This document shows positions 1 through 64,000 of a DNA stretch of 64,000 nt, piece by piece. Position 1 is the first letter of the stretch. The number at the start of each line of letters is the position of its first letter. The stretch is from positions 160,001 to 224,000 of the forward strand of contig CAWJQC010000007.1 of NCBI GenBank assembly GCA_963844965.1, written 5' to 3'. The notes below the pieces were generated by a model. That model saw only the letters and a program-made list of their open reading frames with translations. It did not search any database and was not told the DNA's origin. The DNA comes from an uncultured bacterium (GTDB taxonomy: Bacteria; Patescibacteriota; Minisyncoccia; UBA6257; 2-01-FULL-56-20). The translations under genes and the position numbers were made by a program.

Positions 1-38
1 GAGGTTGAGCGGGTGGAAAATTAAGTATTATGTATGTG

Positions 39-66
39 CCGTCCCTTTGTGGGACGGTATTTTTTT
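39..66 (+). terminator. rho-independent terminator hairpin (CCGTCCC-TTTGT-GGGACGG plus T-run) ending an upstream gene outside the window
   Basis: GC stem-loop followed by a T7 run, read directly. Confidence 0.45.
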
Positions 67-89
67 GTCTGACTGCTCTGAACAGCGCG

Positions 90-190
90 TTTTGCGACTG
101 CTCTGCTGTTGCAAAACGCGCGTGGGGTTTTGCGACAAATTACCGATTTGTTGCAATAACCCCCGTTTTGCGACACTTTGTGATATAATG
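90..190 (+). promoter_or_regulatory. promoter region of the recombinase gene: three direct TTTTGCGAC repeats (90-98, 128-136, 166-174) plus related GTTGCAAAAC/TTGTTGCAA sites, then an extended -10 TGTGATATAAT (179-189)
   Basis: repeats and TGnTATAAT read directly; the -10 overlaps the first ATG, so translation probably starts at the second ATG (197) as a leaderless mRNA. Confidence 0.5.
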
Positions 191-196
191 GAATCA

Positions 197-1108
197 ATGT
201 CGGAAGTAGAAAATTTGGTTCGGGACTACCTGAATTATTTGGAAATAGAACGGAATCGCTCGCCGAAGACGCGGGAAAATTATGAGCGGTATCTTAGGGA
301 ATTTTTTAAGTTTTCAAAAGCGAAAACGCCCAGCGACATTACGGAATCCGCCGTGCGGGATTTCCGCATGTACCTCGCTCGCCCCGCCAATCGTGGCGGG
401 GTAAACCGCAGCATAAAAAAGGTGACGCAAAGTTATTATGTGATAGCCCTGCGTAATTTTTTGAAATATCTCGCGAGGCACGACATAAAAGTTCTGGCGC
501 CGGAAAAGATAGAGCTTCCCAAGATTCCCGAACGGCAGATTGAAGTTCTGGAATACGGCGACCTGGAACGGTTGCTTGCCGCACCGAAAGGCACGGACCT
601 CCGCAGCCTGCGCGATAAGGCGATACTGGAACTTTTCTTTTCAACCGGTCTGCGGCTTTCCGAACTGTGCGGTCTTTCGCGTTACATTGACCTCAAGCGC
701 GGAGAGTTGTCCGTCCGCGGCAAGGGCGACAAGTTGCGCGTCGTCTTCCTCTCCGATTCCGCGAAAAAAGCGATACAGAATTATCTTGATAAGCGGACGG
801 ACGCCGAAGAGGCGCTTTTCGTGAGTTTAACCAGGGCGGGGAAGGTTATCGGCAAAATAATTCCGCGGGCGGTTGAGAGAATCATAGAACGGCGCGCGCG
901 CGAAGCCGGCATCGCGAAAAAGATACATCCGCACCAATTGCGGCATTCGTTCGCGACGGATCTGCTCGTGAACGGCGCCGACCTGCGTTCCGTTCAGGAA
1001 CTTTTGGGCCACGCGAACATTTCAACCACACAGATTTATACGCATCTCACGAACAAGGAACTAAGAGAGGTCCACGAGGCGTTCCATGCCCGCCGCAGGA
1101 AAGAATAG
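197..1108 (+). CDS. xerC: tyrosine site-specific recombinase, XerC/XerD (phage integrase) family
   Basis: C-terminal HPHQLRHSFATDLL...LLGHANISTTQIYTHL catalytic motifs with R-H-R-Y; XerD-like N-terminal SAM-like domain. The ORF-track start at 5 is unlikely because the -10 box is at 184-189. Confidence 0.8.
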   Translation: MSEVENLVRDYLNYLEIERNRSPKTRENYERYLREFFKFSKAKTPSDITESAVRDFRMYLARPANRGGVNRSIKKVTQSYYVIALRNFLKYLARHDIKVLAPEKIELPKIPERQIEVLEYGDLERLLAAPKGTDLRSLRDKAILELFFSTGLRLSELCGLSRYIDLKRGELSVRGKGDKLRVVFLSDSAKKAIQNYLDKRTDAEEALFVSLTRAGKVIGKIIPRAVERIIERRAREAGIAKKIHPHQLRHSFATDLLVNGADLRSVQELLGHANISTTQIYTHLTNKELREVHEAFHARRRKE

Positions 1109-1135
1109 CTGGCCGGTTTCCACGGATGTTTTCAA

Positions 1136-2519
1136 TCAAAGTCCGTAAGTGAACGGCGCGGCATAAAGGAAACCAGCGAAGCTCAAAATGGCGATGACGG
1201 CGAGTACCGCGCCCCGCCGAAGCGTAAGAGAATTCCAGTCGTCAACTTTCAGTATCTTCGTTATGGACCAGACGAGAAGGCCAATGGCGAAAATGTAGGC
1301 GGGGAAGTAGTGGTAAAGAAACGTGCTGCGGCGAACGATTGTGGCGAAGGGCAGGATGGATACAACGAAACCGGCGAGGAGAACGAAAAACGGCTTGTTC
1401 TCCCCGAAAGCGCGTGTTCGGAGGAATTTTTTAAGATAGCGCGGCAGGATGGCCAAGGCGCAGATCGCGGCGAGAGTACTTGAGTACCAGATGAAGGGAT
1501 TGCCGGTAAGGACAATTTGTTTCACGTGGTTCGCGACTGTCTCGTAAAAATATGTCATGGGAATTTGCATCGCCGGCCAGAGAGTACCACGGACTCTGAA
1601 GTATATTTGGACTACCCACGACATAGTTGCCGAAAGAAAAGAAGAGATCGGCAAGCGGAGCTGTGAGGTAGGGGAGACGAGGTGTTGCCGTGTAGGATAT
1701 CATGCCCAAAGATTTCAGAACGTCCAGATGCTCCATCGGCGTAAATATCGCGTAATTTACGGAAAAGACAATAAGGAACACAAGCACCGCGGCTATAGAA
1801 AATTTTTTCAGGTCGCTTTTCTCTGCAGCGGTTTCGCCGGTTTTTTTCTTCAGTAGATAATAAATCAAGAGGGGTCCCGCGAATACTACGGCCGTCATCT
1901 TCACTCCCAAGGCGAGTCCCCAGACGGCGCCCGCGGCCGTGGGCCACTGCGGTTTTTTGAAATAAAGCGCTAGAGCGGCAAAACCGAAAGCGAGGTACAT
2001 CCCGTCCATGAGAATCAGGCGCGTTTCAAGAAGCAATGCGTTCTCAAGTGTCAAAAATAACGCCCCTAAGATGGCGCCAATATTCGGCACGCCAAGGCTT
2101 CTAAGGAACCAATAAAAAATTAAGGCGAGCGCCGCGCCGAAAATCGCGCTCACTACTCTCAGAGGTATGTATGGAAAATTATTGAATGGTGAATTGCCGC
2201 CGGTAACGGTTATCTCGTCGCCGCCGGCTTTTTCTTGGCCTTTGATTATTACGAAATCGGTATTCTTGACGTTCTGCGGCGTTGCCGCGAGGGACAGGGT
2301 CGCCGAGTAGATTAACTTGCCGAACGGCGGATGGATGTCAAAGAACGGCACGCCCTTCACGTAATCCGCGGCGTAGGTCGCGAAATGCGCCTCGTCAAAA
2401 ACCGGTCGCGGCGGATAAGAAATATTCAAAAGGTGAAGATAAAAGCCGAGAGCCGTTATGGCGACAAGCGTGGCGAACGTGAAAATTTTATTTTTGGACA
2501 TTTCCGTTTTTCCGACCAC
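1136..2519 (-). CDS. membrane glycosyltransferase, GT39/PMT (dolichyl-phosphate-mannose protein mannosyltransferase)-like; reading frame broken between ORFs 1431-2519 and 1136-1654
   Basis: multi-TM N-terminus with PMT-like motifs (FDEAHFATYA, HPPFGKL); the two overlapping ORFs together span a typical ~460 aa PMT protein; apparent frameshift in the 1431-1654 overlap. Confidence 0.55.
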
Positions 2520-2613
2520 CCATTTCCCCTTTTGTTTAATCTACCAGATTATAAAACAAAATCAGCCAATCGCAAGGAGTAACAAAAACCCCGCCAGTGG
2601 GGATTTTTATTGC

Positions 2614-2633
2614 TCGTGGACCTGGGGGGAATC
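2614..2633. repeat. 20-nt direct repeat TCGTGGACCTGGGGGGAATC, a duplicate of the 3' end of tRNA-Ala(GGC); second copy at 2805-2824
   Basis: exact 20-mer present twice, 190 bp apart; candidate att-type duplication. Confidence 0.6.
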
Positions 2634-2772
2634 TCACGCGCTCGGTCGCCTGAGGCGACCTGTGCTTTTTAAAACCCTCGGTTTTTAATATTTTCCTACA
2701 CGGGGAACCGAGCGCGGTTCCCCGACCCCCTCCGCTGTTCGATTCCCTCAAAACCAGGTAACAAAAGAAAAA

Positions 2773-2800
2773 GGCGGCCGTCGCCGACCGCCTTTTTCTT
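2773..2800 (-). terminator. bidirectional rho-independent terminator (GGCGGCCGTCGCCGACCGCC plus T-run) just downstream of the tRNA-Ala gene
   Basis: GC-rich hairpin flanked by A/T runs on both strands. Confidence 0.5.
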
Positions 2801-2807
2801 TTGTTCG

Positions 2808-2878
2808 TGGACCTGGGGGGAATCGAACCCCCACCTCTTCCATGCCATGGAAGCGTTCTGCCACTATACTACAGGCCC
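2808..2878 (-). tRNA. tRNA-Ala (anticodon GGC)
   Basis: cloverleaf folded by hand: acceptor GGGCCTG/CAGGTCC with G3:U70, anticodon loop AUGGCAU, T-arm GGGGG-TTCGATT-CCCCC, discriminator A, no encoded CCA. Confidence 0.8.
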
Positions 2879-3244
2879 ATTGGCAGATTTTGATCTGTTA
2901 TTCTTGAACTCGGGAGAATGTATCGTGTCGTAGATGCTGCCGTTCGGATTGATTATTATCGCCTTTATAACGGTTTCTATTGTTGGGTTGTCTGTTATAG
3001 TTTTGCCGTCTTCATCTTCCTTGCAGATCGGGATTTTATCCATTTTCATTAGGTGGTGGGCGACGCCGTTCATTGAAATAATAAACTGCGTCGGCGTTTT
3101 TTCAATGCCGAATCTATATCCATCCTCTTTCAATTTCGCCGCCACCTTCTCCACGCGTCCATCAATCTCCCTCATCTTTTCCATTCTCTGTCTTTCTAGC
3201 TCTTTTCCTTGCTCGGCAGTTACATATCCGCCGTTTGTTTTCAT
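2864..3244 (-). CDS. hypothetical protein (126 aa)
   Basis: ORF only; the C-terminal codons overlap the 5' end of the tRNA-Ala gene, so the true stop and the gene's reality are uncertain. Confidence 0.35.
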   Translation of the reverse strand: MKTNGGYVTAEQGKELERQRMEKMREIDGRVEKVAAKLKEDGYRFGIEKTPTQFIISMNGVAHHLMKMDKIPICKEDEDGKTITDNPTIETVIKAIIINPNGSIYDTIHSPEFKNNRSKSANGPVV

Positions 3245-3258
3245 CGTCTTGCACTTAC

Positions 3259-3510
3259 TTATTTTACAGGCTGATTATCCGCGGAGGAAGATTTCTTGCT
3301 GAAAACGTAGAGATACAAAATCTCCAAAATGCCGACCGTGTTTACTACAAGCAAAACAACAAACCAAATTTTACTGCCCAAGTGTGCTGCTCTCCATAGG
3401 GCAAGGCCCTTCCACGCGAGCGACCAGATGACGAGGATGGCGAGGACGAATCCCGCGCCCGCGCTGAGCGCGCCGAAGCCGAACACGGCGCCCAACGAAT
3501 TACTCCACAT
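3259..3510 (-). CDS. small membrane protein (two predicted TM helices)
   Basis: hydrophobic 83-aa ORF. Confidence 0.4.
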   Translation of the reverse strand: MWSNSLGAVFGFGALSAGAGFVLAILVIWSLAWKGLALWRAAHLGSKIWFVVLLVVNTVGILEILYLYVFSKKSSSADNQPVK

Positions 3511-3615
3511 ATATTTGTTAATAATGTCCGATGTTTGCGACCTTTGCCTCTCAAGCCATAATCATTTATAGTTTATACGATTCGCCCCCGTAGTTCAACT
3601 TGTTTCGCATTGGTT

Positions 3616-3687
3616 CCCCTTGTAGCTCAACGGATAGAGCAGTCCCGTCCTAAGGGAAAGATGAGGGTTCAATTCCTTCCAAGGGGA
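3616..3687 (+). tRNA. tRNA-Arg (anticodon CCU), unusual C1-G72 start
   Basis: hand fold: acceptor CCCCTTG/CAAGGGG, D-stem GCTC/GAGC, anticodon stem GTCCC/GGGAA with loop GUCCUAA, T-arm GAGGG-TTCAATT-CCTTC, discriminator A. Confidence 0.55.
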
Positions 3688-3770
3688 CACGGAGTACCAG
3701 TTTCCATTTTGAAGAATCGTAGTTCGTCTTTCCCAGCGGAGCCGCCTTTTTGTTTTCGTGTTAAAATTTA

Positions 3771-3828
3771 CTTATGCCCGGTAGTAGAACTGTGATATCG
3801 GGCAATCAATAAAAATCGCAGTTCACTA
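3771..3828. mobile_element. miniature (~58 bp) copy of a MITE-like element: left TIR CCCGGTAGTAGAACTGTGATAT plus a degenerate right end ATCGCAGTTCACTATCGG
   Basis: matches the terminal inverted repeats of the 157-bp element at 16191-16347. Confidence 0.45.
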
Positions 3829-3835
3829 TCGGACT

Positions 3836-4327
3836 ATGCAGGAATATCTGGGCGAAGCCGTAATTTTGAACCGCGAGCCTGTGGGCGACCTTGACCTGCG
3901 CCTTTCTATTTTTACGAAGCGGTTCGGTAAGTTTGTGGCGAAGGCCAAGAGCGCGCGCAAGATAACTTCCAAGCTTGCCGGACACTTGCAGCCCGGAAAT
4001 CTTGTTGACGCAAGGATTGTTGAAAAGAATGGTCTGCAGATAGTTGATGTGCTGAAAAAACTGCGGCTGAGTATTGCTCCTGCCGATCTGCATCGCCTGA
4101 ATTTGATTCTCGCGGAAGCCGAGCCGGATTTGCGACTCTGGCGCGAGCTTGTAAGTGGCGAATTCGGTTGGCCGGAGGTGTTGAAAATTTTGGGGTGGGA
4201 TCCCAGCGTGGCGCGATGCGGCGCTTGCAATAGCGCGGAGAAGCTCGCTTTCAGCATTCCCGGGCAGGATTTTTTTTGCGGGAATTGCGTTTCAAAATTG
4301 GACCAGAATGAGGTAATATATATTTAA
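3836..4327 (+). CDS. recO: DNA repair protein RecO (short form)
   Basis: N-terminal OB-fold region typical of RecO and a C-terminal CxxC...CxxC zinc finger. Confidence 0.65.
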   Translation: MQEYLGEAVILNREPVGDLDLRLSIFTKRFGKFVAKAKSARKITSKLAGHLQPGNLVDARIVEKNGLQIVDVLKKLRLSIAPADLHRLNLILAEAEPDLRLWRELVSGEFGWPEVLKILGWDPSVARCGACNSAEKLAFSIPGQDFFCGNCVSKLDQNEVIYI

Positions 4328-4329
4328 TG

Positions 4330-4420
4330 TCTGTTGATTAACGAATTAACGGATTGCGTATTAACGGATTCGGTTTTTGATTCGTTAATTCGTTGATGCG
4401 TTAATAAATAATTTTTAACT
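4330..4420. repeat. palindromic TTAACG(G/A)ATT repeat array ending CGTTAATAAATAAT; same family at 20906-21012 and 46880-46960
   Basis: direct and inverted copies of ATTAACGGATT/AATCCGTTAAT read directly; shared terminal 14-mer. Confidence 0.6.
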
Positions 4421-4423
4421 CGT

Positions 4424-6252
4424 ATGTCACCGAGCAACAAGTACAACGAAAGTTATATTTCGCCTTGGGAGGGTGATAAAGACGCCATGGTGGGCAAGAG
4501 CGGAAGGTCTAAATCGGCGAAGCACCGCAACCGCGGCCCCATATTGATCGCTGTGGCGGCGCTTATCGCGGTAATAGCCGTCTTATTTTATTTCGCGTTT
4601 CTGCGGAAACCGGCGGGGCCGGATGTGGGCATGGAATTTCTGAATCCTGGAGCGATACTGGCCGGCGACGGGTTCACTCTCACAGTTTCGATTTCCAATT
4701 ATTCGGACATTGTTCTCCGGGACGCGAGGGTTTCGCTTGTTCTGCCCGACGGCGTTTCGTTTACGGAATCGCAGGCCGACCAGCGCGTTGATGAGAGAAC
4801 CATAGGCGATTTCGGGCCCGGGAGCGTCAATCAACAGTCCTTTAATTTGATAGTTACGAACGGCAGCAATGTATTGAAACATATCCAGGCTAAATTTGAC
4901 TACGCGACGGGCGGGAGCACAAGCGCCGAATTTGAGAGTGTCGGAGAATATGATCTCTCGGTTGGGCAACCGGCAATCGGTTTGAATCTGAGCGCGCCGC
5001 AGAGCATTTTCAACAGCCAGGATTTCACAGTCAAGGTTTCGTACATAAACAACACCAGCCACGATTTCAAAAATTTGCATTTAAACGTTGATTATCCGCC
5101 GATATTCGGATTCAAATCCAGCACGATGCAGCCCGAGTCCGGGAGCAATAATTCTTGGGATTTAGGGACGCTCGCTTCCGGCTCCAGCGGCGTTATATCC
5201 ATAACCGGCAGCGTTGTTGGGCCGGAAAAGTCGTTTTTCAACTTCGGCGCTTCTTTAACATCCGACCTTATGGGTAATACTTACACGATCAATAGCCAGA
5301 CGGCGTCCGTGGCCATTTCCGCGGCGCCGCTCGCGCTTCAAGTCACGCGCCGGAGCACGGCGGATAATGCACTGCATGCCGGTGACCCCGTTACTTACAA
5401 TCTTAATTACGTGAATAATTCCGATGTTACCATGCAGGACGTTACGATAAGCGCCAAACTTACCGGTGAAATGTTTGATTTCACGACGGTTGACACCAAA
5501 GCCTACTTTAATTCGCTGACCGATACGATTAATTGGTTCGCGGCGAACACTCCGGAGCTCCAGAGCATCGCTCCGGGACAGGGAGGGTCGGTTGCTTTCG
5601 CGATCAAAGTCAAAGATTCTTTTCCGATCCGGCTGATGAGCGACAAAAATTACACCTTGCGGCTGGACGCGCAGATTCATCCCCGACGGTTCCGGCAAAT
5701 ACGGCCGCGAACAAGACGGTTTCCATTGCCAGCATTGAAGACAAAGTCGCGGGAAAAATTGATCTGGCGGCGGAAGCGTATTGGCGCGACGCGCAGAGCG
5801 GGATTTTAAATCAAGGGCCTTACCCGCCGAGAGTGGATCAGCCGACGCAGTACACCATACACTGGCGGCTCACAAATTATTCCACAGACGTGGCAAATAT
5901 CACGGTTTCGGCGTATCTGCAGTCAGGCAGCCGGTTCACTGGAGTTGTGAGTTCCAATATCGCGAGTAGCACGCCGACGTACAATCCGGATTCCGGCCTG
6001 GTTACGTGGCAGGTCGGTTCTTTGCCGGCAACGAAAGGGATCACTGGAGCTCCGGCCGAAGCGGTTTTCCAGATAGAAAACACGCCGTCACTCACGCAGG
6101 TCAACCAAAACGTGTCGCTTCTGGGGGAAACGAAAGTTGAGTGGACGGATTCTTTCGTTGGAGCGGTGTACGACGCTACTGCTCCGCCGCTGGACACCTC
6201 CCTTCCGTATGATAAAACGATAACGGATACAGGCAGGACGGTGGAGAATTAG
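4424..6252 (+). CDS. large secreted or surface protein with DUF11-type conserved repeat domains; frame broken near 5683 (C4 run), joining ORFs 4424-5809 and 5533-6252
   Basis: N-terminal TM/signal anchor, repeated beta-rich modules rich in N/S/T; one extra C would join the two ORFs into a ~609-aa protein. Confidence 0.55.
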
Positions 6253-6310
6253 AAATTAGGAAGCAGAAAATAGAAAACAGGGATATGCCCAAAACAGATA
6301 AAGGCGATTA

Positions 6311-7675
6311 ATGGACAAGATTGTGTCTTTGGCGAAGCGCAGAGGGTTTATTTTCCCCGGCTCGGAAATTTATGGAGGACTTGCCAACTCCTGGGATTAT
6401 GGGCCGCTTGGTGTGGAGCTCAAGAATAATATCAAAAATTTCTGGTGGGACAGATTTGTGCACAGGCGCGACGACATCGTGGGATTGGACGCGGCTTTAA
6501 TAATGAACCCCAAGGTGTGGGAAGCGAGCGGTCATCTCAAAGAATTTATTGACCCGTTGATTGAATGCAAAAAGTGCCACGAACGCTTCCGCGCCGACGA
6601 GCTTTTTAAAAAAGGCAGCTGGAAGAAAGAGCAGGAATTCTTGGGAACGCTTTCGGAAGCCGACAAAGAGAAAAGGGTCCGCGACCTGTTTGACAAATGC
6701 CCGAGTTGCGGTGCGGAAGACCAGTTTACGATACCGCGCAATTTCAACATGATGTTTAAGACGTTCATCGGCCCCGCCTACGGCGAGAAATCCGTCGCTT
6801 ACTTCAGGCCGGAAACGGCGCAGGCGATGTTCGTTGATTTCAAGAGTATTTTGAACACAACGCGCAAGACCGTTCCTTTCGGCATCGCCCAGGTTGGAAG
6901 GGCGTTTAGGAACGAAATAACGCCGGGCAATTTCGTTTTCCGGACAAGAGAATTTGAGCAAATGGAAATAGAATATTTCATCCGCGAGAAGGACTGGGAA
7001 AAATATTTTGACTATTGGCGCAAGGAGATGCTGGATTGGGTCGGGGATCTGGGTATCAAACCGGCGCGCATCCACGAGAGCGAAATCAAAGAGGAAGACC
7101 GCGCGCATTATTCGTCAAAAACCGTGGATTTTGAATACAATTTCCCGTTTGGCAGAAAAGAACTTTACGGCTTGGCGTATAGAACGGATTTTGACCTCAA
7201 GAATCATGAAAAGTTTTCCGGCGCTAACCTGAAGTACCGCGATCCGAAAACCGGAGAGGAGTTCTGGCCGCACGTCATTGAGCCGAGCATGGGTGTTGAG
7301 CGCCTTTTGCTTGCCGTAATGCTTGAAGCGTATGCCGAGGATGGCGACAGAGTTATTTTGAAACTTCCGGCAAAATTGGCGCCGCATAAGGCGGCGGTGT
7401 TTCCGCTCTTGGCCAACAAGCCAGAACTTATAAAGCTCGCAAAGAAAATATATGACGATTTGCGCCAACAGTTCGTGGTCGCTTGGGACGACCGCGGCAA
7501 CATCGGCAAGCGCTACTACGCGCAGGATGAAATCGGCACGCCCTGCTGCATCACCGTTGATTTTGATTCGCTGGAGGAGGACGACGTTACCGTGCGTGAT
7601 AGAGATACGGCGAAACAGGAGAGGATTAAAATAGCCGAACTCGAAGAATATTTGAAAGAGCACATAGGACCATGA
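6311..7675 (+). CDS. glyQS: glycine--tRNA ligase (class II, alpha2 type)
   Basis: strong similarity to GlyRS (FPGSEIYGGLANSWDYGPLGVELK...; class II motifs; anticodon-binding C-terminus). Confidence 0.9.
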   Translation: MDKIVSLAKRRGFIFPGSEIYGGLANSWDYGPLGVELKNNIKNFWWDRFVHRRDDIVGLDAALIMNPKVWEASGHLKEFIDPLIECKKCHERFRADELFKKGSWKKEQEFLGTLSEADKEKRVRDLFDKCPSCGAEDQFTIPRNFNMMFKTFIGPAYGEKSVAYFRPETAQAMFVDFKSILNTTRKTVPFGIAQVGRAFRNEITPGNFVFRTREFEQMEIEYFIREKDWEKYFDYWRKEMLDWVGDLGIKPARIHESEIKEEDRAHYSSKTVDFEYNFPFGRKELYGLAYRTDFDLKNHEKFSGANLKYRDPKTGEEFWPHVIEPSMGVERLLLAVMLEAYAEDGDRVILKLPAKLAPHKAAVFPLLANKPELIKLAKKIYDDLRQQFVVAWDDRGNIGKRYYAQDEIGTPCCITVDFDSLEEDDVTVRDRDTAKQERIKIAELEEYLKEHIGP

Positions 7676-8664
7676 CGGAAGTAATCGAACAGAAGGAGGA
7701 GCAGGTGGAAGCAGAAAAAGAACCGAAAATGAATTTTACGATATTTTATTCGGGTCATGTCAGAGCAGGAGATTTTGATAAATTGAAAGCGCTCTTCGAA
7801 GAAGCTGATATATACGTTCCGGAATCTATTGGATGGGATAAAAGGGAAAAGGAACTCTTTAGCAGGATGTCGGCTGGAGAGATAGACGGGGAAACATTTA
7901 AAGAAATGTTGTCGAAGTTCGAAAAAGACGACCCCGTCCTAGCCGAGGAATATAAGATAATTTACAATTCACATAAACCGATAGAATTCCTCGATGTTCC
8001 CGGAGATAATCAGACACATAAAGACACCGTGATGGCTCTTGAGGGCGAGTACGACGCTTATCTCGGTTTTTTGGACGGAGAATTTGACGAGGCGGTCTCG
8101 GAAATGAAGGGAGCTTCGGAAAAGTATGCAATTGCGCAGCAGGAACGGGAAAAGTACATAAAGTCGTTGGCGAACAGCAGATTGAAAGATTTAGTCGAGA
8201 AAAACCAGGCGCTTAAAGACAAGATTAAAAAAGGAGGCGGTATAAATGTTTTAATGAGCATAGGCGCGGATCACACGGCATTGGCCAGCGGTTTAAAAAA
8301 GGATTGGCCAGGGGGCGTAGAGACGAAATTCAGCGACTCGCCCTTTATATTCGATTATGACGCGGAATTGTACCGGCGTTATATGTTCAATAAGGAAGTT
8401 GGCGATGAATTGGTTGCCAAAGCCTTACTTTCCAGAGGATTGGTCTATAAATTTCGAAATTTTTGCAGAAATCATCAAGAGATAAGCGTTGTTTCAAGAA
8501 AAATTATTTCCGGCTTGACGTTTAATGATATAAGGAAAATTTCCGAAAGTTTGGGGGCTGGCGACGATTTGCAAAAAGCTTTTGATTCGTTGGGCAGGGA
8601 TATAAAAATCCCCGAATCGCGCGAAGAAGTAGATAAAATACTAGGAAAAAATAATAAATCATGA
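7672..8664 (+). CDS. hypothetical protein (330 aa), translationally coupled to glyQS (ATGA overlap)
   Basis: ORF with a start overlapping the glyQS stop; no family recognised. Confidence 0.5.
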   Translation: MTEVIEQKEEQVEAEKEPKMNFTIFYSGHVRAGDFDKLKALFEEADIYVPESIGWDKREKELFSRMSAGEIDGETFKEMLSKFEKDDPVLAEEYKIIYNSHKPIEFLDVPGDNQTHKDTVMALEGEYDAYLGFLDGEFDEAVSEMKGASEKYAIAQQEREKYIKSLANSRLKDLVEKNQALKDKIKKGGGINVLMSIGADHTALASGLKKDWPGGVETKFSDSPFIFDYDAELYRRYMFNKEVGDELVAKALLSRGLVYKFRNFCRNHQEISVVSRKIISGLTFNDIRKISESLGAGDDLQKAFDSLGRDIKIPESREEVDKILGKNNKS

Positions 8665-8803
8665 ATCCCGTTAAAAGCCCTGCCTGGCAGGCAGGCGCGG
8701 TCGCGTTGCAATAAATAAATTTATCAATACTATACTATGAAAAAGTTGAGTGAGGTAAAAAAATGTATGCAGGGCGGTACGACCGCGACCTGCTTCTAGC
8801 GGG

Positions 8804-10069
8804 ATGAAATTCATTATCCACGGCGGTAAAAAACTTTCGGGCGAAATAGAAGTGATGGGCGCCAAAAATTCGGTTTTGAAGGCGATGGCGGCTTCGCTTT
8901 TGTTCGCGAACCCCGTGACGATAGAAAATGTCCCGCAGATTGAGGACGTGGCGCGTATGTCCGAATTGCTTATGGACTTGGGAGCCGCGATAAAGAAACC
9001 GGACGAGCGGACGCTCGTGATTGATTGTGGCGTCGTCAGAGAAACGGCGATAAAAACCGAAATTGCCAACAAACTCCGCGCTTCAATCGTTCTCGCGGGA
9101 CCGCTTCTCGCGCGGAGCGGCAATGTTATTTTTCCGCATCCCGGCGGCTGCGTGATAGGGAAACGCCCAATTGATATATTTCTGGACGGCTGGCGGGCGA
9201 TGAGGGCGAAAGTGGAGGAAAAGAAAAATCGTTTTGGGGTCTCGGCGAAGAAACTTTTCGGCGCGGATTTCACTTTCCGCGTCGTCTCGGTGACGGGAAC
9301 GGAAACGTTAATGATGACGGCGGCACTGGCGCACGGGAAGACGGTTTTGCGTAACGCCGCCTGCGAGCCGGAAATTCCGGCTCTCGCGGAATTTTTGAAC
9401 AACTCCGGAGCGAAGATAAAGGGAGCCGGAACACCGATGATTGAAATTGAAGGGACCGGCGGCAAGTTGCTCAAAGCGAAGCGTCCGTTCCGCGTCATTC
9501 CGGATAGGATTGAAGCCGGAAGTTTCCTGATTTTGGGCGCGGCTCTCGGGAAAAAAGTCAGAGTAACCGATTGCGACCCCGAGCACCTTTCGGCGCTTAT
9601 GATTCAACTCAAGGACGCCGGCGTGAATTTGAAAGTTGAAAAAAATTGGATTGAGGTCGGGCGGCCGAAGCATCTCAAGGCCGCGAATGCCAAAACAAAA
9701 GAATATCCCGGCTTTCCCACGGACCTTCAGGCGCCGTACGCCGTGCTTATGACGCAAGCCGAAGGCGAAAGCATGATTTTTGAAACGATTTTTGAGGGGC
9801 GGCTGGCTTACGCTGACGACCTGAAGCGAATGGGAGCGAATATCGTCCTATGCGACCCGCATAGGATTTTGATTAAGGGTCCGACGCCGCTCCACGGCCG
9901 CGAGATGGAAATGCCGGATCTCCGCGCCGGTCTCGCGTTTGTCATCGCCGCTTTATTGGCGGAAGGCGAATCAACGATAGGTAACGTTTATCAGATAGAC
10001 CGCGGCTACGAAAAGATAGATGAGCGACTGAGGAAGCTGGGAGCGGAGATTGAAAGAACGGAACGGTGA
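8804..10069 (+). CDS. murA: UDP-N-acetylglucosamine 1-carboxyvinyltransferase
   Basis: full-length similarity to MurA (EPT family; KNSVLK, active-site C in GGCVIG). Confidence 0.9.
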   Translation: MKFIIHGGKKLSGEIEVMGAKNSVLKAMAASLLFANPVTIENVPQIEDVARMSELLMDLGAAIKKPDERTLVIDCGVVRETAIKTEIANKLRASIVLAGPLLARSGNVIFPHPGGCVIGKRPIDIFLDGWRAMRAKVEEKKNRFGVSAKKLFGADFTFRVVSVTGTETLMMTAALAHGKTVLRNAACEPEIPALAEFLNNSGAKIKGAGTPMIEIEGTGGKLLKAKRPFRVIPDRIEAGSFLILGAALGKKVRVTDCDPEHLSALMIQLKDAGVNLKVEKNWIEVGRPKHLKAANAKTKEYPGFPTDLQAPYAVLMTQAEGESMIFETIFEGRLAYADDLKRMGANIVLCDPHRILIKGPTPLHGREMEMPDLRAGLAFVIAALLAEGESTIGNVYQIDRGYEKIDERLRKLGAEIERTER

Positions 10070-10082
10070 GTGAGTCATTCTG

Positions 10083-10107
10083 AGCGTAGCGAAGAATCTC
10101 CACGCGC
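10083..10107 (+). repeat. bipartite motif GTCATTCTGAG-N5-CGAAGAATC placed 13 nt after the murA stop and 18 nt before the GIY-YIG gene start; second copy at 54011-54046
   Basis: 11-mer plus 9-mer shared between the two sites in the same orientation relative to the downstream gene. Confidence 0.55.
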
Positions 10108-10125
10108 AGTTATTTCACATATATC

Positions 10126-10425
10126 GTGACTAACAAGTATAATTCGGTTATTTATACTGGTATCACGAACGACATCGTGCGGCGAATGGGTGAGCATGTT
10201 CGCAAAGCGGTTCCGGGTTTTACATCAAGATATAGTGTATGTAAATTGGTGTGGTTCGAAGAATTCAAGACACCGGAGGAGGCCATCACCGCAGAGAAAC
10301 GAATCAAAGGGTGGGTGCTAAAAAAGAAAGTGGCGTTGATCAAAGAGAAAAATCCTGAATTCATAGATTTATTGCATGGAGATCCTTCGGTTTTGCCTCA
10401 GGATGACAATGGGGAGAGGCGTTGA
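10126..10425 (+). CDS. GIY-YIG nuclease family protein (COG2827/UPF0213-like small protein), GTG start
   Basis: GIY-YIG motif VIYTGITNDIVRRMGEH; ~99 aa, typical size for this family. Confidence 0.7.
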   Translation: MTNKYNSVIYTGITNDIVRRMGEHVRKAVPGFTSRYSVCKLVWFEEFKTPEEAITAEKRIKGWVLKKKVALIKEKNPEFIDLLHGDPSVLPQDDNGERR

Positions 10426-10457
10426 TTTTTATACTCAAAAGATATAGATTTAAGTCA

Positions 10458-11466
10458 ATGTTCACCAAGAAAATCGGTATTGACTTAGGCACGACCAACA
10501 CCGTGGTTTTCGTGCCTGGCAAGGGATTTATCATCAACGAGCCGACTATTGTCGCCTTGATTAAGCCCGACAATACGGTGCTTGCCGTGGGTGTGGAGGC
10601 GAAGGAAATGATCGGGCGGACGCCGGAAGAAATCGTCGCCTACAGGCCGCTTAAGGATGGCGTGATTGCCGACTATTACATCACGAAGGCGATGCTTACG
10701 TATTTCATCTCCAAGGCCTCTGGCTGGTTCAATGTTTTCAAACCGGACGTTGTCATCTCGGTTCCGGCTGGAATTACGCAGACCGAGCGGCGCGCCGTTA
10801 CGAACGCCGCGAAAGAAGCCGGAGCGGGAAACGCTTTTATCGTGCGCGAGCCGGTTCTCGCCGCTTTGGGCGCTGGAATTCCAATTAACGCCCGTTCGGG
10901 GAACATGATCATCAACATCGGCGGCGGCACTTCCGAAGTCGGCGGTCATCGCTTTGGGCAGCATAGTTTCCTGGACGAGCTTGCGCATTGCCGGCAACAG
11001 ATTTGACCAGGCAGTCAGCGATTATGTGAAAAGGAAATACGCCTTGGCCATCGGCGAGCAGACGGCCGAGAACGTGAAAATTGAGATCGGCTCGGCATGG
11101 CGACAAAAGAAAAGATGGAATATGAACTCCGCGGCCGCGATTTGATAACCGGGCTGCCGAAAGATATATGTCATCAATTCCAACGAAATAGCGGACGCAC
11201 TGAATCCGTTCCTCGTGGATATCGCCGGCTCAATTCAAAGCGTTTTTAACGTGACTCCGCCGGAGCTTGTCGCGGACATCATGGAGAAGGGGATTATTCT
11301 TTCCGGCGGCAGCGTCCAGCTTCACAATATGCCGGAATTTTTTGAAAGATTTTTGGGCGTGCAGGCCTATGTCGCCGAGGATCCGTTATTCTGCGTCGCC
11401 AAAGGCACGGGGCTGATTCTGGACCACTTGGATATGTATAAGAGGACGCTTTTGAACAAGAGATAA
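10458..11466 (+). pseudogene. mreB: rod shape-determining protein MreB, interrupted by three frameshifts (~10935 extra G; ~11110 missing A in an A-run; ~11180 extra T in ATATAT)
   Basis: three ORF pieces (10422-11006, 10954-11145, 11215-11466) each align with consecutive MreB segments (GIDLGTTNT..., IGGGTSEV..., EYELRGRDLITGLPK..., C-terminal GGSVQL...); may be an assembly artefact. Confidence 0.6.
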
Positions 11467-11467
11467 T

Positions 11468-12395
11468 ATGGAAGCTGGGTTGCAAAAACTGTTTCGCTGC
11501 ATACTTCACGGGAGTTTTGGGAGGTATTTTGACGAGATAAAACGGGTTCGTCGCATTTTTGTTGCCGCCGGCATTGAAGTGCTCGCGCCGAGAGCCGAAG
11601 AGATCAAAAAGATCGAGAATGGTTTCGCGATTTTTGATGGCGACGGCGATGCGGATCCGCGTCTGATTGAACTTCGCTATTTACATAATCTTAAATGCCT
11701 TGGCGAGGACGGTTTCAGTTATTTTGTAAATCCCGAGGGATATATCGGCAAAAGCGCCTCTTATGAACTCGGCATTGCGCAAGTTTCAAACGTGAGATGT
11801 TTCTTTGTGGAAAAACTGGCCGATCATCCGGCGTATCTCCACGCGAACTCCATCTGGAAACCGGAATTGCTGGCTGAATTCATAAAAGAAAAAAAACGCT
11901 TACCTGAGCCGCAAATCAAGCCGAACGAGGTTAAGATACACAAATTATGGGAAGAGCTTATGGTACCCGGCTCGGTGGTTGCCGTCGGCGGCATTATTGA
12001 ATACGTGTCGGACAAGAAAGAAAAAGAAATTTTACTTGTGAAGACGCACAAGTGGGGCGGGCGGTACTCTATCGTCGGCGGGAGGGTGCGCAGGAATGAG
12101 CGACTTAATGATGCGTTAACCCGCGAGTATCAGAGAAGAAACTGGTTTAAAATCGTACATCGGCGAACACATATGCACCTTTGATCAGATAAAAAACTCC
12201 GGTTATTACTTGAGCGGCATTCAGCATGTTTTTGTGGATAAAATCGTGCGCGTGACAGATAAGCGTGTCCGTTTGAACGAGGAGGCGCAGGAATTTTTAT
12301 GGGTTCCGCCTAAGATTGCGCTCGGCGAATTAGACATAGAACCCAACGCGCGGCAAACCCTGAGCCTTTATTCAAAAATGACCGTTGTATCATAA
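11468..12395 (+). CDS. two-domain protein with an uncharacterised N-terminal domain and a C-terminal Nudix hydrolase domain; frameshift near 12128
   Basis: Nudix box GGRV...NERLNDALTRE / IREETGL is split across two frames (ORFs 11468-12184 and 12210-12395). Confidence 0.5.
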
Positions 12396-12403
12396 CAAAG
12401 AGC

Positions 12404-13283
12404 ATGCTCATCGGCCACGGAAAAATCATTGAGGACCTGAAACGGCTGGCAGCCGAGAAAAAACTTTCGCACGGCTACATTTTTTACGGTCCGGCGATGG
12501 TCGGGAAGCGGCTTGTGGCTCAGAACTTCGCGAATTTTTTGGAGACCGACGATTTCAGCGAACCGAAATTATTAAGAGATACTCTGCTCATTGCGCCGGA
12601 CGCGAAAGGAACGGTAAGCATTGATTCCATCCGCACGATAAAAAATTTCCTCTGGCAAAAGCCGAACACTAGTGCCTATCGCACGGTTATAATTGACGAT
12701 GCCGAACTTATGACGTCGGAGGCACAGAAACGCCCTGCTCAGAGTTGCCGAGGAGCCGCCGCATTCCACACTCCTCATTTTGATTACAAGCGATATTGAC
12801 GGGTTAGCGGAGACGATAACTTCGCGGCTCCAGAAAATTTATTTTTCTGTTGTTCCCCGGAGGGCGCTGGCGGATTGGGCGAGGCGAGAGTTTCCCGACG
12901 CCAAAAATTTGGAAGGATTTGTGGCGCGTTCGTTCGGGAAACCGGGCCTCCTTTCGGCGATGATTCGGGATAAAAAATTCCAGGCGCTTTTGAAGTTGGC
13001 CGATGATTTGCTAAAATTAAAAGGCGATAAGCGTGATTTCATAAAAAGATTGCTTGCACCGGAAGATTTTGACCTCCCGAAATTTCTTGACGCGCTAATA
13101 CTTGTTATTTCATCGGAAGCGCCTTGCCCTCCTAACTTTTTGCGAACCAAAGCGATGATTGATGCCAACTCAATCGCGCAAAAAGTTTGGAGGGTGAACT
13201 GGCACAAGTTTCTGGAGTTGAGGCGCGAAGTTGCCTACTTTAATCTCAATCCGCGTTTGCAATTGGAAAATTTATTTCAATAA
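12404..13283 (+). CDS. holB: DNA polymerase III delta-prime subunit-like AAA+ protein; frameshift near 12735 (AAA/AA)
   Basis: Walker A GPAMVGKR, then IIDDAELMTSEAQ / NALLRVAEEPP and SRLQ continue in the next frame (ORFs 12404-12799 and 12780-13283). Confidence 0.6.
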
Positions 13284-13295
13284 TCCACCGAATCA

Positions 13296-13859
13296 ATGCC
13301 TCCCATAGCAGAACAATATCTAAAAGAATTGGAATCCGCGCTTAAAACCGTCGTGGATAAATTGCACGAGGAACTTCGGGCGATTCGGGGCAACCGGCCG
13401 TCGGCGGATATTATCTCGGACATCAAGGTTAACGTCTATGACCAGTGGATGACGGTGAAGCAGCTGGGTTCGCTCTCGGTTCTTCCGCCGCGCGGCGTTC
13501 AGGTTAATGTCTGGGACAAGAATGCCGTGGGCGCTGTCGCTAAAGCGATTGAGAGCGCGAAAATCGGGCTTTCCGTTACGAATGACGGCAACAACGTGAT
13601 AGCGACACTTTCGCCTTTGGGCAACGAGCGGCGGGAAGAGCTCACAAAGCTTGTCAAAAAAACCGCCGAGGGCTACAGAATTCAAATCAGGGCGAAGCGG
13701 GACGAGGCGATAAAGAAATTGAAAGAAGCGGAGACGAGCAAGCAGGCGAGCGAGGATGAGGTTTTTAAAACGAAGGAAAAAATTCAAAAAGCTGTGGACG
13801 AAGCGAACAAGAAAGTGGAGGAGATGGTTGAAGGAAAACTGAAGGAGCTGGCGGAGTAA
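13296..13859 (+). CDS. frr: ribosome recycling factor
   Basis: full-length RRF similarity (RGNRPSADIISDIKVNVY...). Confidence 0.85.
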   Translation: MPPIAEQYLKELESALKTVVDKLHEELRAIRGNRPSADIISDIKVNVYDQWMTVKQLGSLSVLPPRGVQVNVWDKNAVGAVAKAIESAKIGLSVTNDGNNVIATLSPLGNERREELTKLVKKTAEGYRIQIRAKRDEAIKKLKEAETSKQASEDEVFKTKEKIQKAVDEANKKVEEMVEGKLKELAE

Positions 13860-13939
13860 GCGGCCAGCCCCCTGCGTTATTCATAATTCACGCGAATCAA
13901 CTCGCTAACTAATTAACCGACTAATTTAACTAATAATCT

Positions 13940-15013
13940 ATGTTAATCGTCCTTATCGTTATCATCGGTCTTTCGCTTTTGATTCTCGGCCACGAAGCCG
14001 GCCATTTTTTTGTGGCCAAACTTTTCGGAATGAAAATAGATGAATTTGGTTTCGGTTTCCCGCCGCGGATTACCGCGAAGAAGAAAGGGGAGACGGAATA
14101 CAGCGTAAATTGGCTGCCGTTCGGCGGGTTCGTGAAAATCGCCGGCGAGGACGATTCAGCGCCTTCGGGTAAAGTCGGAGAACAGGCGGACGGACAAGCC
14201 GGCGGTGTTTCGGAAGAAGAAAAGAAAAAATTGTTTAACTTCCGGCCGGTTTGGCAGAGAGCCCTCGTTCTTTTTGCCGGCGTCGCCGCGAATATGATAA
14301 TCGGCTGGCTTCTGCTGTCGCTTGTCTTTTTTGTCGGGGCACCCTCTGCGCTTGCGATAGCCGCCGTGCAGAAAAATTCTCCGGCGGAAAAAGTGGGTCT
14401 CTTGGCTGGCGACGTCATAGAACATTACGCGAACTATACGGATTTCATCAAATTTGTGGATGACAATCGCGGCAGACCGATAACCATAAGCGTCCTGCGC
14501 GCCGGCAAAGAGCTGACTTTCAGCGTTGTTCCGAGAACCGAAACCGCTCCCAACGAAGGAGCCATAGGAATTGAGATCGCGGAAGGCGGGCCAGTGGCCG
14601 AAAGTTTGCCGAGCTCGCTCTATGATGGTTTTAGGGTATCCGTTGAAATTTTGGGATTGACCTACGTGGCGTTGTATCAGCTTGTGGTCGGTTTGCTTCT
14701 GCACGCCTCTTTGATTCCCGGCGTGGTTGGTCCGATCGGCATTGTCGCGGTCGCGTCCGAGACGAGCAAGCTCGGATTTATGTACTTCGTTTCTATTATC
14801 GCGCAGATATCCTTGGGACTCGCGGCGATCAACTTCATCCCGTTTCCCGCGCTTGACGGAGGCAGATTCTTTCTTCTTTTGATCGAAAAAATCAAGGGCT
14901 CCCGCGCCTTTTCGCAAAGAGTTGAGGCCACGATCAACAACGTCGGATTGGCGTTCCTGATAGTTCTGATTCTTTTGATAAGCATCCGGGATTTTTCGTA
15001 TTACATACTGTAA
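13940..15013 (+). CDS. rseP: RIP metalloprotease RseP (site-2 protease, M50 family)
   Basis: HEAGHF zinc motif in TM1, PDZ-like middle region, multi-TM. Confidence 0.8.
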   Translation: MLIVLIVIIGLSLLILGHEAGHFFVAKLFGMKIDEFGFGFPPRITAKKKGETEYSVNWLPFGGFVKIAGEDDSAPSGKVGEQADGQAGGVSEEEKKKLFNFRPVWQRALVLFAGVAANMIIGWLLLSLVFFVGAPSALAIAAVQKNSPAEKVGLLAGDVIEHYANYTDFIKFVDDNRGRPITISVLRAGKELTFSVVPRTETAPNEGAIGIEIAEGGPVAESLPSSLYDGFRVSVEILGLTYVALYQLVVGLLLHASLIPGVVGPIGIVAVASETSKLGFMYFVSIIAQISLGLAAINFIPFPALDGGRFFLLLIEKIKGSRAFSQRVEATINNVGLAFLIVLILLISIRDFSYYIL

Positions 15014-15119
15014 ACGATTGCTGCGCCCGAGCTTTTTCTGGTTTTTTGTAGCCGGAAAAATTGTACGTTACGGGCCGAATGCTTTTGTGAAAGTTATATT
15101 TATGGTATGATAGACGGCA

Positions 15120-16121
15120 ATGAAAAAGAAAAGCGTGGTTCTTATCGGCGGAGGGGTGGGCGCGTCAACATTTACGAAGGCGTTGAAAGATTTGCCCATC
15201 AGTTTGACAACAGTTGTCAGCGTTTTTGACGACGGCGGTTCCACTGGCGCGATCAGGCGCGACTATGGCGGCATTGCTCTCGGCGACTTTCGGCAGTGCG
15301 TTTTCGCGAGTTTGGGGTTGGATGGAAAGATTTTGCAGTCGTTGAACCACCGCTTTGGGCGGGGGAATCTTTTTGGCGTGAACGCGGGAAATCTTCTGTT
15401 GCGGTCCTTTTTGGATCAGTGCGAAACGGAACGCGACGGCGTGCGCGAATTGCATTGTTTATTGGGTCTTCGGAATCGGGTAATGCCGATTTCATACGAT
15501 TTCGCGCGTCTTTGCGGGAAGTTATCCAATGGAAGGATTCTCGGTGACCAGCAGCAGATAGCCGATCATTTAAGTTTCGCGGAGGCATCTATCAAAGAAT
15601 TATATCTTGATCCCGGCGCGAGGATTAATCCTGACTTACGAAAAGTGATAAGCGAGGCGGATTATCTTATTTTCGCACCGGGTCACTTCTTCACGAGTGT
15701 TTTACCGCATATTTACGTTAAAGGTTTCGCCGCCGCGTGGAAAGAAAGTAAGGCGAAGAAAATGTGGTTTTTTAATCTATTGGCGCACAGAGGGCAGGAC
15801 AGCTATTATACGCTCCGCGATTATTTACGATGGTTTGAGCGTGTTTTGGGGAGGCACCCCTTTGATGTTCTCGTGCTGAATAAGGATGTTGATAAGAAGA
15901 TTTTGGAAATCGTGAAAGACCGATTTGAGAAAACAAGAGTCACCGACGATGATTTGCGGTACGCGAAAGGCATTGGCGTGGAAATCGTGGTTGCCGATCT
16001 CGTGTCCTCCGAACTTCGTCCACAGCAAAAAAATGACGTGATAATGCGTGCGCCGCTTTGCCACGACCCCCGGAAAATAAAAAAATTCTTCGCTGGCCAA
16101 ATTCTCGCAAAGCGACGGTAG
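15120..16121 (+). CDS. YvcK/CofD (UPF0052) family protein (gluconeogenesis factor / 2-phospho-L-lactate transferase-like)
   Basis: N-terminal VLIGGGVGAS...VFDDGGSTGAIRR motif typical of UPF0052; -10 TATGAT 8 nt upstream of the ATG (leaderless-like). Confidence 0.7.
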   Translation: MKKKSVVLIGGGVGASTFTKALKDLPISLTTVVSVFDDGGSTGAIRRDYGGIALGDFRQCVFASLGLDGKILQSLNHRFGRGNLFGVNAGNLLLRSFLDQCETERDGVRELHCLLGLRNRVMPISYDFARLCGKLSNGRILGDQQQIADHLSFAEASIKELYLDPGARINPDLRKVISEADYLIFAPGHFFTSVLPHIYVKGFAAAWKESKAKKMWFFNLLAHRGQDSYYTLRDYLRWFERVLGRHPFDVLVLNKDVDKKILEIVKDRFEKTRVTDDDLRYAKGIGVEIVVADLVSSELRPQQKNDVIMRAPLCHDPRKIKKFFAGQILAKRR

Positions 16122-16133
16122 ATTGAATCGGTG

Positions 16134-16205
16134 TTACAACTTGATTTTCTTCGCGAAGTCTTTGTAAAGCGCGATTTGTCTGAACGTGCGGGCGAGCCCG
16201 GTAGT
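16134..16205 (-). pseudogene. degraded 3'-terminal fragment of a phosphotransferase gene, encoding ...GLARTFRQIALYKDFAKKIKL*, duplicating the C-terminus of the adjacent APH-family gene
   Basis: ~70% nucleotide identity to 16350-16420 on the same strand; reading frame preserved up to a stop codon. Confidence 0.45.
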
Positions 16206-16347
16206 GATTCTGCGATTGCAATTCGGATAGTATAAATTTTGTCGAGCGAGGTGCTGTTTCTTAAATAGCTTATCTTGATTGTGGCTATGAAATTGCTCCG
16301 AATTGTGGTGGAAAATATCGCAGAACTACTACCGGGCGAGATTGTGT
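16191..16347. mobile_element. MITE-like palindromic element (~157 bp) with ~24-nt terminal inverted repeats (GAGCCCGGTAGTGATTCTGCGAT ... ATCGCAGAACTACTACCGGGCGAG)
   Basis: TIRs read directly; inserted into a tandemly duplicated 3' end of the APH-family gene; a mini copy sits at 3771-3828. Confidence 0.55.
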
Positions 16348-17435
16348 TCTTTGCGCGAGTTTGGTTTAGTTTTTTTCATTTTTCTGACAAAGTCCTTGTA
16401 TAGAGCGGTTTGCCCGAGAGCCCTAGCAAGGTTGTGCTCCTTTCTTGATTTATATCTGGACTTGTCCCAGCCGAAATAAAAATCATCAATGTAGTCGTTA
16501 AGGAAGCGGCTCGCGAGACCGAGAATCACGAGTCCGGTGGCTTTGGGCATGAGCCGCCACTCGCGTTCACTCAAGTAGTTTTTTGAGCCAAGCTTATAGC
16601 CGCGGAGGAAGGCGCGGTATTTTTTTGTATCAAATGTGTTTCGCTGGTCGTCCTCTTTTTTTCCGCAAAGGGAACGCAGGGCGTCGCCGAGATCGCAAAG
16701 AGGGGAAAGTTTCTGGATCGTGTCCATGTCAATCATGGCCACGGCGCAGTCGTTGTCGTCAAAAATAAAGTTGGAAATTTTCGGGTCGGTGTGGATGAGG
16801 CGGCGCGGCAGATCTTTCGGCAGGAAATGAGAAGGAAATTCGGAGATTAATAACTTCGCGGCGTTGTGCACACGGGCGTCCTTATCCTGAATCAATTTTT
16901 TATTGTGTTCGCGCAGTTTTTTGAGAACGGCGTCGTATTGGAACATGGGAAGTGGCTTCTTGACGGGCGTTTTAAAGTTTTTGAGTGTCAGGTGGAATTT
17001 CCCGAGCTCGCGTCCGGCCTCTTCCGCCATTTTTATATTTTTGGCTCGCGTGTACACATGGCCGGGAATCGCCGTTAACAGTCGCCAAAAACAAGCGCCG
17101 TTTTTGGCGAGGAGCTTCCCCCTTTTTGTGAGAATAATGCGTTGCGCGGGAAAGTTTTTGCTCGCGAGAAATACGGAAGCTGCCAGATAATTTTCCGTTG
17201 GTTCCTTCCGCGAAATAAGCGGATGGAGTTTCTGAAGAACGTAAACCCCGGTATTCGCGCGGACGATATACGTTTCGTTGAAAATGCCGGTCTTCACTGG
17301 ATAGAGTTTGGATATCTTGCCGATATGCCAGTTTTTGATGGCTTGCCTTGGAGACATTGTGCTTATATTACACAATTTATGGTTTTTAAAACAATACCCG
17401 GCAGGACCTGAAATTGATATAATTCTCGTATGCAA
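16329..17435 (-). CDS. phosphotransferase-family kinase (APH/ChoK-like); start uncertain (possibly M at 17358)
   Basis: Brenner-type HTDPKISNFIF and MIDMDT motifs; C-terminal tail SRKEHNLAR-ALGQTALYKDFVRKMKK-SRKEHNLAR is internally duplicated and its last codons lie in the MITE TIR. Confidence 0.6.
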   Translation of the reverse strand: MHTRIISISGPAGYCFKNHKLCNISTMSPRQAIKNWHIGKISKLYPVKTGIFNETYIVRANTGVYVLQKLHPLISRKEPTENYLAASVFLASKNFPAQRIILTKRGKLLAKNGACFWRLLTAIPGHVYTRAKNIKMAEEAGRELGKFHLTLKNFKTPVKKPLPMFQYDAVLKKLREHNKKLIQDKDARVHNAAKLLISEFPSHFLPKDLPRRLIHTDPKISNFIFDDNDCAVAMIDMDTIQKLSPLCDLGDALRSLCGKKEDDQRNTFDTKKYRAFLRGYKLGSKNYLSEREWRLMPKATGLVILGLASRFLNDYIDDFYFGWDKSRYKSRKEHNLARALGQTALYKDFVRKMKKTKPNSRKEHNLAR

Positions 17436-17926
17436 CTTTTAATGACGCTCGGAGAAAAAGATTCCCCCGGAACTATAAGATACGCAAAGCTGCGCGAGCT
17501 GTTGTTTTTGATTCAGAAGGGAAAATAGCATTACTCCATGTTACCAATCACCATTATTATAAAATTCCTGGTGGTGGCATCGAAAAGAACGAGGATGTCT
17601 TAGCGGGTCTCAGAAGAGAATGTCTAGAAGAAATCGGTTGCGATATTGAGATTGCGGGGGAGATAGGAAAGATAATCGAACATCGTCATTTTCCTGATGC
17701 CCAGGATGAGGAACAGGAATCGTTTTGCTATACCGCCAACGTAAAAGGAGAGAAGGGAAACCCTCATTTTGAGCAGGGTGAGATTGATGATGGATTTCAG
17801 GCACAATGGGTAGACTTGAAAACTGCGATCAATTTGTTGAGAAACAGCAAGCCCGATACTTATGAAGGTTCATTCATCGTTGCGAGAGATCTTAGATTTA
17901 TCGAGGAAGCCATTAAGAATACCTAA
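17423..17926 (+). CDS. Nudix hydrolase with no canonical in-frame start; probable 1-nt indel near the A5 run at 17455-17459, with the ATG at 17442 in the other frame
   Basis: continuous 168-codon frame ...RKAARAVVFDSEGKIALLHV...PGGGIEKNEDVLAGLRRECLEEIGC (Nudix box) lacking ATG/GTG/TTG; inserting one base joins it to MTLGEK...; absent from the ORF track. Confidence 0.55.
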   Translation, partial: FSYATFNDARRKRFPRNYKIRKAARAVVFDSEGKIALLHVTNHHYYKIPGGGIEKNEDVLAGLRRECLEEIGCDIEIAGEIGKIIEHRHFPDAQDEEQESFCYTANVKGEKGNPHFEQGEIDDGFQAQWVDLKTAINLLRNSKPDTYEGSFIVARDLRFIEEAIKNT

Positions 17927-18157
17927 AAATCGAGATACTTTCTTAATTTGCGGTAGCCTGCTTGCCGGCATCGCCGTCTTTCTATGAGCATAAGGCGCTT
18001 GCTCTGAGAAGCTTGCGGAGGCGATAAAAGCTGGGTTTTTGCGCAGCAAAATTTTGTCGTCGAGCGGCAGCGAAAAACTTCCGCAGGGGAAGTTTTATCG
18101 CGGTTCTTGGAGCAAACGCCCGGAGCGGGGTTATCCACACCATCCCCACAGACGCCT

Positions 18158-18186
18158 TGACAGGGTTTTGGGGAGGAGTATAATTG
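18158..18186 (+). promoter_or_regulatory. perfect sigma70-consensus promoter TTGACA-17 nt-TATAAT upstream of the tRNA-23S-5S operon
   Basis: both hexamers exact with 17-nt spacing. Confidence 0.6.
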
Positions 18187-18261
18187 AAATCAAGAATGAA
18201 CGAGCTCAAAAAACTTTCAGGTAGAAGCGGCTGATTTTCGCGCGCTTTTCGGCGCACGGAA

Positions 18262-18286
18262 AAACCGCTTTACCAGCGGTTTTTTG
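18262..18286 (+). terminator. terminator-like hairpin AACCGCT-TTACC-AGCGGTT plus a T6 run ~75 nt downstream of the predicted TSS; leader attenuator or small RNA end
   Basis: stem-loop plus T-run read directly. Confidence 0.4.
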
Positions 18287-18506
18287 GTTCTTCAGAGCCG
18301 ACCGAAGCTTGAAATAATGCCCGCCCTTATTGGCGCGGACAGCCCCGAAATGTAGAGTCGGGGTTTGTATATCGGAAGCCCTGCGTCACATCTCATTCCG
18401 ACGCAAGTCGGGATTCTCGAAAAATATATAATCGCATTATTGTTTTTCGGGACAATTTCTCGTGGCGAGCAGGGCATAGCCGAGACTGAGAGAAGGAAAT
18501 TTGTGT

Positions 18507-18586
18507 GGGCCCCGTAGCGCAGATTGGTCAGCGCGCCCGACTGTTCAAGCGGGAGGTCGCTGGTTCGAATCCAGCCGGGCCCACCA
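18507..18586 (+). tRNA. tRNA with an aberrant 8-nt anticodon loop (CUGUUCAA); best guess Asn (GUU); CCA encoded
   Basis: acceptor GGGCCCC/CGGGCCC with a 7-66 mismatch, D-stem GCGC/GCGC, T-arm GCTGG-TTCGAAT-CCAGC; the anticodon stem is only CCCG/CGGG, so identity is uncertain (possible indel). Confidence 0.45.
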
Positions 18587-18614
18587 AATCTTTAGCTCTT
18601 TGGTTTTTGTTTGT

Positions 18615-18703
18615 GGCGGGATGGCGGAGTGCTAATCGCGGCAGGCCGTAACCCTGCTCTCCCATCGCGGAGTTCGAAGGTTGAAATCCCTCTCTCGCCA
18701 CCA
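18615..18703 (+). tRNA. type II (long variable arm) tRNA, Tyr-like (anticodon GUA) with an unusual C33; CCA encoded
   Basis: acceptor GGCGGGA/TCTCGCC, anticodon stem GCAGG/CCTGC with loop CCGUAAC, variable stem-loop CTCC-CATCGC-GGAG, T-arm GAAGG-TTGAAAT-CCCTC. Confidence 0.5.
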
Positions 18704-18717
18704 AATTTTTTGGATTC

Positions 18718-18788
18718 GGCGCGGTCGTCAAGTGGCAAGACTGAGGGCTTGCAAGCCCTTATCGGGGGTTCGATTCCCTCCCGCGCCT
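18718..18788 (+). tRNA. tRNA-Cys (anticodon GCA)
   Basis: acceptor GGCGCGG/CCGCGCC, anticodon stem AGGGC/GCCCT with loop UUGCAAG, T-arm GGGGG-TTCGATT-CCCTC, discriminator U. Confidence 0.75.
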
Positions 18789-19455
18789 ACACCCTACACA
18801 TTTTTTGAAACTAAAATGTGTAGGGCTCTTTCTCTCAGTCTCGGCAACCCCGACGTAAAGTCGGGGTTAAAGTCAGCATTGGGATGGTTGGCATTTCCGC
18901 CGCAAGGCGGAAAATTAAGAGCGAATGGTGGATGCCCTTGACATCAAAAGGCGACGAAGGACGCGGCGTAGCGGCGATACGCCTCGGGGAGGTGCGTAGC
19001 AACCTGTGATCCGGGGATTTCCGAATGGGGAAACCCAATTGAGCAAACCTCAATTTTTTTGCCGCAAGGCAAAAAGCAAACCCGCTGAAGTAAAACATTC
19101 CAGTAAGCGGAGGAATAGAGAACTAATGTTATTCCCTTAGTATCGGCGAGAGAAAAGGGAAGAGCCTAAACCTAAGTTTTCGCAAGAAAAGTTTGGTGTT
19201 ATAAGGTAAAAACACTTTGGATATAACGTTGAGCGTTATCCGCCAACGGCGGAGCGGCGACCAGCGTTATATCTAAAAAGGAGTTACAAATTGATTTGTT
19301 AGCCGAAGCCCACTGGAAAGGGGCGCCAAAGGGGGTGATAGCCCCGTAGGCGAAAACGAATCAACTTCTCGTTTTTATCCTTGAGTACTCTGAGGTAAAT
19401 TAGCTTCGGAGGAATTCGCCTGTACTATCAGGCAAGGCTAAATACTTTTGATGAT

Positions 19456-19492
<37 letters not shown>

Positions 19493-19687
19493 CAGGCCGG
19501 TGAGGCCGTTGAAATAGAACCTGAAACCATTCGTTTACAAGGAATTGAACCACGAACGTTCTGCCGCAAGGCGGGACGAGTGGGACAATGTGCCTATTGA
19601 AGAATGAGCCAACGACTTATTTTGCATTGCTCGTGTAAGCATCTATAAGATGCGTACGCACAGCGAAAGCGAGTCTTAATAGGGCGA

Positions 19688-19972
19688 AAACCATCTCAAA
19701 TTTTTGGACTGAAAAATAAAAACCGGTCAGTTTTTAGCTGCCGGTCTGCGAGATACCAATTCTTGTTCTAATTTTCTGACCTGAGCGTCCAGTTTTTCTT
19801 GAAGGCCACGATGCCTCAAGTATCTCCTGCCGCTTACGTGCGATCGATGTTTTTTCCTGGTCCAGATGGAATGTTGGGCCACGCAAACTCCTTTTGTCGG
19901 GCGACTGTAGATCTGGAAGGATTTTAGGATGAGCCGAATAGAAAGTCAACAGTCCAAAAATTTGAGATGGTT
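19688..19972 (+). other. 23S IVS-a (~285 nt) at the helix-25 position, flanked by a perfect 21-nt inverted repeat CCATCTCAAATTTTTGGACTG / CAGTCCAAAAATTTGAGATGG
   Basis: conserved 23S sequence resumes on both sides; long perfect stem typical of RNase III-processed IVS. Confidence 0.65.
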
Positions 19973-20479
19973 AGGCAGTGCAACATAGACCCGAAGCCAG
20001 ATGAGCTTGCCTTGGCCAGGGTGAAATCCGCCGAAAGGCGGATGGAGGCCCGAACTGGTGGGTTGTTCAAAACCTTCGGATGAGCTGAGGTAAGGAGTGA
20101 AAAGCTAATCGAATCTGGTAATAGCTGGTTCTCTCCGAAATAGTTTTACGACTAGCGGCGCAGAAAATTTCGCGGGGGTAGAGCACTGGATGATTCGTAA
20201 AGGCCGAAAGGCCGACGAATCAATCAAACTCCGAATACCGCGATTGGAACCTGCGCTAGTCAGACTGCGGGGGCTAAGCTCCGTGGTCGCGAGGGAAAAA
20301 GCCCAGATCGTCAGCTAAGGTCCCTAAATCCATGCTAAGTGTTAAAGGTAGTCTTCTGCCATAAACAGATAGGAGGTTGGCTTAGAGGTAGCCATCCTTT
20401 AAAGAGTGTGTAACAACTCACTATTCGACGGCAGGGGGCGCGAAAATGTACCGGGGCTAAGCATGGTACCGAAGCTACG

Positions 20480-20585
20480 AATTACCTTGTGCTCCGCACA
20501 AGAATTTTCAGGTAATAATTTTCAATTTTCAAATGGTTTGGAAATTGTAAATTGCAAAATTGGAAATTCTCGCGCGCAGCGCGAG
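20480..20585 (+). other. 23S IVS-b (~105 nt) at the helix-45 position; interior is related to IVS-d
   Basis: an insertion lies between GTACCGAAGCTACG and GTAGTGGTAGGAGAGCATTC; interior aattttcaaatggtttggaaattg is similar to 21275-21330. Confidence 0.6.
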
Positions 20586-20885
20586 GTAGTGGTAGGAGAG
20601 CATTCGTATTGCACTGAAGCTCGACCCGCGAGGGCGAGTGGAGCGGTACGAAGAGACAATGTTGGTATGAGTAACCACAATCCCAATGAGAAATTGGAAC
20701 CCCGAAAATCCAAGGTTTCCGTGGCACTGGCAATCAACCACGGGTTAGGCGGCCCTAAGCCGATCCCGAAAGGGGCAGGCGATGGACAGACGGTTAATAT
20801 TCCGTCCCTTCCCTATGGTTATCTGCCGCATGACGGAGGAAATAAGCTTGCGTGCCTTATTGGTTTGGCATGGTTTGCCTCAAAG

Positions 20886-21033
20886 CGTGTCTCACTGCGT
20901 TCGACACTATAGTTAAACAATTTTTCAGTTAACGAGTTGCGAGTTAACGAGTTGAAAACAAAAAACCCGTTAACACGTTAACTCTTTAACTCGTTAATAA
21001 TTAATTATTGGGTGGCGAGCGGAGCGAGGCACG
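20886..21033 (+). other. 23S IVS-c (148 nt) with terminal stem CGTGTCTCACTGCGTTCG / CGAGCGGAGCGAGGCACG; interior made of TTAACG-family repeats
   Basis: 18-bp terminal pairing with 2 mismatches; interior matches intergenic repeats at 4330-4420 and 46880-46960. Confidence 0.6.
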
Positions 21034-21238
21034 TTGGAGGCCGACCGAAGGTTCGGTTTTTACCGGGCCGACGCAGGCGAAGAGCCTTCCAAGAAAAGCG
21101 CGGCGGTCACGCCGTAGAGAATCCGTACCGGAAACCGACACAGGTGGATTGGGCGAGAAGCCCTAGGGGAACGAGTGATTTGCCTCTAAGGAACTCGGCA
21201 AACAAGCGGCCGTAAGTTAGCAATATGGCCTGCCCGAC

Positions 21239-21352
21239 CGTGCCTCACTGCGTTCGGCGCGGAATTTAAAATTTTACAATTTTTAATTTTCAAACTGTTT
21301 GCAAAATTGAAAATTATATATTGAAAATTCCGCACGAGCATAGCGAGGTGCG
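21239..21352 (+). other. 23S IVS-d (114 nt) with terminal stem CGTGCCTCACTGCGTTCG / CGAGCATAGCGAGGTGCG
   Basis: left terminus identical to IVS-c and IVS-g at 17/18 positions. Confidence 0.6.
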
Positions 21353-21479
21353 GTTGGGCCGCAGCGAAAGTCCCTTTGGCGACTGTTTACCAAAAACACA
21401 GCTCCCTGCGAACTCGCAAGAGGATGTATAGGGGGTGACGCCTGACCGATGCGAGAAGGTCAAGGCCGACGGTGCACGT

Positions 21480-21565
21480 AGCACATAGCATGTAACACAA
21501 AACAAGAAAAAATAAATAAAACCTGCTCCATGTTACATGTTGCGTGCTGCGTGTGCTGATTGGCT
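21480..21565 (+). other. 23S IVS-e: expanded helix insertion with inverted repeat GCACATAGCATGTAACAC / CATGTTACATGTTGCGTGC
   Basis: extra ~70 nt relative to the conserved flanks AGAAGGTCAAGG ... GGTAACTATAACCG. Confidence 0.45.
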
Positions 21566-21887
21566 CAAGCCCTCGTCAATGTCAGCGGTAACTATAACCG
21601 TTCTAAGGTAGCGCAATTCCTTTTCGGGTAAGTTCCGAAGCGCACGAAAGGCGTAACGATCAAAGGACTGTCTCAGAGGCAAGCTCGGTGAAAATGCGAT
21701 TCCCGTGAAGACGCGGGATACCTGCAGCGGGACGAAAAGACCCCGGAAGCTTTACTGCAGCTTGGTATTGTTTCTAGGGCTTTGATGCGTAGCGTAGTGG
21801 GGAGCCTTTGAAGCTCCGCTCTCGGGCGGGGTGGAGGCGACAATGAAACACCCATCTTCAAAGTTTTAGCGACTAACCAGTTGGGGA

Positions 21888-21932
21888 CCCTACACTCTCT
21901 AGATAAATTTTGGAAATCCAGAGAGTGTAGGG
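21888..21932 (+). other. 23S IVS-f: hairpin insertion CCCTACACTCTCT-AGATAAATTTTGGAAATCC-AGAGAGTGTAGGG
   Basis: perfect 13-bp stem; its CCCTACAC...GTGTAGGG ends are shared with the hairpin at 18792-18825. Confidence 0.5.
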
Positions 21933-22297
21933 AAACCCAACCGGGACAGTGCTTGGTAGGCAGTTTAAATGGGGCGTTTTCCTCCAAAAAAGTAACGGAG
22001 GAGTTTATTAAGGTCGGCTTAGCCCGGATGGAAATCGGGCAGGACGTGCAAACGCAAAAGCCGGCTTAACTGCAAGGCCTACAAGCCGCGCAGATGCGAA
22101 AGCAGAAGTTAGTGACCCGACCACACATTATAGAATGGTGGGAGACACCGGACAAAAGCTACTCCGGGGATAACAGGCTGGTGAAGTCCGAGAGTCCCTA
22201 TCGACGACTTCGCTCGGCACCTCGATGTCGGCTCGGCACAGCGCGGGGGTGAAGAAGCTCCCAAGCGTTTGGCTGTTCGCCAATTAAAGTGCCACGT

Positions 22298-22338
<41 letters not shown>

Positions 22339-22456
22339 TGCTGCAGGCGTTTACACTTGAGGGGAGTTGGCCCTAGTACGAGAGGACTGGGCTGAACTGA
22401 CCTCTGGTCTACCGGCTTTGGTACCAACTGAAGCGCCGGGTAGCTATGTCGGGAAG

Positions 22457-22490
<34 letters not shown>

Positions 22491-22510
22491 ACCCCAAGAT
22501 TAGGTGTAGT

Positions 22511-22648
22511 CGTGCCTCACTATCGTTCGGCACGGTATCGATGCAAATATACTAATCGTACTAATGATGCGAATTTGATTCCATTGGTATCATTAGCATT
22601 CACTTGCATATTGGTATCGATACTCGTGATGAGCGGCAGCGAGGCACG
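22511..22648 (+). other. 23S IVS-g (138 nt) near the 3' end (helix-98 region) with terminal stem CGTGCCTCACTATCGTTCG / GAGCGGCAGCGAGGCACG
   Basis: same terminal stem family as IVS-c and IVS-d; interior is palindromic. Confidence 0.6.
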
Positions 22649-22962
22649 ACAAGGTTTCGTTGAAGACTACAACGCATATAGGCTCTAGGTGTAAGATCCG
22701 TAAGGATTTCAGCCAAGGAGTACTAATAACCTGTTTTGCCAACCATCCCAATGCTGACTTGTGTGCTGTTTTGGAGAACCGCGGTTCGATTCGCTCCAGC
22801 GGCGAATCGCCCGCTGCTTCTCGCTCCGACGGCTCGCTTCAGGCGAGACCAAGCCCGTCGGAGCTCCGAAAGCTTCTCCAAAACAGCACACTGCGTCCGT
22901 TCAGAAAGTTTAGGTGTTTTCGCGAAGCGAAAACAGCAATTTAAAGATTAAAACGACTCTTT

Positions 22963-23086
22963 GATGTCGGTGTTTTATTCTCGTGTGTCCCACCTCTTCC
23001 CATTCCGAACAGAGAAGTGAAAGCACGAGCATCCGATGATACTACCGCCTTCGGGCGAAGGGAAAGTAGGATATGCCGACATCAAA
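22963..23086 (+). rRNA. rrf: 5S ribosomal RNA
   Basis: CCCATTCCGAACAGAGAAGTGAAAGC...GATGATACTACC...GGGAAAGTAGGATATGCCGAC with terminal helix TGATGTCGGTG / ATGCCGACATCA. Confidence 0.8.
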
Positions 23087-23208
23087 GAGCCGTTTTTTTG
23101 TTTGAAAAAAAGTTTTCCTGCTCAAATTTTTGGAGATATTGACAAAATTTACTACCAAGAATTATCATTACTGCGGAACCTTTTTATGACCCAGGAGGTA
23201 AATAACCT

Positions 23209-23490
23209 ATGCGAGTTGAAGCGACACGTTTTGCTTGCGGCGATCCCAACGTTAAATCCCACATACTAATCTCTATTCTGGATGTCACGCCGGCGCCGGA
23301 CACACCAAACATTCTGCAAAGGGTCGTGACGACACTCAGGTCCGCGGCAGGATATCACGGAATCAAGTTTTCAATAAACGCACCCTACGAAGCCGGCAAT
23401 TCACTTTGGCTCCGTTTCGATGAGGGAGTGGGTCAATTTGAGGAAGATCCCATCGAGGCACTAAGAAAAGCGGGCCTTCTGGACGCTTAG
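23209..23490 (+). CDS. hypothetical protein (93 aa) with a strong RBS (GGAGG) and an upstream TTGACA promoter
   Basis: ORF plus expression signals. Confidence 0.5.
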   Translation: MRVEATRFACGDPNVKSHILISILDVTPAPDTPNILQRVVTTLRSAAGYHGIKFSINAPYEAGNSLWLRFDEGVGQFEEDPIEALRKAGLLDA

Positions 23491-23658
23491 ATTATTTACA
23501 ATTGTTACCTTGTGGCCACATCTGAATTTGACAATGTGACCACTTTTTTCTCCAAAAATTTGAGCAAGAGGATATTAAGGTTTTGATATTTTTTCTCCAG
23601 ACGACAGAGAAAAAATTTAGCCACGTTGTTTGCGTGGCTGTGTGGCGTGCTCGGAGTT

Positions 23659-23931
23659 TTACGAAATTTTCGCTTCGGTGAGGTGCATATGTTTTTTGAT
23701 GGCCGTCACCAGTAAATCATATTTATCTTGCTTGATGGTAAATCTCACATTGAACGAACTGAAGGAATGGGCGGATCGAAGTGAGCGGATTTGGAAGTCG
23801 GCTATGTTAAATTCGTTAGCGACTCCGATAAGCCTTGGTAGCCCGGTATTATTTACGTCAATGCAGACAACTCTCGTTTCGTCCGTTTTGGACTGAATTA
23901 GGCTGGCCATTGCTGCGACCTCCTTTTGCAA
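23659..23931 (-). CDS. hypothetical protein (90 aa)
   Basis: ORF; forms a tandem pair with 23987-24304. Confidence 0.4.
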   Translation of the reverse strand: MQKEVAAMASLIQSKTDETRVVCIDVNNTGLPRLIGVANEFNIADFQIRSLRSAHSFSSFNVRFTIKQDKYDLLVTAIKKHMHLTEAKIS

Positions 23932-23986
23932 GTGCCGGTTACTATAATACTTCGGGTCAAATTTTTTCGCAAACTTACCTGCCCGT

Positions 23987-24304
23987 TCAGTGGCACAGGA
24001 TTTTCTCTATAAACTCCGCCATATGGGACCGGGCTCCGACGAATCGCCAAGTATATTTCAGGTGTTTGCCGGTGCGACCCTCCGGTGAGTTTGTATAAAC
24101 GTTGTTTCCATGGCCGAAAATAACTTTCGTTTTGCAAGCAAGGCATTCAAGTTTTCCAATTTCCCCCTCCGCCTCTTTAAAACTGCCCCTGAAAGGAATT
24201 ACGAGAATTGCCAAGCTTTCCCCCTGTTTATCTTTCCACCCACCGGCCCCGCCCCGCTTTTCAATTTTCAAGGTCATTTTGCGCCCGTCTTTTAAGATCA
24301 TCAT
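23987..24304 (-). CDS. hypothetical protein (105 aa)
   Basis: ORF only. Confidence 0.4.
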   Translation of the reverse strand: MMILKDGRKMTLKIEKRGGAGGWKDKQGESLAILVIPFRGSFKEAEGEIGKLECLACKTKVIFGHGNNVYTNSPEGRTGKHLKYTWRFVGARSHMAEFIEKILCH

Positions 24305-24354
24305 CTACCTCCTCTAAGCTGCCGTGTTTATTCTACGGCGCTTTTTGTTTTTTA

Positions 24355-24804
24355 TCAAGAGCCTAATTCGTGCACTTTGCCGCGGCCGGCCTTCTTCTCG
24401 CCGGTTATCTTTTTATTTTTTAGTCGTTCTTCACGGGCCGAGTGGGGCACTTTTGTCGCGATGCGCGGGGCGCACTCGGCGAGCGCTTCGTTCACGAAGC
24501 GGTTGAGTTTTTCCGCTACAATGTCTTTGTTCTGCTTCTGCGTTCTTTGTGATTGTTCATAAAGAACTACCTCACCTACGTCATTCACACGGTTCGCGAG
24601 CGGAGCGTATGCCAATATTTTTTCTTTTTGTTCGTCACTCAGAACTTTTGATCCGCGGACATTCCAGCGCAAAACCGCCTTGGTCTCCACCTTGTTTACG
24701 TTTTGCCCGCCTTTGCCGCCGCTCCGCGCATGGGTGATCACGTATTCCGATTCGGGGATAGTAAGCTTGCTGCTCATTTCGTTGTCATTGGTTTCAAGGC
24801 CCAC
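24355..24804 (-). CDS. arfB: peptidyl-tRNA hydrolase ArfB-like (class I release-factor domain, GGQ motif)
   Basis: SGGKGGQNVNKVETKA GGQ motif; ~149 aa with a basic C-terminal tail. Confidence 0.75.
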   Translation of the reverse strand: MGLETNDNEMSSKLTIPESEYVITHARSGGKGGQNVNKVETKAVLRWNVRGSKVLSDEQKEKILAYAPLANRVNDVGEVVLYEQSQRTQKQNKDIVAEKLNRFVNEALAECAPRIATKVPHSAREERLKNKKITGEKKAGRGKVHELGS

Positions 24805-24860
24805 AATATCAATTATTTTTTATTTCCGCGATATTATCAAGTTGTGAATTATGCGCGTTT

Positions 24861-24889
24861 GACTTGTGGAGCGCGGTCGTCTATAATTT
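24861..24889 (+). promoter_or_regulatory. rpsB promoter TTGACT-17 nt-TATAAT with the ATG 8 nt downstream (leaderless-type)
   Basis: hexamers read directly. Confidence 0.5.
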
Positions 24890-24897
24890 TCTCTTAT

Positions 24898-25714
24898 ATG
24901 GCTGATATGGCTGAAGATAAATTGGCTGCCGCTGGCGGCCAGACAATTGCATATCCGGAAGAAGCTTCCCGCGAAATGATTGACGCGGGTGTTTTCTGCG
25001 GCCGCAAGAAGTCAAAGATCAACCCGAAGATGAAAGACTACGTCATCGCTAACCGCGGCGGCATCGGAATCATCAATTTGGCGAAAACCGTTGAAGCTGT
25101 GGACAAGGCCGCCGGACTTCTAAAAGAAAAAGTCAAAGGCGGCGGTCTCCTGCTTATTGTTGGCACGCAACCTCCTGCCGAGGAAGGTATTTTAAAACTG
25201 GCCAACAAATTTAACCTGCCGAGCGTGACTACGAGGTGGGCCGGGGGAACCATTACGAATTTCAAGATCATTTCCAAGCGGATCGAATATTTTAAAAAAC
25301 TTCGCGGTGACCTTGCATCCGGAGCTTTGACGGATAAATACACCAAGAAAGAACGCCTGATGCTTGAAAAGGAATTGGGCCGCCTTACGGAACTTTTCGG
25401 CGGGCTTGAAAGTTTAACAAGAGAACCGGACGTGCTGATAATTATTGATCCGAATCTTCACGAGCACTGCGGTTCGCGAAGCAAGGCGCATGAAGATCCC
25501 CGTGATTGCCCTGGCAAATGTTGATGCCGACCCGGATATGGTGGAATACCTCGTTCCAGGAAACGATAAATCGCGCAAGAGTATAAATTGGTTTTTGGGA
25601 AGGATTGAGTCGGCAGTGGAAGAAGCCGCGGCTATGCGCGCATCCGCCAAACTTGCCGAGGAAAAAGCGAAGGCAGAAACCCCCCCGGCAGATAAGGCAA
25701 AAAATAGTTTATAA
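24898..25714 (+). CDS. rpsB: 30S ribosomal protein S2; 2-nt frameshift near 25468 (CACAC collapsed?)
   Basis: DAGVFCGRKKSKINPKM...TRWAGGTITNF...IIDPNLHEH then TAVREARRMKIPVIA in the next frame (ORFs 24703-25524 and 25445-25714). Confidence 0.75.
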
Positions 25715-25726
25715 TTATTTTATACG

Positions 25727-26212
25727 GTGGCTTGCGCGGTCAAATCTGTTTTTTATGGTATGAGAAATAACGCAAAGGACATACAAAAACTACGTGAAAT
25801 TACAGGAGCCGGCGTGATGGACTGCAAGAGGGCGCTCGGTGAAGCCGGCGGCGATTTTGATGCCGCTATAAAATTAATACGTGAACGCGGCCTTGTAAAA
25901 GTTGAAAAACGGGCCGACAGGGACACCGGCGCCGGGCTTGTCCATTCCTACGTCCACAACGAAAGAATCGGCGTGCTTCTGGACTTGCGGGCCGAAACCG
26001 ATTTCGTCGTCCGCTCCGATCCTTTTCGGAAGCTCGCGCACGAACTTGCCATGCAAATAGCCGCGTCCGCGCCAGCCGATGTTGAAGAACTTCTGAATCA
26101 GTTATATATTAAGGATGAAACCCGAAAGGTAGTGGATGTCGTGAATGAGGTTATAGCGAGAGTAGGCGAGAATATCAGAGTCAACAAATTTTATAGGATA
26201 GAAATCAATTAA
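25727..26212 (+). CDS. tsf: elongation factor Ts (short form)
   Basis: LREITGAGVMDCKRAL UBA-like N-terminus and dimerisation core; the rpsB-tsf gene order is conserved. Confidence 0.8.
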   Translation: MACAVKSVFYGMRNNAKDIQKLREITGAGVMDCKRALGEAGGDFDAAIKLIRERGLVKVEKRADRDTGAGLVHSYVHNERIGVLLDLRAETDFVVRSDPFRKLAHELAMQIAASAPADVEELLNQLYIKDETRKVVDVVNEVIARVGENIRVNKFYRIEIN

Positions 26213-26243
26213 TTTGTAACTTGCCCTCGCGGGCGAAGTTGGC

Positions 26244-26555
26244 ATGTTCCAATTCATTTTCACCAATATTCTGATGATCTCCGCGGGCGCGCTTATCTAC
26301 GTGGTGGCGCGCGCATTGCCGCGGCTTGAACCCGAGCCGCAACCGGAGAAGAAAAATATTCTGGAACGCTGGATCGCGTCCGAAGTCCCGGAGAAGGTTG
26401 ACACGGCCCTGAACGGTTTTACGGTGAAGTTTCTGAGGAAGGTCAAGGTTCTGCTTCTCAAAACTGATAACGCCCTGAGCGGCCATCTGCAAAGGATCAA
26501 ACCGGAGGCGAATGGCGCACCAAAACGGCAACGACAAGCCGAAGCCACTTATTGA
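26244..26555 (+). CDS. hypothetical membrane-anchored protein (103 aa)
   Basis: ORF with an N-terminal TM helix. Confidence 0.4.
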   Translation: MFQFIFTNILMISAGALIYVVARALPRLEPEPQPEKKNILERWIASEVPEKVDTALNGFTVKFLRKVKVLLLKTDNALSGHLQRIKPEANGAPKRQRQAEATY

Positions 26556-26651
26556 TTTCAAAGAAATCGCCGCGGAAAAGAATGCGGAAAAGGAGGTTGC
26601 CAACACGGAAAATTTAGGCGATAATCAAACACAGAAGGAAGCATAGCTTGT

Positions 26652-26734
26652 GGCGCAGGTGGCAGAGCGGTCAATTGCACCAGACTGTAAATCTGGCGCC
26701 TTCGGGCTACGCAGGTTCGAATCCTGCCCTGCGC
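26652..26734 (+). tRNA. tRNA-Tyr (anticodon GUA), type II
   Basis: acceptor GCGCAGG/CCTGCGC, anticodon arm CCAGA-CUGUAAA-TCTGG (identical loop to E. coli tRNA-Tyr), long variable arm, T-arm GCAGG-TTCGAAT-CCTGC, discriminator A. Confidence 0.8.
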
Positions 26735-26740
26735 ACAAAT

Positions 26741-26767
26741 AAAAAAGCCCAAATGGGCTTTTTTATT
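26741..26767 (+). terminator. rho-independent terminator AAAAAGCCCAAATGGGCTTTTTT
   Basis: hairpin plus T-run immediately after tRNA-Tyr. Confidence 0.6.
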
Positions 26768-26829
26768 TGTGCGCCTTGCGACATTCAGTTCTGTCCCGCG
26801 CGTGAAGTGCGCCGTGCTATAATTAAGCT

Positions 26830-27012
26830 ATGAATCCCTCGCACTCTCTTACGGTATACGTGATCGGCGTTATCATCGTCCTTGCTGTTGTTAACGGCAT
26901 CACATGGCTTGTGGGTGGCATGGGAAGGTTCAGAACCATGGAATTGGTTTCTCTTGGCTTTTTATTGGGAATGCTCGCGATGTATATAGCAATGCATGTT
27001 TATAGGTGGTAA
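26830..27012 (+). CDS. small membrane protein (60 aa)
   Basis: two hydrophobic helices; TATAAT box 8 nt upstream of the ATG. Confidence 0.4.
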   Translation: MNPSHSLTVYVIGVIIVLAVVNGITWLVGGMGRFRTMELVSLGFLLGMLAMYIAMHVYRW

Positions 27013-27122
27013 GAATTGGAGCACTGTCCGAAAGATTTTTTGTCAAAATTGTTTGAGGGTCGTCTGCTTCGGAACCCTGATATTTGCGCGATTTTGCATT
27101 TGTATGCATAATTTGATGGCGA

Positions 27123-27152
27123 GGGCCAGTAGTTTAGTGGCAGAACACCTCA
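27123..27152 (+). pseudogene. 5' half of a tRNA-Ala-like gene (acceptor GGGCCAG, D-arm, anticodon-stem strand CCTCA)
   Basis: pairs with the 3' half at 27288-27325 (acceptor with G3:U70; anticodon stem CCTCA/TGAGG). Confidence 0.5.
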
Positions 27153-27182
27153 GGCGCGCAACCCCGCACCAAAAAGCAAACC

Positions 27183-27253
27183 GGGCCTGTAGCTCAGTGG
27201 CAGAGCATCCGGTTTGCATCCGGAAGATAGGGGTTCGATTCCCCTCGGGTCCA
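27183..27253 (+). tRNA. tRNA-Ala (anticodon UGC)
   Basis: acceptor GGGCCTG/CGGGTCC with G3:U70, anticodon arm TCCGG-UUUGCAU-CCGGA, T-arm AGGGG-TTCGATT-CCCCT. Confidence 0.85.
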
Positions 27254-27287
27254 CAACAAAAATTTTGCTTTTTTGGTACGGGGCAAG

Positions 27288-27325
27288 TGAGGAGATCGCG
27301 GGTCCGATTCCCGCCTGGTCCACCA
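27288..27325 (+). pseudogene. 3' half of a tRNA-Ala-like gene (TGAGG, T-arm GCGGG-TCCGATT-CCCGC, acceptor CTGGTCC, A, CCA)
   Basis: complements the 5' half at 27123-27152 across a 135-nt interval that contains tRNA-Ala(UGC). Confidence 0.5.
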
Positions 27326-27374
27326 CGTTACGGTCAGAAGGATTCCATTTTTTCCGCCGCTGCGGTAAGATATT

Positions 27375-27463
27375 TCTGAACTATGGTGGGGTGGCCGAGT
27401 GGTTGAAGGCGACGGTCTTGAAAACCGTTATACCCCCAAAAGGGTATCGTGAGTTCGAATCTC
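27375..27463 (+). tRNA. tRNA-Ser (anticodon UGA), type II
   Basis: acceptor GGTGGGG/CCCCACC, anticodon arm ACGGT-CUUGAAA-ACCGT, variable stem TATACCC/GGGTAT, T-arm GTGAG-TTCGAAT-CTCAC, discriminator G. Confidence 0.8.
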
Positions 27464-27540
27464 ACCCCCACCGCAGAGTTGGAAAAGTTCCATCTTTGAC
27501 TCCACCGATTTTGTTGGTGTATAATTTACTTACCATTCAG

Positions 27541-27951
27541 ATGAAACGTGTTGTTACAATTTTAATAGTCGTTAGTTTCGTCGCCATTTCCGTTTTCGGA
27601 TTCATCGGGGTTGAGTTTATGACGAGTCACCACGAGGCCTGCATCGTTTCCACGGTGCATGGCGGAATGTGCCCGGAAGCATCGGCGCCGTTGGATTACA
27701 TAAACTTTCACATGAACGCGCTCAAGAGTTTTTCAACGGCGGTTTTCGGTTATAGTTCGGCGCTCGGCGCGCTGCTTTTGGTTTCAATTTTAGCCCTTGC
27801 GGCCGCTTTTAAACTTGTGGCGCCCGGTTTCGCGGACACGAACCTTGCAATTGCCCGTTTCGGAGCGGAACTTGCAAAACCCAGTTCGCCGCTTACGCGG
27901 CGGCTTTTGCGTTGGCTTTCTCTTTGTGAAAACAGTCCTGCTTTTTCCTAA
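27541..27951 (+). CDS. hypothetical membrane protein (~137 aa)
   Basis: start chosen at MKRVVTILIVV; the upstream part of ORF-track entry 27214-27951 overlaps the tRNAs. Confidence 0.45.
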   Translation: MKRVVTILIVVSFVAISVFGFIGVEFMTSHHEACIVSTVHGGMCPEASAPLDYINFHMNALKSFSTAVFGYSSALGALLLVSILALAAAFKLVAPGFADTNLAIARFGAELAKPSSPLTRRLLRWLSLCENSPAFS

Positions 27952-28085
27952 GAGCGCCCGCTTGGAACCGCTTCATCCCGCTGAGGGCGGGATTGGTCGC
28001 GGCGGATTTTATCGCGCGCTCATTTTCCCGAAAAAGGGATTTTTTGTTGTTAGTTGAGCGGTAAAGTAAATCAAAAGTAAAAATT

Positions 28086-28865
28086 ATGCTGAAAAAAAGA
28101 TTATTTTGGCTGGTGCTTGTCGCCGTGGCGGTTCTCGGCGTGGGTATCTACTTCAATTCCGCCGGCGCGAATATTTTTGCTGGTGCGTCCGCGGGCGGCA
28201 AGTGGTTCCTGCTAATTCTCATCGTCGCGGCCTTAGCCGAGAGCTTAAATCCCTGCGCTTATTCGGTTTTGCTTCTTACCATCGCTTTTCTTTTCAGCTT
28301 GGGCAGGTCCAGAGCTCATATTCTACAGGCGGGAGGCGCGTTCATTTTGGGAATTTTTCTCGTCTACATCGGCATCGGCCTCGGCGCTTTGCAGGCGTTG
28401 CAGTTGTTCAACACGCCTCACTTTATGGCGAAAATCGGCGCGGTGATTCTCTTCGTTTTGGGGTCAATAAACCTCATAAACTCTTTCTTCCCGAAGTTCC
28501 CCATAAAATTGAGCATTCCGCAGTCGGCGCACAATAAAATGGCGCTGCTTATGGAAAAGGGTTTCATTCCCACGGCGTTTGCCCTGGGAGCGCTCGTCGG
28601 TCTCGGCGAATTTCCCTGCACGGGCGGGCCGTATCTCGTGGTGTTGGGGCTCTTGCACGATCAGGCGACGCGACTTGCCGGTTTGGCGTATTTGCTGCTC
28701 TTTAATTTGATTTTCATCTTGCCGCTCGTTATATTCTTATTAATAGCGAGCGAACAATCACTTCTTGCGAAAGTGCAGGAGTGGAAAAAATCAAGCACGG
28801 GAAACATGCGATTCTGGTCGGGAATCGTAATGGTCGTTCTGGGAGTGATAATTTTCTTCCTCTAA
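28086..28865 (+). CDS. ccdA: cytochrome c-type biogenesis / thiol:disulfide transmembrane protein, CcdA/DsbD family
   Basis: conserved Cys pair in TM regions (NPCAY, EFPCTGGPY), 6-TM topology. Confidence 0.75.
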   Translation: MLKKRLFWLVLVAVAVLGVGIYFNSAGANIFAGASAGGKWFLLILIVAALAESLNPCAYSVLLLTIAFLFSLGRSRAHILQAGGAFILGIFLVYIGIGLGALQALQLFNTPHFMAKIGAVILFVLGSINLINSFFPKFPIKLSIPQSAHNKMALLMEKGFIPTAFALGALVGLGEFPCTGGPYLVVLGLLHDQATRLAGLAYLLLFNLIFILPLVIFLLIASEQSLLAKVQEWKKSSTGNMRFWSGIVMVVLGVIIFFL

Positions 28866-28874
28866 CGGCTAAAA

Positions 28875-28945
28875 TTATATAATGCGAAAATTGCGAATAC
28901 TGTATGCGAATAATGCGAAAAATTTTCGCGGTATTCGCATAAATA
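28875..28945 (+). promoter_or_regulatory. array of four direct ATGCGAA(T) heptamers followed by inverted copies (TTTTCGCG, ATTCGCAT) overlapping a TATATAAT box; candidate operator
   Basis: repeats read directly. Confidence 0.4.
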
Positions 28946-28955
28946 ATTCGTAGAT

Positions 28956-29468
28956 TTGCATTATGATCCTATGGACGAAATAAAGGATTTTGAAGCGTTG
29001 GTTAAAAAAGTTGAAGCGATGAAAAAATCCGGAACGGTGGATTTGTCCACCGAAGAGGATTTGAGCATCGCGATAATGAACCTCGTCAGCTTGGAAGAAC
29101 ACTTCTTTTTCACCGGCGAGAAAACCGGCAAGGAGGAATATTTTGACCTGCTCGGCGAGGTGCGGGAAATGCGCAAGAAACTTCTCGCCAAAATGATAGA
29201 CAAACACGAAGGCGAGACGTGGTGCATTTCCAAGCATCTCTTGGCGACAACGATGCGCTTGATAGAGGTCGGGACGAAGTTGCGGGGCGACAAGAAGCTG
29301 AAAGAAGCGAAAGAAGTTTTTGAACAGGCGTTCAAGATCTATTCCATGTTTTGGGCGCTGCGCCTGAAGTTGATTGATGCTTCCGGATTTAAACAAGCCG
29401 CGGCTAGCGAAAAACCCTGGACCCTGAAAGATATCGTTAATAAATTAGTTGATTGCTGCGATGAATAG
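28956..29468 (+). CDS. hypothetical protein (170 aa); TTG or a later ATG start
   Basis: ORF only. Confidence 0.4.
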   Translation: MHYDPMDEIKDFEALVKKVEAMKKSGTVDLSTEEDLSIAIMNLVSLEEHFFFTGEKTGKEEYFDLLGEVREMRKKLLAKMIDKHEGETWCISKHLLATTMRLIEVGTKLRGDKKLKEAKEVFEQAFKIYSMFWALRLKLIDASGFKQAAASEKPWTLKDIVNKLVDCCDE

Positions 29469-29865
29469 GAAATACATTATCCTGGTATTTGTGGTTTTGG
29501 GCATCGCCATTCTCCTTATCGCTTTTCTCTTTTACCCGAGATCGCCCTATGCCAAAGGCACGCTTGACGGGTTTGCCCAGTGCCTTTCGTCAAAAGGAAT
29601 TAAAATGTACGGCGCTTATTGGTGTCCTCATTGCCAGAACCAAAAGGCGGCTTTCGGCGATTCGTTCAAGTACGTGAATTACGTGGAGTGCACACAGGAG
29701 GTAGCGGCCTGTGAATCTGCCGGGGTCGTGGGCTATCCGACATGGGTTTTTCCGGACGGCAGGCGGCTTGAAGGCGAACAGAAACTTGAGGATTTATCCT
29801 CGGCAAGCGGCTGCGCATTGCCCGGCAGCGAACCGAGCGCATCGCCTTCTTCCACAACGCCCTAA
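29449..29865 (+). CDS. membrane-anchored thioredoxin-fold protein (CPHC active site, DsbA/VKOR-associated type)
   Basis: WCPHCQNQK motif after an N-terminal TM helix; adjacent to the ccdA-family gene. Confidence 0.65.
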   Translation: MIAAMNRKYIILVFVVLGIAILLIAFLFYPRSPYAKGTLDGFAQCLSSKGIKMYGAYWCPHCQNQKAAFGDSFKYVNYVECTQEVAACESAGVVGYPTWVFPDGRRLEGEQKLEDLSSASGCALPGSEPSASPSSTTP

Positions 29866-29968
29866 CGCGAGCGGCTTCAGCCGCGTCCAATGACGCCACT
29901 TGACCCCTTCCGATGTTATTTGCTAACATCTTCGTGGCTTTGTTGCCAATCCAAGGAGGAGTATAAAA

Positions 29969-30430
29969 ATGAAGAACAGAGCGAACGGAGGGACGATTCC
30001 CGCATTTCCGAATTCATTTCCATACAACGAGTTGCTATTTCGCGGCAAGCTTTCGGCGAAAACGCGCACATGGCGCTGGAACCACACAGGGTTGACACTT
30101 CTTTACACATCTACGAGCACTGCTCGGGATGTGGCGGAGGCGCACGGTCTTGATCCGAAGAGTGCCCCCCGCAGTGTACTGGTCGGCATTGGTGAGCTTG
30201 TTCCGGTCCGTGAGCTTACCAGTGCTGAGGCGGATCAAATCGAGAAAGAATTCGCCAACGGAAGGCCCGACATTTTCATTGGCGCCGGACGATATCGCTA
30301 CGAATTCAAAAACCTGAAACGTTTCAAGAAGCCCGTTCCGTTCAAGCCGCCACAGGGAGCGGTGAGGTTATTCAACGTTCCGGTTTTCCTTGTAGCCAAA
30401 GCCCTCAAGGAAGTCGGCGTTTCTCTCTAG
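29969..30430 (+). CDS. RES-domain (ART-fold) toxin-like protein
   Basis: R...LYTSTSTARDVAEAH pattern resembling the RES/ADP-ribosyltransferase R-S-E motif; strong RBS AAGGAGG; no Xre/DUF2384 partner seen. Confidence 0.4.
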   Translation: MKNRANGGTIPAFPNSFPYNELLFRGKLSAKTRTWRWNHTGLTLLYTSTSTARDVAEAHGLDPKSAPRSVLVGIGELVPVRELTSAEADQIEKEFANGRPDIFIGAGRYRYEFKNLKRFKKPVPFKPPQGAVRLFNVPVFLVAKALKEVGVSL

Positions 30431-30457
30431 AACGTGGACTGAGCCGGACCAAGTATG

Positions 30458-30487
30458 GGACAGCAGTAATGCTGTCCTTTTCGTTTT
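30458..30487 (+). terminator. rho-independent terminator GGACAGCA-GTAAT-GCTGTCC plus T-run
   Basis: read directly. Confidence 0.6.
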
Positions 30488-30561
30488 CCTGAATCATCGT
30501 GATTCGAATATTGTCCGCCCATCAGGAAAATAATACCCGCTTCTGTTAGAATAAATAGGTA

Positions 30562-31842
30562 ATGGGTAAGATACGGAATCTTGACCAACTCGCGATAACC
30601 GAACTCCGGCGTTCGGCGCTTTTGCTCGCCGAGGCAGGACTTGAAGCCATTGATACGGAGAAAATCATAAAGAACAACGTCCGACTCAAAAACGGCACGG
30701 TTGAGGTCGGGGGACAAAGCTTTTCGCTGAAAAATATCGGCAAGATAATTTTTGTGGGCATCGGCAAGGTTGCTTCGGAAGCCGCGGCAACCGCGGAAAA
30801 GATTTTGGGAAAACATCTCGCCAGCGGGATTTTGGTTGACGTGAAACCCGCGCCGAAGCTCAAAAAAATAAAAGCGTTCCAGGGGACCCATCCTCTGCCC
30901 TCGGCGAAAAATGTTGTGGCGGCGAAGGCGATAGTCAAAACCTTGCATGGTCTTAAGGAAAACGATCTGGTTATTTTCGTGGTATCCGGCGGCGGCTCAA
31001 CTCTCTTGTGCCTGCCGTCTGATGATCGGAAAAGCGGCGAAGAATCGCGGATAATGAAAATTTTGATAGCCAAAGCGGCGACAATCCAAGAAATCAACAC
31101 GCTCCGCAAGCATTTGTCCCTCGCCCGCGGTGGATATTTGGCGAAGTGCGCCTATCCCGCGAATGTCGTTTCTCTGATCTTCTCAGACGTGCCGGGAGGC
31201 GATCTGGGCTTTGTGTCTTCAGGCCCGACGGTGAAGGACGGAACGACGGTTGAAGACGCCGAGAAAATAGTGGAAAAATATCAAGTTGAGAAACGCAAGC
31301 TCAACTTGATAGATACGCCGAAGGAAGATAAGTATTTCCAAAAGGTCAAAAACGTCCTCGTAGTTTCCAACGACACCGCGCTCACGGCGATGGAGGCGAA
31401 AGCTGGCGAGCTCGGTTTCAAGGCGCAGATCATGACGACATGCCTCGCGGGCGAGGCGGCGGACGTCGGTTTGCGCACCGTTCAAAATTTGCATGATGTC
31501 GGCGCGAAATCGGTTTTTCTATACGGCGGGGAGACGACGGTAGCCGTGAGAGGTACTGGACGCGGCGGACGGAACCTGGAACTCGCGCTCTCCGCCCTAC
31601 GGGAAGTGCGCGAAGGAGAACTCGTTCTGTCTTTGGCCTCCGACGGCCACGACAACGGCGAGTTCGCCGGCGCGATTTGTGATACAATTACAAAGGAAGC
31701 AGTGGAGAAAGCCGGTTTTGATATTGAAGCAGAACTGGAGAATAGCAACTCATATCCGGTTTTTGAAAAATCCGGGAATTATTTGCTCACCGACCATACT
31801 GGTTCAAATGTTTCGGATTTGGTGATTGCGATAAAAGAATAA
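30562..31842 (+). CDS. glycerate 2-kinase (MOFRL family; DUF4147 plus MOFRL domains)
   Basis: VGIGKVASEAAATAE, VVSGGGSTLLCLP, C-terminal SDGHDNGEFAGA motifs. Confidence 0.7.
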   Translation: MGKIRNLDQLAITELRRSALLLAEAGLEAIDTEKIIKNNVRLKNGTVEVGGQSFSLKNIGKIIFVGIGKVASEAAATAEKILGKHLASGILVDVKPAPKLKKIKAFQGTHPLPSAKNVVAAKAIVKTLHGLKENDLVIFVVSGGGSTLLCLPSDDRKSGEESRIMKILIAKAATIQEINTLRKHLSLARGGYLAKCAYPANVVSLIFSDVPGGDLGFVSSGPTVKDGTTVEDAEKIVEKYQVEKRKLNLIDTPKEDKYFQKVKNVLVVSNDTALTAMEAKAGELGFKAQIMTTCLAGEAADVGLRTVQNLHDVGAKSVFLYGGETTVAVRGTGRGGRNLELALSALREVREGELVLSLASDGHDNGEFAGAICDTITKEAVEKAGFDIEAELENSNSYPVFEKSGNYLLTDHTGSNVSDLVIAIKE

Positions 31843-31851
31843 ACATCAATC

Positions 31852-31940
31852 TTACGAAAATACGAAAATATACGAAATTACGAAAACTAAATTTGAGGTG
31901 ACCACATTTCGTACGTTCGTAAAATTTCGTACTTTCGTAA
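31852..31940 (+). promoter_or_regulatory. array of four direct TACGAAA heptamers followed by three inverted TTTCGTA copies immediately upstream of ppsA; candidate operator/iteron-like sites
   Basis: repeats read directly. Confidence 0.45.
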
Positions 31941-31958
31941 GAGCGGGCAATAGCGAGC

Positions 31959-34436
31959 ATGAAATCCAAAAAATTAATTCTCAAATTTGAAGAAGTCGGC
32001 ATCAAGGACGTTCCGCTCGTAGGCGGCAAGAACGCGTCCCTAGGCGAGATGATACGCACGCTCAAGAGCAAGGGCGTGCCCGTGCCGTCCGGCTTTGTCG
32101 TCACCGCCACCGCTTATTTTTATTTTCTGAAGAAAACGAAACTTGATAAATTCATTAAGGAAACGCTTGAAGGGCTGGATACGAAGAAGCTGAAAGACCT
32201 GCACGACCGCGGCTCGGCCATCAGATACGCCATAACACGCGCGGAATTTCCCAAAGACCTTGAGCGTGAAATCGTGAAAGCGTATCGCGAACTTGAAGCG
32301 CGCTATGGCAAGGACGTTGACGTCGCCGTGCGTTCTTCCGCCACGGCTGAAGATCTTCCCGGAGCGTCCTTCGCCGGCGAGCAGGAGAGCTACCTCGGCA
32401 TCCGCGGGGCCGCGGAAGTGTCCAAGGCCGTGCGTGCCACAATGGCTTCGCTTTTCACCGACCGCGCCATTTCTTACCGCCACGACCGCGGTTTTGACCA
32501 CTTCAAAGTCGGCCTTTCCGCCGGCGTCCAGAAAATGGTGCGTTCCGACCGCGCCTGCTCCGGCGTGATGTTCACGTTGGACACCGAGTCCGGTTTCAAG
32601 GACGTCGTTCTCATCAACGGCTCGTGGGGTTTGGGCGAGATGATAGTGAAAGGCGAGGTGACTCCCGACGAATTTTTTATCTGGAAAGAAGGGCTGAACA
32701 AGGGAGTGAAGCACCCCATCATTGAAAAGAAACTCGGAGTGAAACTGCGCAAAATGATTTACCACCGCGGCGCGGCAATTCAGCAGACGAAGATAATTCC
32801 CACGGACGAGAAGGAGCGCGATTCGTTCGTGCTCAAAGACAAGGAAATAGAAGAGCTCGCGCGCTGGGGAGTCATCATTGAAAAGCATTACACGGAGCAC
32901 TACAAAAAGTGGACGCCTATGGATATGGAGTGGGCGAAGGACGGCGTCACGGGCGAACTTTTCATAGTTCAGGCAAGGCCGGAGACCATCCACGCCAATC
33001 AGGATTTTTCAAAAGTCAAAGAATATATTCCGCTTGAACGCCGCGAGCCGATCGTGATGGGCGCGTCCGTCGGTTCCAAGATTGCCACGGGAAAAGCACG
33101 CGTGATACTGGACGCCAAGCGCATCGGTCAGTTCAAAAAAGGAGAGGTGCTTGTGACCACGATGACCGACCCCGACTGGGAGCCGATAATGAAAATGGCT
33201 TCCGCGATAGTGACGGACAAGGGCGGTCGCACTTCGCACGCCGCGATAGTGAGCCGCGAACTCGGAATTCCGGCGGTGGTCGGAACCGAGAAGGCGACGA
33301 GAATTATAAAGACCGGCGATCCCATCACGGTGGACACGACCGGGAGCGCCGGCAACGTTTACCGCGGTTTTTTGAAATTCAAAGTGGTTGAGCACGACCT
33401 GAAAAAAATTCCCCGGCCGAAGACGCACATCATGGTGAACGTGGCGATTCCCGACAGCGCCTTTGAAACCTCGTTCCTGCCGACGAGCGGCGTCGGGCTC
33501 GCGCGGGAAGAATTCATCATCGCGTCCAGGATGGGAGTGCATCCGATGGCTTTGCTCAACTTATCCAAGCAGCCGTCCGTTATCCGGCGCGCGATTGAAG
33601 CCAAAATGCGCGGCTGGAAAGATCCGAAGCAATATTATATAGATAATCTTGCTTTTGGCATCGCGAAGATCGGCGTGGCTTTCTCACCGAACCCCGTCAT
33701 CGTCCGCTTCTCGGATTTCAAGACAAACGAATATCGCACCTTGCTCGGTGGCGGACCGTATGAACCGAAGGAGGAAAATCCGATGATCGGCTGGCGCGGC
33801 GCTTCGCGCTACTATGACCCGAAATTCAGGCCGGCGTTCATGCTTGAGGCGGCGGCCGTGAAAAAAGTCCGCGAAGAGATGGGGCTCACGAACGTTATTC
33901 CCATGGTGCCGTTCTGCCGCACGGTGGAAGAGGGAATTAAAACGCAGGAAGCGATGGCCGAAGCCGGACTCATCACGGAATATATTGCCAATCGCCATCG
34001 GGACGGCACAAAAAAACTTCCGCGTCATTCCGCGTCAGTTCCGCGTAGTTCTGCGACCGTGCCGGTGTACGTGATGTGTGAAATTCCTTCCAATGTCCTA
34101 CTCGCCGACAAGTTCCTGGATATTTTTGACGGCATGTCCATCGGTTCCAACGATTTGACACAGCTCACGCTGGGATTAGACCGTGACTCCGGCATTGTGA
34201 CGAAGATTGCCAACGAAAAGAACGACGCGGTGAAAAAACTCATCGCGGAAGTGATAGCCCGCTGCCACGCGCGCAAAAAATACATCGGCATCTGCGGCCA
34301 GGGGCCATCCGATTATCCGGATTTCGCGGAGTTTTTGGTGGAAGCGGGAATAGACAGCATGTCCCTGAACCCCGACACCGTGGTGCGCACGACGGTCGCG
34401 GTAGCGGAGAAGGAGAGGGAATTGAAGAGAGGGTAG
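31959..34436 (+). CDS. ppsA: phosphoenolpyruvate synthase (pyruvate, water dikinase)
   Basis: ATP-grasp N-terminus, phosphohistidine domain GGRTSHAAIVSRELGIPAVVG, PEP-utilising C-terminal domain. Confidence 0.9.
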   Translation: MKSKKLILKFEEVGIKDVPLVGGKNASLGEMIRTLKSKGVPVPSGFVVTATAYFYFLKKTKLDKFIKETLEGLDTKKLKDLHDRGSAIRYAITRAEFPKDLEREIVKAYRELEARYGKDVDVAVRSSATAEDLPGASFAGEQESYLGIRGAAEVSKAVRATMASLFTDRAISYRHDRGFDHFKVGLSAGVQKMVRSDRACSGVMFTLDTESGFKDVVLINGSWGLGEMIVKGEVTPDEFFIWKEGLNKGVKHPIIEKKLGVKLRKMIYHRGAAIQQTKIIPTDEKERDSFVLKDKEIEELARWGVIIEKHYTEHYKKWTPMDMEWAKDGVTGELFIVQARPETIHANQDFSKVKEYIPLERREPIVMGASVGSKIATGKARVILDAKRIGQFKKGEVLVTTMTDPDWEPIMKMASAIVTDKGGRTSHAAIVSRELGIPAVVGTEKATRIIKTGDPITVDTTGSAGNVYRGFLKFKVVEHDLKKIPRPKTHIMVNVAIPDSAFETSFLPTSGVGLAREEFIIASRMGVHPMALLNLSKQPSVIRRAIEAKMRGWKDPKQYYIDNLAFGIAKIGVAFSPNPVIVRFSDFKTNEYRTLLGGGPYEPKEENPMIGWRGASRYYDPKFRPAFMLEAAAVKKVREEMGLTNVIPMVPFCRTVEEGIKTQEAMAEAGLITEYIANRHRDGTKKLPRHSASVPRSSATVPVYVMCEIPSNVLLADKFLDIFDGMSIGSNDLTQLTLGLDRDSGIVTKIANEKNDAVKKLIAEVIARCHARKKYIGICGQGPSDYPDFAEFLVEAGIDSMSLNPDTVVRTTVAVAEKERELKRG
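34386..34433 (+). repeat. copy 1 of CGCACGAC(G/C)GTCGCGGTAGCGGAGAAGGAGA... (native 3' end of ppsA); further copies at 35590-35628 and 36349-36385
   Basis: 32-40 nt near-identical direct repeats read directly. Confidence 0.65.
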
Positions 34437-34484
34437 TCAGAGTTGAGCAGGTTTTTGGCCAAAATGTGCGGATTTGAGCAATAA

Positions 34485-34517
34485 TGTATAGATTTAGAGT
34501 CTGCTTGTATAGATTTA
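34485..34517 (+). promoter_or_regulatory. two direct TGTATAGATTTA 12-mers spaced 21 nt apart upstream of the MerR-family gene; candidate operator
   Basis: read directly. Confidence 0.35.
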
Positions 34518-34563
34518 AAAAATATGCTAAACTACGCCTAAGGCACAAAGAGCCCGTTTTCTT

Positions 34564-35289
34564 ATGGAAAATGAGGATGATTTGATAACTATAGGCCAGG
34601 CCGCCGAACTGCTTGGGGTTTCTATCATGACACTTCGCCGTTGGGACGAAAGCGGGCGTTTTCTATCCATAAGGAAACGGCCCGGCGGCGACCGCTACTA
34701 CAGAAAAAAAGACGTGGAACTATTTTTAAGCGATCTGTTTCGCTTGGCGTACGACTGGGTTCTCTCGAATGCCGAATTTCCGGAAACCCTTTATTGCCAG
34801 ACGAGCGCGACCTTTCAAGCGCGCCTCACGAGAATGCAGGATGACATGATCCGCAGCGGGACCGTGAAAGAGCTATTTTCGCTTCTCGTTTCGATTGCGG
34901 GAGAGATAGGAAATAATTCATACGACCACAATCTCGGATCGTGGCCCGACACGCCCGGAATATTTTTCGGATATGACCTCAATAAAAAGCATATCGTGCT
35001 TGCCGACCGCGGACTCGGCGTTCTTGAAACATTAAAGAGAGTAAGGCCGCAACTGGACAACTTTGAAGATGCGTTGCGAGTTGCTTTTACGGAAGTGATT
35101 TCGGGGCGTGCTCCCGAAGGAAGAGGAAATGGATTAAAATACGTAAAGGAAGTAATCTCGGAAAACCCGATTAGCCTGCTCTTCCAAAGCGGAGATGCGG
35201 AACTTACGATGAATGGCAAAAGTCAAAACTTCACGGTAGCTAAAAGCAAAAATAGTTTGCGCGGCTGCTTCGCATTCATATCGTATTAA
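34564..35289 (+). CDS. fusion of a MerR-family HTH with a GHKL (RsbW/SpoIIAB-like anti-sigma kinase) ATPase domain
   Basis: N-terminal ITIGQAAELLGVSIMTLRRWDESG HTH; C-terminal N-box EIGNNSYDH, G1 DRGLG, G2 GRGNGL. Confidence 0.6.
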   Translation: MENEDDLITIGQAAELLGVSIMTLRRWDESGRFLSIRKRPGGDRYYRKKDVELFLSDLFRLAYDWVLSNAEFPETLYCQTSATFQARLTRMQDDMIRSGTVKELFSLLVSIAGEIGNNSYDHNLGSWPDTPGIFFGYDLNKKHIVLADRGLGVLETLKRVRPQLDNFEDALRVAFTEVISGRAPEGRGNGLKYVKEVISENPISLLFQSGDAELTMNGKSQNFTVAKSKNSLRGCFAFISY

Positions 35290-35294
35290 AATCA

Positions 35295-35588
35295 ATGATC
35301 ATTGAGCTCAAAAAATTCGGCACAACGCTCATTTCACGGCAAATGGGGCGCGAATCGTTCGCTGCCCTGCAGCCGCTTTTGCGCGACGTGAGAGAAGGAG
35401 AAAACATCGACATCGATTTTGATGGCGTTTTGACATTCTCTCCGTCGTGGGGCGATGAATTCCTGACGCCGCTCGGAAAGACTTATGGCAAAAGAATTTT
35501 ATTAAGGAATACGGGCAATCCATCGGTACGGGCCACGTTGGAATTACTGGAGAAAACCACGAACGTTAAGTTTTCCGTACAGGATTGA
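35295..35588 (+). CDS. STAS-like (DUF4325 / anti-sigma-factor-antagonist-like) protein
   Basis: size and pattern match STAS/DUF4325; 5 nt downstream of the GHKL gene. Confidence 0.5.
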   Translation: MIIELKKFGTTLISRQMGRESFAALQPLLRDVREGENIDIDFDGVLTFSPSWGDEFLTPLGKTYGKRILLRNTGNPSVRATLELLEKTTNVKFSVQD

Positions 35589-35589
35589 T

Positions 35590-35628
35590 GTCGCGGTAGC
35601 GGAGAAGGAGAAAGAATTGAAGAGGGGA
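35590..35628 (+). repeat. copy 2 of the ppsA 3'-end repeat, immediately after the STAS gene stop
   Basis: TGTCGCGGTAGCGGAGAAGGAGAAAGAATTGAAGAGGGG versus 34394-34433. Confidence 0.65.
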
Positions 35629-35733
35629 TAAGCGGCTGACCGGCACTTTTGGCGTCCCGTTAACCACCCGAACTGCCGTAGTTTACACGCCGGGTGGAGA
35701 TGCCGCTTTACAAAAATAATCGATGGCTGTATA

Positions 35734-36210
35734 ATGCGACCAGCCATTAATTTGATTCGGAAAGGGGTGTTTTATGGCGGTAGGGCGAAAGTGCAAGAAT
35801 ATTTTGAGGCGGCGGAGCTTGTTGAACAATATGTGGCTATGACTGAGCAGATGTATGACCAGCTACGCAGTTCCTTGGAATTGGCGGGGGACACCGCCGG
35901 CGCTAAAGCCACGAACATTCAAAAGAAAATTTACGCCGTGGTTCGTGACAGGGTTTTCGATTTTGTCTATGGAACTTACGAGGACCTTCTTACGAACGAA
36001 GAGGTGGACCAGCTTATTGAAATGGAGCGGCTTCCGATTGTTAAAAAGATGAGGGAGCTCACTCCGGAAATTCAGAACAGGATTATCGGATTCGTTATGT
36101 CTGCATATAAAGAGCTGGAAAAAGAAATAGAGAGAATTATCCACTCCGAACTCATAGGTGCCGACATCCTGCAAAAAACGTTTCCGCAGAAAACCAACCT
36201 GCCGAACTGA
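35734..36210 (+). CDS. hypothetical protein (158 aa)
   Basis: ORF with an upstream TATAAT box and a downstream terminator. Confidence 0.45.
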   Translation: MRPAINLIRKGVFYGGRAKVQEYFEAAELVEQYVAMTEQMYDQLRSSLELAGDTAGAKATNIQKKIYAVVRDRVFDFVYGTYEDLLTNEEVDQLIEMERLPIVKKMRELTPEIQNRIIGFVMSAYKELEKEIERIIHSELIGADILQKTFPQKTNLPN

Positions 36211-36250
36211 TTTCCTGTCGCGCCTCTCGTAGTGAACAATACATAATGCT

Positions 36251-36275
36251 GCCCGGTTTACCGGGCGGTTTTTTT
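36251..36275 (+). terminator. rho-independent terminator GCCCGG-TTTA-CCGGGC GG T7
   Basis: read directly. Confidence 0.65.
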
Positions 36276-36348
36276 GCTTGTATCTTATCGGGCGGCGTGG
36301 CTCAAATGGTGGACCTGCCGGCAGGCGGGGATGATACAGTCGGCCGCG

Positions 36349-36385
36349 CGCACGACCGTCGCGGTAGCGGAGAAGGAGAAGGGGA
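36349..36385 (+). repeat. copy 3 of the ppsA 3'-end repeat between convergent terminators
   Basis: CGCACGACCGTCGCGGTAGCGGAGAAGGAGAAGGGGA. Confidence 0.6.
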
Positions 36386-36408
36386 TGGGGAGGAAGTAGG
36401 ATATTTGG

Positions 36409-36444
36409 AAAACAAAAAGCGGACAGGGTTTGACGCCTGCCCGC
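36409..36444 (-). terminator. minus-strand rho-independent terminator (GCGGGCAGGCGTCAAACCCTGTCCGC plus T-run) for the gene at 36489-36749
   Basis: hairpin plus A-run on the plus strand. Confidence 0.55.
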
Positions 36445-36488
36445 CGAGTTTCTGGTCCTCGTCAGATTTGCCGTTTTGCCGTTGGAGT

Positions 36489-36749
36489 TTAACCGGAGTG
36501 GGGGTCGACTCTCGATACGAACCACCCGAAGTTAACCCCGAAGGGTTCATATTCGATCACATCCCTTTCGTGGAGTTTCTTTGCAATCGCCGGAGAAGCG
36601 ATGATGTGAAATCCGCCAAGGAATCGTGCCGGCGTCCGCGCCGTTCCAAGGCCGAGGTCGCGAATAACCTGGTCATCATCCGCCGGATATAACAGGATGC
36701 GGTCCCCGTCGTCTTCTATCTTTCCAATCGTCAAGGTTGGGTTAGCCAT
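36489..36749 (-). CDS. hypothetical protein (87 aa; MANPTLTIGKIEDDGDRILLYP...), start overlapping the stop of the upstream gene (ATGGCTAA)
   Basis: RBS GGAGGTGG, terminator downstream; ORF-track entry 36489-36947 reads through from further upstream. Confidence 0.5.
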   Translation of the reverse strand: MANPTLTIGKIEDDGDRILLYPADDDQVIRDLGLGTARTPARFLGGFHIIASPAIAKKLHERDVIEYEPFGVNFGWFVSRVDPHSG

Positions 36750-37260
36750 TGTCCACCTCCGACCTTTGGAGATAGTGCGCTTCGCGGCAGTGATAACAGC
36801 GAACCTTCTTGTCTGCCGCTGCAACTGCATCAGCGAATTGCGCAGCCGCTTCCTCGTTGTCCCATTGGCCAAGTTCGCGCTCCGCCACGGGCTCCAGGAA
36901 GAAGATTTCCTTTTCCTTGCCGGAGACCTTGCCGACATGCCCGTCAACGCCGGGGTTTTTCGCTACGACTCTCGCGATTGCGATGCGGGTATCGTTGCGG
37001 TCAGCATTGGCGAACACGAAGCAATCGCCGGGTAGTATGGCGAAAAGAGCGTGTTCGCGGTTCGCGTATCCCTTGCGTGGGACGAAGATGGGCTTTTTGG
37101 ATTTTCCTTCGCGGTCACAGATGATGACCGCATCGCCGGTGTTGGTGTACCCACCGCCGCATTCCCAAGCGGCGGTAAGACGTGACTTCGTTCGGTGGAC
37201 GGTGACGGTAGTATCCATTGTCGTGTCCTTTCTTCTCTCGCGACCGATTTGAATTAGCAC
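36741..37260 (-). CDS. hypothetical protein (~158-172 aa), translationally coupled to 36489-36749
   Basis: ORF only; likely start at MDTTVTV (37218). Confidence 0.45.
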
Positions 37261-37548
37261 GCGAAGTGCTGTCGGTTGCGGCCTTGCAGGCTCCCTTTTC
37301 GTCGGGGAATGTCTCTGAACTTATTTTCTCAAAGAGCCCTTAAAGCGGCTGCTCAAATGGCTTGTGCGTCTGTTCTCCTAGCACCGGTTCTCAAAATCCC
37401 CTCATTGGAGGGGGTTTATTTTAACAGCTAGGATTTATCGTTTTCCTTCTCCAAAAAATTGGGTTGTGGGACGTTAGGGGTCAATGCACACAAAAAAAAC
37501 GACCCACGCAGTGCGTGAGTCATAAATTTTCAGCGAGTTCTGGTTTTC

Positions 37549-38274
37549 TCAGTATAAGCCCTTCGTTCTGAGGTGAGTGATTATCTTTTTGGCGATGACC
37601 ATCGGCAGTTCCCTCCGCCACATTATGCGCGTGTCCGTTCGCGGAAAAAGTTTCCAGATAGCCGTACCTTCTTTGGGATTGCCCTTGTCGTCTATTTCAA
37701 TCCTGAAATCCTGGAGTTTGAGTTCGTTTATCAGCCAATCGGCTGTGGGACGATATTCCAGGTGGGGGCCGAATTGCAGGTCTCCGTCCTTCATTCCAAT
37801 GATAGGTGACCTCGCGAAACCGCTGCACCACTGATTGACAATGGCCCTCTGCAGTTTTTCCTGGTTGTGGATTTTCGTGGAAGACCACAAAATTATGATG
37901 TCGTTCTTGTACCTTTCGCCCACGTAATAGCCGGCCGGCCATTTGCATCCCAAACCGATAGCGAAGCAGGTGCCATTGAACCTGACGACGCTGAAATATT
38001 CGTAACGCATGTAGGCCGTGCGCGAGTTGCAGTCGCCGGGCCGGGTATCGTCGGCGATTCTTGAAAACGCGCCGTCGTAGCTCCAATGATCTCCCGGGTC
38101 TTCCTTGGGAAAGAAAACCCTCGCCAATTCATTTTCGGTGAGAAGTTTGTAAACTTCCTCCACCACTTCTTCTCCGTAGAGGCCGCGTTGATTTGTAGCC
38201 CTGAGCGCGGCATCAATGTGCCTCACAAGAACTCCCCGAAGTTTCCACTTGAATTCCCGTATGTTCTGAAACAC
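37549..38274 (-). CDS. hypothetical protein (241 aa)
   Basis: ORF with a strong downstream terminator (GACCCACGCAGTGCGTGAGTC plus T8 on the minus strand); no family recognised. Confidence 0.45.
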   Translation of the reverse strand: MFQNIREFKWKLRGVLVRHIDAALRATNQRGLYGEEVVEEVYKLLTENELARVFFPKEDPGDHWSYDGAFSRIADDTRPGDCNSRTAYMRYEYFSVVRFNGTCFAIGLGCKWPAGYYVGERYKNDIIILWSSTKIHNQEKLQRAIVNQWCSGFARSPIIGMKDGDLQFGPHLEYRPTADWLINELKLQDFRIEIDDKGNPKEGTAIWKLFPRTDTRIMWRRELPMVIAKKIITHLRTKGLY

Positions 38275-38360
38275 TGTCCACCTCCTGCGTTTCTATATAA
38301 CTGGTTAGTGCCACCTTGGATTGTAGTCGCCGAAACCACCGTCGTCAAGTTTTTAGGCGC

Positions 38361-38390
38361 CGTTTTCCTTTCCCGAAAAATGGGGTTAAA
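38361..38390 (+). promoter_or_regulatory. conserved 30-nt upstream element CCGTTTTCCTTTCCCGAAAAATGGGGTTAA; second copy at 40009-40038 upstream of eno
   Basis: 30/30 identity between the two sites, each ~20 nt upstream of a start codon; followed by TATACT 4 nt before the ATG. Confidence 0.5.
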
Positions 38391-38409
38391 ATTTTTTTGC
38401 TATACTTGA

Positions 38410-39168
38410 ATGATGGCTACAAATATCAACCCCGTTCTTGAGGTGCGTGAACTGCGGAGATTGTACGGCGAAACGGTTGCCGTGAACGATATTTCGTTTG
38501 CGGTGTACCCGAACGAGATTGTCGGTCTTCTCGGACCGAATGGCGCGGGAAAAACGACGACTATCAATATGATTCTCGGAGTTTTGGAACCCACCGGGGG
38601 TTCCATCCGGATAAAAGGAAAAGATATCGCAAAGAAGCACAGCGAGGTGCTCTCGCGTACCAATTTCGCGGCGGTCTACGCGCAAGTTCCCGGCAATCTG
38701 ACGGTCTTTCAGAATCTCCATATATTCGGGCTGATGTACGGCGTGCCGGATTTGCGCAACCGCATCGAGGAATGCCTCGGAAATTTTGACCTTAAGGATT
38801 TCAGGAATACCAAATGCGGCGTGCTTTCCTCGGGCGAGCAAACGAGGGTGGGTTTGGCGAAGGCGATGCTCAATAATCCCGACCTTCTTCTCCTTGACGA
38901 ACCGACGGCTTCGCTTGATCCCTCGAGCGCCCAGATCGTCCGCGCGAAAATTAAAGATTATGCCGCGAGCGGCGCCGGGGGAATTTTGTGGACATCCCAC
39001 AATATGCATGAAGTAGCGGACGTCTGCGACCGCGTTCTTTTTCTCTCGCACGGCAAGATTATTCTTGAAGGCGATCCCAAGATGCTTCCCGGCGAATATG
39101 GCAAAAAAGACCTTGAAGAACTTTTTATCGCGATTGCCCGCGAACCGCTCGCTTTGGAATCCGTATAA
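38410..39168 (+). CDS. ABC transporter ATP-binding protein (ABC-2 type)
   Basis: Walker A GPNGAGKTT, signature LSSGEQ, Walker B LLLLDEP. Confidence 0.85.
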   Translation: MMATNINPVLEVRELRRLYGETVAVNDISFAVYPNEIVGLLGPNGAGKTTTINMILGVLEPTGGSIRIKGKDIAKKHSEVLSRTNFAAVYAQVPGNLTVFQNLHIFGLMYGVPDLRNRIEECLGNFDLKDFRNTKCGVLSSGEQTRVGLAKAMLNNPDLLLLDEPTASLDPSSAQIVRAKIKDYAASGAGGILWTSHNMHEVADVCDRVLFLSHGKIILEGDPKMLPGEYGKKDLEELFIAIAREPLALESV

Positions 39169-39177
39169 TAATTTTAC

Positions 39178-39981
39178 ATGAGCATAAAACGCATTTACGC
39201 AATATTCCTCCGCCAAATTTATCTCATTCGCGGCAACGGCACGCGCTTCATTCAGATATTTATTTGGATTACCGTAGACATCACGCTGTGGGGCTTCATC
39301 AGTAAATACCTTACCGGAATAGCCGGCTCCGGGTTCAGTTTTGTGCCCATCTTGTTGGGTGCGGTCCTCCTGTGGGATTTTCTGATTCAAGTTATGCAAG
39401 GCATCACCATGTCATTCTTTGAAGATGTGTGGTCCCGCAATTTTTTGAACATTTTTGCGTCACCGCTGAGGATATCCGAGTATATTGCCGGCCTCGTGCT
39501 TACGGGAATTATGAGAAGCATACTGGCCCTCGTTGTCATGCTTATGTTTGCGACTCTCGTCTTCGGGCTTTCAATTTTCATCTACGGCGTTTCTCTTGCG
39601 TTATTCCTCCTCATCCTCTTTCTTTTCGGCATCTCTTTGGGAATTTTCGGCATCAGCATTGTGCTCCGGCTTGGACCATCGGCCGAGTGGTTCGTCTGGC
39701 CTATTCCTGCCCTGCTTTCCCCGTTTGTGGGAGTGTTTTACCCCTTGACGACGCTGCCTCAGTGGATGCAATACGTCGGGCAGCTTCTCCCGCCTTCATA
39801 TGTTTTTGCGGGCATCCGCAGCATCATTAACGGCGGAGGGTTTTCTCTTCCCACGCTCATCTGGGGAATTATTCTTTCCATATTTTATATTATTCTTGCG
39901 TATAGTGTTTTTACGGCGATTTACCGAAAAGCGATGCGTACCGGTCTTATCGCTCGCTACAGCGCGGAGAATGTAAGTTGA
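39178..39981 (+). CDS. ABC-2 family transporter permease
   Basis: 6-TM hydrophobic protein directly downstream of the ATPase. Confidence 0.7.
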   Translation: MSIKRIYAIFLRQIYLIRGNGTRFIQIFIWITVDITLWGFISKYLTGIAGSGFSFVPILLGAVLLWDFLIQVMQGITMSFFEDVWSRNFLNIFASPLRISEYIAGLVLTGIMRSILALVVMLMFATLVFGLSIFIYGVSLALFLLILFLFGISLGIFGISIVLRLGPSAEWFVWPIPALLSPFVGVFYPLTTLPQWMQYVGQLLPPSYVFAGIRSIINGGGFSLPTLIWGIILSIFYIILAYSVFTAIYRKAMRTGLIARYSAENVS

Positions 39982-40008
39982 CGCTATCAAAATGCAATTT
40001 CTCTAGCT

Positions 40009-40038
40009 CCGTTTTCCTTTCCCGAAAAATGGGGTTAA
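40009..40038 (+). promoter_or_regulatory. second copy of the CCGTTTTCCTTTCCCGAAAAATGGGGTTAA element, upstream of eno
   Basis: identical 30-mer. Confidence 0.5.
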
Positions 40039-40047
40039 TATTATTGT

Positions 40048-41226
40048 ATGACATACAAAATGATGTTAACCGCTCGTCAGATTCTTGATTCGCGCGGGGA
40101 ACGGACGATAGAAGTTCAACTGGTAACTGGTAACCGGAAATTGGTAACTGGTTCTGTGCCGCAGGGGAAGAGCAAGGGTTCTTTTGAGGCGCATTACGTT
40201 CCGCCGGAGGTTGCCGTGCGGAATGTGGAGAAAATTATCGCGCCGAAGCTTAAAAATTTTGACGTTACGCGCCAGCGCGACATTGATTCATTTTTGATAA
40301 GGTTGGACGGCACGCCGATGAAATCCCGCCTCGGGGCGAACGCCATTTTGGGCGTTTCCATTGCTTGCGTGAAAGCCGGAGCGGCGGTTAAAAACGTGCC
40401 GCTTTGGAAATATATTGGGAAATTGCTTGGTGGCGTTCCGGCAAAAAAATCTGCAGGCCCGCGGCCATACGTCAACATGATCAACGGCGGCATGCACGCC
40501 GGAAATAATCTGCGTTTCCAGGAATATCTTGTGATTCCCAAGGCGAAAACTTTTTCGGAAGCCGTGTGGATCGCGACCGAATTGTACCAATCGCTAAAAA
40601 TTTATTTGGAAAAAACAAAAGGCAGAAGCGCGGCTAATTTGGGCGATGAAGGTGGCTTCGCGCCGGATTTCAAGGATGCGCTTGAACCCTTCGCCATATT
40701 GGAGAAAGTCGCGAAAAGCGCCGGCCTGCGCGGCAAAATTGATTTCGGACTGGATGCCGCGGCGACAGATGCCGGTTTGAACGTGAAAAAATTTTCGGAA
40801 ACCTACGCGGTGATGGCGAAGAAATTTAATTTGTTTTATTTGGAAGACCCGCTTCCCGAAAATGATTTTAAAGGATTCGCCGCTTTGCGGCAAGAGTTGC
40901 CGCGGCATCTTCTCGTCGCCGGCGATGACCTTACGGTGACAAATCTGGAACGGATGGAACTTGCGCACGATTCGGAGAGCGTGAACGCGATGATAGTGAA
41001 ACCGAATCAGATAGGCACGGTAACGGAGGCGATTGACGCCGTGCGCAAAGCGAAAGAATGGGGCTGGGCGGTTGTCGTTTCTCATAGGAGTGGTGAAACG
41101 AACGACGATTTCATCGCCGACTTCGCAGTAGGCGTTCGCGCCGACGGTTTCAAGCTCGGCGCTCCCGCCCGCGGCGAACGGATCGCGAAATATAACAGGT
41201 TGCTGGAGATCGAACGGGAATTCTGA
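40048..41226 (+). CDS. eno: enolase (phosphopyruvate hydratase); likely start at M5 (40060)
   Basis: ARQILDSRGERTIEVQL..., SHRSGETNDDFIADFAV and other enolase signature blocks. Confidence 0.9.
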   Translation: MTYKMMLTARQILDSRGERTIEVQLVTGNRKLVTGSVPQGKSKGSFEAHYVPPEVAVRNVEKIIAPKLKNFDVTRQRDIDSFLIRLDGTPMKSRLGANAILGVSIACVKAGAAVKNVPLWKYIGKLLGGVPAKKSAGPRPYVNMINGGMHAGNNLRFQEYLVIPKAKTFSEAVWIATELYQSLKIYLEKTKGRSAANLGDEGGFAPDFKDALEPFAILEKVAKSAGLRGKIDFGLDAAATDAGLNVKKFSETYAVMAKKFNLFYLEDPLPENDFKGFAALRQELPRHLLVAGDDLTVTNLERMELAHDSESVNAMIVKPNQIGTVTEAIDAVRKAKEWGWAVVVSHRSGETNDDFIADFAVGVRADGFKLGAPARGERIAKYNRLLEIEREF

Positions 41227-41289
41227 TTATCTATTAAGTTAATTTATGTTCCAATAAAAACGCCGCGCCTGTTGCGCGGCTGTTTTGTC

Positions 41290-41928
41290 TCAGAGGATAA
41301 TTTCCCATGGGTGATAATGTATTCTGCCATGGCTTTCAAGTTCAAAAATGCCGATTTGGTTTTCCAGCGGGCTCATGATGATGTGATAGCGGGAAATACG
41401 CCTGTTCTTGCGCATCCAGTCGCGCATTTCGCGGTAGTCCTCGCCGTGGCGGTGGGTTCTCTTGTAGTAGATGTTGGAACAGAGTGCTCCGTAGCCAACG
41501 GGATGTGTGTGGCCGAGCATGACCTTAAGCCCGCGTTTTTTCGCCCGTTCCAGTGATTTCGGGAGCAGAGGTCCCTCTTCCCAATGACAATCGCCGTATG
41601 AGCCGGTGATTCCGATAAGAGTTTCAAAGATGACGCCACTTGTTTCATCTATGAGGCACGTGAACGGTATTTCGCGACAGAGTTCCGCGGCCTTTATGAA
41701 AATGTGCTCCAGGGAGTTTCTGCCGCTCAAGGATTCCAGGAACGCTTCGCGGGCGATGCCTATCGGCCGCGGCCTGGTTCCGGTCCGCAATCTATCGTCG
41801 CCTCTGTAGCATGTAATGATCGCGTCTGCCATTCCGAGTTTTTTTGCGACAAGCAAAAGGTCGTGAAAATCGATCAGTTGTTTCACCGCTATCTTCCTCC
41901 CAAAAATGCTTCCGGTATTATAAGACAT
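41290..41928 (-). CDS. hypothetical protein, possibly a JAB/MPN-type metalloprotease
   Basis: weak JAMM-like pattern E...HTHPVGYGALCS; low-confidence assignment. Confidence 0.3.
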   Translation of the reverse strand: MSYNTGSIFGRKIAVKQLIDFHDLLLVAKKLGMADAIITCYRGDDRLRTGTRPRPIGIAREAFLESLSGRNSLEHIFIKAAELCREIPFTCLIDETSGVIFETLIGITGSYGDCHWEEGPLLPKSLERAKKRGLKVMLGHTHPVGYGALCSNIYYKRTHRHGEDYREMRDWMRKNRRISRYHIIMSPLENQIGIFELESHGRIHYHPWEIIL

Positions 41929-42015
41929 TTTCGTTTAAAAAGCAAGGGCCGCACTTTTGCAGATCAAAAACCGGAAGCTCGTGCCTCCGGTTCGTTCATC
42001 TTTAATTCAGGATGT

Positions 42016-42966
42016 TTATGCGAGGATTTCTCCGGCGATTTGCCTGACCCGCTCTCTGACCTCGGCTTTCTGGCTCTTTGTCCGGATTTTCGGGCCGGTG
42101 TATTTGCCGTGGAAGTCGTGGATTCGTGCGAAATAGACACTCACTATTTTTTCGGGATAGCGGGCCTTCGTCTGCCGGAAAATTTCGGAGCATTCCGTCG
42201 TGGAGGCCGGATTCCATTTTCCCTGTCGCCAGAGTGCGTGTCCGACCGAGCCCATGCGTGGAATGCAGCAGCAGAAAGCGACCTCTTTCGCCTCCATGAC
42301 TTCAAAAGCGAATTTTGCGGTTCTGAGCGCTTTGCGGATGGGGTCCAGGATGAGTGGCGGGGCGATAAGAACGTTCGCTCCGACCTGCGCGCCGTAAGAA
42401 TGCAGAAATTCCGCGAACGCGACGTAGTCCTTAAGTTCGCATCCTTTGTTGACGAGCGCGAGGTCGGCGTCGTCGGCGACTTCAAGGCCGGTGAAGATCT
42501 GCATATATGGTTTGAGTTCGGTGTGAAGGGCCTCAAGTATTTCTTCCACGCGCGTCTCAAGGAGGTTTGCGTCGTAGTCGTCAAACGCTCCATGGTGCCT
42601 CGCTCGTATCATTATCTCCAGTTCGCTTCCCAGCTTTTTCGCGTTGACGACCGTTGCGCGGCATTGCGTATGAAGTTCAAGGCCGTTGGATTCCACGAAA
42701 CGGTAGATGTGCTGCCGCAGGCGCCTCGGGATTTCCACGAACCAGCTGCCGTTGGTTTCAACCAGAATTTTGCCGGCTTTTAGAATATCCCCATAGTTCT
42801 TCCTGTCGTTTACGAACTTGTTGAAATGCCGGATCATCTGTTCGGCGGAGAGCGGCACGGGCGATACGCAACTTTTCATCAGGTGGAAGCCGCAGAAACT
42901 GCAGCCGCCGTTGTTGTAGACGTGATGGCAGATGTTGTAAGAATACGGATAGTATCTGTGACTCAT
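42016..42966 (-). CDS. hypothetical Fe-S protein, possibly radical-SAM-like with a non-canonical Cx8Cx2C cluster motif
   Basis: CHHVYNNGGCSFCGF near the N-terminus; family not firmly recognised. Confidence 0.3.
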   Translation of the reverse strand: MSHRYYPYSYNICHHVYNNGGCSFCGFHLMKSCVSPVPLSAEQMIRHFNKFVNDRKNYGDILKAGKILVETNGSWFVEIPRRLRQHIYRFVESNGLELHTQCRATVVNAKKLGSELEIMIRARHHGAFDDYDANLLETRVEEILEALHTELKPYMQIFTGLEVADDADLALVNKGCELKDYVAFAEFLHSYGAQVGANVLIAPPLILDPIRKALRTAKFAFEVMEAKEVAFCCCIPRMGSVGHALWRQGKWNPASTTECSEIFRQTKARYPEKIVSVYFARIHDFHGKYTGPKIRTKSQKAEVRERVRQIAGEILA

Positions 42967-43096
42967 TTCGTGACATCTCCGAATCGGATTGTTTTGAGCT
43001 AATCATAGGGTAGTGCATCGGCGCCCGGCCGTCAATATAGGAGATGTGACAGGCGCGGTATTTTCCTTGTTCCGAGTTAATGATAAACTGGAACAA

Positions 43097-44416
43097 ATGG
43101 CAAAAAGAAAAATCTATCTTGACCACGCCGCGACAACGCTGATGGACCCGCGCGTTTTGCGCGCGATGATGCTGTATTTTTCGGAGGAGTTCGGCAATCC
43201 GTCAAATTTGTACGGGCTCGGGCTCAGGGCGAAAAAAGCTGTCGCTGAGGCAACGCGGAGAATAACGGACGTCCTGAACTGCGCGCCGGATGAGTTCGTT
43301 TTTACCGGTTCGGCGACGGAGGCGGATAATCTGGCGATTGCCGGCACGGCGCGGGCGAACCGTAAGGCCGGGAATAAAATTATTATTTCTAACATAGAAC
43401 ACAAGGCGGTTCTTTCAACCTGTGAGGCGCTCAAAAAAGAGGGCTTTGAAATCGTGGAATTGCCTGCCCACAAAGACGGGCTCGTCCGCCCCGCCGAGTT
43501 GCGTAAACTTCTGGACAACAAAACGACTCTGGTCTCGGTGATGTATGCTAATAATGAAATCGGTACGATACAGCCCATTTCTAAAATTTCGGAAATTATC
43601 AGAAATTTTAGAAATGGAATTTCTAATTCCCAATTTCTAATTTCTAAAAAAGATTCCAATTACCCAATTACCAATTACCAATTACCGCTATTCCACACGG
43701 ATGCGGTGCAAGCACTGCAGTTTTTGGATTGTGACGTAAACAAGCTTGGCGTGGACTTGCTCACGATTTCCTCGCACAAGATTTATGGGCCGAAGGGCGT
43801 CGGCGGCTTGTACGTGCGGCGCGGCGTTGCGATCCAACCCATAATTTACGGCGGCGGACAGCAGCGCGGTCTGCGTCCGGGAACGGAAAACGTGCCGGCC
43901 ATCGTCGGCTTCGGCGAAGCGGTGAGGTTAGCGACAAGTAAAAAGCGACACGAAACAAGTAGAGTTAAAAAACTGCGGGACAAGCTGGAGAAGGGGATCC
44001 TCAGGTCAATTCCGAAGGTTGTCCTGAACGGCCACCCGACAAAGCGCCTGCCGAATTTTTTGAACGTTTCCATTTTGGACATTGAGGGCGAGGCGCTGCT
44101 TCTTTGTCTAGATGAGAAAGGAATCTTTGTTAACACCGGCTCGGCGTGCAATTCGGAAAGCTTGGAGCCGTCTCATGTTTTGACCGCGCTTGGAAATCCA
44201 TACGAATATATTCACGGGAGCATCCGCTTCACGCTCGGCAGGGGGACGACCTCCCGCGATATTGACTACGTTCTCCGCGAACTGCCGCCCATTGTGGCAA
44301 AATTGCGAAAAATATCGCCCCTTGATCTCAAACTTGGCGCGAAGAAAAAAATATCCGAGCCCAAGGCCTTCGTCGGCGGCCAAACGCCGCATTTTCTGCG
44401 GAAAAAACATGGATGA
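43097..44416 (+). CDS. nifS: cysteine desulfurase (NifS/IscS family) with an in-frame low-complexity insertion encoded by tandem repeats
   Basis: PLP-binding [25 protein letters not shown]; ~20-aa insertion [27 protein letters not shown] relative to IscS. Confidence 0.85.
43590..43680 (+). repeat. in-frame mini/microsatellite inside nifS: AATTTCTAA units and CAATTAC x4
   Basis: tandem units read directly; reading frame maintained. Confidence 0.6.
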
Positions 44417-44909
44417 ATTTCAGATAAGCAATAGCAAAATAATTCTTGTTCTCGGCAATATCACTAAAATTAAGGCCGATGCTATAGTTAACGCAGCGAA
44501 CAATTCCCTGATGGGTGGTGGCGGAGTGGACGGGGCGATACACAGAGCGGCAGGACCGGAGTTGGACGAAGAATGCAGGAAGCTCGGAGGATGTGCGGCC
44601 GGTGAAGCGAAAATAACGAAAGGATACGCTTTGCCGGCAAGGCATATAATCCACACGGTGGGACCGGTTTGGCGGGGCGGCAAAGAGAAAGAGGAGGAAA
44701 TTCTTGCGAGCTGTTACCGCAATTGCCTCGCGCTCGCGGCGGAGAACGGCATAAAATCTATCGCGTTTTCCTCAATTTCCACCGGAGCTTACGGTTTTCC
44801 AATCGAAAAGGCCGCGCCGATCGCTGTTCGTGAGGCGTCTAATTTTCTAAAAAATAGCGAAGTGCCTTCATCAGTAATTTTTGTTTTATTTTCGGATAAA
44901 GATTCTTGA
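44409..44909 (+). CDS. macro-domain protein (O-acetyl-ADP-ribose deacetylase, YmdB-like); start overlaps the nifS stop
   Basis: [23 protein letters not shown] and [14 protein letters not shown] motifs. Confidence 0.8.
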
Positions 44910-44930
44910 AAATTTACGAGCGTTGCCTCG

Positions 44931-45635
44931 GTGCTTTGTAGTAAAATAATAGTTATGCAAACCAAGACAAAAAAGCGTAAATCCAAGCCGGACGTCGTGA
45001 ACAAATTCACCGGCGGGAGCTGGGCGTATTCAAAAACGGTGCGCGACCATTTTTTCAGTCCCCGCAATCTGCTATTGGAGAAGCCGGGGCGGGGGAAATT
45101 TGACGCGGAAGGGATTGTCGGCTCGCCGGCCTGCGGCGACGTGATGCGCGTCTGGCTCAAAATTGACCGGAAGACCGACCGCATCAAGGAATTTAAGTGG
45201 CGGACATTTGGCTGCGCTTCGGCCATCGCCGCGACTTCCATGCTCTCGGTAATGGTGACTGAAAAAGGCAGAATGAAAGTTAACAAAGCGCTGAAAATCA
45301 AGCCGCATGACATAATGAAACGCCTCGGAGGACTGCCGGACAGAAAAATTCATTGCTCCGTCTTGGGCGATAAGGCGCTCCGTTCGGCGATAAATAATTG
45401 GTTCAAGAAAACCGGACAGGTTTCGCGAATCATAATTGAGGGCTCGCGCGTTTTGGACCCGAATACCAAGACGACGGAAGCGGACATTGAAGAAGCCGTT
45501 TTGGACGGTGCAACGACGCTTGAAGCGGTGCAGAAAATGACCAAGGTCGGCATCGGCTACCCGAAATGCGTTCCGGAAGTTGAAGAATTGATTAGATTTT
45601 ACAGGGAAAAATATTTCGGGCCGGATAAGAAATGA
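44931..45635 (+). CDS. nifU: NifU-like Fe-S cluster scaffold (IscU/NifU N-domain plus BFD-like [2Fe-2S] domain)
   Basis: GSPACGDVMRVWLKI...FGCASAIA scaffold cysteines; C-terminal BFD-like CxxC region. Confidence 0.75.
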   Translation: MLCSKIIVMQTKTKKRKSKPDVVNKFTGGSWAYSKTVRDHFFSPRNLLLEKPGRGKFDAEGIVGSPACGDVMRVWLKIDRKTDRIKEFKWRTFGCASAIAATSMLSVMVTEKGRMKVNKALKIKPHDIMKRLGGLPDRKIHCSVLGDKALRSAINNWFKKTGQVSRIIIEGSRVLDPNTKTTEADIEEAVLDGATTLEAVQKMTKVGIGYPKCVPEVEELIRFYREKYFGPDKK

Positions 45636-45676
45636 AAAAAGAGCGTAAAAATAAAATATAATTAGATAGCAAGTCA

Positions 45677-46342
45677 ATGCTCGGCGGAAACGATAAAGAT
45701 AATAAAATCAAGGCGGCGGTTTTTGATATTGACGGGACGCTGTCGCCGGACATTTCCTGGACAAAAGTCACTTTGCAACTGGGATTGCGAGTATCACACC
45801 ATTTGGAGATTTATGAAAAATTTAGAAGTGGAGCCATGAGTTACGATGAGGGGAGAAAAGCAATCTTATCACTTTGGACTTCGCTCGGGCCATTGAGCAA
45901 ATCCAGGCTCACGGAAATATTTGAGAATTGGGAACTCAGAAAGGGTGCGGTTCCTATTTTTCAGTATCTAAAATCAAAGGGCTATATCACTTGTCTCATA
46001 AGCGGTTCAGTTGATTTGTTCGCGGAGGTTGTGGCCAAGAAGGTCGGCGCCGACTTTTGGTACGCGAACACCAGCTTGATCTGGGATGATAAGGGCAACT
46101 TGGTTGATATGATTTACGAGAGGAACGCTTCCTGGAAAAAACTGGAACAGCTCAAAGAATTTTGCGCGTCAAATTCCCTGAAGCTTGACGAGTGTGCGAT
46201 AGTCGGCGATGACAGCAACGATATTGAAGTGTTCAAGGCGACGGGAAAGGGGATCGCGGTGGAGTCGCCGACCTCGGAGGCGGTGGAGCCTTATGCCTGG
46301 CGGATGGCTGATGACTTGGAAGAAATAAAAAATATTTTATAG
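45677..46342 (+). CDS. HAD-IB family hydrolase (phosphoserine phosphatase-like)
   Basis: DIDGTL motif I, conserved S/T, K, DD motifs. Confidence 0.65.
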   Translation: MLGGNDKDNKIKAAVFDIDGTLSPDISWTKVTLQLGLRVSHHLEIYEKFRSGAMSYDEGRKAILSLWTSLGPLSKSRLTEIFENWELRKGAVPIFQYLKSKGYITCLISGSVDLFAEVVAKKVGADFWYANTSLIWDDKGNLVDMIYERNASWKKLEQLKEFCASNSLKLDECAIVGDDSNDIEVFKATGKGIAVESPTSEAVEPYAWRMADDLEEIKNIL

Positions 46343-46349
46343 AACACAG

Positions 46350-46577
46350 ATGGCTATTCGCAGAAAGAGAATAGAAACAGTGCTTCAAAGAGTCCGTCCG
46401 TATATCCAAATGCACGGTGGAGACGTGCTTTTGGTTGAAGCGAAAAGAGGTACTGTGAAACTGAAAGTATACGGCGCCTGCGTCGGTTGCCCGCTTGCGG
46501 ATTTGACCTATAATAAAATGTTAGGGGAACTTTTGAAGGAAGAGATACCTGAAATAAAAAAAGTCGAAATAATTTAG
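46350..46577 (+). CDS. NifU C-terminal-domain (Nfu-type) Fe-S cluster carrier protein
   Basis: GACVGCP CxxC motif in a ~75-aa Nfu-fold protein. Confidence 0.7.
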   Translation: MAIRRKRIETVLQRVRPYIQMHGGDVLLVEAKRGTVKLKVYGACVGCPLADLTYNKMLGELLKEEIPEIKKVEII

Positions 46578-46616
46578 AAAGAAAATAGAAATTAGAAAAT
46601 AGAAAATAGAATAAAA

Positions 46617-46877
46617 ATGGCCAATACCAAAGAATACCCTCGGAGCAGGCCCGGTTCCAAAATAGGGAAGATAGTCATTGACCGCGACCTTTGTATCGGC
46701 GCGGCTTCCTGTATCGCCGTTTCCGCCGAGACCTATGAATTGGACGGCGAGAATAAAGCCGTGGTGAAGGGCGCTGACGCCGTTGATGACGATGTGGTCA
46801 TCATGTCAGCCGAATCCTGTCCTGTGAAAGCGATTTTGCTTTACGACAAGGACGGAAAGCAGATCTTTCCCAAATAA
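46617..46877 (+). CDS. ferredoxin (single [4Fe-4S]/[3Fe-4S] cluster type)
   Basis: IDRDLCIGAASC...ESCP cysteine pattern. Confidence 0.65.
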   Translation: MANTKEYPRSRPGSKIGKIVIDRDLCIGAASCIAVSAETYELDGENKAVVKGADAVDDDVVIMSAESCPVKAILLYDKDGKQIFPK

Positions 46878-46879
46878 AC

Positions 46880-46960
46880 GAATTATCCAATTAACGGATT
46901 AACGCATTAACGAATTTAATCCGTTAATTCGCAATTCGTTAATAAATAATCGAGCAATCT
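46880..46960. repeat. TTAACG-family palindromic repeat (CCAATTAACGGATTAACGCATTAACGAATTTAATCCGTTAATTCGCAATTCGTTAATAAATAAT)
   Basis: same family and terminal 14-mer as 4330-4420. Confidence 0.6.
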
Positions 46961-46962
46961 TT

Positions 46963-48192
46963 GTGAATAGTTATAAGTATTTAATAATCGGCGGGGGAAT
47001 TGCGGGCACGACGGCGGCTGAAACAATACGTGCGAAGGACGCGGACGGTTCCATCGCCATCATAACGGACGAGCCGTATCCTTTGTACTCGCGCGTGATG
47101 CTTTCCAAGCCATCTTTTCTTTTGGACAGGACGGGCAAGACGAATATTTGGCTGAAAACTACGGATTGGTACGAAAAGAACCGCATTGAATTAATGAGCG
47201 GGAAGTCGGCGACCGCCCTGGATGCCAAGGCAAAAATTCTTACCGTCGGCGGCGAAGCCATCGGCTACGAAAAATTGCTTCTGGCCATCGGCTCTCGCGC
47301 AAGGAAGTGGGCCGTTCCGGGCGCGGACAAGAAGGGAGTTTGTTACCTACGCACGCTTGACGAAGCGAAAGAGATCGCGGCGCAAATGAGAACGGCAAAG
47401 CACGCCGTCGTCATCGGTTCAAGTTGTGTCGCTTTTGAGGCGATAGACAATCTGCGAGCGGCTGGCAGTGAGGTTACTGAAGTTATGCTTGAAAAATATT
47501 TCTGGGAGCCGATGCTTGACGAGGAAGGCGGGCGCATCGTGGAAAAAGCGTTTACCAATGCCGGCGTGAAAATTGTCCGCCAATCGGAAGTGGGAGAGGT
47601 TCTCGGCGGCGCAGAAGTTGAAGGCATTCTCACGAAAAGCGGCGAGAGAATTGACTGCGACATGATTTTGTGCGGCATCGGCGTCATCTATCCGCTGGAT
47701 TTTGTGAAAACGGCGGGCGTGAGGACGAATCGCGGCATTGTTGTAAACGAATTCATGGAAACAAGCGCGTCGGATGTCTGGGCAGCCGGAGACGTGGCAG
47801 AATGCAATGATATCGTGCTCAAAGAGCAATGTATTGCCGGCAATTGGATGAGCGCGCGCGAGCAAGGAAGAGTTGCCGCTTTAAATATGACTGGCGCCAA
47901 GCAACCGTTTAAATTGGTTTCGTTCTACACGAGCCACGGTTTCGGGCTCAATGTCGCTTTCGGCGGCGACATCCGTTTGTTGCCCGAGCGGACGGCTGTA
48001 AGCCGCGGCTCCGCCGAGAGCGGTTCGCATACCCGTCTTATTCTCCGAGGCGGAAAAATCGTCGGTGTCTCAATGGTAAACAGAATTTTTGAATTGGGAA
48101 CCATCGTGAAACTTATTGAGAGCCAAGCCGATGTCTCGGCGAAACAAAAAGAACTTGCCGACCCGGAGTTTGATTTGAAACAGCTCGTTTAG
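46963..48192 (+). CDS. FAD-dependent pyridine nucleotide-disulfide oxidoreductase (putative ferredoxin/rubredoxin--NAD(P)+ reductase)
   Basis: GGGIAG FAD-binding motif and a second NAD-binding GxGxxG; gene lies next to the ferredoxin. Confidence 0.75.
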   Translation: MNSYKYLIIGGGIAGTTAAETIRAKDADGSIAIITDEPYPLYSRVMLSKPSFLLDRTGKTNIWLKTTDWYEKNRIELMSGKSATALDAKAKILTVGGEAIGYEKLLLAIGSRARKWAVPGADKKGVCYLRTLDEAKEIAAQMRTAKHAVVIGSSCVAFEAIDNLRAAGSEVTEVMLEKYFWEPMLDEEGGRIVEKAFTNAGVKIVRQSEVGEVLGGAEVEGILTKSGERIDCDMILCGIGVIYPLDFVKTAGVRTNRGIVVNEFMETSASDVWAAGDVAECNDIVLKEQCIAGNWMSAREQGRVAALNMTGAKQPFKLVSFYTSHGFGLNVAFGGDIRLLPERTAVSRGSAESGSHTRLILRGGKIVGVSMVNRIFELGTIVKLIESQADVSAKQKELADPEFDLKQLV

Positions 48193-48214
48193 AGTCCTTA
48201 AACCTGCAGCCACC

Positions 48215-48799
48215 TTGAGATGGGTTCGGAGTTCGAGGAGTATTGTTATGACCAAAAAACTCAAAAAATTGAAACGTTTCGCCACGGCTTCGTTCGCCGT
48301 GTGGCCGTTTGATCCCGAGAGAGATTCGGAAAAAATCCATAATCGAATCGTAATAATCGGGCTTAATCCTTCTGCAAAGATTAAGTTCGGACAAAATTTT
48401 CACGGGGGGCGGCGTGATGGCTGGTATAAAGAAGGTTTTTCTCGGCCGCTATTCAGAGGATCTTATATGACCGATCTCATATCTCATTTTGAACCTAAAG
48501 CCAAAGTTGTAGAAAAGAAATGGAAGAAGGATGGGGAATTTAAGAGAAAAAATATAAAAAACTTAGAAAAACAGTTTAAGATTCTCGGGATTAAAAAATC
48601 TACACCTATCTTGTGTATTGGGCAAAATACAGGAAGACTTTTTTCTTCTACATTTCCAGAATATAAAGTATTCCCCATTAATCATCCTAACAGCTCCAGC
48701 TATCGCATGCCGAAAAACAATCGGGAGGTATTTCTAGAGAATCTTAGGAAAACTGGAAAGAAAATGCGGCCATATGTCCGAAGAGGATCAGCTTGGTAA
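48215..48799 (+). CDS. uracil-DNA glycosylase superfamily protein (Mug/TDG family-2-like)
   Basis: IIGLNPS...GW and C-terminal PINHPNSSS resemble the Mug GINPG / PNPSGLS motifs. Confidence 0.5.
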   Translation: MRWVRSSRSIVMTKKLKKLKRFATASFAVWPFDPERDSEKIHNRIVIIGLNPSAKIKFGQNFHGGRRDGWYKEGFSRPLFRGSYMTDLISHFEPKAKVVEKKWKKDGEFKRKNIKNLEKQFKILGIKKSTPILCIGQNTGRLFSSTFPEYKVFPINHPNSSSYRMPKNNREVFLENLRKTGKKMRPYVRRGSAW

Positions 48800-48893
48800 A
48801 ATCAGGACATACCCCGAGAGTCTTGCGGCGTAATGATTTTCAAAAAACCGCTACCAGCAGGCCAGCTAGCCTATATAATTATCCTTGCGCCCA

Positions 48894-49670
48894 CTACGGA
48901 CGCTTTTTTATTGTCTGGTTGTCCGTATTTTCCGTCGCGTTTCTGCATAGTTCTTCGGCAATGTCGCTCGCCAAAAAATAATATCCTTTTTTCTTTTTCG
49001 TGAGCAGGTCGGCGATTTTGTTGCCGAGAGCCGCCGCTTTTTTCGCCGCGTCCAAGAGGGAAAATCCTCGTGCGAGGAAGCCGGCGCAGAGTCCGGCGAG
49101 AATGTCGCCCGTGCCTGCCTTTTCCAAGCCACGGTTCACGCGGCTCATGTGGAAGGTTTTTGCCGCGGAAATGATGGCTGTAGGAAAGCCCTTTCTGACA
49201 ATAACGATGTTTTTCTTGAGAAGTTTGCGGATATTATTTTCCTCGTTGAGAATTTTCCATTCTCTTTCATTCGGCGTGAGAATGGCATTTGCCGTGGCGT
49301 TGCGGCGGAGAACTTTGAGCGCGTCGGCGTCTACCACTTTCTTGCCGGGCCGGAGCATGAGCGAACGCAGTAGCGCCGCCGTTTCCACCCGCGTGGTCGC
49401 ACCGTTGCCCAAAACAAGAATGTCGGCGGTTTTAAGCTGGCGGCATATCGCCGCAGTGTGACGCAGAGCAAGGTATTTTCCCTTCAGTTTTTTGGTGATG
49501 AGGTCAGGCGAGAGGGCGTTGATTGCCCAGGCAACTTTTTCCGGCGCCATAATGATGACCGATTCCGCTCCCGAGCGGAGAGCGGCAATTCCCACGAGAA
49601 ACGGCGCGCCTATGAATTCATCCGAACCGCCGACCACGAGAACGCGTTTTCCCATAAACAAATTATACAT
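48894..49670 (-). CDS. nnr: ADP-dependent NAD(P)H-hydrate dehydratase (YjeF C-terminal domain)
   Basis: carbohydrate-kinase-like fold with GTGDILAG motif. Confidence 0.8.
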   Translation of the reverse strand: MYNLFMGKRVLVVGGSDEFIGAPFLVGIAALRSGAESVIIMAPEKVAWAINALSPDLITKKLKGKYLALRHTAAICRQLKTADILVLGNGATTRVETAALLRSLMLRPGKKVVDADALKVLRRNATANAILTPNEREWKILNEENNIRKLLKKNIVIVRKGFPTAIISAAKTFHMSRVNRGLEKAGTGDILAGLCAGFLARGFSLLDAAKKAAALGNKIADLLTKKKKGYYFLASDIAEELCRNATENTDNQTIKKRP

Positions 49671-49723
49671 CTTCGCCGTTGTTTTTGTTTTTCTCTTCTT
49701 ACATAATTCGTTAGTATTAAGAA

Positions 49724-50215
49724 ATGGATTATCATCCGGTTACAAAGCAAATCACGGAACTTTTGCGGAGCAATAATTGCTGGTTTGAAACTTTTGAACA
49801 CGCGCCCGTCCGGACAAGCGAAGAAGCCGCGAGATTGAGGCCGGAGTTTTCTCTTCACCAGGGCGCGAAAGCGCTTATAGTGAAAACGGGAAGTTCGGGG
49901 AAAGAAACGAGGTTCGTGATGCTCGTTTTCCCAGCCGATCTCAGGTTCAACGCGAAAAAAGTGAAAGCAATGCTCGGCGTGAAAGAAATAAATTTCGCGA
50001 CCGAGGAGGAGGTCGGCGCCGCGACCGGCGGGATATTTGTCGGCGGCGTCCCGCCGTTCGGTAATCTGTTCAATCTGCCGGTTTTCGCCGACGAATCGCT
50101 TTTCGGGAATGAAAGAATGATTTTCAACGCCGGCGACAGGAGTTTCTCCGTGGCGATGCTACCCGCCGATTACAGAAAACTTGTCAATCCAACGGTTGGC
50201 AAGTTCGCGGAATAG
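49724..50215 (+). CDS. ybaK: YbaK/ProX-type aminoacyl-tRNA deacylase domain protein
   Basis: similarity to the YbaK/ProX editing domain (GGVPPFG). Confidence 0.65.
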   Translation: MDYHPVTKQITELLRSNNCWFETFEHAPVRTSEEAARLRPEFSLHQGAKALIVKTGSSGKETRFVMLVFPADLRFNAKKVKAMLGVKEINFATEEEVGAATGGIFVGGVPPFGNLFNLPVFADESLFGNERMIFNAGDRSFSVAMLPADYRKLVNPTVGKFAE

Positions 50216-50247
50216 ACGCTACGATTCGGCTTCAAACCGCCGCGTTC

Positions 50248-52188
50248 CTACGCGGTTTTCGGAGCAGCTGACTTTTCCGTAAGGACTTTTCTTATCTGCT
50301 CAACGCTTTCGGGGTTGGAGAGGGTGCTAAGGTCTCCGAGGTCCTCGCCACTTATGAGTTTCCTGAATATGCGCCGCATTATCTTTCCCGACCGCGTCTT
50401 CGGCAGGTCCTTCACGAGATAAACTTCTTTCGGCAGGAAAACGGGACCGACGCCTTTCTTCACGAGGTCGATCACTTCTTTCTTGGCTTCGTCCGGCGCG
50501 ATTTCCTTATTGTAGACGACGAACGCCACGGGCACTTCGCCTTTTATTTCGTCGGGCACGCCGATGACGGCGCATTCAATTATTTCTTCGGGAGCGTTGA
50601 TGATATTTTCCAGTTCGCCGGTTGAAACTCTGTGGCCGGCGACTTTGATGGCGTCGTCCACCCGCCCGACAACGCGTATCAGTCCGTTCTCGTCCTTGTA
50701 AGCGCCGTCGCTTGTGAGATAGATCTTGTCCCCGTACTGGCTCCAGTAGGTTTCCAAATATTTTTTCGGGTTCTTGTAAACGTCGCGCAGAAGTCCGGGA
50801 GCGAAGGGCGGAAGGATGACGAGGTTGCCGGTTTGTCCCGGCGGCAGCGATTCTCCTTTTTCGCCGAGGATGTCAAATTTCACGCCGGGGAAAGGCAAGC
50901 CGGTGAAGGTCGGTTTCATGGGACCGATCCCTGGCAGGGAAGTTATGAGGATGCCGCCGGTTTCCGTCTGCCACCAGGTGTCCAAAAGAGGACAGCGTTC
51001 GCCGCCGACTTCTTTGAAATACCAGAGCCAGGATGCCTCGTCTATAGGTTCGCCGACGGAACCCAGCACTTGAAGCGTCACAAGTTTGTGCTTGCGCACG
51101 ACTTCGGCGCCGTATTTTTCGAACATTCTAATGGCGGTCGGCGCCGTGTAGAAAGTGGTTACGCCGTATTTTTCTATGGTGTCGCACCATCTGTCGGGCG
51201 CCGGCCAGTCGGGACTTCCTTCGTAAATTATGAAAGTGACGCCGGCGAGGAGTGGGCCATAGCAGCTGTAGGTGTGGCCGGTGATCCAGCCGACGTCCGC
51301 CGTTGACCAGAAAATATCGTCTTCCTTGAGGTCAAAGATCCATTTGGCCGTGAAGTTCGCCTGGACGGCGTAGCCGCCGCAAACGTGGCAGCATCCCTTG
51401 GGCTTCCCCGTGCTCCCGGAGGTATAGAGGATGAACATCAGGTCTTCGCTATCCATCGCTTCGGCTTCGCAGGAATCACTTTCTCCTTTTACCGCGTCGC
51501 TCCACCAAAGGTCGCGGCCTTCGGCCCACTTCACTTCGTTCCCGGCACGCTTCACGACGACGACTTTTTTCACCTTGGTATCTTTCGCGCCTTCGTCGGC
51601 GGCGTCTTTGAGATTGACAACTTGTCCGCGCCGGTAGTAGCCGTCCGCAGTCACGAGAACTTCCGCTTCGCTGTCTTCAAGCCGCGCCTTGAGGGCATTC
51701 GGGCTGAAGGCGGAGAATACTACCGAGTGCACGGCGCCTATCCTTGCGCAGGCAAGCATGGAAATGAGCACCTCCGGGATCATCGGCAGATAAATGCCGA
51801 CGCAGTCGCCCTTTTTCACGCCGAGTTTTTTCAAGGCATTCGCGAATCTGCCGACTTCCCGTGAAAGTTCGTAATAAGTGAACACCCTTTCTCTTTCGCC
51901 CGTCGGTTCCGGTTCCCAGATGAAAGCGATCCTGTTCCCGTTTTTCTCCAGATGCCGGTCAATGGCGTTCAAGGTTATGTTTATTTTTCCGCCCTCAAAC
52001 CATTTGAAATAAGGTGGATTGTGAACGAAGGCCTTGTCCCACGTCTTGAGCCAGGAAAGCTCCTTCGCCAGCCCTTCCCAGAATTTAACCGGGTCCTTGA
52101 GCGCCTTTTTGTAAATGTTTTTGTCGTTTAACAAAGCTTTTTTTTGAAACTCCTCGTCCGGAAAATACAGACCTTCTTTTTTTATCAT
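50248..52188 (-). CDS. acs: acetyl-CoA synthetase (AMP-forming)
   Basis: YTSGSTGKPKG AMP-binding motif, ~646 aa, ACS-specific blocks. Confidence 0.9.
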   Translation of the reverse strand: MIKKEGLYFPDEEFQKKALLNDKNIYKKALKDPVKFWEGLAKELSWLKTWDKAFVHNPPYFKWFEGGKINITLNAIDRHLEKNGNRIAFIWEPEPTGERERVFTYYELSREVGRFANALKKLGVKKGDCVGIYLPMIPEVLISMLACARIGAVHSVVFSAFSPNALKARLEDSEAEVLVTADGYYRRGQVVNLKDAADEGAKDTKVKKVVVVKRAGNEVKWAEGRDLWWSDAVKGESDSCEAEAMDSEDLMFILYTSGSTGKPKGCCHVCGGYAVQANFTAKWIFDLKEDDIFWSTADVGWITGHTYSCYGPLLAGVTFIIYEGSPDWPAPDRWCDTIEKYGVTTFYTAPTAIRMFEKYGAEVVRKHKLVTLQVLGSVGEPIDEASWLWYFKEVGGERCPLLDTWWQTETGGILITSLPGIGPMKPTFTGLPFPGVKFDILGEKGESLPPGQTGNLVILPPFAPGLLRDVYKNPKKYLETYWSQYGDKIYLTSDGAYKDENGLIRVVGRVDDAIKVAGHRVSTGELENIINAPEEIIECAVIGVPDEIKGEVPVAFVVYNKEIAPDEAKKEVIDLVKKGVGPVFLPKEVYLVKDLPKTRSGKIMRRIFRKLISGEDLGDLSTLSNPESVEQIRKVLTEKSAAPKTA

Positions 52189-52197
52189 TTTTATAAT

Positions 52198-52971
52198 TTA
52201 TAATTGTTCTTCAAATACCGGCCTTTCCGCACTGTAAAAAATTCCGAAAGGAATTTTGTCGCCGTACTCGCGCGCTTTTTCCGTGGCCATTGTGATGTCA
52301 TTTGTCGGGAATTTTTCGTCCAGCCAATAAATGCGCTTGCCGAAGTAATCACGCGTGTCGTTGAATGTGAGACAGGGCTGGACGATGTCTACGAAGGAAA
52401 ATCCTTTGTGAGCGATCGCCGCCTTCATTATTTCCTTTGTTCTTGCGATATCCGGAGCATAGGAGCGGGCAACGAACGTGGCGCCTACTGAGAGCATGAG
52501 GAGCAGGGGATTGAACGGTTCTTCAATCGTGCCCAAGGGAGTTGACCTGCCCCTGAATCCTTTTGGACTTGTCGGCGTCGCCTGGCCGGTCGTGAGAGCG
52601 AAGACCTGATTATCGTGGATGAAAAGATTCACATCGGAGTTCCGCCGCGCGGCGTGGACAAGATGATCCAGGCCTTCATCGTAGGAGTCGCCGTCGCCGC
52701 TGAAGCCGACTACCGTGAGCGCGGGATTCGCGGCCTTGATGCCGGTCATGGTCGGGACAAGGCGCCCATGGAGGGAAGTGAACGTGTTCATATTCAGATA
52801 ATCGGTAATTTTTCCGTGGCAGCCGATGCCGGAACAGGCGACGAAGTTCTCCGGCTTAGAATTTGCATTCACAAGTTCGGTCACCGCTTCGCGGAAGGCG
52901 ACGAGTATAGCGTTGTCCGGGCATCCCGGGCACCAGGTTATTTTCTCTTTTGTTGAAAGATTGAGGTCCAT
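52198..52971 (-). CDS. korB: 2-oxoacid:ferredoxin oxidoreductase beta subunit (TPP-binding)
   Basis: WCPGCPDNAI and GIGCHGK TPP/Fe-S motifs. Confidence 0.8.
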   Translation of the reverse strand: MDLNLSTKEKITWCPGCPDNAILVAFREAVTELVNANSKPENFVACSGIGCHGKITDYLNMNTFTSLHGRLVPTMTGIKAANPALTVVGFSGDGDSYDEGLDHLVHAARRNSDVNLFIHDNQVFALTTGQATPTSPKGFRGRSTPLGTIEEPFNPLLLMLSVGATFVARSYAPDIARTKEIMKAAIAHKGFSFVDIVQPCLTFNDTRDYFGKRIYWLDEKFPTNDITMATEKAREYGDKIPFGIFYSAERPVFEEQL

Positions 52972-52972
52972 G

Positions 52973-53407
52973 TTATTTTTGCGACATATATTTATCTAAA
53001 ATTTGTTTGCTCGGGAAGAAAATAGGCGAAGGAAGATTCTTTAGGTCAAACCACCTCCATTCCGTGATTTCGTCGGGTTCCGTCACTTTCGGTTCGCCCT
53101 CGGCGTTTTTATACAGGAACCCTATCGTCACGAAATGCGCGTCTTCAACGATATTGTTGGTCACGCTTATCGTTTCCAGTTTTTCTTTGGCGATTTTCAT
53201 TCCGGTTTCTTCCAGGGCTTCCCTGCAAACGCCGTCTTCCAGCGTTTCCTTGAAATTAAGTTTTCCGCCGGGCATCGTCCATGTTCCCTCGCCGTGCAAT
53301 TTACTGTCGGCTTTCGCCGGGTCAGCGTGTCTTTTGCCTAGAAGCACTTTGTTATTTTTTAGGATCATCACGCCGAAGCCGACGCCGGGCCTTTTTGCCT
53401 CTTCCAT
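52973..53407 (-). CDS. Nudix hydrolase
   Basis: Nudix box GGKLNFKETLEDGVCREALEETG. Confidence 0.75.
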   Translation of the reverse strand: MEEAKRPGVGFGVMILKNNKVLLGKRHADPAKADSKLHGEGTWTMPGGKLNFKETLEDGVCREALEETGMKIAKEKLETISVTNNIVEDAHFVTIGFLYKNAEGEPKVTEPDEITEWRWFDLKNLPSPIFFPSKQILDKYMSQK

Positions 53408-53471
53408 GTTATTTAAAAATTTTATTTATATTTTCCTATTCGCGCGAATTAGAAAATAGGACCAATTTTGT

Positions 53472-53987
53472 TTATTTTAGAACTTTGTAATGGAGTTGTA
53501 TCTCGTCGGCGGACAATTTTTTGGTTTCAAGCAATTTCAATTTCATCTCAAAATTTTTTCCGCCGAAAAGATCAATTCCCTTGCCGAAAACGGCGGGTTC
53601 AATGTCCAGATAAATTTCGTCAATCAGGTTTTCCGCCGCGAACGAGGTATTCAGTGCTCCGCCGCCACCCAAAAGCGCTTCGCTCGTGCCGTCTTCCGCC
53701 AAAAGCGACAGTGCTTCGTGCGGCGACGTAGCCGCAAAGTGATTCGGCTGGCGAACTTCGTACGAGTTATCGTTAGTGACCACGATTATTTTAATGTTGC
53801 TGAAATTTTGAAATTCCCCGCTTTCTTCCATTAACTCATAAGTTCTTCGTCCAACGATGAGGTTACCAACTCTATTGACCATCGCTCGATAGTCATCCCA
53901 CCCTAAGGGCGAAATGAAGTTAACGTCGTCGTTCTCTCTGGCAATGAGGCCGTTCGGCGTTGTTGACATGTATAAAGTAACTTTCAT
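53472..53987 (-). CDS. dihydrofolate reductase family protein (RibD C-terminal domain type)
   Basis: similarity to the PF01872 DHFR-like fold (MKVTLYMSTTPNGLIA...). Confidence 0.65.
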   Translation of the reverse strand: MKVTLYMSTTPNGLIARENDDVNFISPLGWDDYRAMVNRVGNLIVGRRTYELMEESGEFQNFSNIKIIVVTNDNSYEVRQPNHFAATSPHEALSLLAEDGTSEALLGGGGALNTSFAAENLIDEIYLDIEPAVFGKGIDLFGGKNFEMKLKLLETKKLSADEIQLHYKVLK

Positions 53988-54010
53988 GATTTCATTTTAA
54001 TTTGCATGGT

Positions 54011-54046
54011 GATTCTTCGTCCGCCTGAGGTGGACTCAGAATGACT
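54011..54046 (-). repeat. second copy of the bipartite GTCATTCTGAG...CGAAGAATC motif (on the minus strand) with an inner hairpin GTCCACC-TCA-GGCGGAC; lies between the korA stop and the DHFR-like gene start
   Basis: shares GATTCTTCG and CTCAGAATGACT with 10083-10107. Confidence 0.55.
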
Positions 54047-54057
54047 TTATTTATTGG

Positions 54058-55779
54058 CTAAAGTATCGCATTAAGTTCTTTCGCGAGTTCAAGGGTGTCA
54101 AACGGCATTGAATCATAGCGCAGGATTTTGTCGCTTACGGCGATGCCGGTTTTTTCGCGGATTAACATGGCAAGCTGCCCCAAGCGGTTCGCTTCCACGT
54201 CTATGGTTTTTTCGGCGCCTTTGAACTCTTCCGCTACTTTTTCCGTATCAAACGGCACAAGCCAGAGAATTTGCACGAGCTTCGCCGGTTTGTTCAGATG
54301 TTTCGCGGCTTCAAGCACCGCGCCCTTAGTTGAGCCCCAGAAAACAATCACGTTTTTGCTTTTTGCGTCGCCGTAAACTTTTACCGCGGCGGCATGTTTC
54401 ATTTCGTGCTTGATCCCGGCGGCCTTGGCGAATCGCTTATCGGCCATCGCTTTTACAAGTTCGGGCTCGTCGGTTGTTATTCCGTTCTCGCCGTGCTCGT
54501 AGCTGTCGGCTTTGACGATGGCGCCGGGCGTGCCCGGGAAAGCCATCGGCGAAACGCCGCTTTCTGTTATGGCATAGCGGTGGTAGCCGTCTTCCGTGGT
54601 GCGTAGGATTTCGCCGTTTTCAACTTTGATTTTGCCTGCGTCCAGTTTCGCCGTTGATAAGCTTTCGGAAATCTGCTTGTCCAAAAGCACGATTGCCGGA
54701 AGCTGATATTTCCAGGCAAGATTCAGTGCCGCTGCACCGCATTCAAACGCTTCTTCCGCATCACCGGGTGCAATAACTATGCGCGGGAATTCTCCGTGGC
54801 CTGCGTGCATAGCGAATTGCAGATCTCCTTGTGCGGTGTGCGTGGGAACACCCGTAGCCGGCGCCTGCCGCTGCGAGAGCGCGACGACAATAGGCGTCTC
54901 CGACATTCCCGCCAGACTGAATGCTTCCTGCATCAGGGCGAAACCGCCGCCAGCGGTGCCGATAGCAGCGCGTTTGCCGGCATAAGCCATGCCTAAGGCC
55001 ATATTGATAACTGCGAGTTCATTTTCCGGCTGGATGACTTTTATATTGAAATTTTTCTGGTTCCTCGCGAGGTGGGTAAGGATGGAAGACGACGGCGTCA
55101 TCGGGTAGGCGAGATAGAAATTAAGTCCGGCGGCCACGAGCCCGTTAGCAAAAGCAGCGTTGCCCTCAATAAGTTCCTTTTTGTCGTAAACTTTTTCCCT
55201 ATACAGCTGCTTCGGATGCCTGAAGCCGAGTTTTTGCATGAACTCGTATCCCATCTTGGCGAGCGTGATGTTGGCCTCATACCCTTTTTCCTTGAATACG
55301 AGTCGCAGTCGCTCAATCATAATTTCAAGCGGCAGGTCTAGGAGATAGCAAGTCGCGCCCAAGGCAACGGAGTTGCGCATGATCGGCAGTGCGTTTATCT
55401 CTTTGGCGAAGGCTGACATCGGCAGTTCCACGGCGTGCGCGCCGAGTTTGGCTTTGTCCTCGTCCTCAAAACTATCGGCAAAAATCACGCCGCCTTCGGC
55501 GAGCTCCTTCATGTGAAATTTCACAGTTTCCTCGTTCAAGGCGACCACGGTGTCCAAATTGGAATAATCGCTCCAGATCTTTTCTTTGGAAAAACTTATG
55601 CGGCTTGAGTTGTGCCCTCCGCGGATGAGCGATGGGTAGTCAACCGACAAAAAAACATCGTAGCCAACCTTGCCGAGGAGTTGTCCCAGACTTATGCCGG
55701 CTTCGCGAACGCCGTCGCCGGCCGCTCCGCCGATAAGCACGGTGTGGATCTGTTTGTGCAGACGATGCGGTTTGAGCAT
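54058..55779 (-). CDS. korA: 2-oxoacid:ferredoxin oxidoreductase alpha subunit with a fused gamma-like N-terminal domain
   Basis: N-terminal LIGGAAGDGV...GG gamma-type domain and the large alpha/TPP domain. Confidence 0.8.
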   Translation of the reverse strand: MLKPHRLHKQIHTVLIGGAAGDGVREAGISLGQLLGKVGYDVFLSVDYPSLIRGGHNSSRISFSKEKIWSDYSNLDTVVALNEETVKFHMKELAEGGVIFADSFEDEDKAKLGAHAVELPMSAFAKEINALPIMRNSVALGATCYLLDLPLEIMIERLRLVFKEKGYEANITLAKMGYEFMQKLGFRHPKQLYREKVYDKKELIEGNAAFANGLVAAGLNFYLAYPMTPSSSILTHLARNQKNFNIKVIQPENELAVINMALGMAYAGKRAAIGTAGGGFALMQEAFSLAGMSETPIVVALSQRQAPATGVPTHTAQGDLQFAMHAGHGEFPRIVIAPGDAEEAFECGAAALNLAWKYQLPAIVLLDKQISESLSTAKLDAGKIKVENGEILRTTEDGYHRYAITESGVSPMAFPGTPGAIVKADSYEHGENGITTDEPELVKAMADKRFAKAAGIKHEMKHAAAVKVYGDAKSKNVIVFWGSTKGAVLEAAKHLNKPAKLVQILWLVPFDTEKVAEEFKGAEKTIDVEANRLGQLAMLIREKTGIAVSDKILRYDSMPFDTLELAKELNAIL

Positions 55780-55847
55780 TTTATAATTGTAGCACGAATT
55801 GGATTTAATTTTTGAAAAAGAAAATCCCTGCGAAAGCCGTGGGGTAT

Positions 55848-56609
55848 TTAGTTCGTGGCGTACTTCAAAATTAGCGATAATGCCTCATACCAGCTCGCCG
55901 CTGCTTTGACTGGATATTTGCGGCCCAATTCGGCCAGCATGATACCAGCGATGCAACCGTCGGTGACGACTATTCCTCCGGAATCTCCTGGGACAGCCTC
56001 CACGTCACAGAGCGTAGTTCGCAATTCTCTGCCGTGGTCGTTCGTTTCGTGCGTTTCTATCGTGAACCCGCCCCTCACAACGATTGAGCCGTTCCTTCTC
56101 GTCAATAAGACCACCGGTTTCTTGTGGGACTTGGAAAAAGTGTCCGTTTGCATGAAGCGGTAAAGTTTCGCGTCCGCCAGACCTTCAAGTTCGGCTTTGG
56201 CAAGAGCAATATCCGCCTTTTCATCCTTGATGCAGACGCGCGATATGCGGGCGACCCTTCCCGAGTGCATCCTTATCTTCTCGTTCGTGATGTCTTTTGC
56301 GACGCAATGTGCGGCAGTTATGAAATAACCGTTCTCGGTTATGAGAAATCCATTACCGCGGTGAGTTCCGTTTTCACAGAGCAGTTCCACTACGCCGTTT
56401 TCCACCAGTTGCTGGGCTTCGCCGACCGAGAGAGCTTCGCCGTAATAAAAGTTTTGCGTGAATTTCAACAGCGCGGCTCTGTCTTCGTCGCTCTTTTTCT
56501 CGGAACGAAGCTTTCTTGCGAGCAAGGCAAGCCAATTTTTCAAGATTGCCACCTCCTGTATCCGCCGTGTTCTGTTGCGAAGTATAATGTCGTTACAATC
56601 AACTTGCAA
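55848..56609 (-). CDS. trypsin-like serine protease (S1 family)
   Basis: catalytic triad context TAAHC, D, GDSGG. Confidence 0.75.
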   Translation of the reverse strand: MQVDCNDIILRNRTRRIQEVAILKNWLALLARKLRSEKKSDEDRAALLKFTQNFYYGEALSVGEAQQLVENGVVELLCENGTHRGNGFLITENGYFITAAHCVAKDITNEKIRMHSGRVARISRVCIKDEKADIALAKAELEGLADAKLYRFMQTDTFSKSHKKPVVLLTRRNGSIVVRGGFTIETHETNDHGRELRTTLCDVEAVPGDSGGIVVTDGCIAGIMLAELGRKYPVKAAASWYEALSLILKYATN

Positions 56610-56649
56610 GCGTATATGCGCCAGCGATTATTTGACCCGCTCCGCCGCA

Positions 56650-57205
56650 AGCCCCGGCCTTTAGGCCGAGGATAAGGCGACCCCGTAGCCCCGAGCGAAG
56701 CGAGGGGCGGAGGGCTTATTTGCCTGTTCCCACTGGTTTCTGCCGGTGCGATAATGAAGATAATGCCCTCTGGATTCTGGCCAAGCAACCACAGCTATAC
56801 GCGATGTTTGTACCACGTTGTTTTCTGCCCAAAGTACCGCCGCTCGATACTGCGAGGGGACATGGTCGGGCGACTCAAGACATTGTTCTTTCAAGCCGCC
56901 AAGATGAATAAATGGTTCATCCATGAAGCGCAGATAATGCCCGACCATGTCCATCTATTGCTTCAAATTCCTGCTACCCTGACGGTTGCCAAAGCGGTGT
57001 TTTATCTCAAAGGCGGTACGTCCAGGGCTGTCAGAAAAGAATTTCCCGAGCTGGAAGAATTCCTCTGGGGAGACAGCTTGTGGCAGGATGGTTACTTTGC
57101 CGAAACCGTTGGCCGTCAAAACGAAAAAGCGATGAGAGAATATATCAGAAACCAGTGGGAACAGGAGCCGAACACAAGCCGCGGGCTTTAGCCCGCGGTG
57201 ATTGA
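56650..57205 (+). mobile_element. IS200/IS605-family element (tnpA only) with subterminal hairpins CGGCCTTTAGGCCG (left) and GCCGCGGGCTTTAGCCCGCGG (right)
   Basis: Y1 HUH transposase gene flanked by imperfect palindromes with a shared TTTAG loop. Confidence 0.65.
56754..57191 (+). CDS. tnpA: IS200/IS605 family transposase TnpA (HUH Y1 transposase)
   Basis: YHVVFCPKYRR and HVHLLL (HUH) motifs, ~145 aa. Confidence 0.85.
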   Translation: MKIMPSGFWPSNHSYTRCLYHVVFCPKYRRSILRGDMVGRLKTLFFQAAKMNKWFIHEAQIMPDHVHLLLQIPATLTVAKAVFYLKGGTSRAVRKEFPELEEFLWGDSLWQDGYFAETVGRQNEKAMREYIRNQWEQEPNTSRGL

Positions 57206-57270
57206 CAATTGTAAAAGAGGCATGTTACAAGGTAGGAAGTTCGCCCACACCGTTCAGTGGGAGGTACGAA

Positions 57271-57573
57271 ATGACCATAACCGAAGAAGATTTCATGGTT
57301 GGAGACACCGTGGAGTGGAAAGGAGATGAATCCCTGCCAGAGGAAGATGACAGGGAAAATATCAAGCTCCTCAAGAAGCTTTTCGGCCCCGGACCATTTT
57401 CTGTAAGAAGAACTGCGCCGATAGAGAACGATGAAGCAATTCATACCAGGCATCACCAGTTTTTGGAATTAAGTGATGCTACCGGAGAAACGGTGAACCG
57501 CCTGGATTTGGGCATAGGCGGTAAGCTTTCAGGTTTTTGGTTCGTGAAGGTTTCTTCGGCCAAGCCAAACTAA
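57271..57573 (+). CDS. hypothetical acidic protein (~100 aa)
   Basis: RBS GGGAGG; start chosen at MTITEED. Confidence 0.4.
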   Translation: MTITEEDFMVGDTVEWKGDESLPEEDDRENIKLLKKLFGPGPFSVRRTAPIENDEAIHTRHHQFLELSDATGETVNRLDLGIGGKLSGFWFVKVSSAKPN

Positions 57574-57725
57574 GAATAAACAAGCCGCTACGCAATCGCG
57601 TGGACGGCTTTTTATTTTTAACTACTTTTTGCCAATTGCGCAGCAAGAGGCGCCGGAGTTTTTGGCGGGAGTGGAAATAAAAACAAGCTGCCGGTCTGTC
57701 CGGCAGCAATTGAATTTTTCTTAAA

Positions 57726-58271
57726 TCACTTTACGTTTCTGATGAGCGCGTAAGCGGCGAGGCCGCCCACGAGAGCTGTGAAAAGCTGGGGCCAGCCCAT
57801 CATCGCGAGCAGGGCAGGGGGAATCTTTACGGGGAGAATTTTGGAGATTAGGAAGTAGGCAGCTCCGTAGAGCAGGGTGAATTTGAGGAGTGCGGCGAGG
57901 CCGATACCGAGAATGGCGTTTTTCCGGCGGGCATAATGAAAAATGACAATGAGAATGGTATTTCCCAGCATTATGAAAGGAATCATAGGCGCGAGCGGTG
58001 CGGGCAAAGTTCCGCTCGCGAAAGCAATGACGCTCGGTACGAGTCCCAAGAGTATTGCGCCCGCGGGGCCGAGGATAACGGTCGCGGCAAAAAGAGCGGC
58101 ATTAACAAAAGTTCCCGTTACGGCCTGACTGTGAATTGCGAGTGGCGCCAAAACCGTCGCTGCGAGAAGTGCGAGAAATATTGAAATCTTAGTGGGAACG
58201 TTTAACGAGAGCGCATATGATTCCATTGATTTAATTTTAGATGATGGAAGCCGGAAAATCAACGGCAACAT
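57726..58271 (-). CDS. multi-TM membrane protein, possibly an ECF-transporter S component / BioY-like
   Basis: 5-6 hydrophobic helices; weak family resemblance. Confidence 0.35.
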   Translation of the reverse strand: MLPLIFRLPSSKIKSMESYALSLNVPTKISIFLALLAATVLAPLAIHSQAVTGTFVNAALFAATVILGPAGAILLGLVPSVIAFASGTLPAPLAPMIPFIMLGNTILIVIFHYARRKNAILGIGLAALLKFTLLYGAAYFLISKILPVKIPPALLAMMGWPQLFTALVGGLAAYALIRNVK

Positions 58272-58323
58272 TTCGGAATTTAGAATTGGCGGCTGTTTGT
58301 GTTAAAATCATATAAAACAAACC

Positions 58324-59112
58324 ATGAATGAAGTCGCCAAACTTATTGAACTTTTAAACAATAAAGCGAAGCTCACCGCTATGCTCGCTCCGTCGTTTCC
58401 GGTTATGTATGAGTATCCGCAAATCATCGGCAGGCTGAGGCAGTTGGGTTTTTCGCATGTTGTTGAAGTCGCGGCGGGCGCTAAAAGAACAAACGAGGCG
58501 GTCGTGAAGTTGCTGCGGGATGACCCTAAGTCGCGATTCATCACGAGTCCATGTCCGAGTTTTGTGCGTCTCGTGAGGACCAAACATCCGCAGCTTCTGC
58601 CGTACCTTGCGTTCAAGGCCGATTCGCCGATGGTCGCGACCGCGCGTATCGTGAAAGAAAAATTTCCCGACTGCCAGCCGGTTTTTATCGGTCCCTGCAT
58701 CGCCAAGAAACTTGAGGCCTCGGAGGATTATCCGGAACTCAATATTTTAGTCATAACCTACAGAGAGCTTGAGGTGGTTTTCAATACGTTCCATGTGGGG
58801 AATGCGGTTGCTCGGGTAGATGGTGGGTTTGACATCGCGGAACAGGGGACGCGCATTTATCCGACTGACGGCGGGCTCACGGAATCGAGCGGTGCGAGGA
58901 GTATTCTCGAGGACGAGGAAATAAGAATCGTTTCCGGATGGAAGAATTGCGAAGCGGCTCTCGCAGAATTTGAAAAAAATCCAAAAATTCGGCTGCTTGA
59001 TATTTTATTCTGCGAAGGCGGGTGCATCATGGGGCCGGGAATAGTAAGCGCCTTGCCGCTTGAGGAGCGCAAAAAGAAAATTATGGAGTTTTCGGCGAGA
59101 AGAGATTCATGA
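58324..59112 (+). CDS. [FeFe]-hydrogenase large-subunit C-terminal-domain-like protein (degenerate H-cluster motifs)
   Basis: TSPCPSF, GPCIAKK, EGGCIMGPG correspond to H-cluster motifs L1-L3. Confidence 0.55.
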   Translation: MNEVAKLIELLNNKAKLTAMLAPSFPVMYEYPQIIGRLRQLGFSHVVEVAAGAKRTNEAVVKLLRDDPKSRFITSPCPSFVRLVRTKHPQLLPYLAFKADSPMVATARIVKEKFPDCQPVFIGPCIAKKLEASEDYPELNILVITYRELEVVFNTFHVGNAVARVDGGFDIAEQGTRIYPTDGGLTESSGARSILEDEEIRIVSGWKNCEAALAEFEKNPKIRLLDILFCEGGCIMGPGIVSALPLEERKKKIMEFSARRDS

Positions 59113-59152
59113 TTGGAAAAATTTGCGGAAAAGCGGGAGAATGGGGATATTA

Positions 59153-59869
59153 ATGAAAATAAAAAAACCAATCAAGATTACACCCCAACGTTCCTCGACA
59201 GAACTGGACTACCACGCCTTACTCGCAAAATACCCCTGGATGGCTAAGCGAGGACAAAATTGTATCGTAAGCCCAGATAGTGATGGTCTGCTTTGCGGTC
59301 TCCTTATGTCGTACTATCTAGGATGGCGGATTTGCGGATTTTATGACGGGAAAGTTCTCGTTCTCGAAGATGGTTGCAATCCTCAAGAAAGTGTTTTTCT
59401 CGACATGGAAATATTCCGGCCGAATATCCGCAGCGTTGGACAACATATGGTCATGTATGACAAGGCGGACCTACCACCAAACTGGCAAAATTTCGACAAT
59501 TGTATTGCTGCAAATAATCTAAGGAATTACGACTTTAAAAATGATTTCAAGCTCAAATATCCGCTTGGAACAGTTCATCTCCTGCTTGCTATTTTAGGAC
59601 AGAGCAACACCATCCCTATCACCAAAAATGGAGTGAGCCCGTTATTATATACCGACGGAACTTTTAAGAATCAATTTAACTATCCAGAAAATTGCTTGAG
59701 TTGGTTGGATTTTTTGGGAGCAAATCAGGCAAATAGTCCACTTCAAAAAATCTTTCTAGACAGACATTATTCAACTTATGAATTAATGGTTGAGCTGAAA
59801 GATTTATTTTTGAAATTCAATGTCATTGGAGGAGGAAAACGTGGCGGTGATAAAATCAAGAATCTCTGA
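59153..59869 (+). CDS. hypothetical protein (238 aa)
   Basis: ORF; start chosen at MKIKKPIK with GGGGA RBS. Confidence 0.45.
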   Translation: MKIKKPIKITPQRSSTELDYHALLAKYPWMAKRGQNCIVSPDSDGLLCGLLMSYYLGWRICGFYDGKVLVLEDGCNPQESVFLDMEIFRPNIRSVGQHMVMYDKADLPPNWQNFDNCIAANNLRNYDFKNDFKLKYPLGTVHLLLAILGQSNTIPITKNGVSPLLYTDGTFKNQFNYPENCLSWLDFLGANQANSPLQKIFLDRHYSTYELMVELKDLFLKFNVIGGGKRGGDKIKNL

Positions 59870-60155
59870 TTCGCGAGGAAATATTGTTAACATCGACTCT
59901 CGTACCAACCTCCTCAAGACAGAAACTAGGACTCAAGCAGAAAATCTTTTGGAAATGTTGGCAGACAAAACTAAGTGGACATTTACGTCCGCTCATTGGC
60001 CGTGGGGTCCATATCAAACCACTCGATTTAGAAAAGGCAGCGTAAAACCTGGGAAGGCTCGTTACAACGCGCTTCTTGCTCAAAATCCCATATCTCTCGC
60101 GATTATCAGCCGAGAGAGTATTGAATATACGATAGACGAAAACGGAATGTTCTAG
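59841..60155 (+). CDS. hypothetical protein (~104 aa), GTG start with a GGAGGAGG RBS; its stop shares TCTAGA with the convergent gene
   Basis: ORF plus a strong RBS. Confidence 0.4.
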   Translation: MAVIKSRISDSRGNIVNIDSRTNLLKTETRTQAENLLEMLADKTKWTFTSAHWPWGPYQTTRFRKGSVKPGKARYNALLAQNPISLAIISRESIEYTIDENGMF

Positions 60156-61609
60156 AGCAATCTGTTTTGTGACGCCAAAACGCATTCTTCCTTCATGCGT
60201 TTTTCTGCAATCGCACAGTACTCGGGCGCAATATCAATTCCGATATACTTGTGCCCCAAATTCTTTGCCGCAACGGTAGTAGTGCCACTTCCAACAAAAG
60301 GATCTAAGACGACCCCATTTTTGGGACAGAAGCATTGTATGAAATCGTACGGCAATTGATTTGGAAATGTTGCCGGATGTTGATGTTTTAGTCGGCTGCC
60401 GTCACCGGCCGTGAGATATTCCCAAATCGTCCCCCGGCACTTCATGGGATTTATCTTGATGGGTCGGGTGTTTATCCGTGTGCCATTTGTCAGGCGAGTG
60501 CCTCCGCCTGTCAATGTTTTCCCGCCCCACTTAGACGGTATTTTGAGTGGTTCTTTATTGAAATGCTGTGGCCTTTCTCCTTTTAGGAAAATTGGCATAT
60601 ATTCGTGGTCGACACGGAAGCGTTTATTCCACCAAGCGCCCTCCGCGCCGTACTTTCTATAGATGGTGGTCTCAAAAAGTTTAAATCCTACATTATCACA
60701 CCAATCTATTATTGTTTTGAAAGAGGTCAGCGATTTCGCGAAATTTTTTGTTTGATCTTGGATGACCATTACGGCTACTCCGCCGTCTTTCAGCGCTCTG
60801 TATATTTCTCTTCCTGTCTCGTGGAGATTAAATTTCGGCCTTCCTTTGTAGTCGCGTACGGCATCGTACGGAGGCGAAGTGACTACAATATCCACCGAAT
60901 TGGGGGGAAACTCTTTCATTATATCTACCGCATCGCCGCAAATGATTTTATTTAGCGGCAATTCTTCATATTTTTTAACTTCTTTGTGCTCGGGAAGTTG
61001 TATTGTTGACGCTCCTTCTTCCCGGATAACATCAAGCACTATTCCTTGGATTGAAACATCTCGTCCGTTTCGGAAGATAAGCGGCTCCATATTTTTATTG
61101 GCCGGTTGCAAACGAATATGTCCTCGTTCTTTATAAAATTTCTTAAGTGTTGCTTCGTGATTATCAATAAGCGCCACCACTTTTTGTCCGTTCTCGGCGA
61201 TTTTCTGCTGTTTTACCAAAACGATATCTCCATCGTTGATATTCTCATCAACCATGCTATTACCGACAACCTTTAGTGCGTAAATCTGGCCAGAACCGGG
61301 TAATCTACTTTGAGGAACAGCGATGGTCTCTCTGTCTTCTATGGCCTCAATCGGTTGGCCTGCGGCTATGGTTCCCAGCAGAGAAATACTTATCATCTTT
61401 TCTGATTTTGAAATTTCTATCCCTCGCGGCTGACTCGTCGCCTTTGTCAATAATCCTTTCTCTTTCAACGATTCAATATGCTGGTGAATAGTTGAGACCG
61501 AACTTAACCGGAAATGCTTTTTAATTTCCTCAAGCGATGGAGCGAACCCCCTTTTCTTGGTAAAACTTTTTATAAAATCCAAAATTTGTTTTTGGCGTTT
61601 GGTTAGCAT
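60152..61609 (-). CDS. fusion of a full-length LexA-like repressor (HTH plus S24 peptidase) with a beta-class N4/N6 DNA methyltransferase
   Basis: N-terminal 205 aa align to LexA (cleavage site AAG, catalytic GNSM Ser and K in ATLKKF); the C-terminal ~280 aa carry motif IV TSPPY before motif I DPFVGSGTT; one continuous 485-codon ORF; TATAAT 6 nt upstream of the ATG. Confidence 0.7.
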   Translation of the reverse strand: MLTKRQKQILDFIKSFTKKRGFAPSLEEIKKHFRLSSVSTIHQHIESLKEKGLLTKATSQPRGIEISKSEKMISISLLGTIAAGQPIEAIEDRETIAVPQSRLPGSGQIYALKVVGNSMVDENINDGDIVLVKQQKIAENGQKVVALIDNHEATLKKFYKERGHIRLQPANKNMEPLIFRNGRDVSIQGIVLDVIREEGASTIQLPEHKEVKKYEELPLNKIICGDAVDIMKEFPPNSVDIVVTSPPYDAVRDYKGRPKFNLHETGREIYRALKDGGVAVMVIQDQTKNFAKSLTSFKTIIDWCDNVGFKLFETTIYRKYGAEGAWWNKRFRVDHEYMPIFLKGERPQHFNKEPLKIPSKWGGKTLTGGGTRLTNGTRINTRPIKINPMKCRGTIWEYLTAGDGSRLKHQHPATFPNQLPYDFIQCFCPKNGVVLDPFVGSGTTTVAAKNLGHKYIGIDIAPEYCAIAEKRMKEECVLASQNRLL

Positions 61610-61749
61610 AGTTTGATTATACCAGCATCCCCAATCTTTTGCCTGTGGATAACTTTCGGTTTATTTTCGGTATGGTTTATGTTATAATGTAATCAACAAC
61701 AAAAGGCGTAAGGTACCAAGAAAATAGAGCAAAAATTTAGTTTTTAAAC

Positions 61750-62226
61750 ATGTGGCAATTTACCGAACAATATAAAAGGGTTGAAAGGTGGCACGCTAGA
61801 CTAAAAGCAATCTGTCGGAAAGTTCCAAAAGATATTGGAGACGATGAAGACATTCAAGGCAGAGATGACATTTTGGCGTTTTTTCAAAATTGTTACCATC
61901 TGAAAGATTGGGTTGAGAATGATGGTTCATGCCAAATTGCCGACAAGAAAAATGTAGTCGAAAATTTCATTAAAAATTCAGAATTTTTAAAGGTGTGCAA
62001 AGATGTTTGCAATGCGTCTAAGCACTTAGAGGTGGGACATCAAAGAATAGATCCGAGCGAGATTGTTAATTATGAGTTTTTTATATCAGGACCAAGTTTT
62101 TCTAACGGTGTTGTTACGAAACGCAATTTTAAAATTAGAGAACAGTATGAGGCGTTAGATCTCGCAGATAAATGTATGGGTGAGTGGCACGACTTTTTTA
62201 ATAAACAAGGAATGTCTTGGTCATGA
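61750..62226 (+). CDS. hypothetical protein (158 aa)
   Basis: ORF only. Confidence 0.4.
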   Translation: MWQFTEQYKRVERWHARLKAICRKVPKDIGDDEDIQGRDDILAFFQNCYHLKDWVENDGSCQIADKKNVVENFIKNSEFLKVCKDVCNASKHLEVGHQRIDPSEIVNYEFFISGPSFSNGVVTKRNFKIREQYEALDLADKCMGEWHDFFNKQGMSWS

Positions 62227-62331
62227 TTGCCTACCCCATAATCCGAAAATCCCACGAATCCTGCGAAAAAGCGAAAGAATTATTAGAAGAAGCCAAACGA
62301 AAGGTCGAGGAAATGATAGAAAAGAAATAAA

Positions 62332-62628
62332 ATGCCCAAATTTAGTAGGCTCAAAAAATTTACGAAAACGAACATTGAGAAAATACCTAAAAATAAATCA
62401 ATAGTATATAAGCTTACAAATACTGCTGGCAAAAACTTATATACGGGTATTGCTGGACGTGGCAGAACCGTTAAGCGCCTGCTCGAACACAAAAAACTTA
62501 AGAAGGACGAGATAAAGGGGGCGTCTCGTTTTAAGATCGCTCAAGTATCTACCAAAAAGCGAGCGGCTCAGATTGAAAAGCAAATTATAAAAAGGGAAAA
62601 ACCAGAGTTTAACATCCAGCATAAGTAA
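62332..62628 (+). CDS. stand-alone GIY-YIG nuclease domain protein (homing-endonuclease-like catalytic domain, 98 aa)
   Basis: SIVYKLTNTAGKNLYTGIAGRGRTVKRLLEH matches the GIY...YIG...R...E pattern. Confidence 0.6.
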   Translation: MPKFSRLKKFTKTNIEKIPKNKSIVYKLTNTAGKNLYTGIAGRGRTVKRLLEHKKLKKDEIKGASRFKIAQVSTKKRAAQIEKQIIKREKPEFNIQHK

Positions 62629-62648
62629 ATTATGCTATAATTTATATT

Positions 62649-63452
62649 ATGAAAACCATTAAAGAATTACTGGAACTTTCGGGGAAAACGGCGATCGTAA
62701 CCGGCGGGGCGGCCGGCATCGGTTTTGGCGTGAGTTCGCGCCTCGCGGAAGCGGGTGCGAACGTCCTTATCGCGGATATGAACGCGGAGAACGCGGAAAA
62801 GGCGAAAAAAGAATTGTTGAGCGGCGGCTGGAAGGCGGAGGCCGTGCATGCAGACGTTTCAAACGAGGATGACGTTCGGAAAATGGTGGAGAAAGCGGTT
62901 GACGCTTTCGGCGGCGTGGACATTCTCGTGAACAACGCCGGAATTTATCCGAGCATCCCCGTGATGAATATGTCGGCGGCGGATTTTGAAAAAGTTATCG
63001 CCGTTAATCTTAAGGGCGTTTTCCTTTGCACGAAAAAAGCGGCGGAGCGGATGATATCGCAGGGGCGCGGCGGGAAAATTATTAACATCACTTCCATTGA
63101 CGCTCTGCATCCTTCGTCCGTCGGCCTTGCCCACTACGATGCTTCCAAACATGGCGTCTGGGGTTTCACGAAGAACGTGGCTTTAGAGCTCGCACCGCAC
63201 AATATCTGGGTGAATGCCGTGGCTCCGGGCGGCATAGCGACTCCGGGAGTTGCCGATTCGCAGAAAACGGCTCCGACCGCGGTCGGAGTGGATATGAAGA
63301 AAGTGCTTGAAGGATTTCTCGCCAAAATCCCGATGAAGCGGATGGGGGAGCCGGACGATATCGGCAAGGTTGTGCTTTTTCTCGCCTCGGAAATGTCTTC
63401 TTATATGACGGGCAGCCAGATAGTGGTGGACGGCGGATATTTGCTGATGTAA
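62649..63452 (+). CDS. SDR family oxidoreductase (FabG/glucose dehydrogenase-like)
   Basis: TGGAAGIG cofactor motif, NNAG, catalytic YxxxK. Confidence 0.85.
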   Translation: MKTIKELLELSGKTAIVTGGAAGIGFGVSSRLAEAGANVLIADMNAENAEKAKKELLSGGWKAEAVHADVSNEDDVRKMVEKAVDAFGGVDILVNNAGIYPSIPVMNMSAADFEKVIAVNLKGVFLCTKKAAERMISQGRGGKIINITSIDALHPSSVGLAHYDASKHGVWGFTKNVALELAPHNIWVNAVAPGGIATPGVADSQKTAPTAVGVDMKKVLEGFLAKIPMKRMGEPDDIGKVVLFLASEMSSYMTGSQIVVDGGYLLM

Positions 63453-63549
63453 TAAACGACGAATTTTCTTCGTAAAGTATTCCGCTATTGATATTTTGAA
63501 TGAAGTTAGTTATGATATGACACAGTCCTGAATTGATAAGGAGGGAGCG

Positions 63550-64000
63550 TTGAAGACAAAATATAGAATATTAGATACAAGCAGAGTTCTGGGGATAATC
63601 TGCGCCGGCGGCGACGGAACCAGAATTGAGCCGCTTTCAAGATACAGAGCCAAACCGGCCATTCCGATCGGCGGCAGCCACCGGCTGATAGACATCGCGC
63701 TTTCAAATAGCCTGAATTCCGGATCACGCACAACTGCGTGATCGTCCAGAAACGTCCCCAATCTCTTGTCGCGCACCTTGACGGCTACTCCAACGGCGTG
63801 GCGCAGATGCGCGGGCAGTTCATCCACACGCTTTCTCCTCCGAGAGAGGAGGAGAGATTTTTCGCGTCGGATGTTGATTCGTTCATCCAGCTCCGCGGCC
63901 ACCTTGTGGCTGAGGGTTTTGATATCGTCCTCATAACTATGGCCGACCAGGTGGTAAAAATAGATTACCGGCAGGTTATTGAGAGTTTACTTGAGGGGAA
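63550..64000 (+). CDS. glgC: glucose-1-phosphate adenylyltransferase (partial, runs off the window end); frameshift near 63726 (missing A), TTG start
   Basis: [46 protein letters not shown], then conserved GlgC blocks continue in the +1 frame. Confidence 0.7.

Follow-up and report, generated by a model that had tools for sequence, protein, structure and literature searches.

The window (the whole stretch of 64,000 nucleotides analysed here) holds three arrays of short repeats built on TTAACG, two between protein-coding genes and one in the 23S rRNA gene. The first array (site 1, 4337..4412, no strand assigned) fills the spacer from a RecO-like gene with a RecO_N domain (3836..4327, plus strand), whose stop codon lies 9 nt before it, to the gene of a DUF11-domain (surface-type) protein (4424..5809, plus strand, ATG at 4424). 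The second (site 2, 46878..46950, no strand assigned) fills the spacer from a 4Fe-4S ferredoxin gene (46617..46877, plus strand), at whose stop codon it begins, to a ferredoxin-reductase-like flavoprotein gene (46963..48192, plus strand, GTG start at 46963). Neither downstream gene is preceded by a Shine-Dalgarno motif, which by rough ORF calls is found in few genes of the window, and exact-protein look-ups of the DUF11 protein and the ferredoxin gave no match. The third array (site 3, 20927..21005, plus strand) is found in the 23S rRNA, as the distal stem of an insert. A sequence-only reading of this DNA had placed the arrays at 4330-4420, 46880-46960 and 20906-21012. All three are present with slightly tighter bounds (4337-4412, 46890-46950 and 20927-21005); as that reading had it, two are intergenic and just upstream of start codons, and the third lies within an IVS of the 23S gene. 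The two intergenic arrays end 11-12 nt before the start codon, and the third makes up the outer part of a 132-nt insert.

Each of the three clusters consists of direct TTAACG copies followed by inverted copies. At site 1, a TTGCG-unit arm (4337-4370; ATTAACGA ATTAACGG ATTGCGT ATTAACGG ATT) is separated by a centre (4371-4379) from the opposite arm (4380-4404; ATTCGTTA ATTCGTTG ATGCGTTAA), which is followed by the end box TAAATAAT (4405-4412). At site 2, the array occupies 46890-46950 and the palindrome reaches 46878; its first arm (46890-46916; ATTAACGG ATTAACGC ATTAACGA ATT) faces an opposite arm (46918-46942; AATCCGTTAA TTCGCAA TTCGTTAA) that carries TTCGCAA, which puts the TTGCG unit on the minus strand, and the end box TAAATAAT follows at 46943-46950. 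Site 3 represents a subfamily with AG after each CG, in which an arm (20927-20953; AGTTAACGAG TTGCGAG TTAACGAG TT), an opposite arm (20966-20997; CCCGTTAACA CGTTAAC TCTTTAAC TCGTTAA) and the end TAATTAAT (20998-21005) can be recognized.

TTAACG shows no overall enrichment in the window (35 observed versus 44.6 expected), and 15 of these 35 hexamers are located in the three clusters of about 70 nt. The composite sequence TTAACGNNTTGCGNNTTAACGNNTT (25 nt) is found exactly at 4346(+), 20929(+) and 46918(-), with 0.02 occurrences expected in the window. Moreover, CGTTAATAAWTAAT has three exact matches in the window, once per array and always at the right end, and five matches when up to two mismatches are allowed (1.1 expected), a number reached in 0 of 100 shuffles. 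A blind scan with no motif preset, in which any 6-mer with at least two direct and then at least two inverted copies in 110 nt was counted, identified five loci in the window and 0-1 in each of 20 shuffled controls. The folds of all arrays are also better than those of shuffled sequence (z -4.4 to -7.2), in line with the fold check proposed by the sequence-only reading, and the shared TTAACGNNTTGCGNNTTAACGNNTT and CGTTAATAAWTAAT at all three loci bear out its description of direct-then-inverted copies of one family with conserved termini. In run ERR10755942, assembled independently, sites 1 and 2 are identical to the base (L118 for site 1, L119 for site 2), and an assembly artefact is therefore rejected for both. 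Chance or low complexity is likewise rejected by the window shuffles and by recurrence in other genomes.

The 132-nt insert (20895..21026, plus strand) lies in domain III of the 23S rRNA, at about position 1534 of the Rfam LSU model, where the consensus has 10 nt. It folds as a single long hairpin (-43.6 kcal/mol, z = -5.9) and, as in other IVSs, this extra stem-loop takes the place of a conserved 23S helix tip. At its base is a stem, CTCACTGCGTTCG (20891-20903) / CGAGCGGAGCGAGG (about 21016-21029), that recurs in a second insert (21243..21351, plus strand; CTCACTGCGTTCG / CGAGCATAGCGAGG) and, in a related form (CCTCACTATCGTTCG / GAGCGGCAGCGAGG), in a third (22509..22650, plus strand). The distal hairpins are periodic and differ in unit, that of the second insert (21259-21333) being built on AATTTT(N). 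Periodic arms are also seen in other 23S inserts of the window, such as that at about model position 1218 (20497..20575, plus strand), whose arms are AATTTTC / GAAATTG tandem units. Of seven 23S inserts, six fold better on the rRNA strand.

Periodic hairpins of other units are also present between genes of the window, and the similar heptamer arrays that the sequence-only reading had listed proved to be real. The ATGCGAA/TTGCGAA array (28879..28947, no strand assigned) ends in CGCATAAATAAT, which is the end box of the TTAACG family, and is probably a diverged relative of that family. The TACGAAA array (31850..31942, no strand assigned), with a unit spacing of 8-10-8 that is mirrored in the opposite arm, lies just upstream of a PPDK-type gene (ATG 31959). 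At 85..176 on the plus strand, two TTTTGCGAC / GTTGCAAAA hairpins and a fifth copy, with G.U pairs on the plus strand only, precede a XerC/D-like recombinase gene, which probably starts at ATG 197 and has TATAAT ahead of this start, at 184-189.

To ask how widely the composite occurs, it was searched in 596 Gb of genomes, and 76 loci were found versus about 4 expected by chance, as calculated arithmetically for the 19 fixed bases of the pattern. Patescibacteria account for about 47 of the 76 loci, and a single MAG has up to 10 strict-pattern copies. The full architecture is the same in 27 copies, which yield one consensus with an asymmetric TTGCG unit and A/T end boxes: an AT-rich quasi-palindrome of about 60-80 bp, with two arms of three phased units each, a TTAACG core and an 8-bp period. 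Arm 1 is TTAACGaA-TTGCGaA-TTAACGaA and arm 2 a threefold TTAACG(N)A, with ATTATTTA/TAAATAAT-type ends and unit spacings of 8-7-8 and 8-8-8. The centre is variable, with an inter-arm distance of 0 to 57 nt, and in MAG122 the long centres form perfect hairpins of their own, which differ in sequence. The TTGCG-bearing arm is used in both orientations relative to transcription about equally, and the RNA hairpin is almost the same whichever way the element lies. These results show that the three loci in the window are copies of one dispersed family common to many Patescibacteria lineages; the recurrence of the architecture and of the ATTATTTA/TAAATAAT-type ends in 27 copies from many Patescibacteria genomes is at odds with the idea that they are AT-rich low-complexity sequence without conserved termini. 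None of the 76 loci has 23S sequence beside the array, and the rRNA copy at site 3 is therefore an exception. The ORFs near the 23S gene of the window have no homologs among the fetched loci, and the S2-anchored metagenome loci contain no rRNA.

The TTAACG family belongs to a larger class of hairpins, those with arms of 7-8-nt tandem repeats. Other units make up 52 of the 86 arrays in the fetched loci, and L077, the nearest relative, bears four arrays of other units in 18 kb. Unbalanced tandem duplications are seen in one arm, for example (AAATGTTA)x4 in L012. Strain-level length variants were not seen, the two assemblies of one sample being identical. The arrays have no match in Rfam 15 at the gathering threshold, and weak matches were only to microRNA precursors (17-20 bits versus cut-offs of 70-130). 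Phage carriage was considered and rejected: the sole match in viral contigs is a direct-repeat stretch lacking an inverted arm.

The arrays are distributed unevenly among spacer types. Among 61 arrays, 56 are in co-directional, 2 in convergent and 3 in divergent spacers, against a baseline of 290 co-directional, 68 convergent and 55 divergent spacers of at least 50 nt (70% co-directional). If insertion were simply tolerated, convergent spacers should commonly hold arrays, yet arrays are rare there (2 of 68). In the L5-S14-S8-L6-L18 operon of a Saccharibacteria MAG, three consecutive junctions each contain a different array. The gene-proximal end is usually T(A/N)AATAAT and lies 0-12 nt before the start codon. 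The genes downstream of 20 copies are unrelated housekeeping genes, including those for PPDK, several aminoacyl-tRNA synthetases, GroEL, RecR, RuvC, UppS and L18, and a regulon is not supported by this set; tRNA charging accounts for about 6 of the 20, which is suggestive only. In genome annotation the arrays are markers of true gene boundaries, and they can lead ORF and start-codon callers astray.

Comparisons of orthologous junctions reveal arrays gained and lost and units exchanged. In five relatives the ferredoxin|reductase junction measures 5-7 nt; it holds a TTAACG array in the window and in L120, and a TAGCGA-unit array in L123. At the RecO|DUF11 junction the array is built on TTAACG in the window and on TTCATGG in L077, and L085 has none. 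The PPDK gene is preceded by the TACGAAA array in the window and by a TTAACG array in L013. Such presence/absence polymorphism, as is typical of MITEs, is consistent with insertion. A check for target-site duplication came out negative: the filled ferredoxin|reductase junctions (window and L120) have about 85 nt in place of the 6-nt spacer and show no direct duplication when compared with the empty ones (L121, L124, L127 and L128). It is also evident that the site 2 array is conserved, with 57 of 61 positions identical to its L120 ortholog (93%), against 77 of 149 fourfold sites (52%) in the adjacent gene; the substitutions between the two arrays are uncompensated.

Outside the search pattern, the arms of the copies are no more alike within a genome (83.5% identity) than between lineages (82.9%, P = 0.32). 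A recently spreading element would show an excess within genomes, and its absence here counts against recent spread. Folding is no better on the sense strand than on the other strand in the intergenic arrays (18 versus 19; 100 versus 105 G.U pairs), suggesting that selection for an RNA hairpin at the junctions is weak or absent. In addition, complementarity between the arms at the position next to CG (N1) is 36%, the same as the 36% expected by chance.

We tentatively favor, with somewhat less than an even chance of its being right, a REP/MITE-like self-folding element that is tolerated where its hairpin loops out of RNA, some copies being under constraint. The TTAACG element would then behave like a REP, a MITE or a 'repetitive hairpin element', a self-folding DNA that has been copied to new places. 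It would persist in the stop-to-start spacers of co-directional genes and at rRNA helix tips, where it could loop out of the transcript harmlessly; because folding holds the stop and the start close together, even insertion into a tight junction would be tolerated. At an rRNA tip the element would turn into the distal stem of an IVS, which RNase III presumably excises. The arms may grow, shrink and switch unit by replication slippage with a matching change opposite ('compensatory slippage'). Some copies would later be retained by selection, probably because the element has become part of the expression of a downstream gene that has no Shine-Dalgarno motif; the gene-proximal TAAATAAT, 9-12 nt before the start, resembles a -10 box or an A/U-rich leader.

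The small mobile REP/MITE-like element that the sequence-only reading had suggested is thus upheld in part: the family is dispersed and its presence/absence pattern fits insertion, but no target-site duplication was seen between filled and empty junctions, and no transposase or other gene recurs beside the copies. In an all-against-all ORF clustering of 41 CPR loci, no family was found in more than three loci. The sole Y1 transposase of the window (Y1_Tnp ORF, 56754-57191) is an IS200-type TnpA (130.8 bits with the IS200 model, cut-off 55; 38.6 with the RAYT model, cut-off 80), the flanks of which are GC-rich hairpins unrelated to the arrays, and no RAYT gene flanked by TTAACG arrays is present within the 64-kb window. 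A RAYT/IS200 link was rejected on these grounds.

A shared binding-site architecture, the other suggestion of the sequence-only reading, has evidence of its own, and in the form of an operator or promoter array on double-stranded DNA it is the foremost alternative, possible and still rather unlikely. In this case the six 8-bp-phased boxes, three direct and three inverted, would bind a conserved oligomerising DNA-binding protein or RNA polymerase; they abut the -10-like TAAATAAT before starts without Shine-Dalgarno motifs, and the palindromy would reflect symmetric binding, not folding. Ribbon-helix-helix repressors (omega heptads, ParG 8-bp boxes, MetJ metboxes) do bind contiguous 7-8-bp repeats in direct and inverted order. 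The non-complementary N1, the uncompensated changes and the lack of strand bias are better explained by a DNA-binding array, and the conservation of hexamers and phase over phylum-level lineages with N1 left free, the ortholog identity well above that of silent sites, the lack of excess similarity within genomes, and the T(A/N)AATAAT end so near the start all point in the same direction. AATAAT matches the -10 consensus in 5 of 6 positions, and, by rough ORF calls, a -10-like hexamer is located 6-11 nt upstream in about 9 of 36 ATG genes of the window, few of whose genes have a Shine-Dalgarno motif. Against this, no sigma-70-type promoter (-35/-10 with a 16-18 nt spacer) ending at TAAATAAT passed the scan of 4250-4450 and 46850-47000, and the -35 region is a poor match at both sites. 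Moreover, the promoter-rich divergent spacers are depleted of arrays (3 of 55, compared with 56 of 290 co-directional ones), the copy in the 23S rRNA insert has no obvious operator role, and an inter-arm distance of 0-57 nt with self-complementary long centres is unexpected for an operator. The downstream genes are unrelated housekeeping genes, no regulator gene proved to be linked to the arrays in the clustering of the 41 CPR loci, and dozens of unit types in the same layout would require many regulators in regulator-poor genomes. A MerR/excisionase-like protein of the window (34564-35289) was considered as a binder and found no support, with one weak homolog across all loci.

It is less likely that the arrays are dedicated RNA processing signals, in which a double-strand-specific RNase of the RNase III/Mini-III type would cut the transcribed hairpin. 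The 23S insert would be excised, and polycistronic mRNAs would be cut into short-leader mRNAs that need no Shine-Dalgarno motif, leaving a protective 3' hairpin on the upstream part. RNase III is known to process T7 early mRNA and Neisseria Correia elements at intercistronic hairpins. Such processing would give a single account of the 23S and junction copies, and it agrees with the good folds of all arrays, the near identity of the RNA hairpins from either orientation, the location of arrays within conserved operons, and downstream start codons that stand about 10 nt from the foot of the hairpin and have no Shine-Dalgarno motif. The junction arrays, however, have no sense-strand advantage in folding or G.U pairs, whereas the 23S inserts do; every eighth position is mismatched between the arms at the chance rate, and the ortholog changes are uncompensated. 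What is conserved is sequence rather than pairing, unlike what an RNase that reads structure would demand.

Growth in place by slippage and template switching at a small inverted repeat, with no function and no copying between sites, is improbable as a general explanation. Many unit types, often one per locus, the unbalanced duplications in one arm, different units at the same orthologous junction, and what may be a nascent direct TAAC(T) triplet at the L085 junction, which lacks an array, are all expected from such a process. The same composite TTAACG-TTGCG-TTAACG with its end boxes and 8-7-8 spacing is nevertheless found at three unrelated loci and in 27 copies elsewhere, the ortholog is highly conserved, and one kind of spacer is strongly preferred. 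For the TTAACG family this process is largely refuted, and for single-copy arrays with private units it is possible.

Intrinsic terminators of the upstream genes are very unlikely. The hairpins do stand directly after stop codons, but no GC-rich stem with a T-run passed the scan of 4250-4450 and 46850-47000, convergent spacers rarely hold arrays, arrays occur inside a ribosomal-protein operon and without sense-strand bias, and the ordinary terminators of the window are elsewhere (e.g., 26731-26774); the scans thus gave the arrays neither a canonical promoter nor a canonical terminator identity. The stem-loop arrays of the TIGR-Tas system (tandem interspaced guide RNA), which with palindromic flanks exist in Patescibacteria (bioRxiv 10.64898/2026.09.09.750476), can practically be dismissed, since their defining features are absent here: the loci have a single hairpin each and no box C/D-like motifs or spacer pairs, and a Pfam scan found a Nop-domain (Tas) protein in 0 of about 85 ORFs of the window.

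Among known systems, REP/BIME sequences are likewise short imperfect palindromes, dispersed, multicopy and intergenic, often within operons and rare in divergent (promoter) regions, and the three non-coding copies in 64 kb make up such a set of multiple palindromes. Unlike the REP/BIME-RAYT systems of Enterobacteria and Pseudomonas, the arms here are phased tandem repeats, the consensus is common to phylum-level lineages where REPs are species-specific, copies are not more alike within a genome, convergent spacers are poor in arrays too, and the window has no RAYT, its Y1 transposase being an IS200 TnpA with unrelated hairpins. MITEs, including the Neisseria Correia elements (NEMIS), are also small, non-coding and gene-adjacent, with inverted ends and presence/absence polymorphism, and the TTAACG arms, including their ATTATTTA/TAAATAAT ends, are inverted relative to each other. 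Correia elements have outward promoters, are transcribed together with neighbouring genes and are cleaved by RNase III, a combination that would fit the TTAACG element. They differ in that the TTAACG element shows no target-site duplication at the ferredoxin|reductase junction and no autonomous partner was found among the 41 CPR loci, its end sequence is unrelated, and its inverted ends comprise three sub-repeats each. The operators of ribbon-helix-helix regulators, similarly built of contiguous 7-8-bp direct and inverted repeats near promoters, are matched by the 8-7-8/8-8-8 boxes of the 27 copies. Those operators, however, control the operon of the regulator itself or plasmid operons, and the regulator gene is close by, whereas the TTAACG arrays have no linked regulator, unrelated targets, one rRNA copy and variable arm spacing.

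Double-hairpin elements of some fungal mitochondria also occur in variable regions of rRNA genes. Mitochondrial families of hairpin-forming repeats invade intergenic spacers and are potentially mobile without coding capacity or a known transposase (PMC2800124). The TTAACG family likewise consists of hairpin repeats in intergenic spacers; the mitochondrial elements are organellar, usually GC-rich and without phased tandem-repeat arms, whereas the present family has bacterial hosts and is conserved over the whole radiation. For the rRNA copy, a survey of CPR rRNA genes lists many short (<200 bp) inserts that lack an ORF, are distinct from introns and are taken, presumably, to be IVSs of the RNase III type (PMC11270868); it does not describe repeat structure. 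Like those inserts, the ones described here are extra stem-loops at 23S helix tips; they differ in that three of them share one basal stem under distal periodic hairpins of differing units, and one of these hairpins is from a family that elsewhere lies between protein genes. In eukaryotic rRNA expansion segments, as outlined in PMC1888808 (citing Hancock & Dover 1990), stems grow by compensatory slippage on both strands, each strand consisting of short mutually complementary tandem motifs. Both strands of the window arrays consist of such motifs; the concept as outlined there concerns eukaryotic expansion segments and growth in place, whereas the present arrays are in bacteria, occur also between protein genes, and include at least one dispersed family.

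On a more speculative level, and with no great likelihood, TTAACG could be the recognition site of an undescribed Patescibacteria-wide factor (a junction or insulator protein, a hairpin-specific nuclease or a recombinase), and, more generally, hairpins with tandem-repeat arms could self-propagate, partition operons and seed CPR rRNA inserts. If so, they would be the bacterial analogue of the growth of expansion segments, with dispersal as an additional step. A large part of bacterial diversity belongs to the CPR/Patescibacteria, whose expression signals are scarcely known and whose rRNA genes have many unexplained short inserts. The present finding joins the two subjects, as the same family or kind of hairpin is found at gene junctions, including those of a ribosomal-protein operon, and at 23S helix tips, and it provides a testable route for the origin of short rRNA inserts. 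The conserved 60-80-bp sequence can also be used as a bait in the few genetically tractable Saccharibacteria.

The window holds three TTAACG arrays, each made of direct copies followed by inverted ones: site 1 (4337-4412) at the RecO|DUF11 junction, site 2 (46878-46950) at the ferredoxin|reductase junction and site 3 (20927-21005) in the 23S rRNA gene. Over the full window TTAACG is not enriched (35 copies, 44.6 expected); 15 of the 35 copies lie in the three clusters. Each array contains the end motif CGTTAATAAWTAAT once, with no further occurrence in the window, and the 25-nt composite TTAACGNNTTGCGNNTTAACGNNTT, on the minus strand at site 2, is found with zero mismatches in all three arrays where 0.02 occurrences are expected in the window. 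An unguided scan of the window for any 6-mer with at least two direct and then at least two inverted copies within 110 nt returned five loci, compared with 0-1 in shuffled sequences. All arrays fold far more strongly than shuffled sequence, and sites 1 and 2 are identical in an independent assembly of run ERR10755942. The arrays and their common end, as described by the sequence-only reading, are therefore real.

When 27 copies from the window and other genomes are oriented by the TTGCG-bearing arm, a single consensus emerges. Its first arm, A-TTAACG-a-A-TTGCG-a-A-TTAACG-a-ATT, follows an A/T-rich stretch (often ATTATTTA); the centre is variable (0-57 nt), and the second arm reads AAT-n-CGTTAAT-n-CGTTAAT-n-CGTTAA-TAAATAAT. 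The element is thus a quasi-palindrome rather than a perfect palindrome, with unit lengths of 8-7-8 in one arm and 8-8-8 in the other. N1, the base adjoining each CG, is complementary between arms in 36% of unit pairs, which equals the shuffled expectation, whereas N2, the base after it, is complementary in 95%. The longer centres in one MAG are perfect small hairpins whose sequence differs from copy to copy. Site 3 is a member of a subfamily in which AG follows each CG and which is also present in several other genomes. Two AG-type arrays, on a Wirthbacteria contig (L046, ~4475-4570) and a Saccharibacteria contig (L072, ~1717-1830), are also similar in their left flank (ACATCC..GT..AGTATACCGCAAAA.AC), a hint that the array may adjoin an RNA gene or be part of a larger conserved unit.

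The composite, with 19 fixed bases, was searched on two strands of a 596 Gb collection of species-representative genomes, where by our own arithmetic ~4 chance matches are predicted. It matched 76 loci, ~47 of them from Patescibacteria (Saccharibacteria, Moranbacteria/Moraniibacteriota, Parcubacteria, Microgenomates, Woese-, Wirth-, Portnoy- and Buchananbacteria, and unnamed 'Patescibacteria group' MAGs), with up to 10 matches per MAG. Four matches in Levilactobacillus represent a single orthologous coding stretch, and the only match in viral contigs is irrelevant. Site 2 aligns with copies from other lineages at 85-89% identity over 62-72 nt. These results firmly establish TTAACG as a repeat family that is both conserved and dispersed. 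A few MAGs with the labels Bacteroidota and other phyla contain a G-rich version, in which (GGGTTAACGGGTTGCGGG)n precedes its inverse; a 15-nt tandem form, (TTAACGGGTTGCGGG)n plus inverse, is found in MAGs carrying Bacteroidota, Thermoanaerobaculia, Desulfobacterales and Rhodothermales labels (loci L008, L019, L021, L034, L040, L054, L058, L061 (CALEYM01), L017, L018, L033, L045 and L060). Either this type of element also exists outside CPR or the bins contain contaminant sequence.

It is equally solid that the family belongs to a broader class of periodic hairpins. Among 86 direct-then-inverted arrays in ~480 kb around the genome matches, 52 are built of other units, and 266 kb fetched via ribosomal protein S2, and hence unbiased for TTAACG, contain ~10 more, none of TTAACG type. 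The window arrays of ATGCGAA/TTGCGAA units (28879-28947, ending in CGCATAAATAAT) and of TACGAAA units (31850-31942), which had been likened to the TTAACG arrays, belong to this class. In the L5-S14-S8-L6-L18-S5-L15 operon of a Saccharibacteria MAG (L012, 840-2110), S14|S8, S8|L6 and L6|L18 each carry a different periodic hairpin, with units AAAGTTAT, ATGTTAA and TTAACG, the TTAACG element being at L6|L18. Unlike the TTAACG arrays, the TTTTGCGAC hairpins (85-176, plus strand), between a canonical terminator (~41-67) and a recombinase gene, look like an RNA-level structure: GTTTTGCGAC paired with GTTGCAAAAC gives a G.U pair in each on the plus strand only (4 versus 0 on the minus strand; -49.0 versus -39.9 kcal/mol). 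Direct-only arrays of (T)AGAAAAT units, with no inverted arm, lie upstream of the ferredoxin gene (46575-46612, plus strand) and of a class II aminoacyl-tRNA synthetase gene at 6311 (~6245-6290).

The TTAACG copies fill their spacers, leaving 0-25 nt to the flanking stop and start codons. By crude longest-ORF gene calls, the 61 placeable arrays in CPR loci comprise 56 in co-directional, 2 in convergent and 3 in divergent spacers, against 290, 68 and 55 among baseline spacers of at least 50 nt. The genes starting beside the copies are assorted housekeeping genes, and no recurring protein family was found near copies in the CPR loci. The 23S gene is 3839 nt long, versus a model of 2925 positions, with inserts near model positions 312, 1218, 1534, 1763, 1891 and 2237 and an additional insert-like hairpin near its 3' end (22509-22650, model position not assigned). 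Site 3, already placed within a 23S IVS by the sequence-only reading, makes up the distal portion of the 132-nt insert at ~1534. A basal stem, CTCACTGCGTTCG / CGAGCGGAGCGAGG and variants, is common to the inserts at ~1534, ~1763 and 22509-22650, whose distal hairpins differ; those at ~1218 and ~1763 have periodic distal hairpins of AATTTT-type units. None of the 76 genome loci has its array within a 23S gene. A survey of CPR rRNA genes (PMC11270868) catalogues many short inserts that lack ORFs and are of unknown nature, making no mention of repeat structure. The preference of arrays for stop-to-start junctions and rRNA helix tips is solid. Three tRNA genes (18508-18788, plus strand) lie directly upstream of the 23S gene, which no 16S gene adjoins; ARAGORN reports irregular anticodon loops ('gttc', 'gc') in two of them, which may be introns or unusual loops.

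It is also evident that arrays come and go at orthologous junctions. The ferredoxin|reductase junction is 5-7 nt (TAG-N6-ATG) in five relatives with 72-80% protein identity, holds a TTAACG array and a common GTG start in the window and L120, and holds a TAGCGA-unit array in L123. At the RecO|DUF11 junction the window has a TTAACG array, L077 an array of TTCATGG units, and L085 lacks a hairpin; the PPDK-type gene follows a TACGAAA array in the window and a TTAACG array in L013. Of 61 positions, 57 are identical between the arrays of the window and L120 (27 of 27 in one arm), with three substitutions, none compensated; 77 of 149 fourfold-degenerate sites of the adjacent gene are identical. That arrays are gained, lost and exchanged for other units, and that at least one copy is under constraint, is solid. 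Similarity within one genome is not higher than between lineages, conditional on the search pattern having picked well-kept copies.

The nearest parallels among known systems are REP/BIME, MITEs (for example Correia elements), 23S IVSs, the repetitive hairpin elements of mitochondria (PMC2800124) and the compensatory slippage of expansion segments (PMC1888808). In the literature, of which coverage is incomplete, we found no account of the TTAACG family or of periodic-armed CPR hairpins, an absence of evidence only, and no Rfam family matches the arrays. The proposal of a REP/MITE-like mobile element holds in that the family is dispersed and gained and lost at junctions, but the element fails the defining tests of REP-RAYT and classical MITEs and no target-site duplication was seen. 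We tentatively favor a REP/MITE-like self-folding element, which would be tolerated where it can loop out from RNA and would evolve through slippage, some copies perhaps being recruited to expression of the downstream gene.

In a set of 37 arrays flanked by co-directional genes, the better fold is on the sense strand in 18 cases and on the antisense strand in 19, with 100 versus 105 G.U pairs, and the TTGCG-bearing arm takes either orientation relative to transcription. The 23S inserts, our positive control, do show sense bias (in 6 of 7 the rRNA strand gives the better fold). At junctions, therefore, an RNA hairpin is only weakly selected, if at all; together with the free N1 and the uncompensated changes between the window and L120, this lends weight to a DNA-level reading. 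An operator or promoter array nevertheless seems rather unlikely, given that one copy lies in rRNA, centres can be self-complementary, the arms vary in spacing, unit types are numerous and divergent spacers hold few arrays. The start-proximal array end is mostly T(A/N)AATAAT, 0-12 nt upstream of the start codon, with a similar but weaker stop-proximal end, and no sigma-70-type promoter passes a scan of sites 1 and 2. A dedicated RNase signal would suit the copies at junctions and in rRNA, but with so little strand bias at junctions we think it improbable. Tandem duplications confined to one arm in the L012 arrays, including (AAATGTTA)x4, show slippage at work; a purely local slippage by-product is still harder to credit for a family conserved between lineages. 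Terminators or TIGR arrays, whose defining tests the element fails, are scarcely credible, and no intrinsic terminator passes at sites 1 and 2.

Starts adjoining TTAACG copies lack a Shine-Dalgarno motif, which by rough ORF calls precedes ~9 of 70 predicted window genes; a -10-like hexamer lies 6-11 nt upstream in about a quarter of window ATG genes (rough counts), and in many predicted genes a TATAAT-like box lies 5-9 nt ahead of the ATG (for example 60152(-), 62649, 54058(-), 40048 and 15120). This suggests that leaderless or very short-leader mRNAs are widespread. The ORF at 60152-61609 (minus strand, 485 aa, TATAAT 6 nt upstream of ATG) combines a full LexA (DNA-binding and S24 peptidase; TIGR00498, 194.5 bits) with an N6/N4 DNA methyltransferase domain. 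Directly 3' of the PPDK-type gene, 34564-35289 (plus strand) encodes a 241-aa protein whose N-terminus bears a MerR/excisionase-type helix-turn-helix (weak BldC-family match); such proteins can bind direct-repeat arrays, but across all fetched loci this one has only a single weak homolog.

The same genome encodes an IS200/IS605-family Y1 transposase (56754-57191, plus strand; NCBIfam NF033573, 130.8 bits), of a hairpin-dependent single-strand type, flanked at 56654-56705 and 57179-57198 by GC-rich hairpins with CTTTAG loops (CCGGCCTTTAGGCC..., CCGCGGGCTTTAGCCCGCGG) that are unrelated to the TTAACG arrays. The 14-mer CGAGCGAAGCGAGG (56692-56705) beside its left end is 13/14 identical to CGAGCGGAGCGAGG at 21016-21029, the 3' strand of the common basal stem of the 23S inserts; with ~0.02 expected per comparison (an estimate), the likeness could be chance. 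MreB is split (10126-11466 region, plus strand), with residues 1-159 in ORF 10422-11006, the C-terminus in ORF 11215-11466 and a frame change near 10940 by comparison with L032, where the homolog is intact; a GIY-YIG nuclease ORF (10126-10425) lies immediately upstream and a second at 62332-62628. Finally, a 44-nt inverted repeat (2737-2828) represents a partial tRNA copy in inverted orientation, ~1.7 kb from a XerC/D-like recombinase gene; its right arm overlaps tRNA-Ala (2807-2878, minus strand) in the 3' part.

Follow-up and report, generated by a model that had tools for sequence, protein, structure and literature searches.

A GIY-YIG gene between inverted GTC-headed hairpins in a Patescibacteria genome, probably encoding an Ssn-type nuclease accompanied by its target repeats

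Results

Hairpin repeats and neighbouring genes

The window, i.e. the whole stretch of 64 kb (64,000 nucleotides) that was analysed, originates from an uncultured bacterium of the Patescibacteria (CPR) and contains a small GIY-YIG gene between murA and mreB. This gene, a homologue of ssn, lies between two inverted copies of a hairpin repeat, A (+) and B (−), the GTC heads of which are directed outward, away from the gene. A third, solo copy, C, is located between korA and a DHFR-like gene. The features are:

8804..10069, + strand, murA, left neighbour of the unit (context)
10074..10103, + strand, copy A, left hairpin repeat: AGTC head, ATTCT/AGAAT stem, tandem G.A/A.G, apex GC-GTA-GC, C, tail TCCA
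10102..10425, + strand, ssn homologue, single-domain GIY-YIG gene of about 107 codons, counting the read-through of copy B
10376..10407, − strand, copy B, right hairpin repeat, inverted relative to copy A: GTCATCCTGAG GCAAAAC CGAAGGATC TCCA
10458..11463, + strand, mreB, right neighbour of the unit (context)
54007..54045, − strand, copy C, solo hairpin repeat between korA and the DHFR-like gene, with a 15-nt sub-hairpin as apex

A sequence-only reading of the window had described the repeat as a bipartite motif, GTCATTCTGAG...CGAAGAATC, which occurs at two gene junctions with inner spacers of 5 and 15 nt. Both sites were recovered. The first, reported at 10083-10107, is in fact located 9 nt away at 10074-10098 on the + strand, has the spacer CGTAG and starts 4 nt past the murA stop codon (10067-10069). 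The second, at 54045-54011 on the − strand with the spacer TCCACCTCAGGCGGA, lies 12 nt past the korA stop codon and 23 nt ahead of the ATG of the DHFR-like gene at 53987. The third copy, inverted and at 10407-10381 on the − strand, had been missed; it lies within the 3' end of the GIY-YIG ORF, in the last codons of which it is translated as ..DPSVLPQDD.., and differs from the other two copies by a compensatory T>C / A>G pair. With the relaxed pattern TCATYCTGAGN{3,30}GAAGRATC, three matches were obtained in the window compared to 0.00 expected from 100 shuffles, and the copy number of this genome that is visible within the 64 kb is three.

All three copies have an unpaired head (AGTC, TGTC and AGTC), a 5-bp stem (ATTCT/AGAAT or ATCCT/AGGAT) that continues into tandem G.A/A.G and a G-C plus a C-G pair, and a C directly after the palindrome. 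The top varies between a 3-nt loop, a 5-nt loop and the 15-nt sub-hairpin. The tails are CTCCA, CTCCA and CACCA, in agreement with the earlier remark that the flanking bases are alike. Folding of the copies with nearest-neighbour parameters for DNA yielded −2.4 to −4.8 kcal/mol with z-scores of −0.4 to −1.6, which are not significant. Because of these z-scores, thermodynamics alone proves nothing for the stem, and covariation is the decisive support. Standard folding parameters undervalue the GCGNAGC mini-hairpin: d(GCGNAGC) is said to have been described by Hirao and co-workers in the 1990s as a very stable DNA mini-hairpin with a GNA triloop, and we take the short form of the motif apex, GCGNAGC, to be this structure.

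Covariation was analysed in a collection of viral contigs, which was scanned with a pattern that left the Y and R positions unconstrained. At least 177 copies were present in at least 120 unrelated contigs. In the 168 unique copies among the matches listed, the Y/R pair was T-A in 88, C-G in 77, C-A in 3 and T-G in none (Fisher p 6e-45), and the inner segment comprised 4-30 nt, most frequently CGNAG. Also among the matches listed, the edges of the motif were sharp, with T (88%) or C (11%) at position −1, T (82%) at +1, C (57%) at +2 and background composition further out; inverted dimers with heads outward prevailed (40 versus 10), and in a crude survey 85 co-oriented and 54 anti-oriented copies were located 3' of long ORFs. 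The count of motifs inside long ORFs was unreliable, owing to the abundance of stop-to-stop ORFs in G+C-rich contigs, and was set aside. An HMM search of the 120 motif-bearing viral contigs among the matches listed detected no ssn gene, which is expected for dispersed repeats but is itself no demonstration of Ssn dependence. The stem type CTGAG...CGAAG was found in Cyanobacteriota, Planctomycetota, Acidobacteriota, Nitrospinota and Patescibacteria as well as in many contigs classified as viral.

The GIY-YIG gene

GIY-YIG is the sole Pfam domain of the predicted protein (residues 1-67, E 8.8e-15), and the ORF matches the HMM of its family with E 8e-41. The conserved part comprises approximately 95 amino acids, the remainder being read-through of copy B, and the thousands of homologues are mostly 94-95 amino acids long. 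The catalytic Tyr (in FTYI), Tyr (in IYTG) and Glu (in AEK) are conserved, and their spacing of 11 and 58 residues is the same as that of Y6, Y17 and E64 in SsnA of N. meningitidis. The connection to Ssn proteins was established via NTS (CGTCATTCCCGCGMAVGCGGGAATCYRG), a longer form of the repeat dRS3, which together with related repeats, the Ssn-related motifs (SRMs), flanks ssnA in many bacteria (Chenal et al. 2025, Nat Commun, PMC11893778): viral contigs were scanned for the exact NTS core, and the neighbouring ORFs were searched with the HMM of the homologues of the window protein. Six ORFs beside exact NTS cores matched with E values of 1e-35 to 1e-40. In contig L253, where the layout is NTS (+) at 7785-7809, ORF at 7823-8134 and NTS (−) at 8141-8165, the NTS-flanked ORF is 39% identical to the window protein (E 1e-23). 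A profile search of the protein database with the ssn family yielded no named Neisseria protein among the results, NCBIfam and PADLOC contained no named family for the window protein, and the PDB search returned a weak match alone, UPF0213 1zg2 (E 0.0024). A second small GIY-YIG ORF of the window, at 62333-62628 on the + strand (Pfam E 1.9e-5; Ssn-type HMM E 7e-4), belongs to a different subfamily and has no GTC-headed hairpins around it.

The closest homologue of the window gene, at locus L201, shares 82% amino acid identity. The start region reads CTCC ATG CCC GGT TAT TTT in L201 and CTCC ACG CGC AGT TAT TTC in the window, where codon 10102-10104 is thus ACG in the place of the ATG of the orthologue. 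No canonical start codon precedes the first catalytic Tyr, and use of the next one, GTG at 10126, would remove this residue; an in-frame TAG is present in the loop of copy A. The deposited models of the window gene and of its L201 orthologue begin at an internal Met and are both truncated to 79 amino acids. With an ACG as start codon, the window gene may be inactive or recently inactivated. We do not call it a pseudogene; frameshifts in the adjacent genes point to assembly errors instead. Compared to relatives, mreB (10458-11463), the following Nudix gene (11492-12374) and holB (12404-13277) contain one frameshift each (tblastn frames 3>1, 2>3 and 2>3, respectively), and three frameshifted genes in a row suggest indel errors of the assembly rather than three pseudogenes.

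Association of ssn homologues with GTC-headed hairpins

GTCAT-headed hairpins were counted within 150 nt of the gene at 80 loci encoding ssn homologues from Patescibacteria, Bradyrhizobium, Chloroflexota, Planctomycetota, Acidobacteriota, Cyanobacteriota, Bacteroidota, Spirochaetota and others. A hairpin was present upstream on the + strand at 48 loci and downstream on the − strand at 54; 38 of the 80 loci had hairpins on both flanks and 64 on either flank. Based on the hairpin density in the same 80 loci, 0.029 were expected per flanking interval, and the observed frequency was about 20-fold above background. Stems varied from host to host (ATTGC, ATTCC, ATTCT, ATCCT, ATTTC, ATCTC and others), and the arms of the two flanking hairpins were identical in 29 of the 38 loci that had both, versus 8.0 expected by shuffling. 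The palindrome was followed by C in 114 of 115 gene-flanking hairpins, a position that the detector did not impose. The published SRM pattern occurred within 500 nt of the gene at only 6 of the 80 loci.

The 64 loci represent a lower bound, because the GTCAT-based detector misses another type of hairpin, with a TGTC head followed by GTCGCCCGG...CCGGGCGAC. This hairpin, the stem of which does not start with AT, was observed at L143, L149 and L175 (Bradyrhizobium, Aestuariivirgaceae). At L145, L173, L175 and L182, some flanks of ssn consist of tandem arrays of short GTCAT-containing units, for example 4-5 repeats of GTCATTTCGACC CTCCGCT, in place of single hairpins.

The murA-mreB and korA-korB junctions in related genomes

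The sequence-only reading had suggested that accessory genes interrupt a conserved gene order at both junctions, and relatives bear this out. Between murA and mreB, three genomes with 83, 81 and 75% MurA identity contain an unrelated ORF of 286 amino acids (L326, spacer 4267-5350), small ORFs (L327, 4261-5049) and nothing but 32 nt (L328, 4264-4295), respectively, and neither the motif nor ssn is present between murA and mreB in any of these three. A segment of about 40 nt ahead of mreB, GTTGATTTTTATA..TATAGATT.AAGTCAATG, is shared by L326 and the window. It is probably the promoter or leader of mreB, and because of its conservation the variable segment ends at approximately 10420.

L201 is syntenic with the window over mreB-Nudix-holB-frr, with neighbouring genes that are 48-88% identical, and there, too, ssn lies between inverted hairpins with their heads outward. 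The position is different: the unit of hairpin, ssn and hairpin separates murA from mreB in the window and holB from frr in L201, while the holB-frr junction of the window is an empty spacer of 12 nt. Similarity between the two units starts at the G of the left GTCAT, stops at the C of the right ATGAC and is absent beyond these borders. The left hairpin with its tail is identical at 29 of 29 positions despite a pS of 0.65 in the gene; in the right repeat, the stems are identical and the loop is different. The pN/pS ratio of ssn between window and L201 is 0.16, indicating purifying selection, and with 82% identity ssn is better conserved than most of its neighbours. Since similarity ends at the GTC heads, the syntenic positions differ and pN/pS is 0.16, this comparison indicates that hairpin, ssn and hairpin form a discrete, selected unit at differing sites in related genomes. 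No target-site duplication was evident at the unit borders, and the flanking sequences of the two genomes have diverged too far for the insertion point to be located to the nucleotide.

At the second junction, the window has the order korA-motif-DHFR-like-Nudix-korB with one copy of the motif, and the Nudix gene overlaps with korB. In L324 (78% KorA identity), korA and korB are 1 nt apart. L322 (82% KorA identity) has the order korA-DHFR-like-korB-acs, in which korA and the DHFR-like gene overlap by ATGA and Nudix is lacking. The motif is absent at the korA junction of both genomes. Because L322 contains the DHFR-like gene at this place without the motif, copy C does not mark the boundary of the two accessory genes; from this comparison it appears to be a solo insertion in the lineage of the window that arose independently of the DHFR-like gene and of Nudix. 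The DHFR-like (RibD_C) gene of the window (53472-53987, −) is 47% identical to its counterpart at the same place in L322 (4883-5392), compared to 82-88% for its neighbours korA, korB and acs, and the Nudix gene (52973-53407) is found in the window only, marking the junction as a variable spot.

Discussion

Taken together, the hairpin architecture and the adjoining gene indicate that the motif very probably belongs to the superfamily of CGTC/TGTC-tagged REPs (SRM class), that the GIY-YIG gene encodes an ssDNA endonuclease of the Ssn family and that the repeat copies are its targets. Filing the motif in the SRM class is based on architecture and partner protein; its sequence type is outside the published pattern. 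The Ssn/SRM system as such is already known. SRMs are hairpin repeats of 20-50 nt that flank ssn on both sides in inverted orientation. The ssnA gene encodes 94 amino acids with a single GIY-YIG domain (cd10448) and occurs in the layout NTS-ssnA-NTS, and SsnA binds the hairpin as ssDNA only, not dsDNA, RNA or the reverse strand (Chenal et al., PMC11893778). Ssn enzymes cut a few nucleotides upstream of the head; cleavage is controlled by the three nucleotides before the palindrome (GTC), binding depends most on the C that follows it, and the loop of SRMs can be changed or extended (PMC11893778). The system makes transformation of N. meningitidis with DNA that carries NTS less efficient (PMC11893778). 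The window corresponds to this system in the protein of approximately 95 amino acids with a single GIY-YIG domain, equal spacing of Tyr, Tyr and Glu and homology to NTS-flanked ORFs, in the location of the gene between inverted hairpins with an HGTC head and an AT-starting palindrome followed by C, in further dispersed copies, and in a variable, extendable loop. It differs in the stem, which is ATTCTGAG/CGAAGAAT with two G.A mismatches compared to the G+C-rich, perfectly paired ATTCCCGCG, in the ACG start codon and in the Patescibacteria (CPR) host, a group that is absent from the RefSeq-based survey (PMC11893778).

The CGTC-tagged REPs were described as repeats with an unpaired CGTC head, often TGTC, an AT-starting stem, a short loop and a CCA-like tail, for which no dedicated transposase was known (Di Nocera et al., BMC Genomics 2013, PMC3733652). 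The superfamily comprises CGTC-1 to CGTC-4, including dRS3 of Neisseria as CGTC-1 and RPE-4/6 of Rickettsia (PMC3733652). By this description, they resemble the repeats of the window in the CGTC/TGTC head, the AT-starting stem of about 8-9 bp, the short loop, the unpaired CCA-like tail and the occurrence of intragenic copies. Inverted dimers are frequent among the CGTC-tagged REPs and among the copies of the motif listed from viral contigs. Differences are the base before GTC, which is A, T and A in the window copies, the internal loop of 2x2 purines in the stem, and the associated enzyme, as none is named in the 2013 paper (PMC3733652).

What the window adds is the CPR host, a widespread stem type beyond the published pattern and, from the comparison with L201, evidence for a unit that changes place. 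Ssn-type systems, on the assignment given above, also occur in the reduced genomes of the CPR. The SRM pattern, HGTCWYN(0-2)YYVSBRHN(0-5)WNVSBRGN(0-2)RNCYNB, was constructed by hand on the basis of 29 genomes and admits only G+C-rich stems and loops of up to 5 nt (PMC11893778). It matched the NTS control and none of the three window copies, and recognised 6 of the 80 ssn loci, compared to 64 of 80 for the structure-based criterion, missing a very common stem type. Therefore, the diversity of nuclease-hairpin pairs that could serve as ssDNA tools is larger than reported. The stem type CTGAG...CGAAG is outside the biochemically tested range, the characterised enzymes being those of Neisseria, N. 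elongata, N. wadsworthii and Wolbachia (PMC11893778). A change of the palindrome sequence that kept the structure abolished the activity of SsnA from N. meningitidis (PMC11893778), and thus specificity needs to be re-established for each nuclease-hairpin pair. The repeats also have a practical consequence for annotation, as they yield spurious ORFs, false C-terminal extensions (..DPSVLPQDDNGERR in the present case) and misled start-codon calls.

By homology with the characterised enzymes, each repeat copy would fold into a hairpin when the DNA becomes single-stranded during replication, repair or the entry of transforming DNA. Ssn would then bind to the stem and to the C that follows the palindrome, and would nick the hairpin strand itself a few nucleotides 5' of the GTC head; at the murA-mreB junction, such nicks would be just outside of the unit on each strand. 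Copy C after korA would be one of the dispersed genomic targets of the enzyme. Possible roles, purely by analogy, are the restriction of incoming repeat-bearing ssDNA or the spread of the repeats, and it is no more than a hypothesis that the nuclease also spreads them, as RAYT is thought to do for REPs. REP/RAYT REPtrons and REPINs are similar to the arrangement in the window in that the gene for the enzyme lies between inverted short hairpin repeats that are otherwise dispersed and form inverted dimers, and in that a hairpin with an unpaired tag is recognised in single-stranded DNA. They differ in the tag, GTAG compared to GTC, and in the enzyme, a HUH/Y1 transesterase compared to an unrelated hydrolytic nuclease of the GIY-YIG type. 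To our knowledge, GIY-YIG enzymes have no strand-transfer chemistry, and a RAYT-like route of mobilisation should therefore not be assumed.

More tentatively, a bare GIY-YIG ssDNA nuclease could make the unit an autonomous mobile element of a class distinct from HUH/Y1 elements, with the heads-outward dimers and solo copies as its non-autonomous derivatives, a possibility that we consider rather doubtful at present. Compatible with it are the differing positions of the unit, the low pN/pS ratio, the conservation of the gene and the identity of the left hairpin between the window and L201, as well as unit borders that are 1-3 nt from where Ssn enzymes cut. Mobility has been raised as an idea by Chenal et al. 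without comparative evidence for movement (PMC11893778), and the pair of window and L201 provides a concrete case for testing it. Homing endonucleases such as I-TevI and SegA-E likewise have a GIY-YIG domain and are encoded by small, selfish-looking intergenic genes whose position varies among relatives. However, they contain a separate DNA-binding domain and cut dsDNA at long asymmetric sites, whereas the window protein is a bare catalytic domain with relatives that cut only ssDNA beside a hairpin.

The motif might alternatively act as RNA, as a terminator, an attenuator or an mRNA-stabilising 3' hairpin after murA and korA. Copies A and C indeed follow directly after stop codons in the orientation of the upstream gene, co-oriented copies were in excess 3' of long ORFs in the crude survey of viral contigs, and a role in mRNA stabilisation has been proposed for REPs as a class (PMC3733652). 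As a main function this is nevertheless very unlikely. Neither locus contains a T-run or a terminator-like site, so the earlier suggestion of a terminator or attenuator does not hold, and Rfam gave no match in the whole window at the gathering threshold and chance-level hits to CRISPR-DR and C/D snoRNA around the first site at E<=10. The repeat occurs in both orientations, with copy B antisense and within a coding region, and heads-outward inverted dimers are common. The ssDNA nuclease depends on the very positions that are conserved, the unpaired GTC head and the C tail, and SsnA binds no RNA (PMC11893778). A secondary effect of the motif at the RNA level may exist.

Recognition and RAYT-like mobilisation of the motif, as a REP-type target, by the IS200-type (Y1/HUH) transposase of 56754-57191 is highly improbable. 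The transposase gene is well recognisable (Pfam Y1_Tnp, E 9e-39), and its left hairpin, CCCC-GA-GC-GAA-GC-GA-GGGG, contains the same inner GAGCGAAGCGA as the motif. This common core is presumably the d(GCGNAGC) mini-hairpin mentioned above, a generic structure of high stability. The head of the TnpA hairpin is GTAG and its outer stem CCCC/GGGG, in contrast to the GTC head and AT stem of the motif, and the window contains it once; the tnpA gene has no motif copy at its flanks, and at the 80 loci GTC-headed hairpins flank a GIY-YIG gene. In the work of Di Nocera, likewise, no Y1 transposase gene with CGTC repeats at its flanks was found (PMC3733652). From the proposal in the sequence-only reading of a REP-like target of TnpA, the REP-like nature is thus retained and the partner is replaced by the adjacent nuclease of the Ssn family.

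Equally improbable is the motif as an attachment or recombination boundary of gene cassettes through which both the GIY-YIG gene and the DHFR-like plus Nudix pair were inserted: relatives with adjacent genes at both junctions and the two copies that bound the ssn unit would fit, but only one copy accompanies the DHFR/Nudix segment, in which Nudix overlaps korB, L322 joins its DHFR-like gene to korA by the ATGA overlap without the motif, L326 and L327 carry other murA-mreB inserts without it, the integrase-type core GTTRRRY is absent from the motif, and its abundance at unrelated positions in viral contigs, which the sequence-only reading had named as refuting evidence, further weakens the cassette idea. 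The notion of a cassette boundary survives for the hairpin-ssn-hairpin unit, at whose GTC heads the similarity to L201 ends, and was not upheld for the DHFR/Nudix pair.

Two further observations concern other hairpins and inserts in the window. The GTAG-headed hairpin, GTAG CCCC-GA-GC-GAA-GC-GA-GGGG, is located at 56685-56707 on the + strand, 47 nt upstream of the Y1 gene, and the window thereby harbours both superfamilies of tagged hairpins, GTAG with Y1 and GTC with GIY-YIG. A near-match to the motif that had been listed earlier, GAGCGGAGCGAGG (21017-21029), lies within a 23S rRNA match at 18905-22743 on the + strand, which spans 3839 nt for a model of 2925 positions and thus contains one or more insertions of about 900 nt in total; insertions in 23S rRNA are common in Patescibacteria.

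Follow-up and report, generated by a model that had tools for sequence, protein, structure and literature searches.

Single-base indels splitting conserved genes in a Patescibacteria contig are probably consensus errors of the assembly

Within the 64-kb Patescibacteria window analyzed here (the window being the whole stretch of 64,000 nucleotides), nine single-base indels split conserved genes, the alignment resuming in another reading frame beyond each of them. Do these breaks reflect gene decay in the organism, an unusual mode of decoding, or errors in the assembled sequence? We favor the last answer with a probability of about 0.9: the shifts would be consensus indel errors, confined to stretches of poor quality in an assembly made from long reads, and not pseudogenes or recoding. 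Judging from the sequence, the broken genes are almost certainly an ordinary artefact and not a real feature of the organism.

Distribution of the indels in the window

The nine indels affect the genes for a PMT-like glycosyltransferase, a DUF11/CLIPPER-like surface protein, MreB (three indels), a Nudix-fusion protein, HolB, RpsB and a GlgC-like nucleotidyltransferase (Table 1). The sole evidence for a tenth site (17455), in a second Nudix gene, is the absence of an in-frame start: the first canonical start in frame is found only at aa 132, and the upstream ATG lies in another frame. One A is probably missing there from the A5 run. Nine of the ten break sites that had been listed from the sequence alone interrupt a conserved alignment, and all of them lie within about 15 nt of where they had been placed. 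Two of the shifts are redefined, since that in the DUF11-like gene is not in a C4 run, as had been proposed, but in the TT run adjoining it, and that in rpsB involves a single base instead of 2 nt.

The overall density is approximately one indel per 6 kb. Five of the ten sites (three in mreB, one in the Nudix-fusion gene and one in holB) fall within 1.8 kb, a clustering for which simulation gives a P of about 6e-4, and the density in this patch, at roughly 10.9-12.8 kb, reaches approximately one per 400 bp. The three mreB indels seem to belong to one local patch of low quality, which takes in the Nudix-fusion gene and holB as well. Insertions are in the majority (seven of the ten sites), and most sites are in runs of 1-3 bases. 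The sequence-only reading held that most shifts lie in homopolymers; when the run lengths were recounted, runs of at least 4 were involved only at 17455 (A5, the longest run at any site, the longest anywhere in the window being 8) and possibly at 5675-5684, that is, at one or two of the ten sites. As 9.9% of the window bases are in runs of at least 4, the homopolymer share of the sites is close to the chance expectation, and the homopolymer association of the indels is weak.

A non-exhaustive Pfam check of 28 ORFs, mostly suspicious adjacent pairs at 23-62 kb, revealed no further split gene. A nonsense error was considered for the enolase ORF, behind which a second ORF continues in frame (41227-41553), and rejected, as this is a normal gene end.

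Table 1. Positions in the window of the split genes, their indels and the aberrant tRNAs.
Feature	Position	Strand	Description
PMT-like glycosyltransferase	1580..1583	-	one extra base, TGG TAC T[C]TC TGG; L082 reads SPWYFWPAMQ
DUF11/CLIPPER-like surface protein	5675..5678	+	one base missing, ATT TCA to ATTCA
mreB	10458..11466	+	three single-base indels giving four ORF pieces; repaired product 335 aa
mreB indel 1	10940..10942	+	one extra base, GAA GTC G GCG GTC; relatives GAA GTN GCN GTN
mreB indel 2	11096..11097	+	one base missing in between; the GCN Ala codon before ATG lacks its third base
mreB indel 3	11164..11169	+	one extra base inside ATATAT, AAA GAT ATA T GTC; relatives GAY AT- NNN
Nudix-fusion gene	11468..12395	+	NUDIX preceded by an unannotated N-terminal domain; split at 12128; 308 aa after repair
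Nudix-fusion indel	12128	+	extra T in the Nudix box, CGC GAG T ATC AGA GAA GAA = RE/IREE
holB (DNA polymerase III delta')	12404..13283	+	split at 12728-12730; repaired product 292 aa
holB indel	12728..12730	+	extra A, CAG AAA C GCC; relatives Q-N-A = CAG AAC GCC
Second Nudix gene	17455..17459	+	A5 run, preceded by an ATG (17430 or 17442) and followed by a Nudix ORF without in-frame start
tRNA (Asn-like)	18508..18586	+	8-nt anticodon loop CUGUUCAA; C:C mismatch in acceptor stem
tRNA-Cys	18718..18788	+	6-nt anticodon loop UUGCAA
rpsB	25462..25465	+	one extra base in CAC GAGC ACT; repaired S2 271 aa
glgC-like nucleotidyltransferase	63723..63724	+	one base missing, GGA ATC to GGATC

Repair of the split genes

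Removing or adding one base per site restores full-length proteins that match their relatives end to end, and five repaired genes (MreB, HolB, RpsB, Nudix and PMT) carry no other lesion. Homology backs the merged reading frames of these five, each of which gives one contiguous Pfam match: MreB_Mbl (profile positions 2-326 of 327), DNA_pol3_delta2 (2-158 of 161), Ribosomal_S2 (1-215 of 216), NUDIX (10-130 of 134, in one stretch across aa 220) and, for PMT, a single match across the junction. Once the glgC frames are merged, the NTP_transferase match covers profile positions 2-123 instead of 2-48. The repair at 5675-5678 in the DUF11-like gene yields ISSPTVPAN, identical to the related locus L082, and 28 subjects are contiguous across this junction, as are six subjects at the rpsB junction. 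For holB, the ORFs of 66 relatives run through the junction and align to the window in two frames.

In the Nudix-fusion gene, the Nudix box at the 12128 junction reads RE/IREETGL, and the homologue in the related locus L001 is co-linear across it. The protein has 759 homologues, the best-listed of which are 295-340 aa long with 95-100% coverage. The gene sits between mreB and holB in the window and in L001, and not in L082.

The gene with the most indels is mreB, whose ORF pieces extend over 10422-11006, 10954-11145, 11097-11249 and 11215-11466. Its indels were placed by DNA alignment with seven relatives. The repaired MreB matches a protein that also has 335 aa (P0001) at 94% identity and 100% coverage. 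The dN/dS of the repaired gene against 12 relatives is 0.03-0.065, and L082 compared with those relatives gives the same range; the dN to outgroups likewise equals that of L082. At near-invariant columns the repaired MreB has no private change; such changes average 0.93 per sequence in a set of 74, with a maximum of 5. Relatives do keep an intact mreB, a point that the sequence-only reading had raised: MreB is ungapped in all 73 of the 73 relatives having a full-length copy. In a collection of 15 billion proteins, neither MreB nor the Nudix protein was found in an intact form with 100% identity.

Aberrant tRNAs

Two of the eight tRNAs have aberrant anticodon loops, of 8 or 6 nt. The 8-nt loop of the tRNA first placed at 18507 had been tentatively ascribed to the same cause as the broken genes; the loop was confirmed (the tRNA starting at 18508), and it is joined by the acceptor-stem mismatch and by the 6-nt loop of a tRNA-Cys. 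The latter is one base shorter than its canonical L082 orthologue, whose loop CUGCAAA has the normal 7 nt, and it scores 48 bits vs 70 for that orthologue. Odd tRNAs in loci L004 and L020 were considered as counterparts and rejected, as they are different, unrelated molecules.

Frameshift screen of related loci

As a control, an identical blastx frameshift screen was run on 81 related loci (1.29 Mb). It returned 14 events, ten of which are in the loci of two Microflora Danica (MFD) Nanopore MAGs (six in L007 and four in L034), so that the frameshift signature is enriched in Nanopore-derived relatives compared with the rest of the loci. These two loci show two or three shifts inside single genes, and the genes hit are unrelated to those of the window. 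The remaining four events are single ones, spread over about 1.14 Mb of loci that are not labelled MFD and are mostly short-read-style assemblies. Under the stringent blastx screen the window itself yields three events in 27 kb. No relative shares shifts at the comparable sites (mreB, holB, DUF11-like and rpsB). Errors in such MAGs are patchy and can number several per gene; multiple lesions in one gene are therefore not evidence of real decay.

Comparison with an independent assembly

Exact-protein look-ups led to eight Logan contigs of run ERR10755942 that match the window at 99.97% identity over 19.8 kb. None of the eight spans a frameshift site. The mreB-Nudix-holB cluster is flanked by two of them, at 6950-10328 and 12892-14339, both of which match the window at 100% identity; between these two contigs, from 10328 to 12892, no matching sequence was recovered. 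Eight of 17 intact proteins, compared with none of six frameshift fragments, are present in Logan, a marginal difference (P about 0.05, one-sided hypergeometric). Frameshift-derived fragments are on record solely from the 331,718-bp source contig, among them the fragment 11468-12184 (P0158); a look-up of the fragment 10458-11006 gave no record.

There are three substitutions between Logan and the window in the 19.8 kb, and the proteins P0283 and P0284 differ by F123L and F160S. The sole indel between the two that can be adjudicated is in a tRNA-Ala, where the Logan contig has C5 and the window, like L082, has the structurally required C6; here the window is correct. The underlying read set itself thus appears to be indel-noisy. 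Together with the 99.97% agreement, the correct state of the window at this indel suggests that the assembly is accurate over long stretches.

Metagenome contigs were scanned twice with patterns that accepted the holB and mreB sites both with and without the indel, and no match was obtained. A chimeric query that joined the junctions of seven genes matched only PMT and DUF11 relatives and missed even the source's own fragments. To learn about the platform, the ends of the Logan contigs were also checked for coincidence with homopolymers, and no clear pattern was seen.

Origin of the indels

The following sequence of events would account for these data. The consensus of a metagenome-assembled Patescibacteria (Paceibacteria-like) genome would have kept uncorrected single-base insertions and deletions, each of which would put out of frame a gene that is otherwise intact and functional; gene callers would then report fragments. 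Errors of the same type would have distorted the two tRNA anticodon loops, and the cluster at approximately 10.9-12.8 kb may mark a local dip in coverage or in read agreement. We infer that the source was assembled from long reads at low coverage, possibly with Flye and a single Medaka round, the procedure used for the Microflora Danica MAGs. Indispensable single-copy genes (rpsB and holB) and structural RNAs are struck alike. The preference for sequencing or assembly error over true pseudogenes, already voiced in the sequence-only reading, is supported: the repairs restore full-length proteins, the homologues are co-linear and equally long, mreB is free of relaxed selection, essential genes are struck, the shifts are private wherever they were compared, and two Nanopore loci behave alike while the other relatives hardly do. 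Against an artefact, an insertion-rich set of indels in runs of 1-3 bases does not have the classical Nanopore profile of homopolymer deletions, the assembly is accurate over long stretches, and the repaired MreB and Nudix proteins have no intact, fully identical counterpart among the 15 billion proteins.

An artefact could also arise from heterogeneity rather than from low coverage. The consensus may be a collapsed mixture of strains that differ around mreB-Nudix-holB, with the indels at points of disagreement and the Nudix-fusion gene perhaps strain-variable. The sharp clustering of the errors fits such a mixture, as does the Nudix-fusion gene, which separates mreB from holB in the window and in L001 but is absent from that position in L082, and the few Logan-window substitutions mean that some population variation may exist. 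However, the Logan-window divergence is tiny overall, the five other sites are scattered and show no sign of structural variation, and L007 and L034 have comparable clusters in genes of other kinds. We regard a strain mixture as unlikely.

Genuine frameshifts would imply a population that is losing genes, with the triply struck mreB as a true pseudogene. Some cocci and reduced genomes can do without MreB, one 1-kb gene carries three lesions, and the deposited assembly does contain the fragments. However, neither the dN/dS nor the outgroup dN of mreB can be told from that of an intact relative, its conserved columns are free of private changes, and substitution-derived stops, larger deletions and truncations are all missing. 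Neutral decay is not expected to give three independent indels without any accompanying substitution, and the indispensable rpsB and holB and the tRNAs bear the same type of lesion. Genuine decay of mreB, which had initially been left as an option, is thus disfavored, and we consider real pseudogenes very improbable. Even less probable is that the indels are real at approximately one per 6 kb and are rescued by unrecognized recoding (expanded-anticodon tRNAs or RNA-level correction), or that the lineage is in acute mutational meltdown.

Decoding of the shifts by programmed ribosomal frameshifting, transcriptional slippage or quadruplet reading by the tRNA at 18508 would suit the majority of +1 insertions (seven of ten) and the expanded anticodon loop found in the same window, but its probability is negligible, since the sites share no motif, have no conserved slippery heptamer and no homopolymer of at least 9, the +1 sites require different amino acids, three sites are -1, and orthologues lack the shift at the compared positions. 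Quadruplet decoding in particular was rejected, as GAAC, the complement of the anticodon GUUC, is absent from all +1 sites, and the mismatched acceptor stem together with the 6-nt loop of the neighboring tRNA gives the tRNA at 18508 a damaged rather than a specialized look.

Consequences for annotation

Reading the indels as consensus errors has practical value only, as a quality warning, and the assembly is flagged for re-polishing. Annotation taken at face value would describe a genome without MreB, S2, HolB, GlgC and two tRNAs. This would skew what is counted for a CPR lineage as to completeness, metabolism and pseudogenes, and the aberrant tRNAs could be misread as recoding machinery.

Comparison with known systems

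Programmed +1/-1 frameshifting (prfB, dnaX) and the rescue by transcriptional slippage in endosymbionts rely on slippery or long poly(A/T) motifs, which are conserved and stand at conserved positions. The window resembles these systems in that a functional product would need a change of frame, and differs from them in having no motif, no conservation and mixed directions. The frameshift pseudogenes of genome reduction also consist of ORFs cut by 1-nt indels, sometimes with multiple lesions per gene; in contrast, the window shows no relaxed selection and no lesions of another type, and its indels reach into essential genes and tRNAs.

Indels are the characteristic residual error of Nanopore-only metagenome assemblies, for which the literature stresses errors derived from homopolymers (PMC12313526, PMC9262707). 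The indels of the window differ from that description in being mostly insertions outside long homopolymers, and the Nanopore source is in this case inferred. The likeness to such assemblies (Flye plus Medaka MAGs, as in Microflora Danica) lies in single-base indels that fragment conserved ORFs and in an indel density that is variable and often reaches several per gene, as in the MFD loci L007 and L034.

Split genes and merged reading frames

The window belongs to a 331,718-bp contig, deposited in NCBI and ENA, from a Paceibacteria-like member of the Patescibacteria. Where the frameshifts cluster, its genes run in the order murA, small GIY-YIG ORF, mreB, Nudix-fusion gene, holB, frr. mreB is split into four ORFs whose frames alternate (10422-11006, 10954-11145, 11097-11249 and 11215-11466), and DNA alignment with seven relatives shows that its length differences are exactly three, each of a single base. 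Nine of the ten sites listed in the sequence-only reading are real, with the shift in rpsB being one base instead of the two proposed. When the -1 of the DUF11-like protein is placed in the TT run, the peptide reads ISSPTVPAN, as in a relative. For the tenth site, at 17455 in a second Nudix gene, the support is indirect: the first canonical in-frame start of the ORF is at residue 132, and an out-of-frame ATG lies upstream, before the A5 run. An indel there, deduced from the missing in-frame start rather than from homology, is plausible.

Single-base frameshift sites in the window, and profile alignments of proteins repaired by removing or adding one base at each site
Feature	Position	Change	Context or basis
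mreB indel 1	10940-10942	extra base	DNA alignment with seven relatives
mreB indel 2	between 11096 and 11097	base missing	DNA alignment with seven relatives
mreB indel 3	11164-11169	extra base	inside ATATAT; DNA alignment with seven relatives
Nudix-fusion gene	12128	extra T	within Nudix box
holB	12728-12730	extra A	
PMT	1580-1583 (- strand)	+1	
DUF11-like protein	5675-5678	-1	TT run adjoining C4 run
rpsB	25462-25465	+1, single base	
glgC	63723/4	-1	
Repaired MreB			MreB_Mbl profile 2-326/327, single contiguous stretch across junctions
Repaired HolB			DNA_pol3_delta2 profile 2-158/161, single contiguous stretch across junction
Repaired RpsB			Ribosomal_S2 profile 1-215/216, single contiguous stretch across junction

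Homology support for the merged frames, by which the earlier reading was to be judged, is present in contiguous profile alignments, co-linear full-length relatives and blastx subjects. NUDIX and PMT_4TMC each give one contiguous alignment across the junction in the repaired Nudix-fusion and PMT proteins. The repaired MreB has 335 aa and aligns over 100% of its length, with identities of up to 94%, to relatives that are likewise 335 aa long, while the repaired Nudix-fusion protein (308 aa) has 759 homologues, the best listed of which are 295-340 aa long with 65-74% identity and 95-100% coverage. This family is large and conserved, and nearly all of its named homologues are from Patescibacteria. 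In blastx searches against the ORFs of 81 related loci, the same subject resumes in another frame for holB (66 subjects), the DUF11-like protein (28) and rpsB (6). The merged frames are real genes.

The N-terminal ~170 aa of the Nudix-fusion protein (11468-12395) have no Pfam match and precede the NUDIX domain; its gene separates mreB from holB in the window and in one relative (L001), whereas L082, the closest relative, lacks it at this position. Small intergenic GIY-YIG-type ORFs are found at 10126-10425 (murA/mreB gap) and about 62320-62628 (before an SDR gene). In L082 the murA/mreB gap is taken up by a different gene, of 286 aa, and a GIY-YIG ORF is found elsewhere. A single 502-aa ORF at 60155-61660 (- strand) joins LexA_DNA_bind and Peptidase_S24 (aa 18-208) in frame to an N6_N4 DNA methyltransferase domain (aa 256-487). 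Either LexA and the methylase are truly fused here, or a further indel or a lost stop has run two genes together. From the 23S rRNA start at 18905 to 22600, alignment of the window with L082 is confined to blocks of 91-100% identity with unaligned sequence between them, and L082 carries a LAGLIDADG ORF in this region, suggesting rRNA introns or insertions.

Assembly error, decay or recoding

We regard the indels as an assembly artefact, with a probability of about 0.9. The preference of the sequence-only reading for sequencing or assembly error over true pseudogenes is thus upheld, given normal selection on mreB, damage to essential genes and tRNAs, shifts that are private at the sites compared and the control on Nanopore loci. 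Because five of the ten sites fall within 1.8 kb (P about 6e-4), the three mreB hits are most readily explained as belonging to one low-quality patch, which extends over the Nudix-fusion gene and holB as well. The even spread proposed earlier, one site per 5-6 kb, does not hold; a Pfam check of 28 ORFs, mostly suspect neighbouring pairs between 23 and 62 kb, revealed no split sites between 25.5 and 63.7 kb. Nor are these mainly homopolymer errors, since runs of at least four bases are involved at the A5 site and at most one other, that of DUF11, about the chance expectation.

Real decay at mreB had been entertained because of its three hits. However, when compared with 12 relatives, the repaired gene and the intact L082 gene have dN/dS in the same range (0.03-0.065 for the repaired gene), and their dN values to each outgroup hardly differ. 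The repaired MreB has no private changes at near-invariant columns of a 74-sequence alignment (mean 0.93, maximum 5). mreB thus shows no decay, and three indels without accompanying substitutions are the wrong pattern for a neutral pseudogene. The neighbouring Nudix-fusion gene and holB are also affected, and the same lesion type occurs in rpsB and holB, genes that no cell can lose. As to whether relatives keep mreB intact, none has an mreB shift in common with the window, and no shared shift was found at the compared sites in mreB, holB, the DUF11-like gene and rpsB. Programmed recoding is disfavoured because the shifts are private at these compared sites, and the ten sites are mixed in direction (seven insertions, three deletions) and without a common motif or long slippery run.

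The tRNA at 18508 has an 8-nt anticodon loop, a defect of the same type as the gene indels, as the sequence-only reading suspected, and an acceptor-stem C:C mismatch; GAAC, the complement of its 4-nt anticodon, is absent from the +1 sites. The tRNA-Cys at 18718 has a 6-nt anticodon loop and scores 48 bits, vs 70 bits and a normal CUGCAAA loop in its L082 orthologue. Besides the canonical tRNA-Tyr (26653-26736), the window holds a Tyr-like tRNA at 18615-18703 (89 nt, anticodon GTA, C at position 33, 41 bits) with an unusual T-loop containing non-canonical pairs, which might represent a pseudo-tRNA or a damaged copy, or else be one more consensus error. In two short-read relatives, tRNA-like genes combine G3:U70 with abnormal anticodon loops as called by ARAGORN (L004 984-1058, 4-nt 'cgac'; L020 1341-1415, 2-nt 'gc'), and these are unrelated to the odd tRNAs of the window.

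Comparison with an independent assembly

Exact-protein look-ups placed the same organism in the Logan assembly of run ERR10755942, of which eight contigs represent 19.8 kb of the window with two indels and three substitutions. The differences lie at 2815, 3029, 26695-26697 and 61712; one indel, together with a mismatch, is 30 nt from a contig end. The protein at 28086-28865 differs from its Logan version by F123L and F160S. At 2815, in a tRNA-Ala, the window has C6, which is structurally required and matches L082, and Logan has C5. The Logan C5, the only adjudicable indel, is the error; therefore, this read set is indel-noisy. None of the Logan contigs retrieved reaches a frameshift site; the two nearest the cluster, one ending at 10328 and the other starting at 12892, are 100% identical to the window. 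None of six frameshift fragments tested is on record beyond its source, vs 8 of 17 intact proteins found in Logan (marginal, P about 0.05), and this absence would fit reads that disagree, or are few, where the frameshifts lie, without proving it.

Comparison with related loci

The identical stringent frameshift screen, applied as a control to 81 related loci (1.29 Mb), returned 14 events. Four isolated ones are in loci not labelled Microflora Danica (about 1.14 Mb, mostly short-read-style assemblies). No more than one event each was seen in the other Microflora Danica loci, some of which are complete chromosomes, and in the loci without that label. Lower-coverage MAGs have been reported to show low coding density (PMC12313526). 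The remaining ten events are in L007 and L034, both Microflora Danica Nanopore MAGs, with six at 8987-16046 of L007 and four at 14677-17094 of L034; one 420-aa gene alone has three of them. Single genes in these two loci are hit two or three times, giving the same patchiness as in the window.
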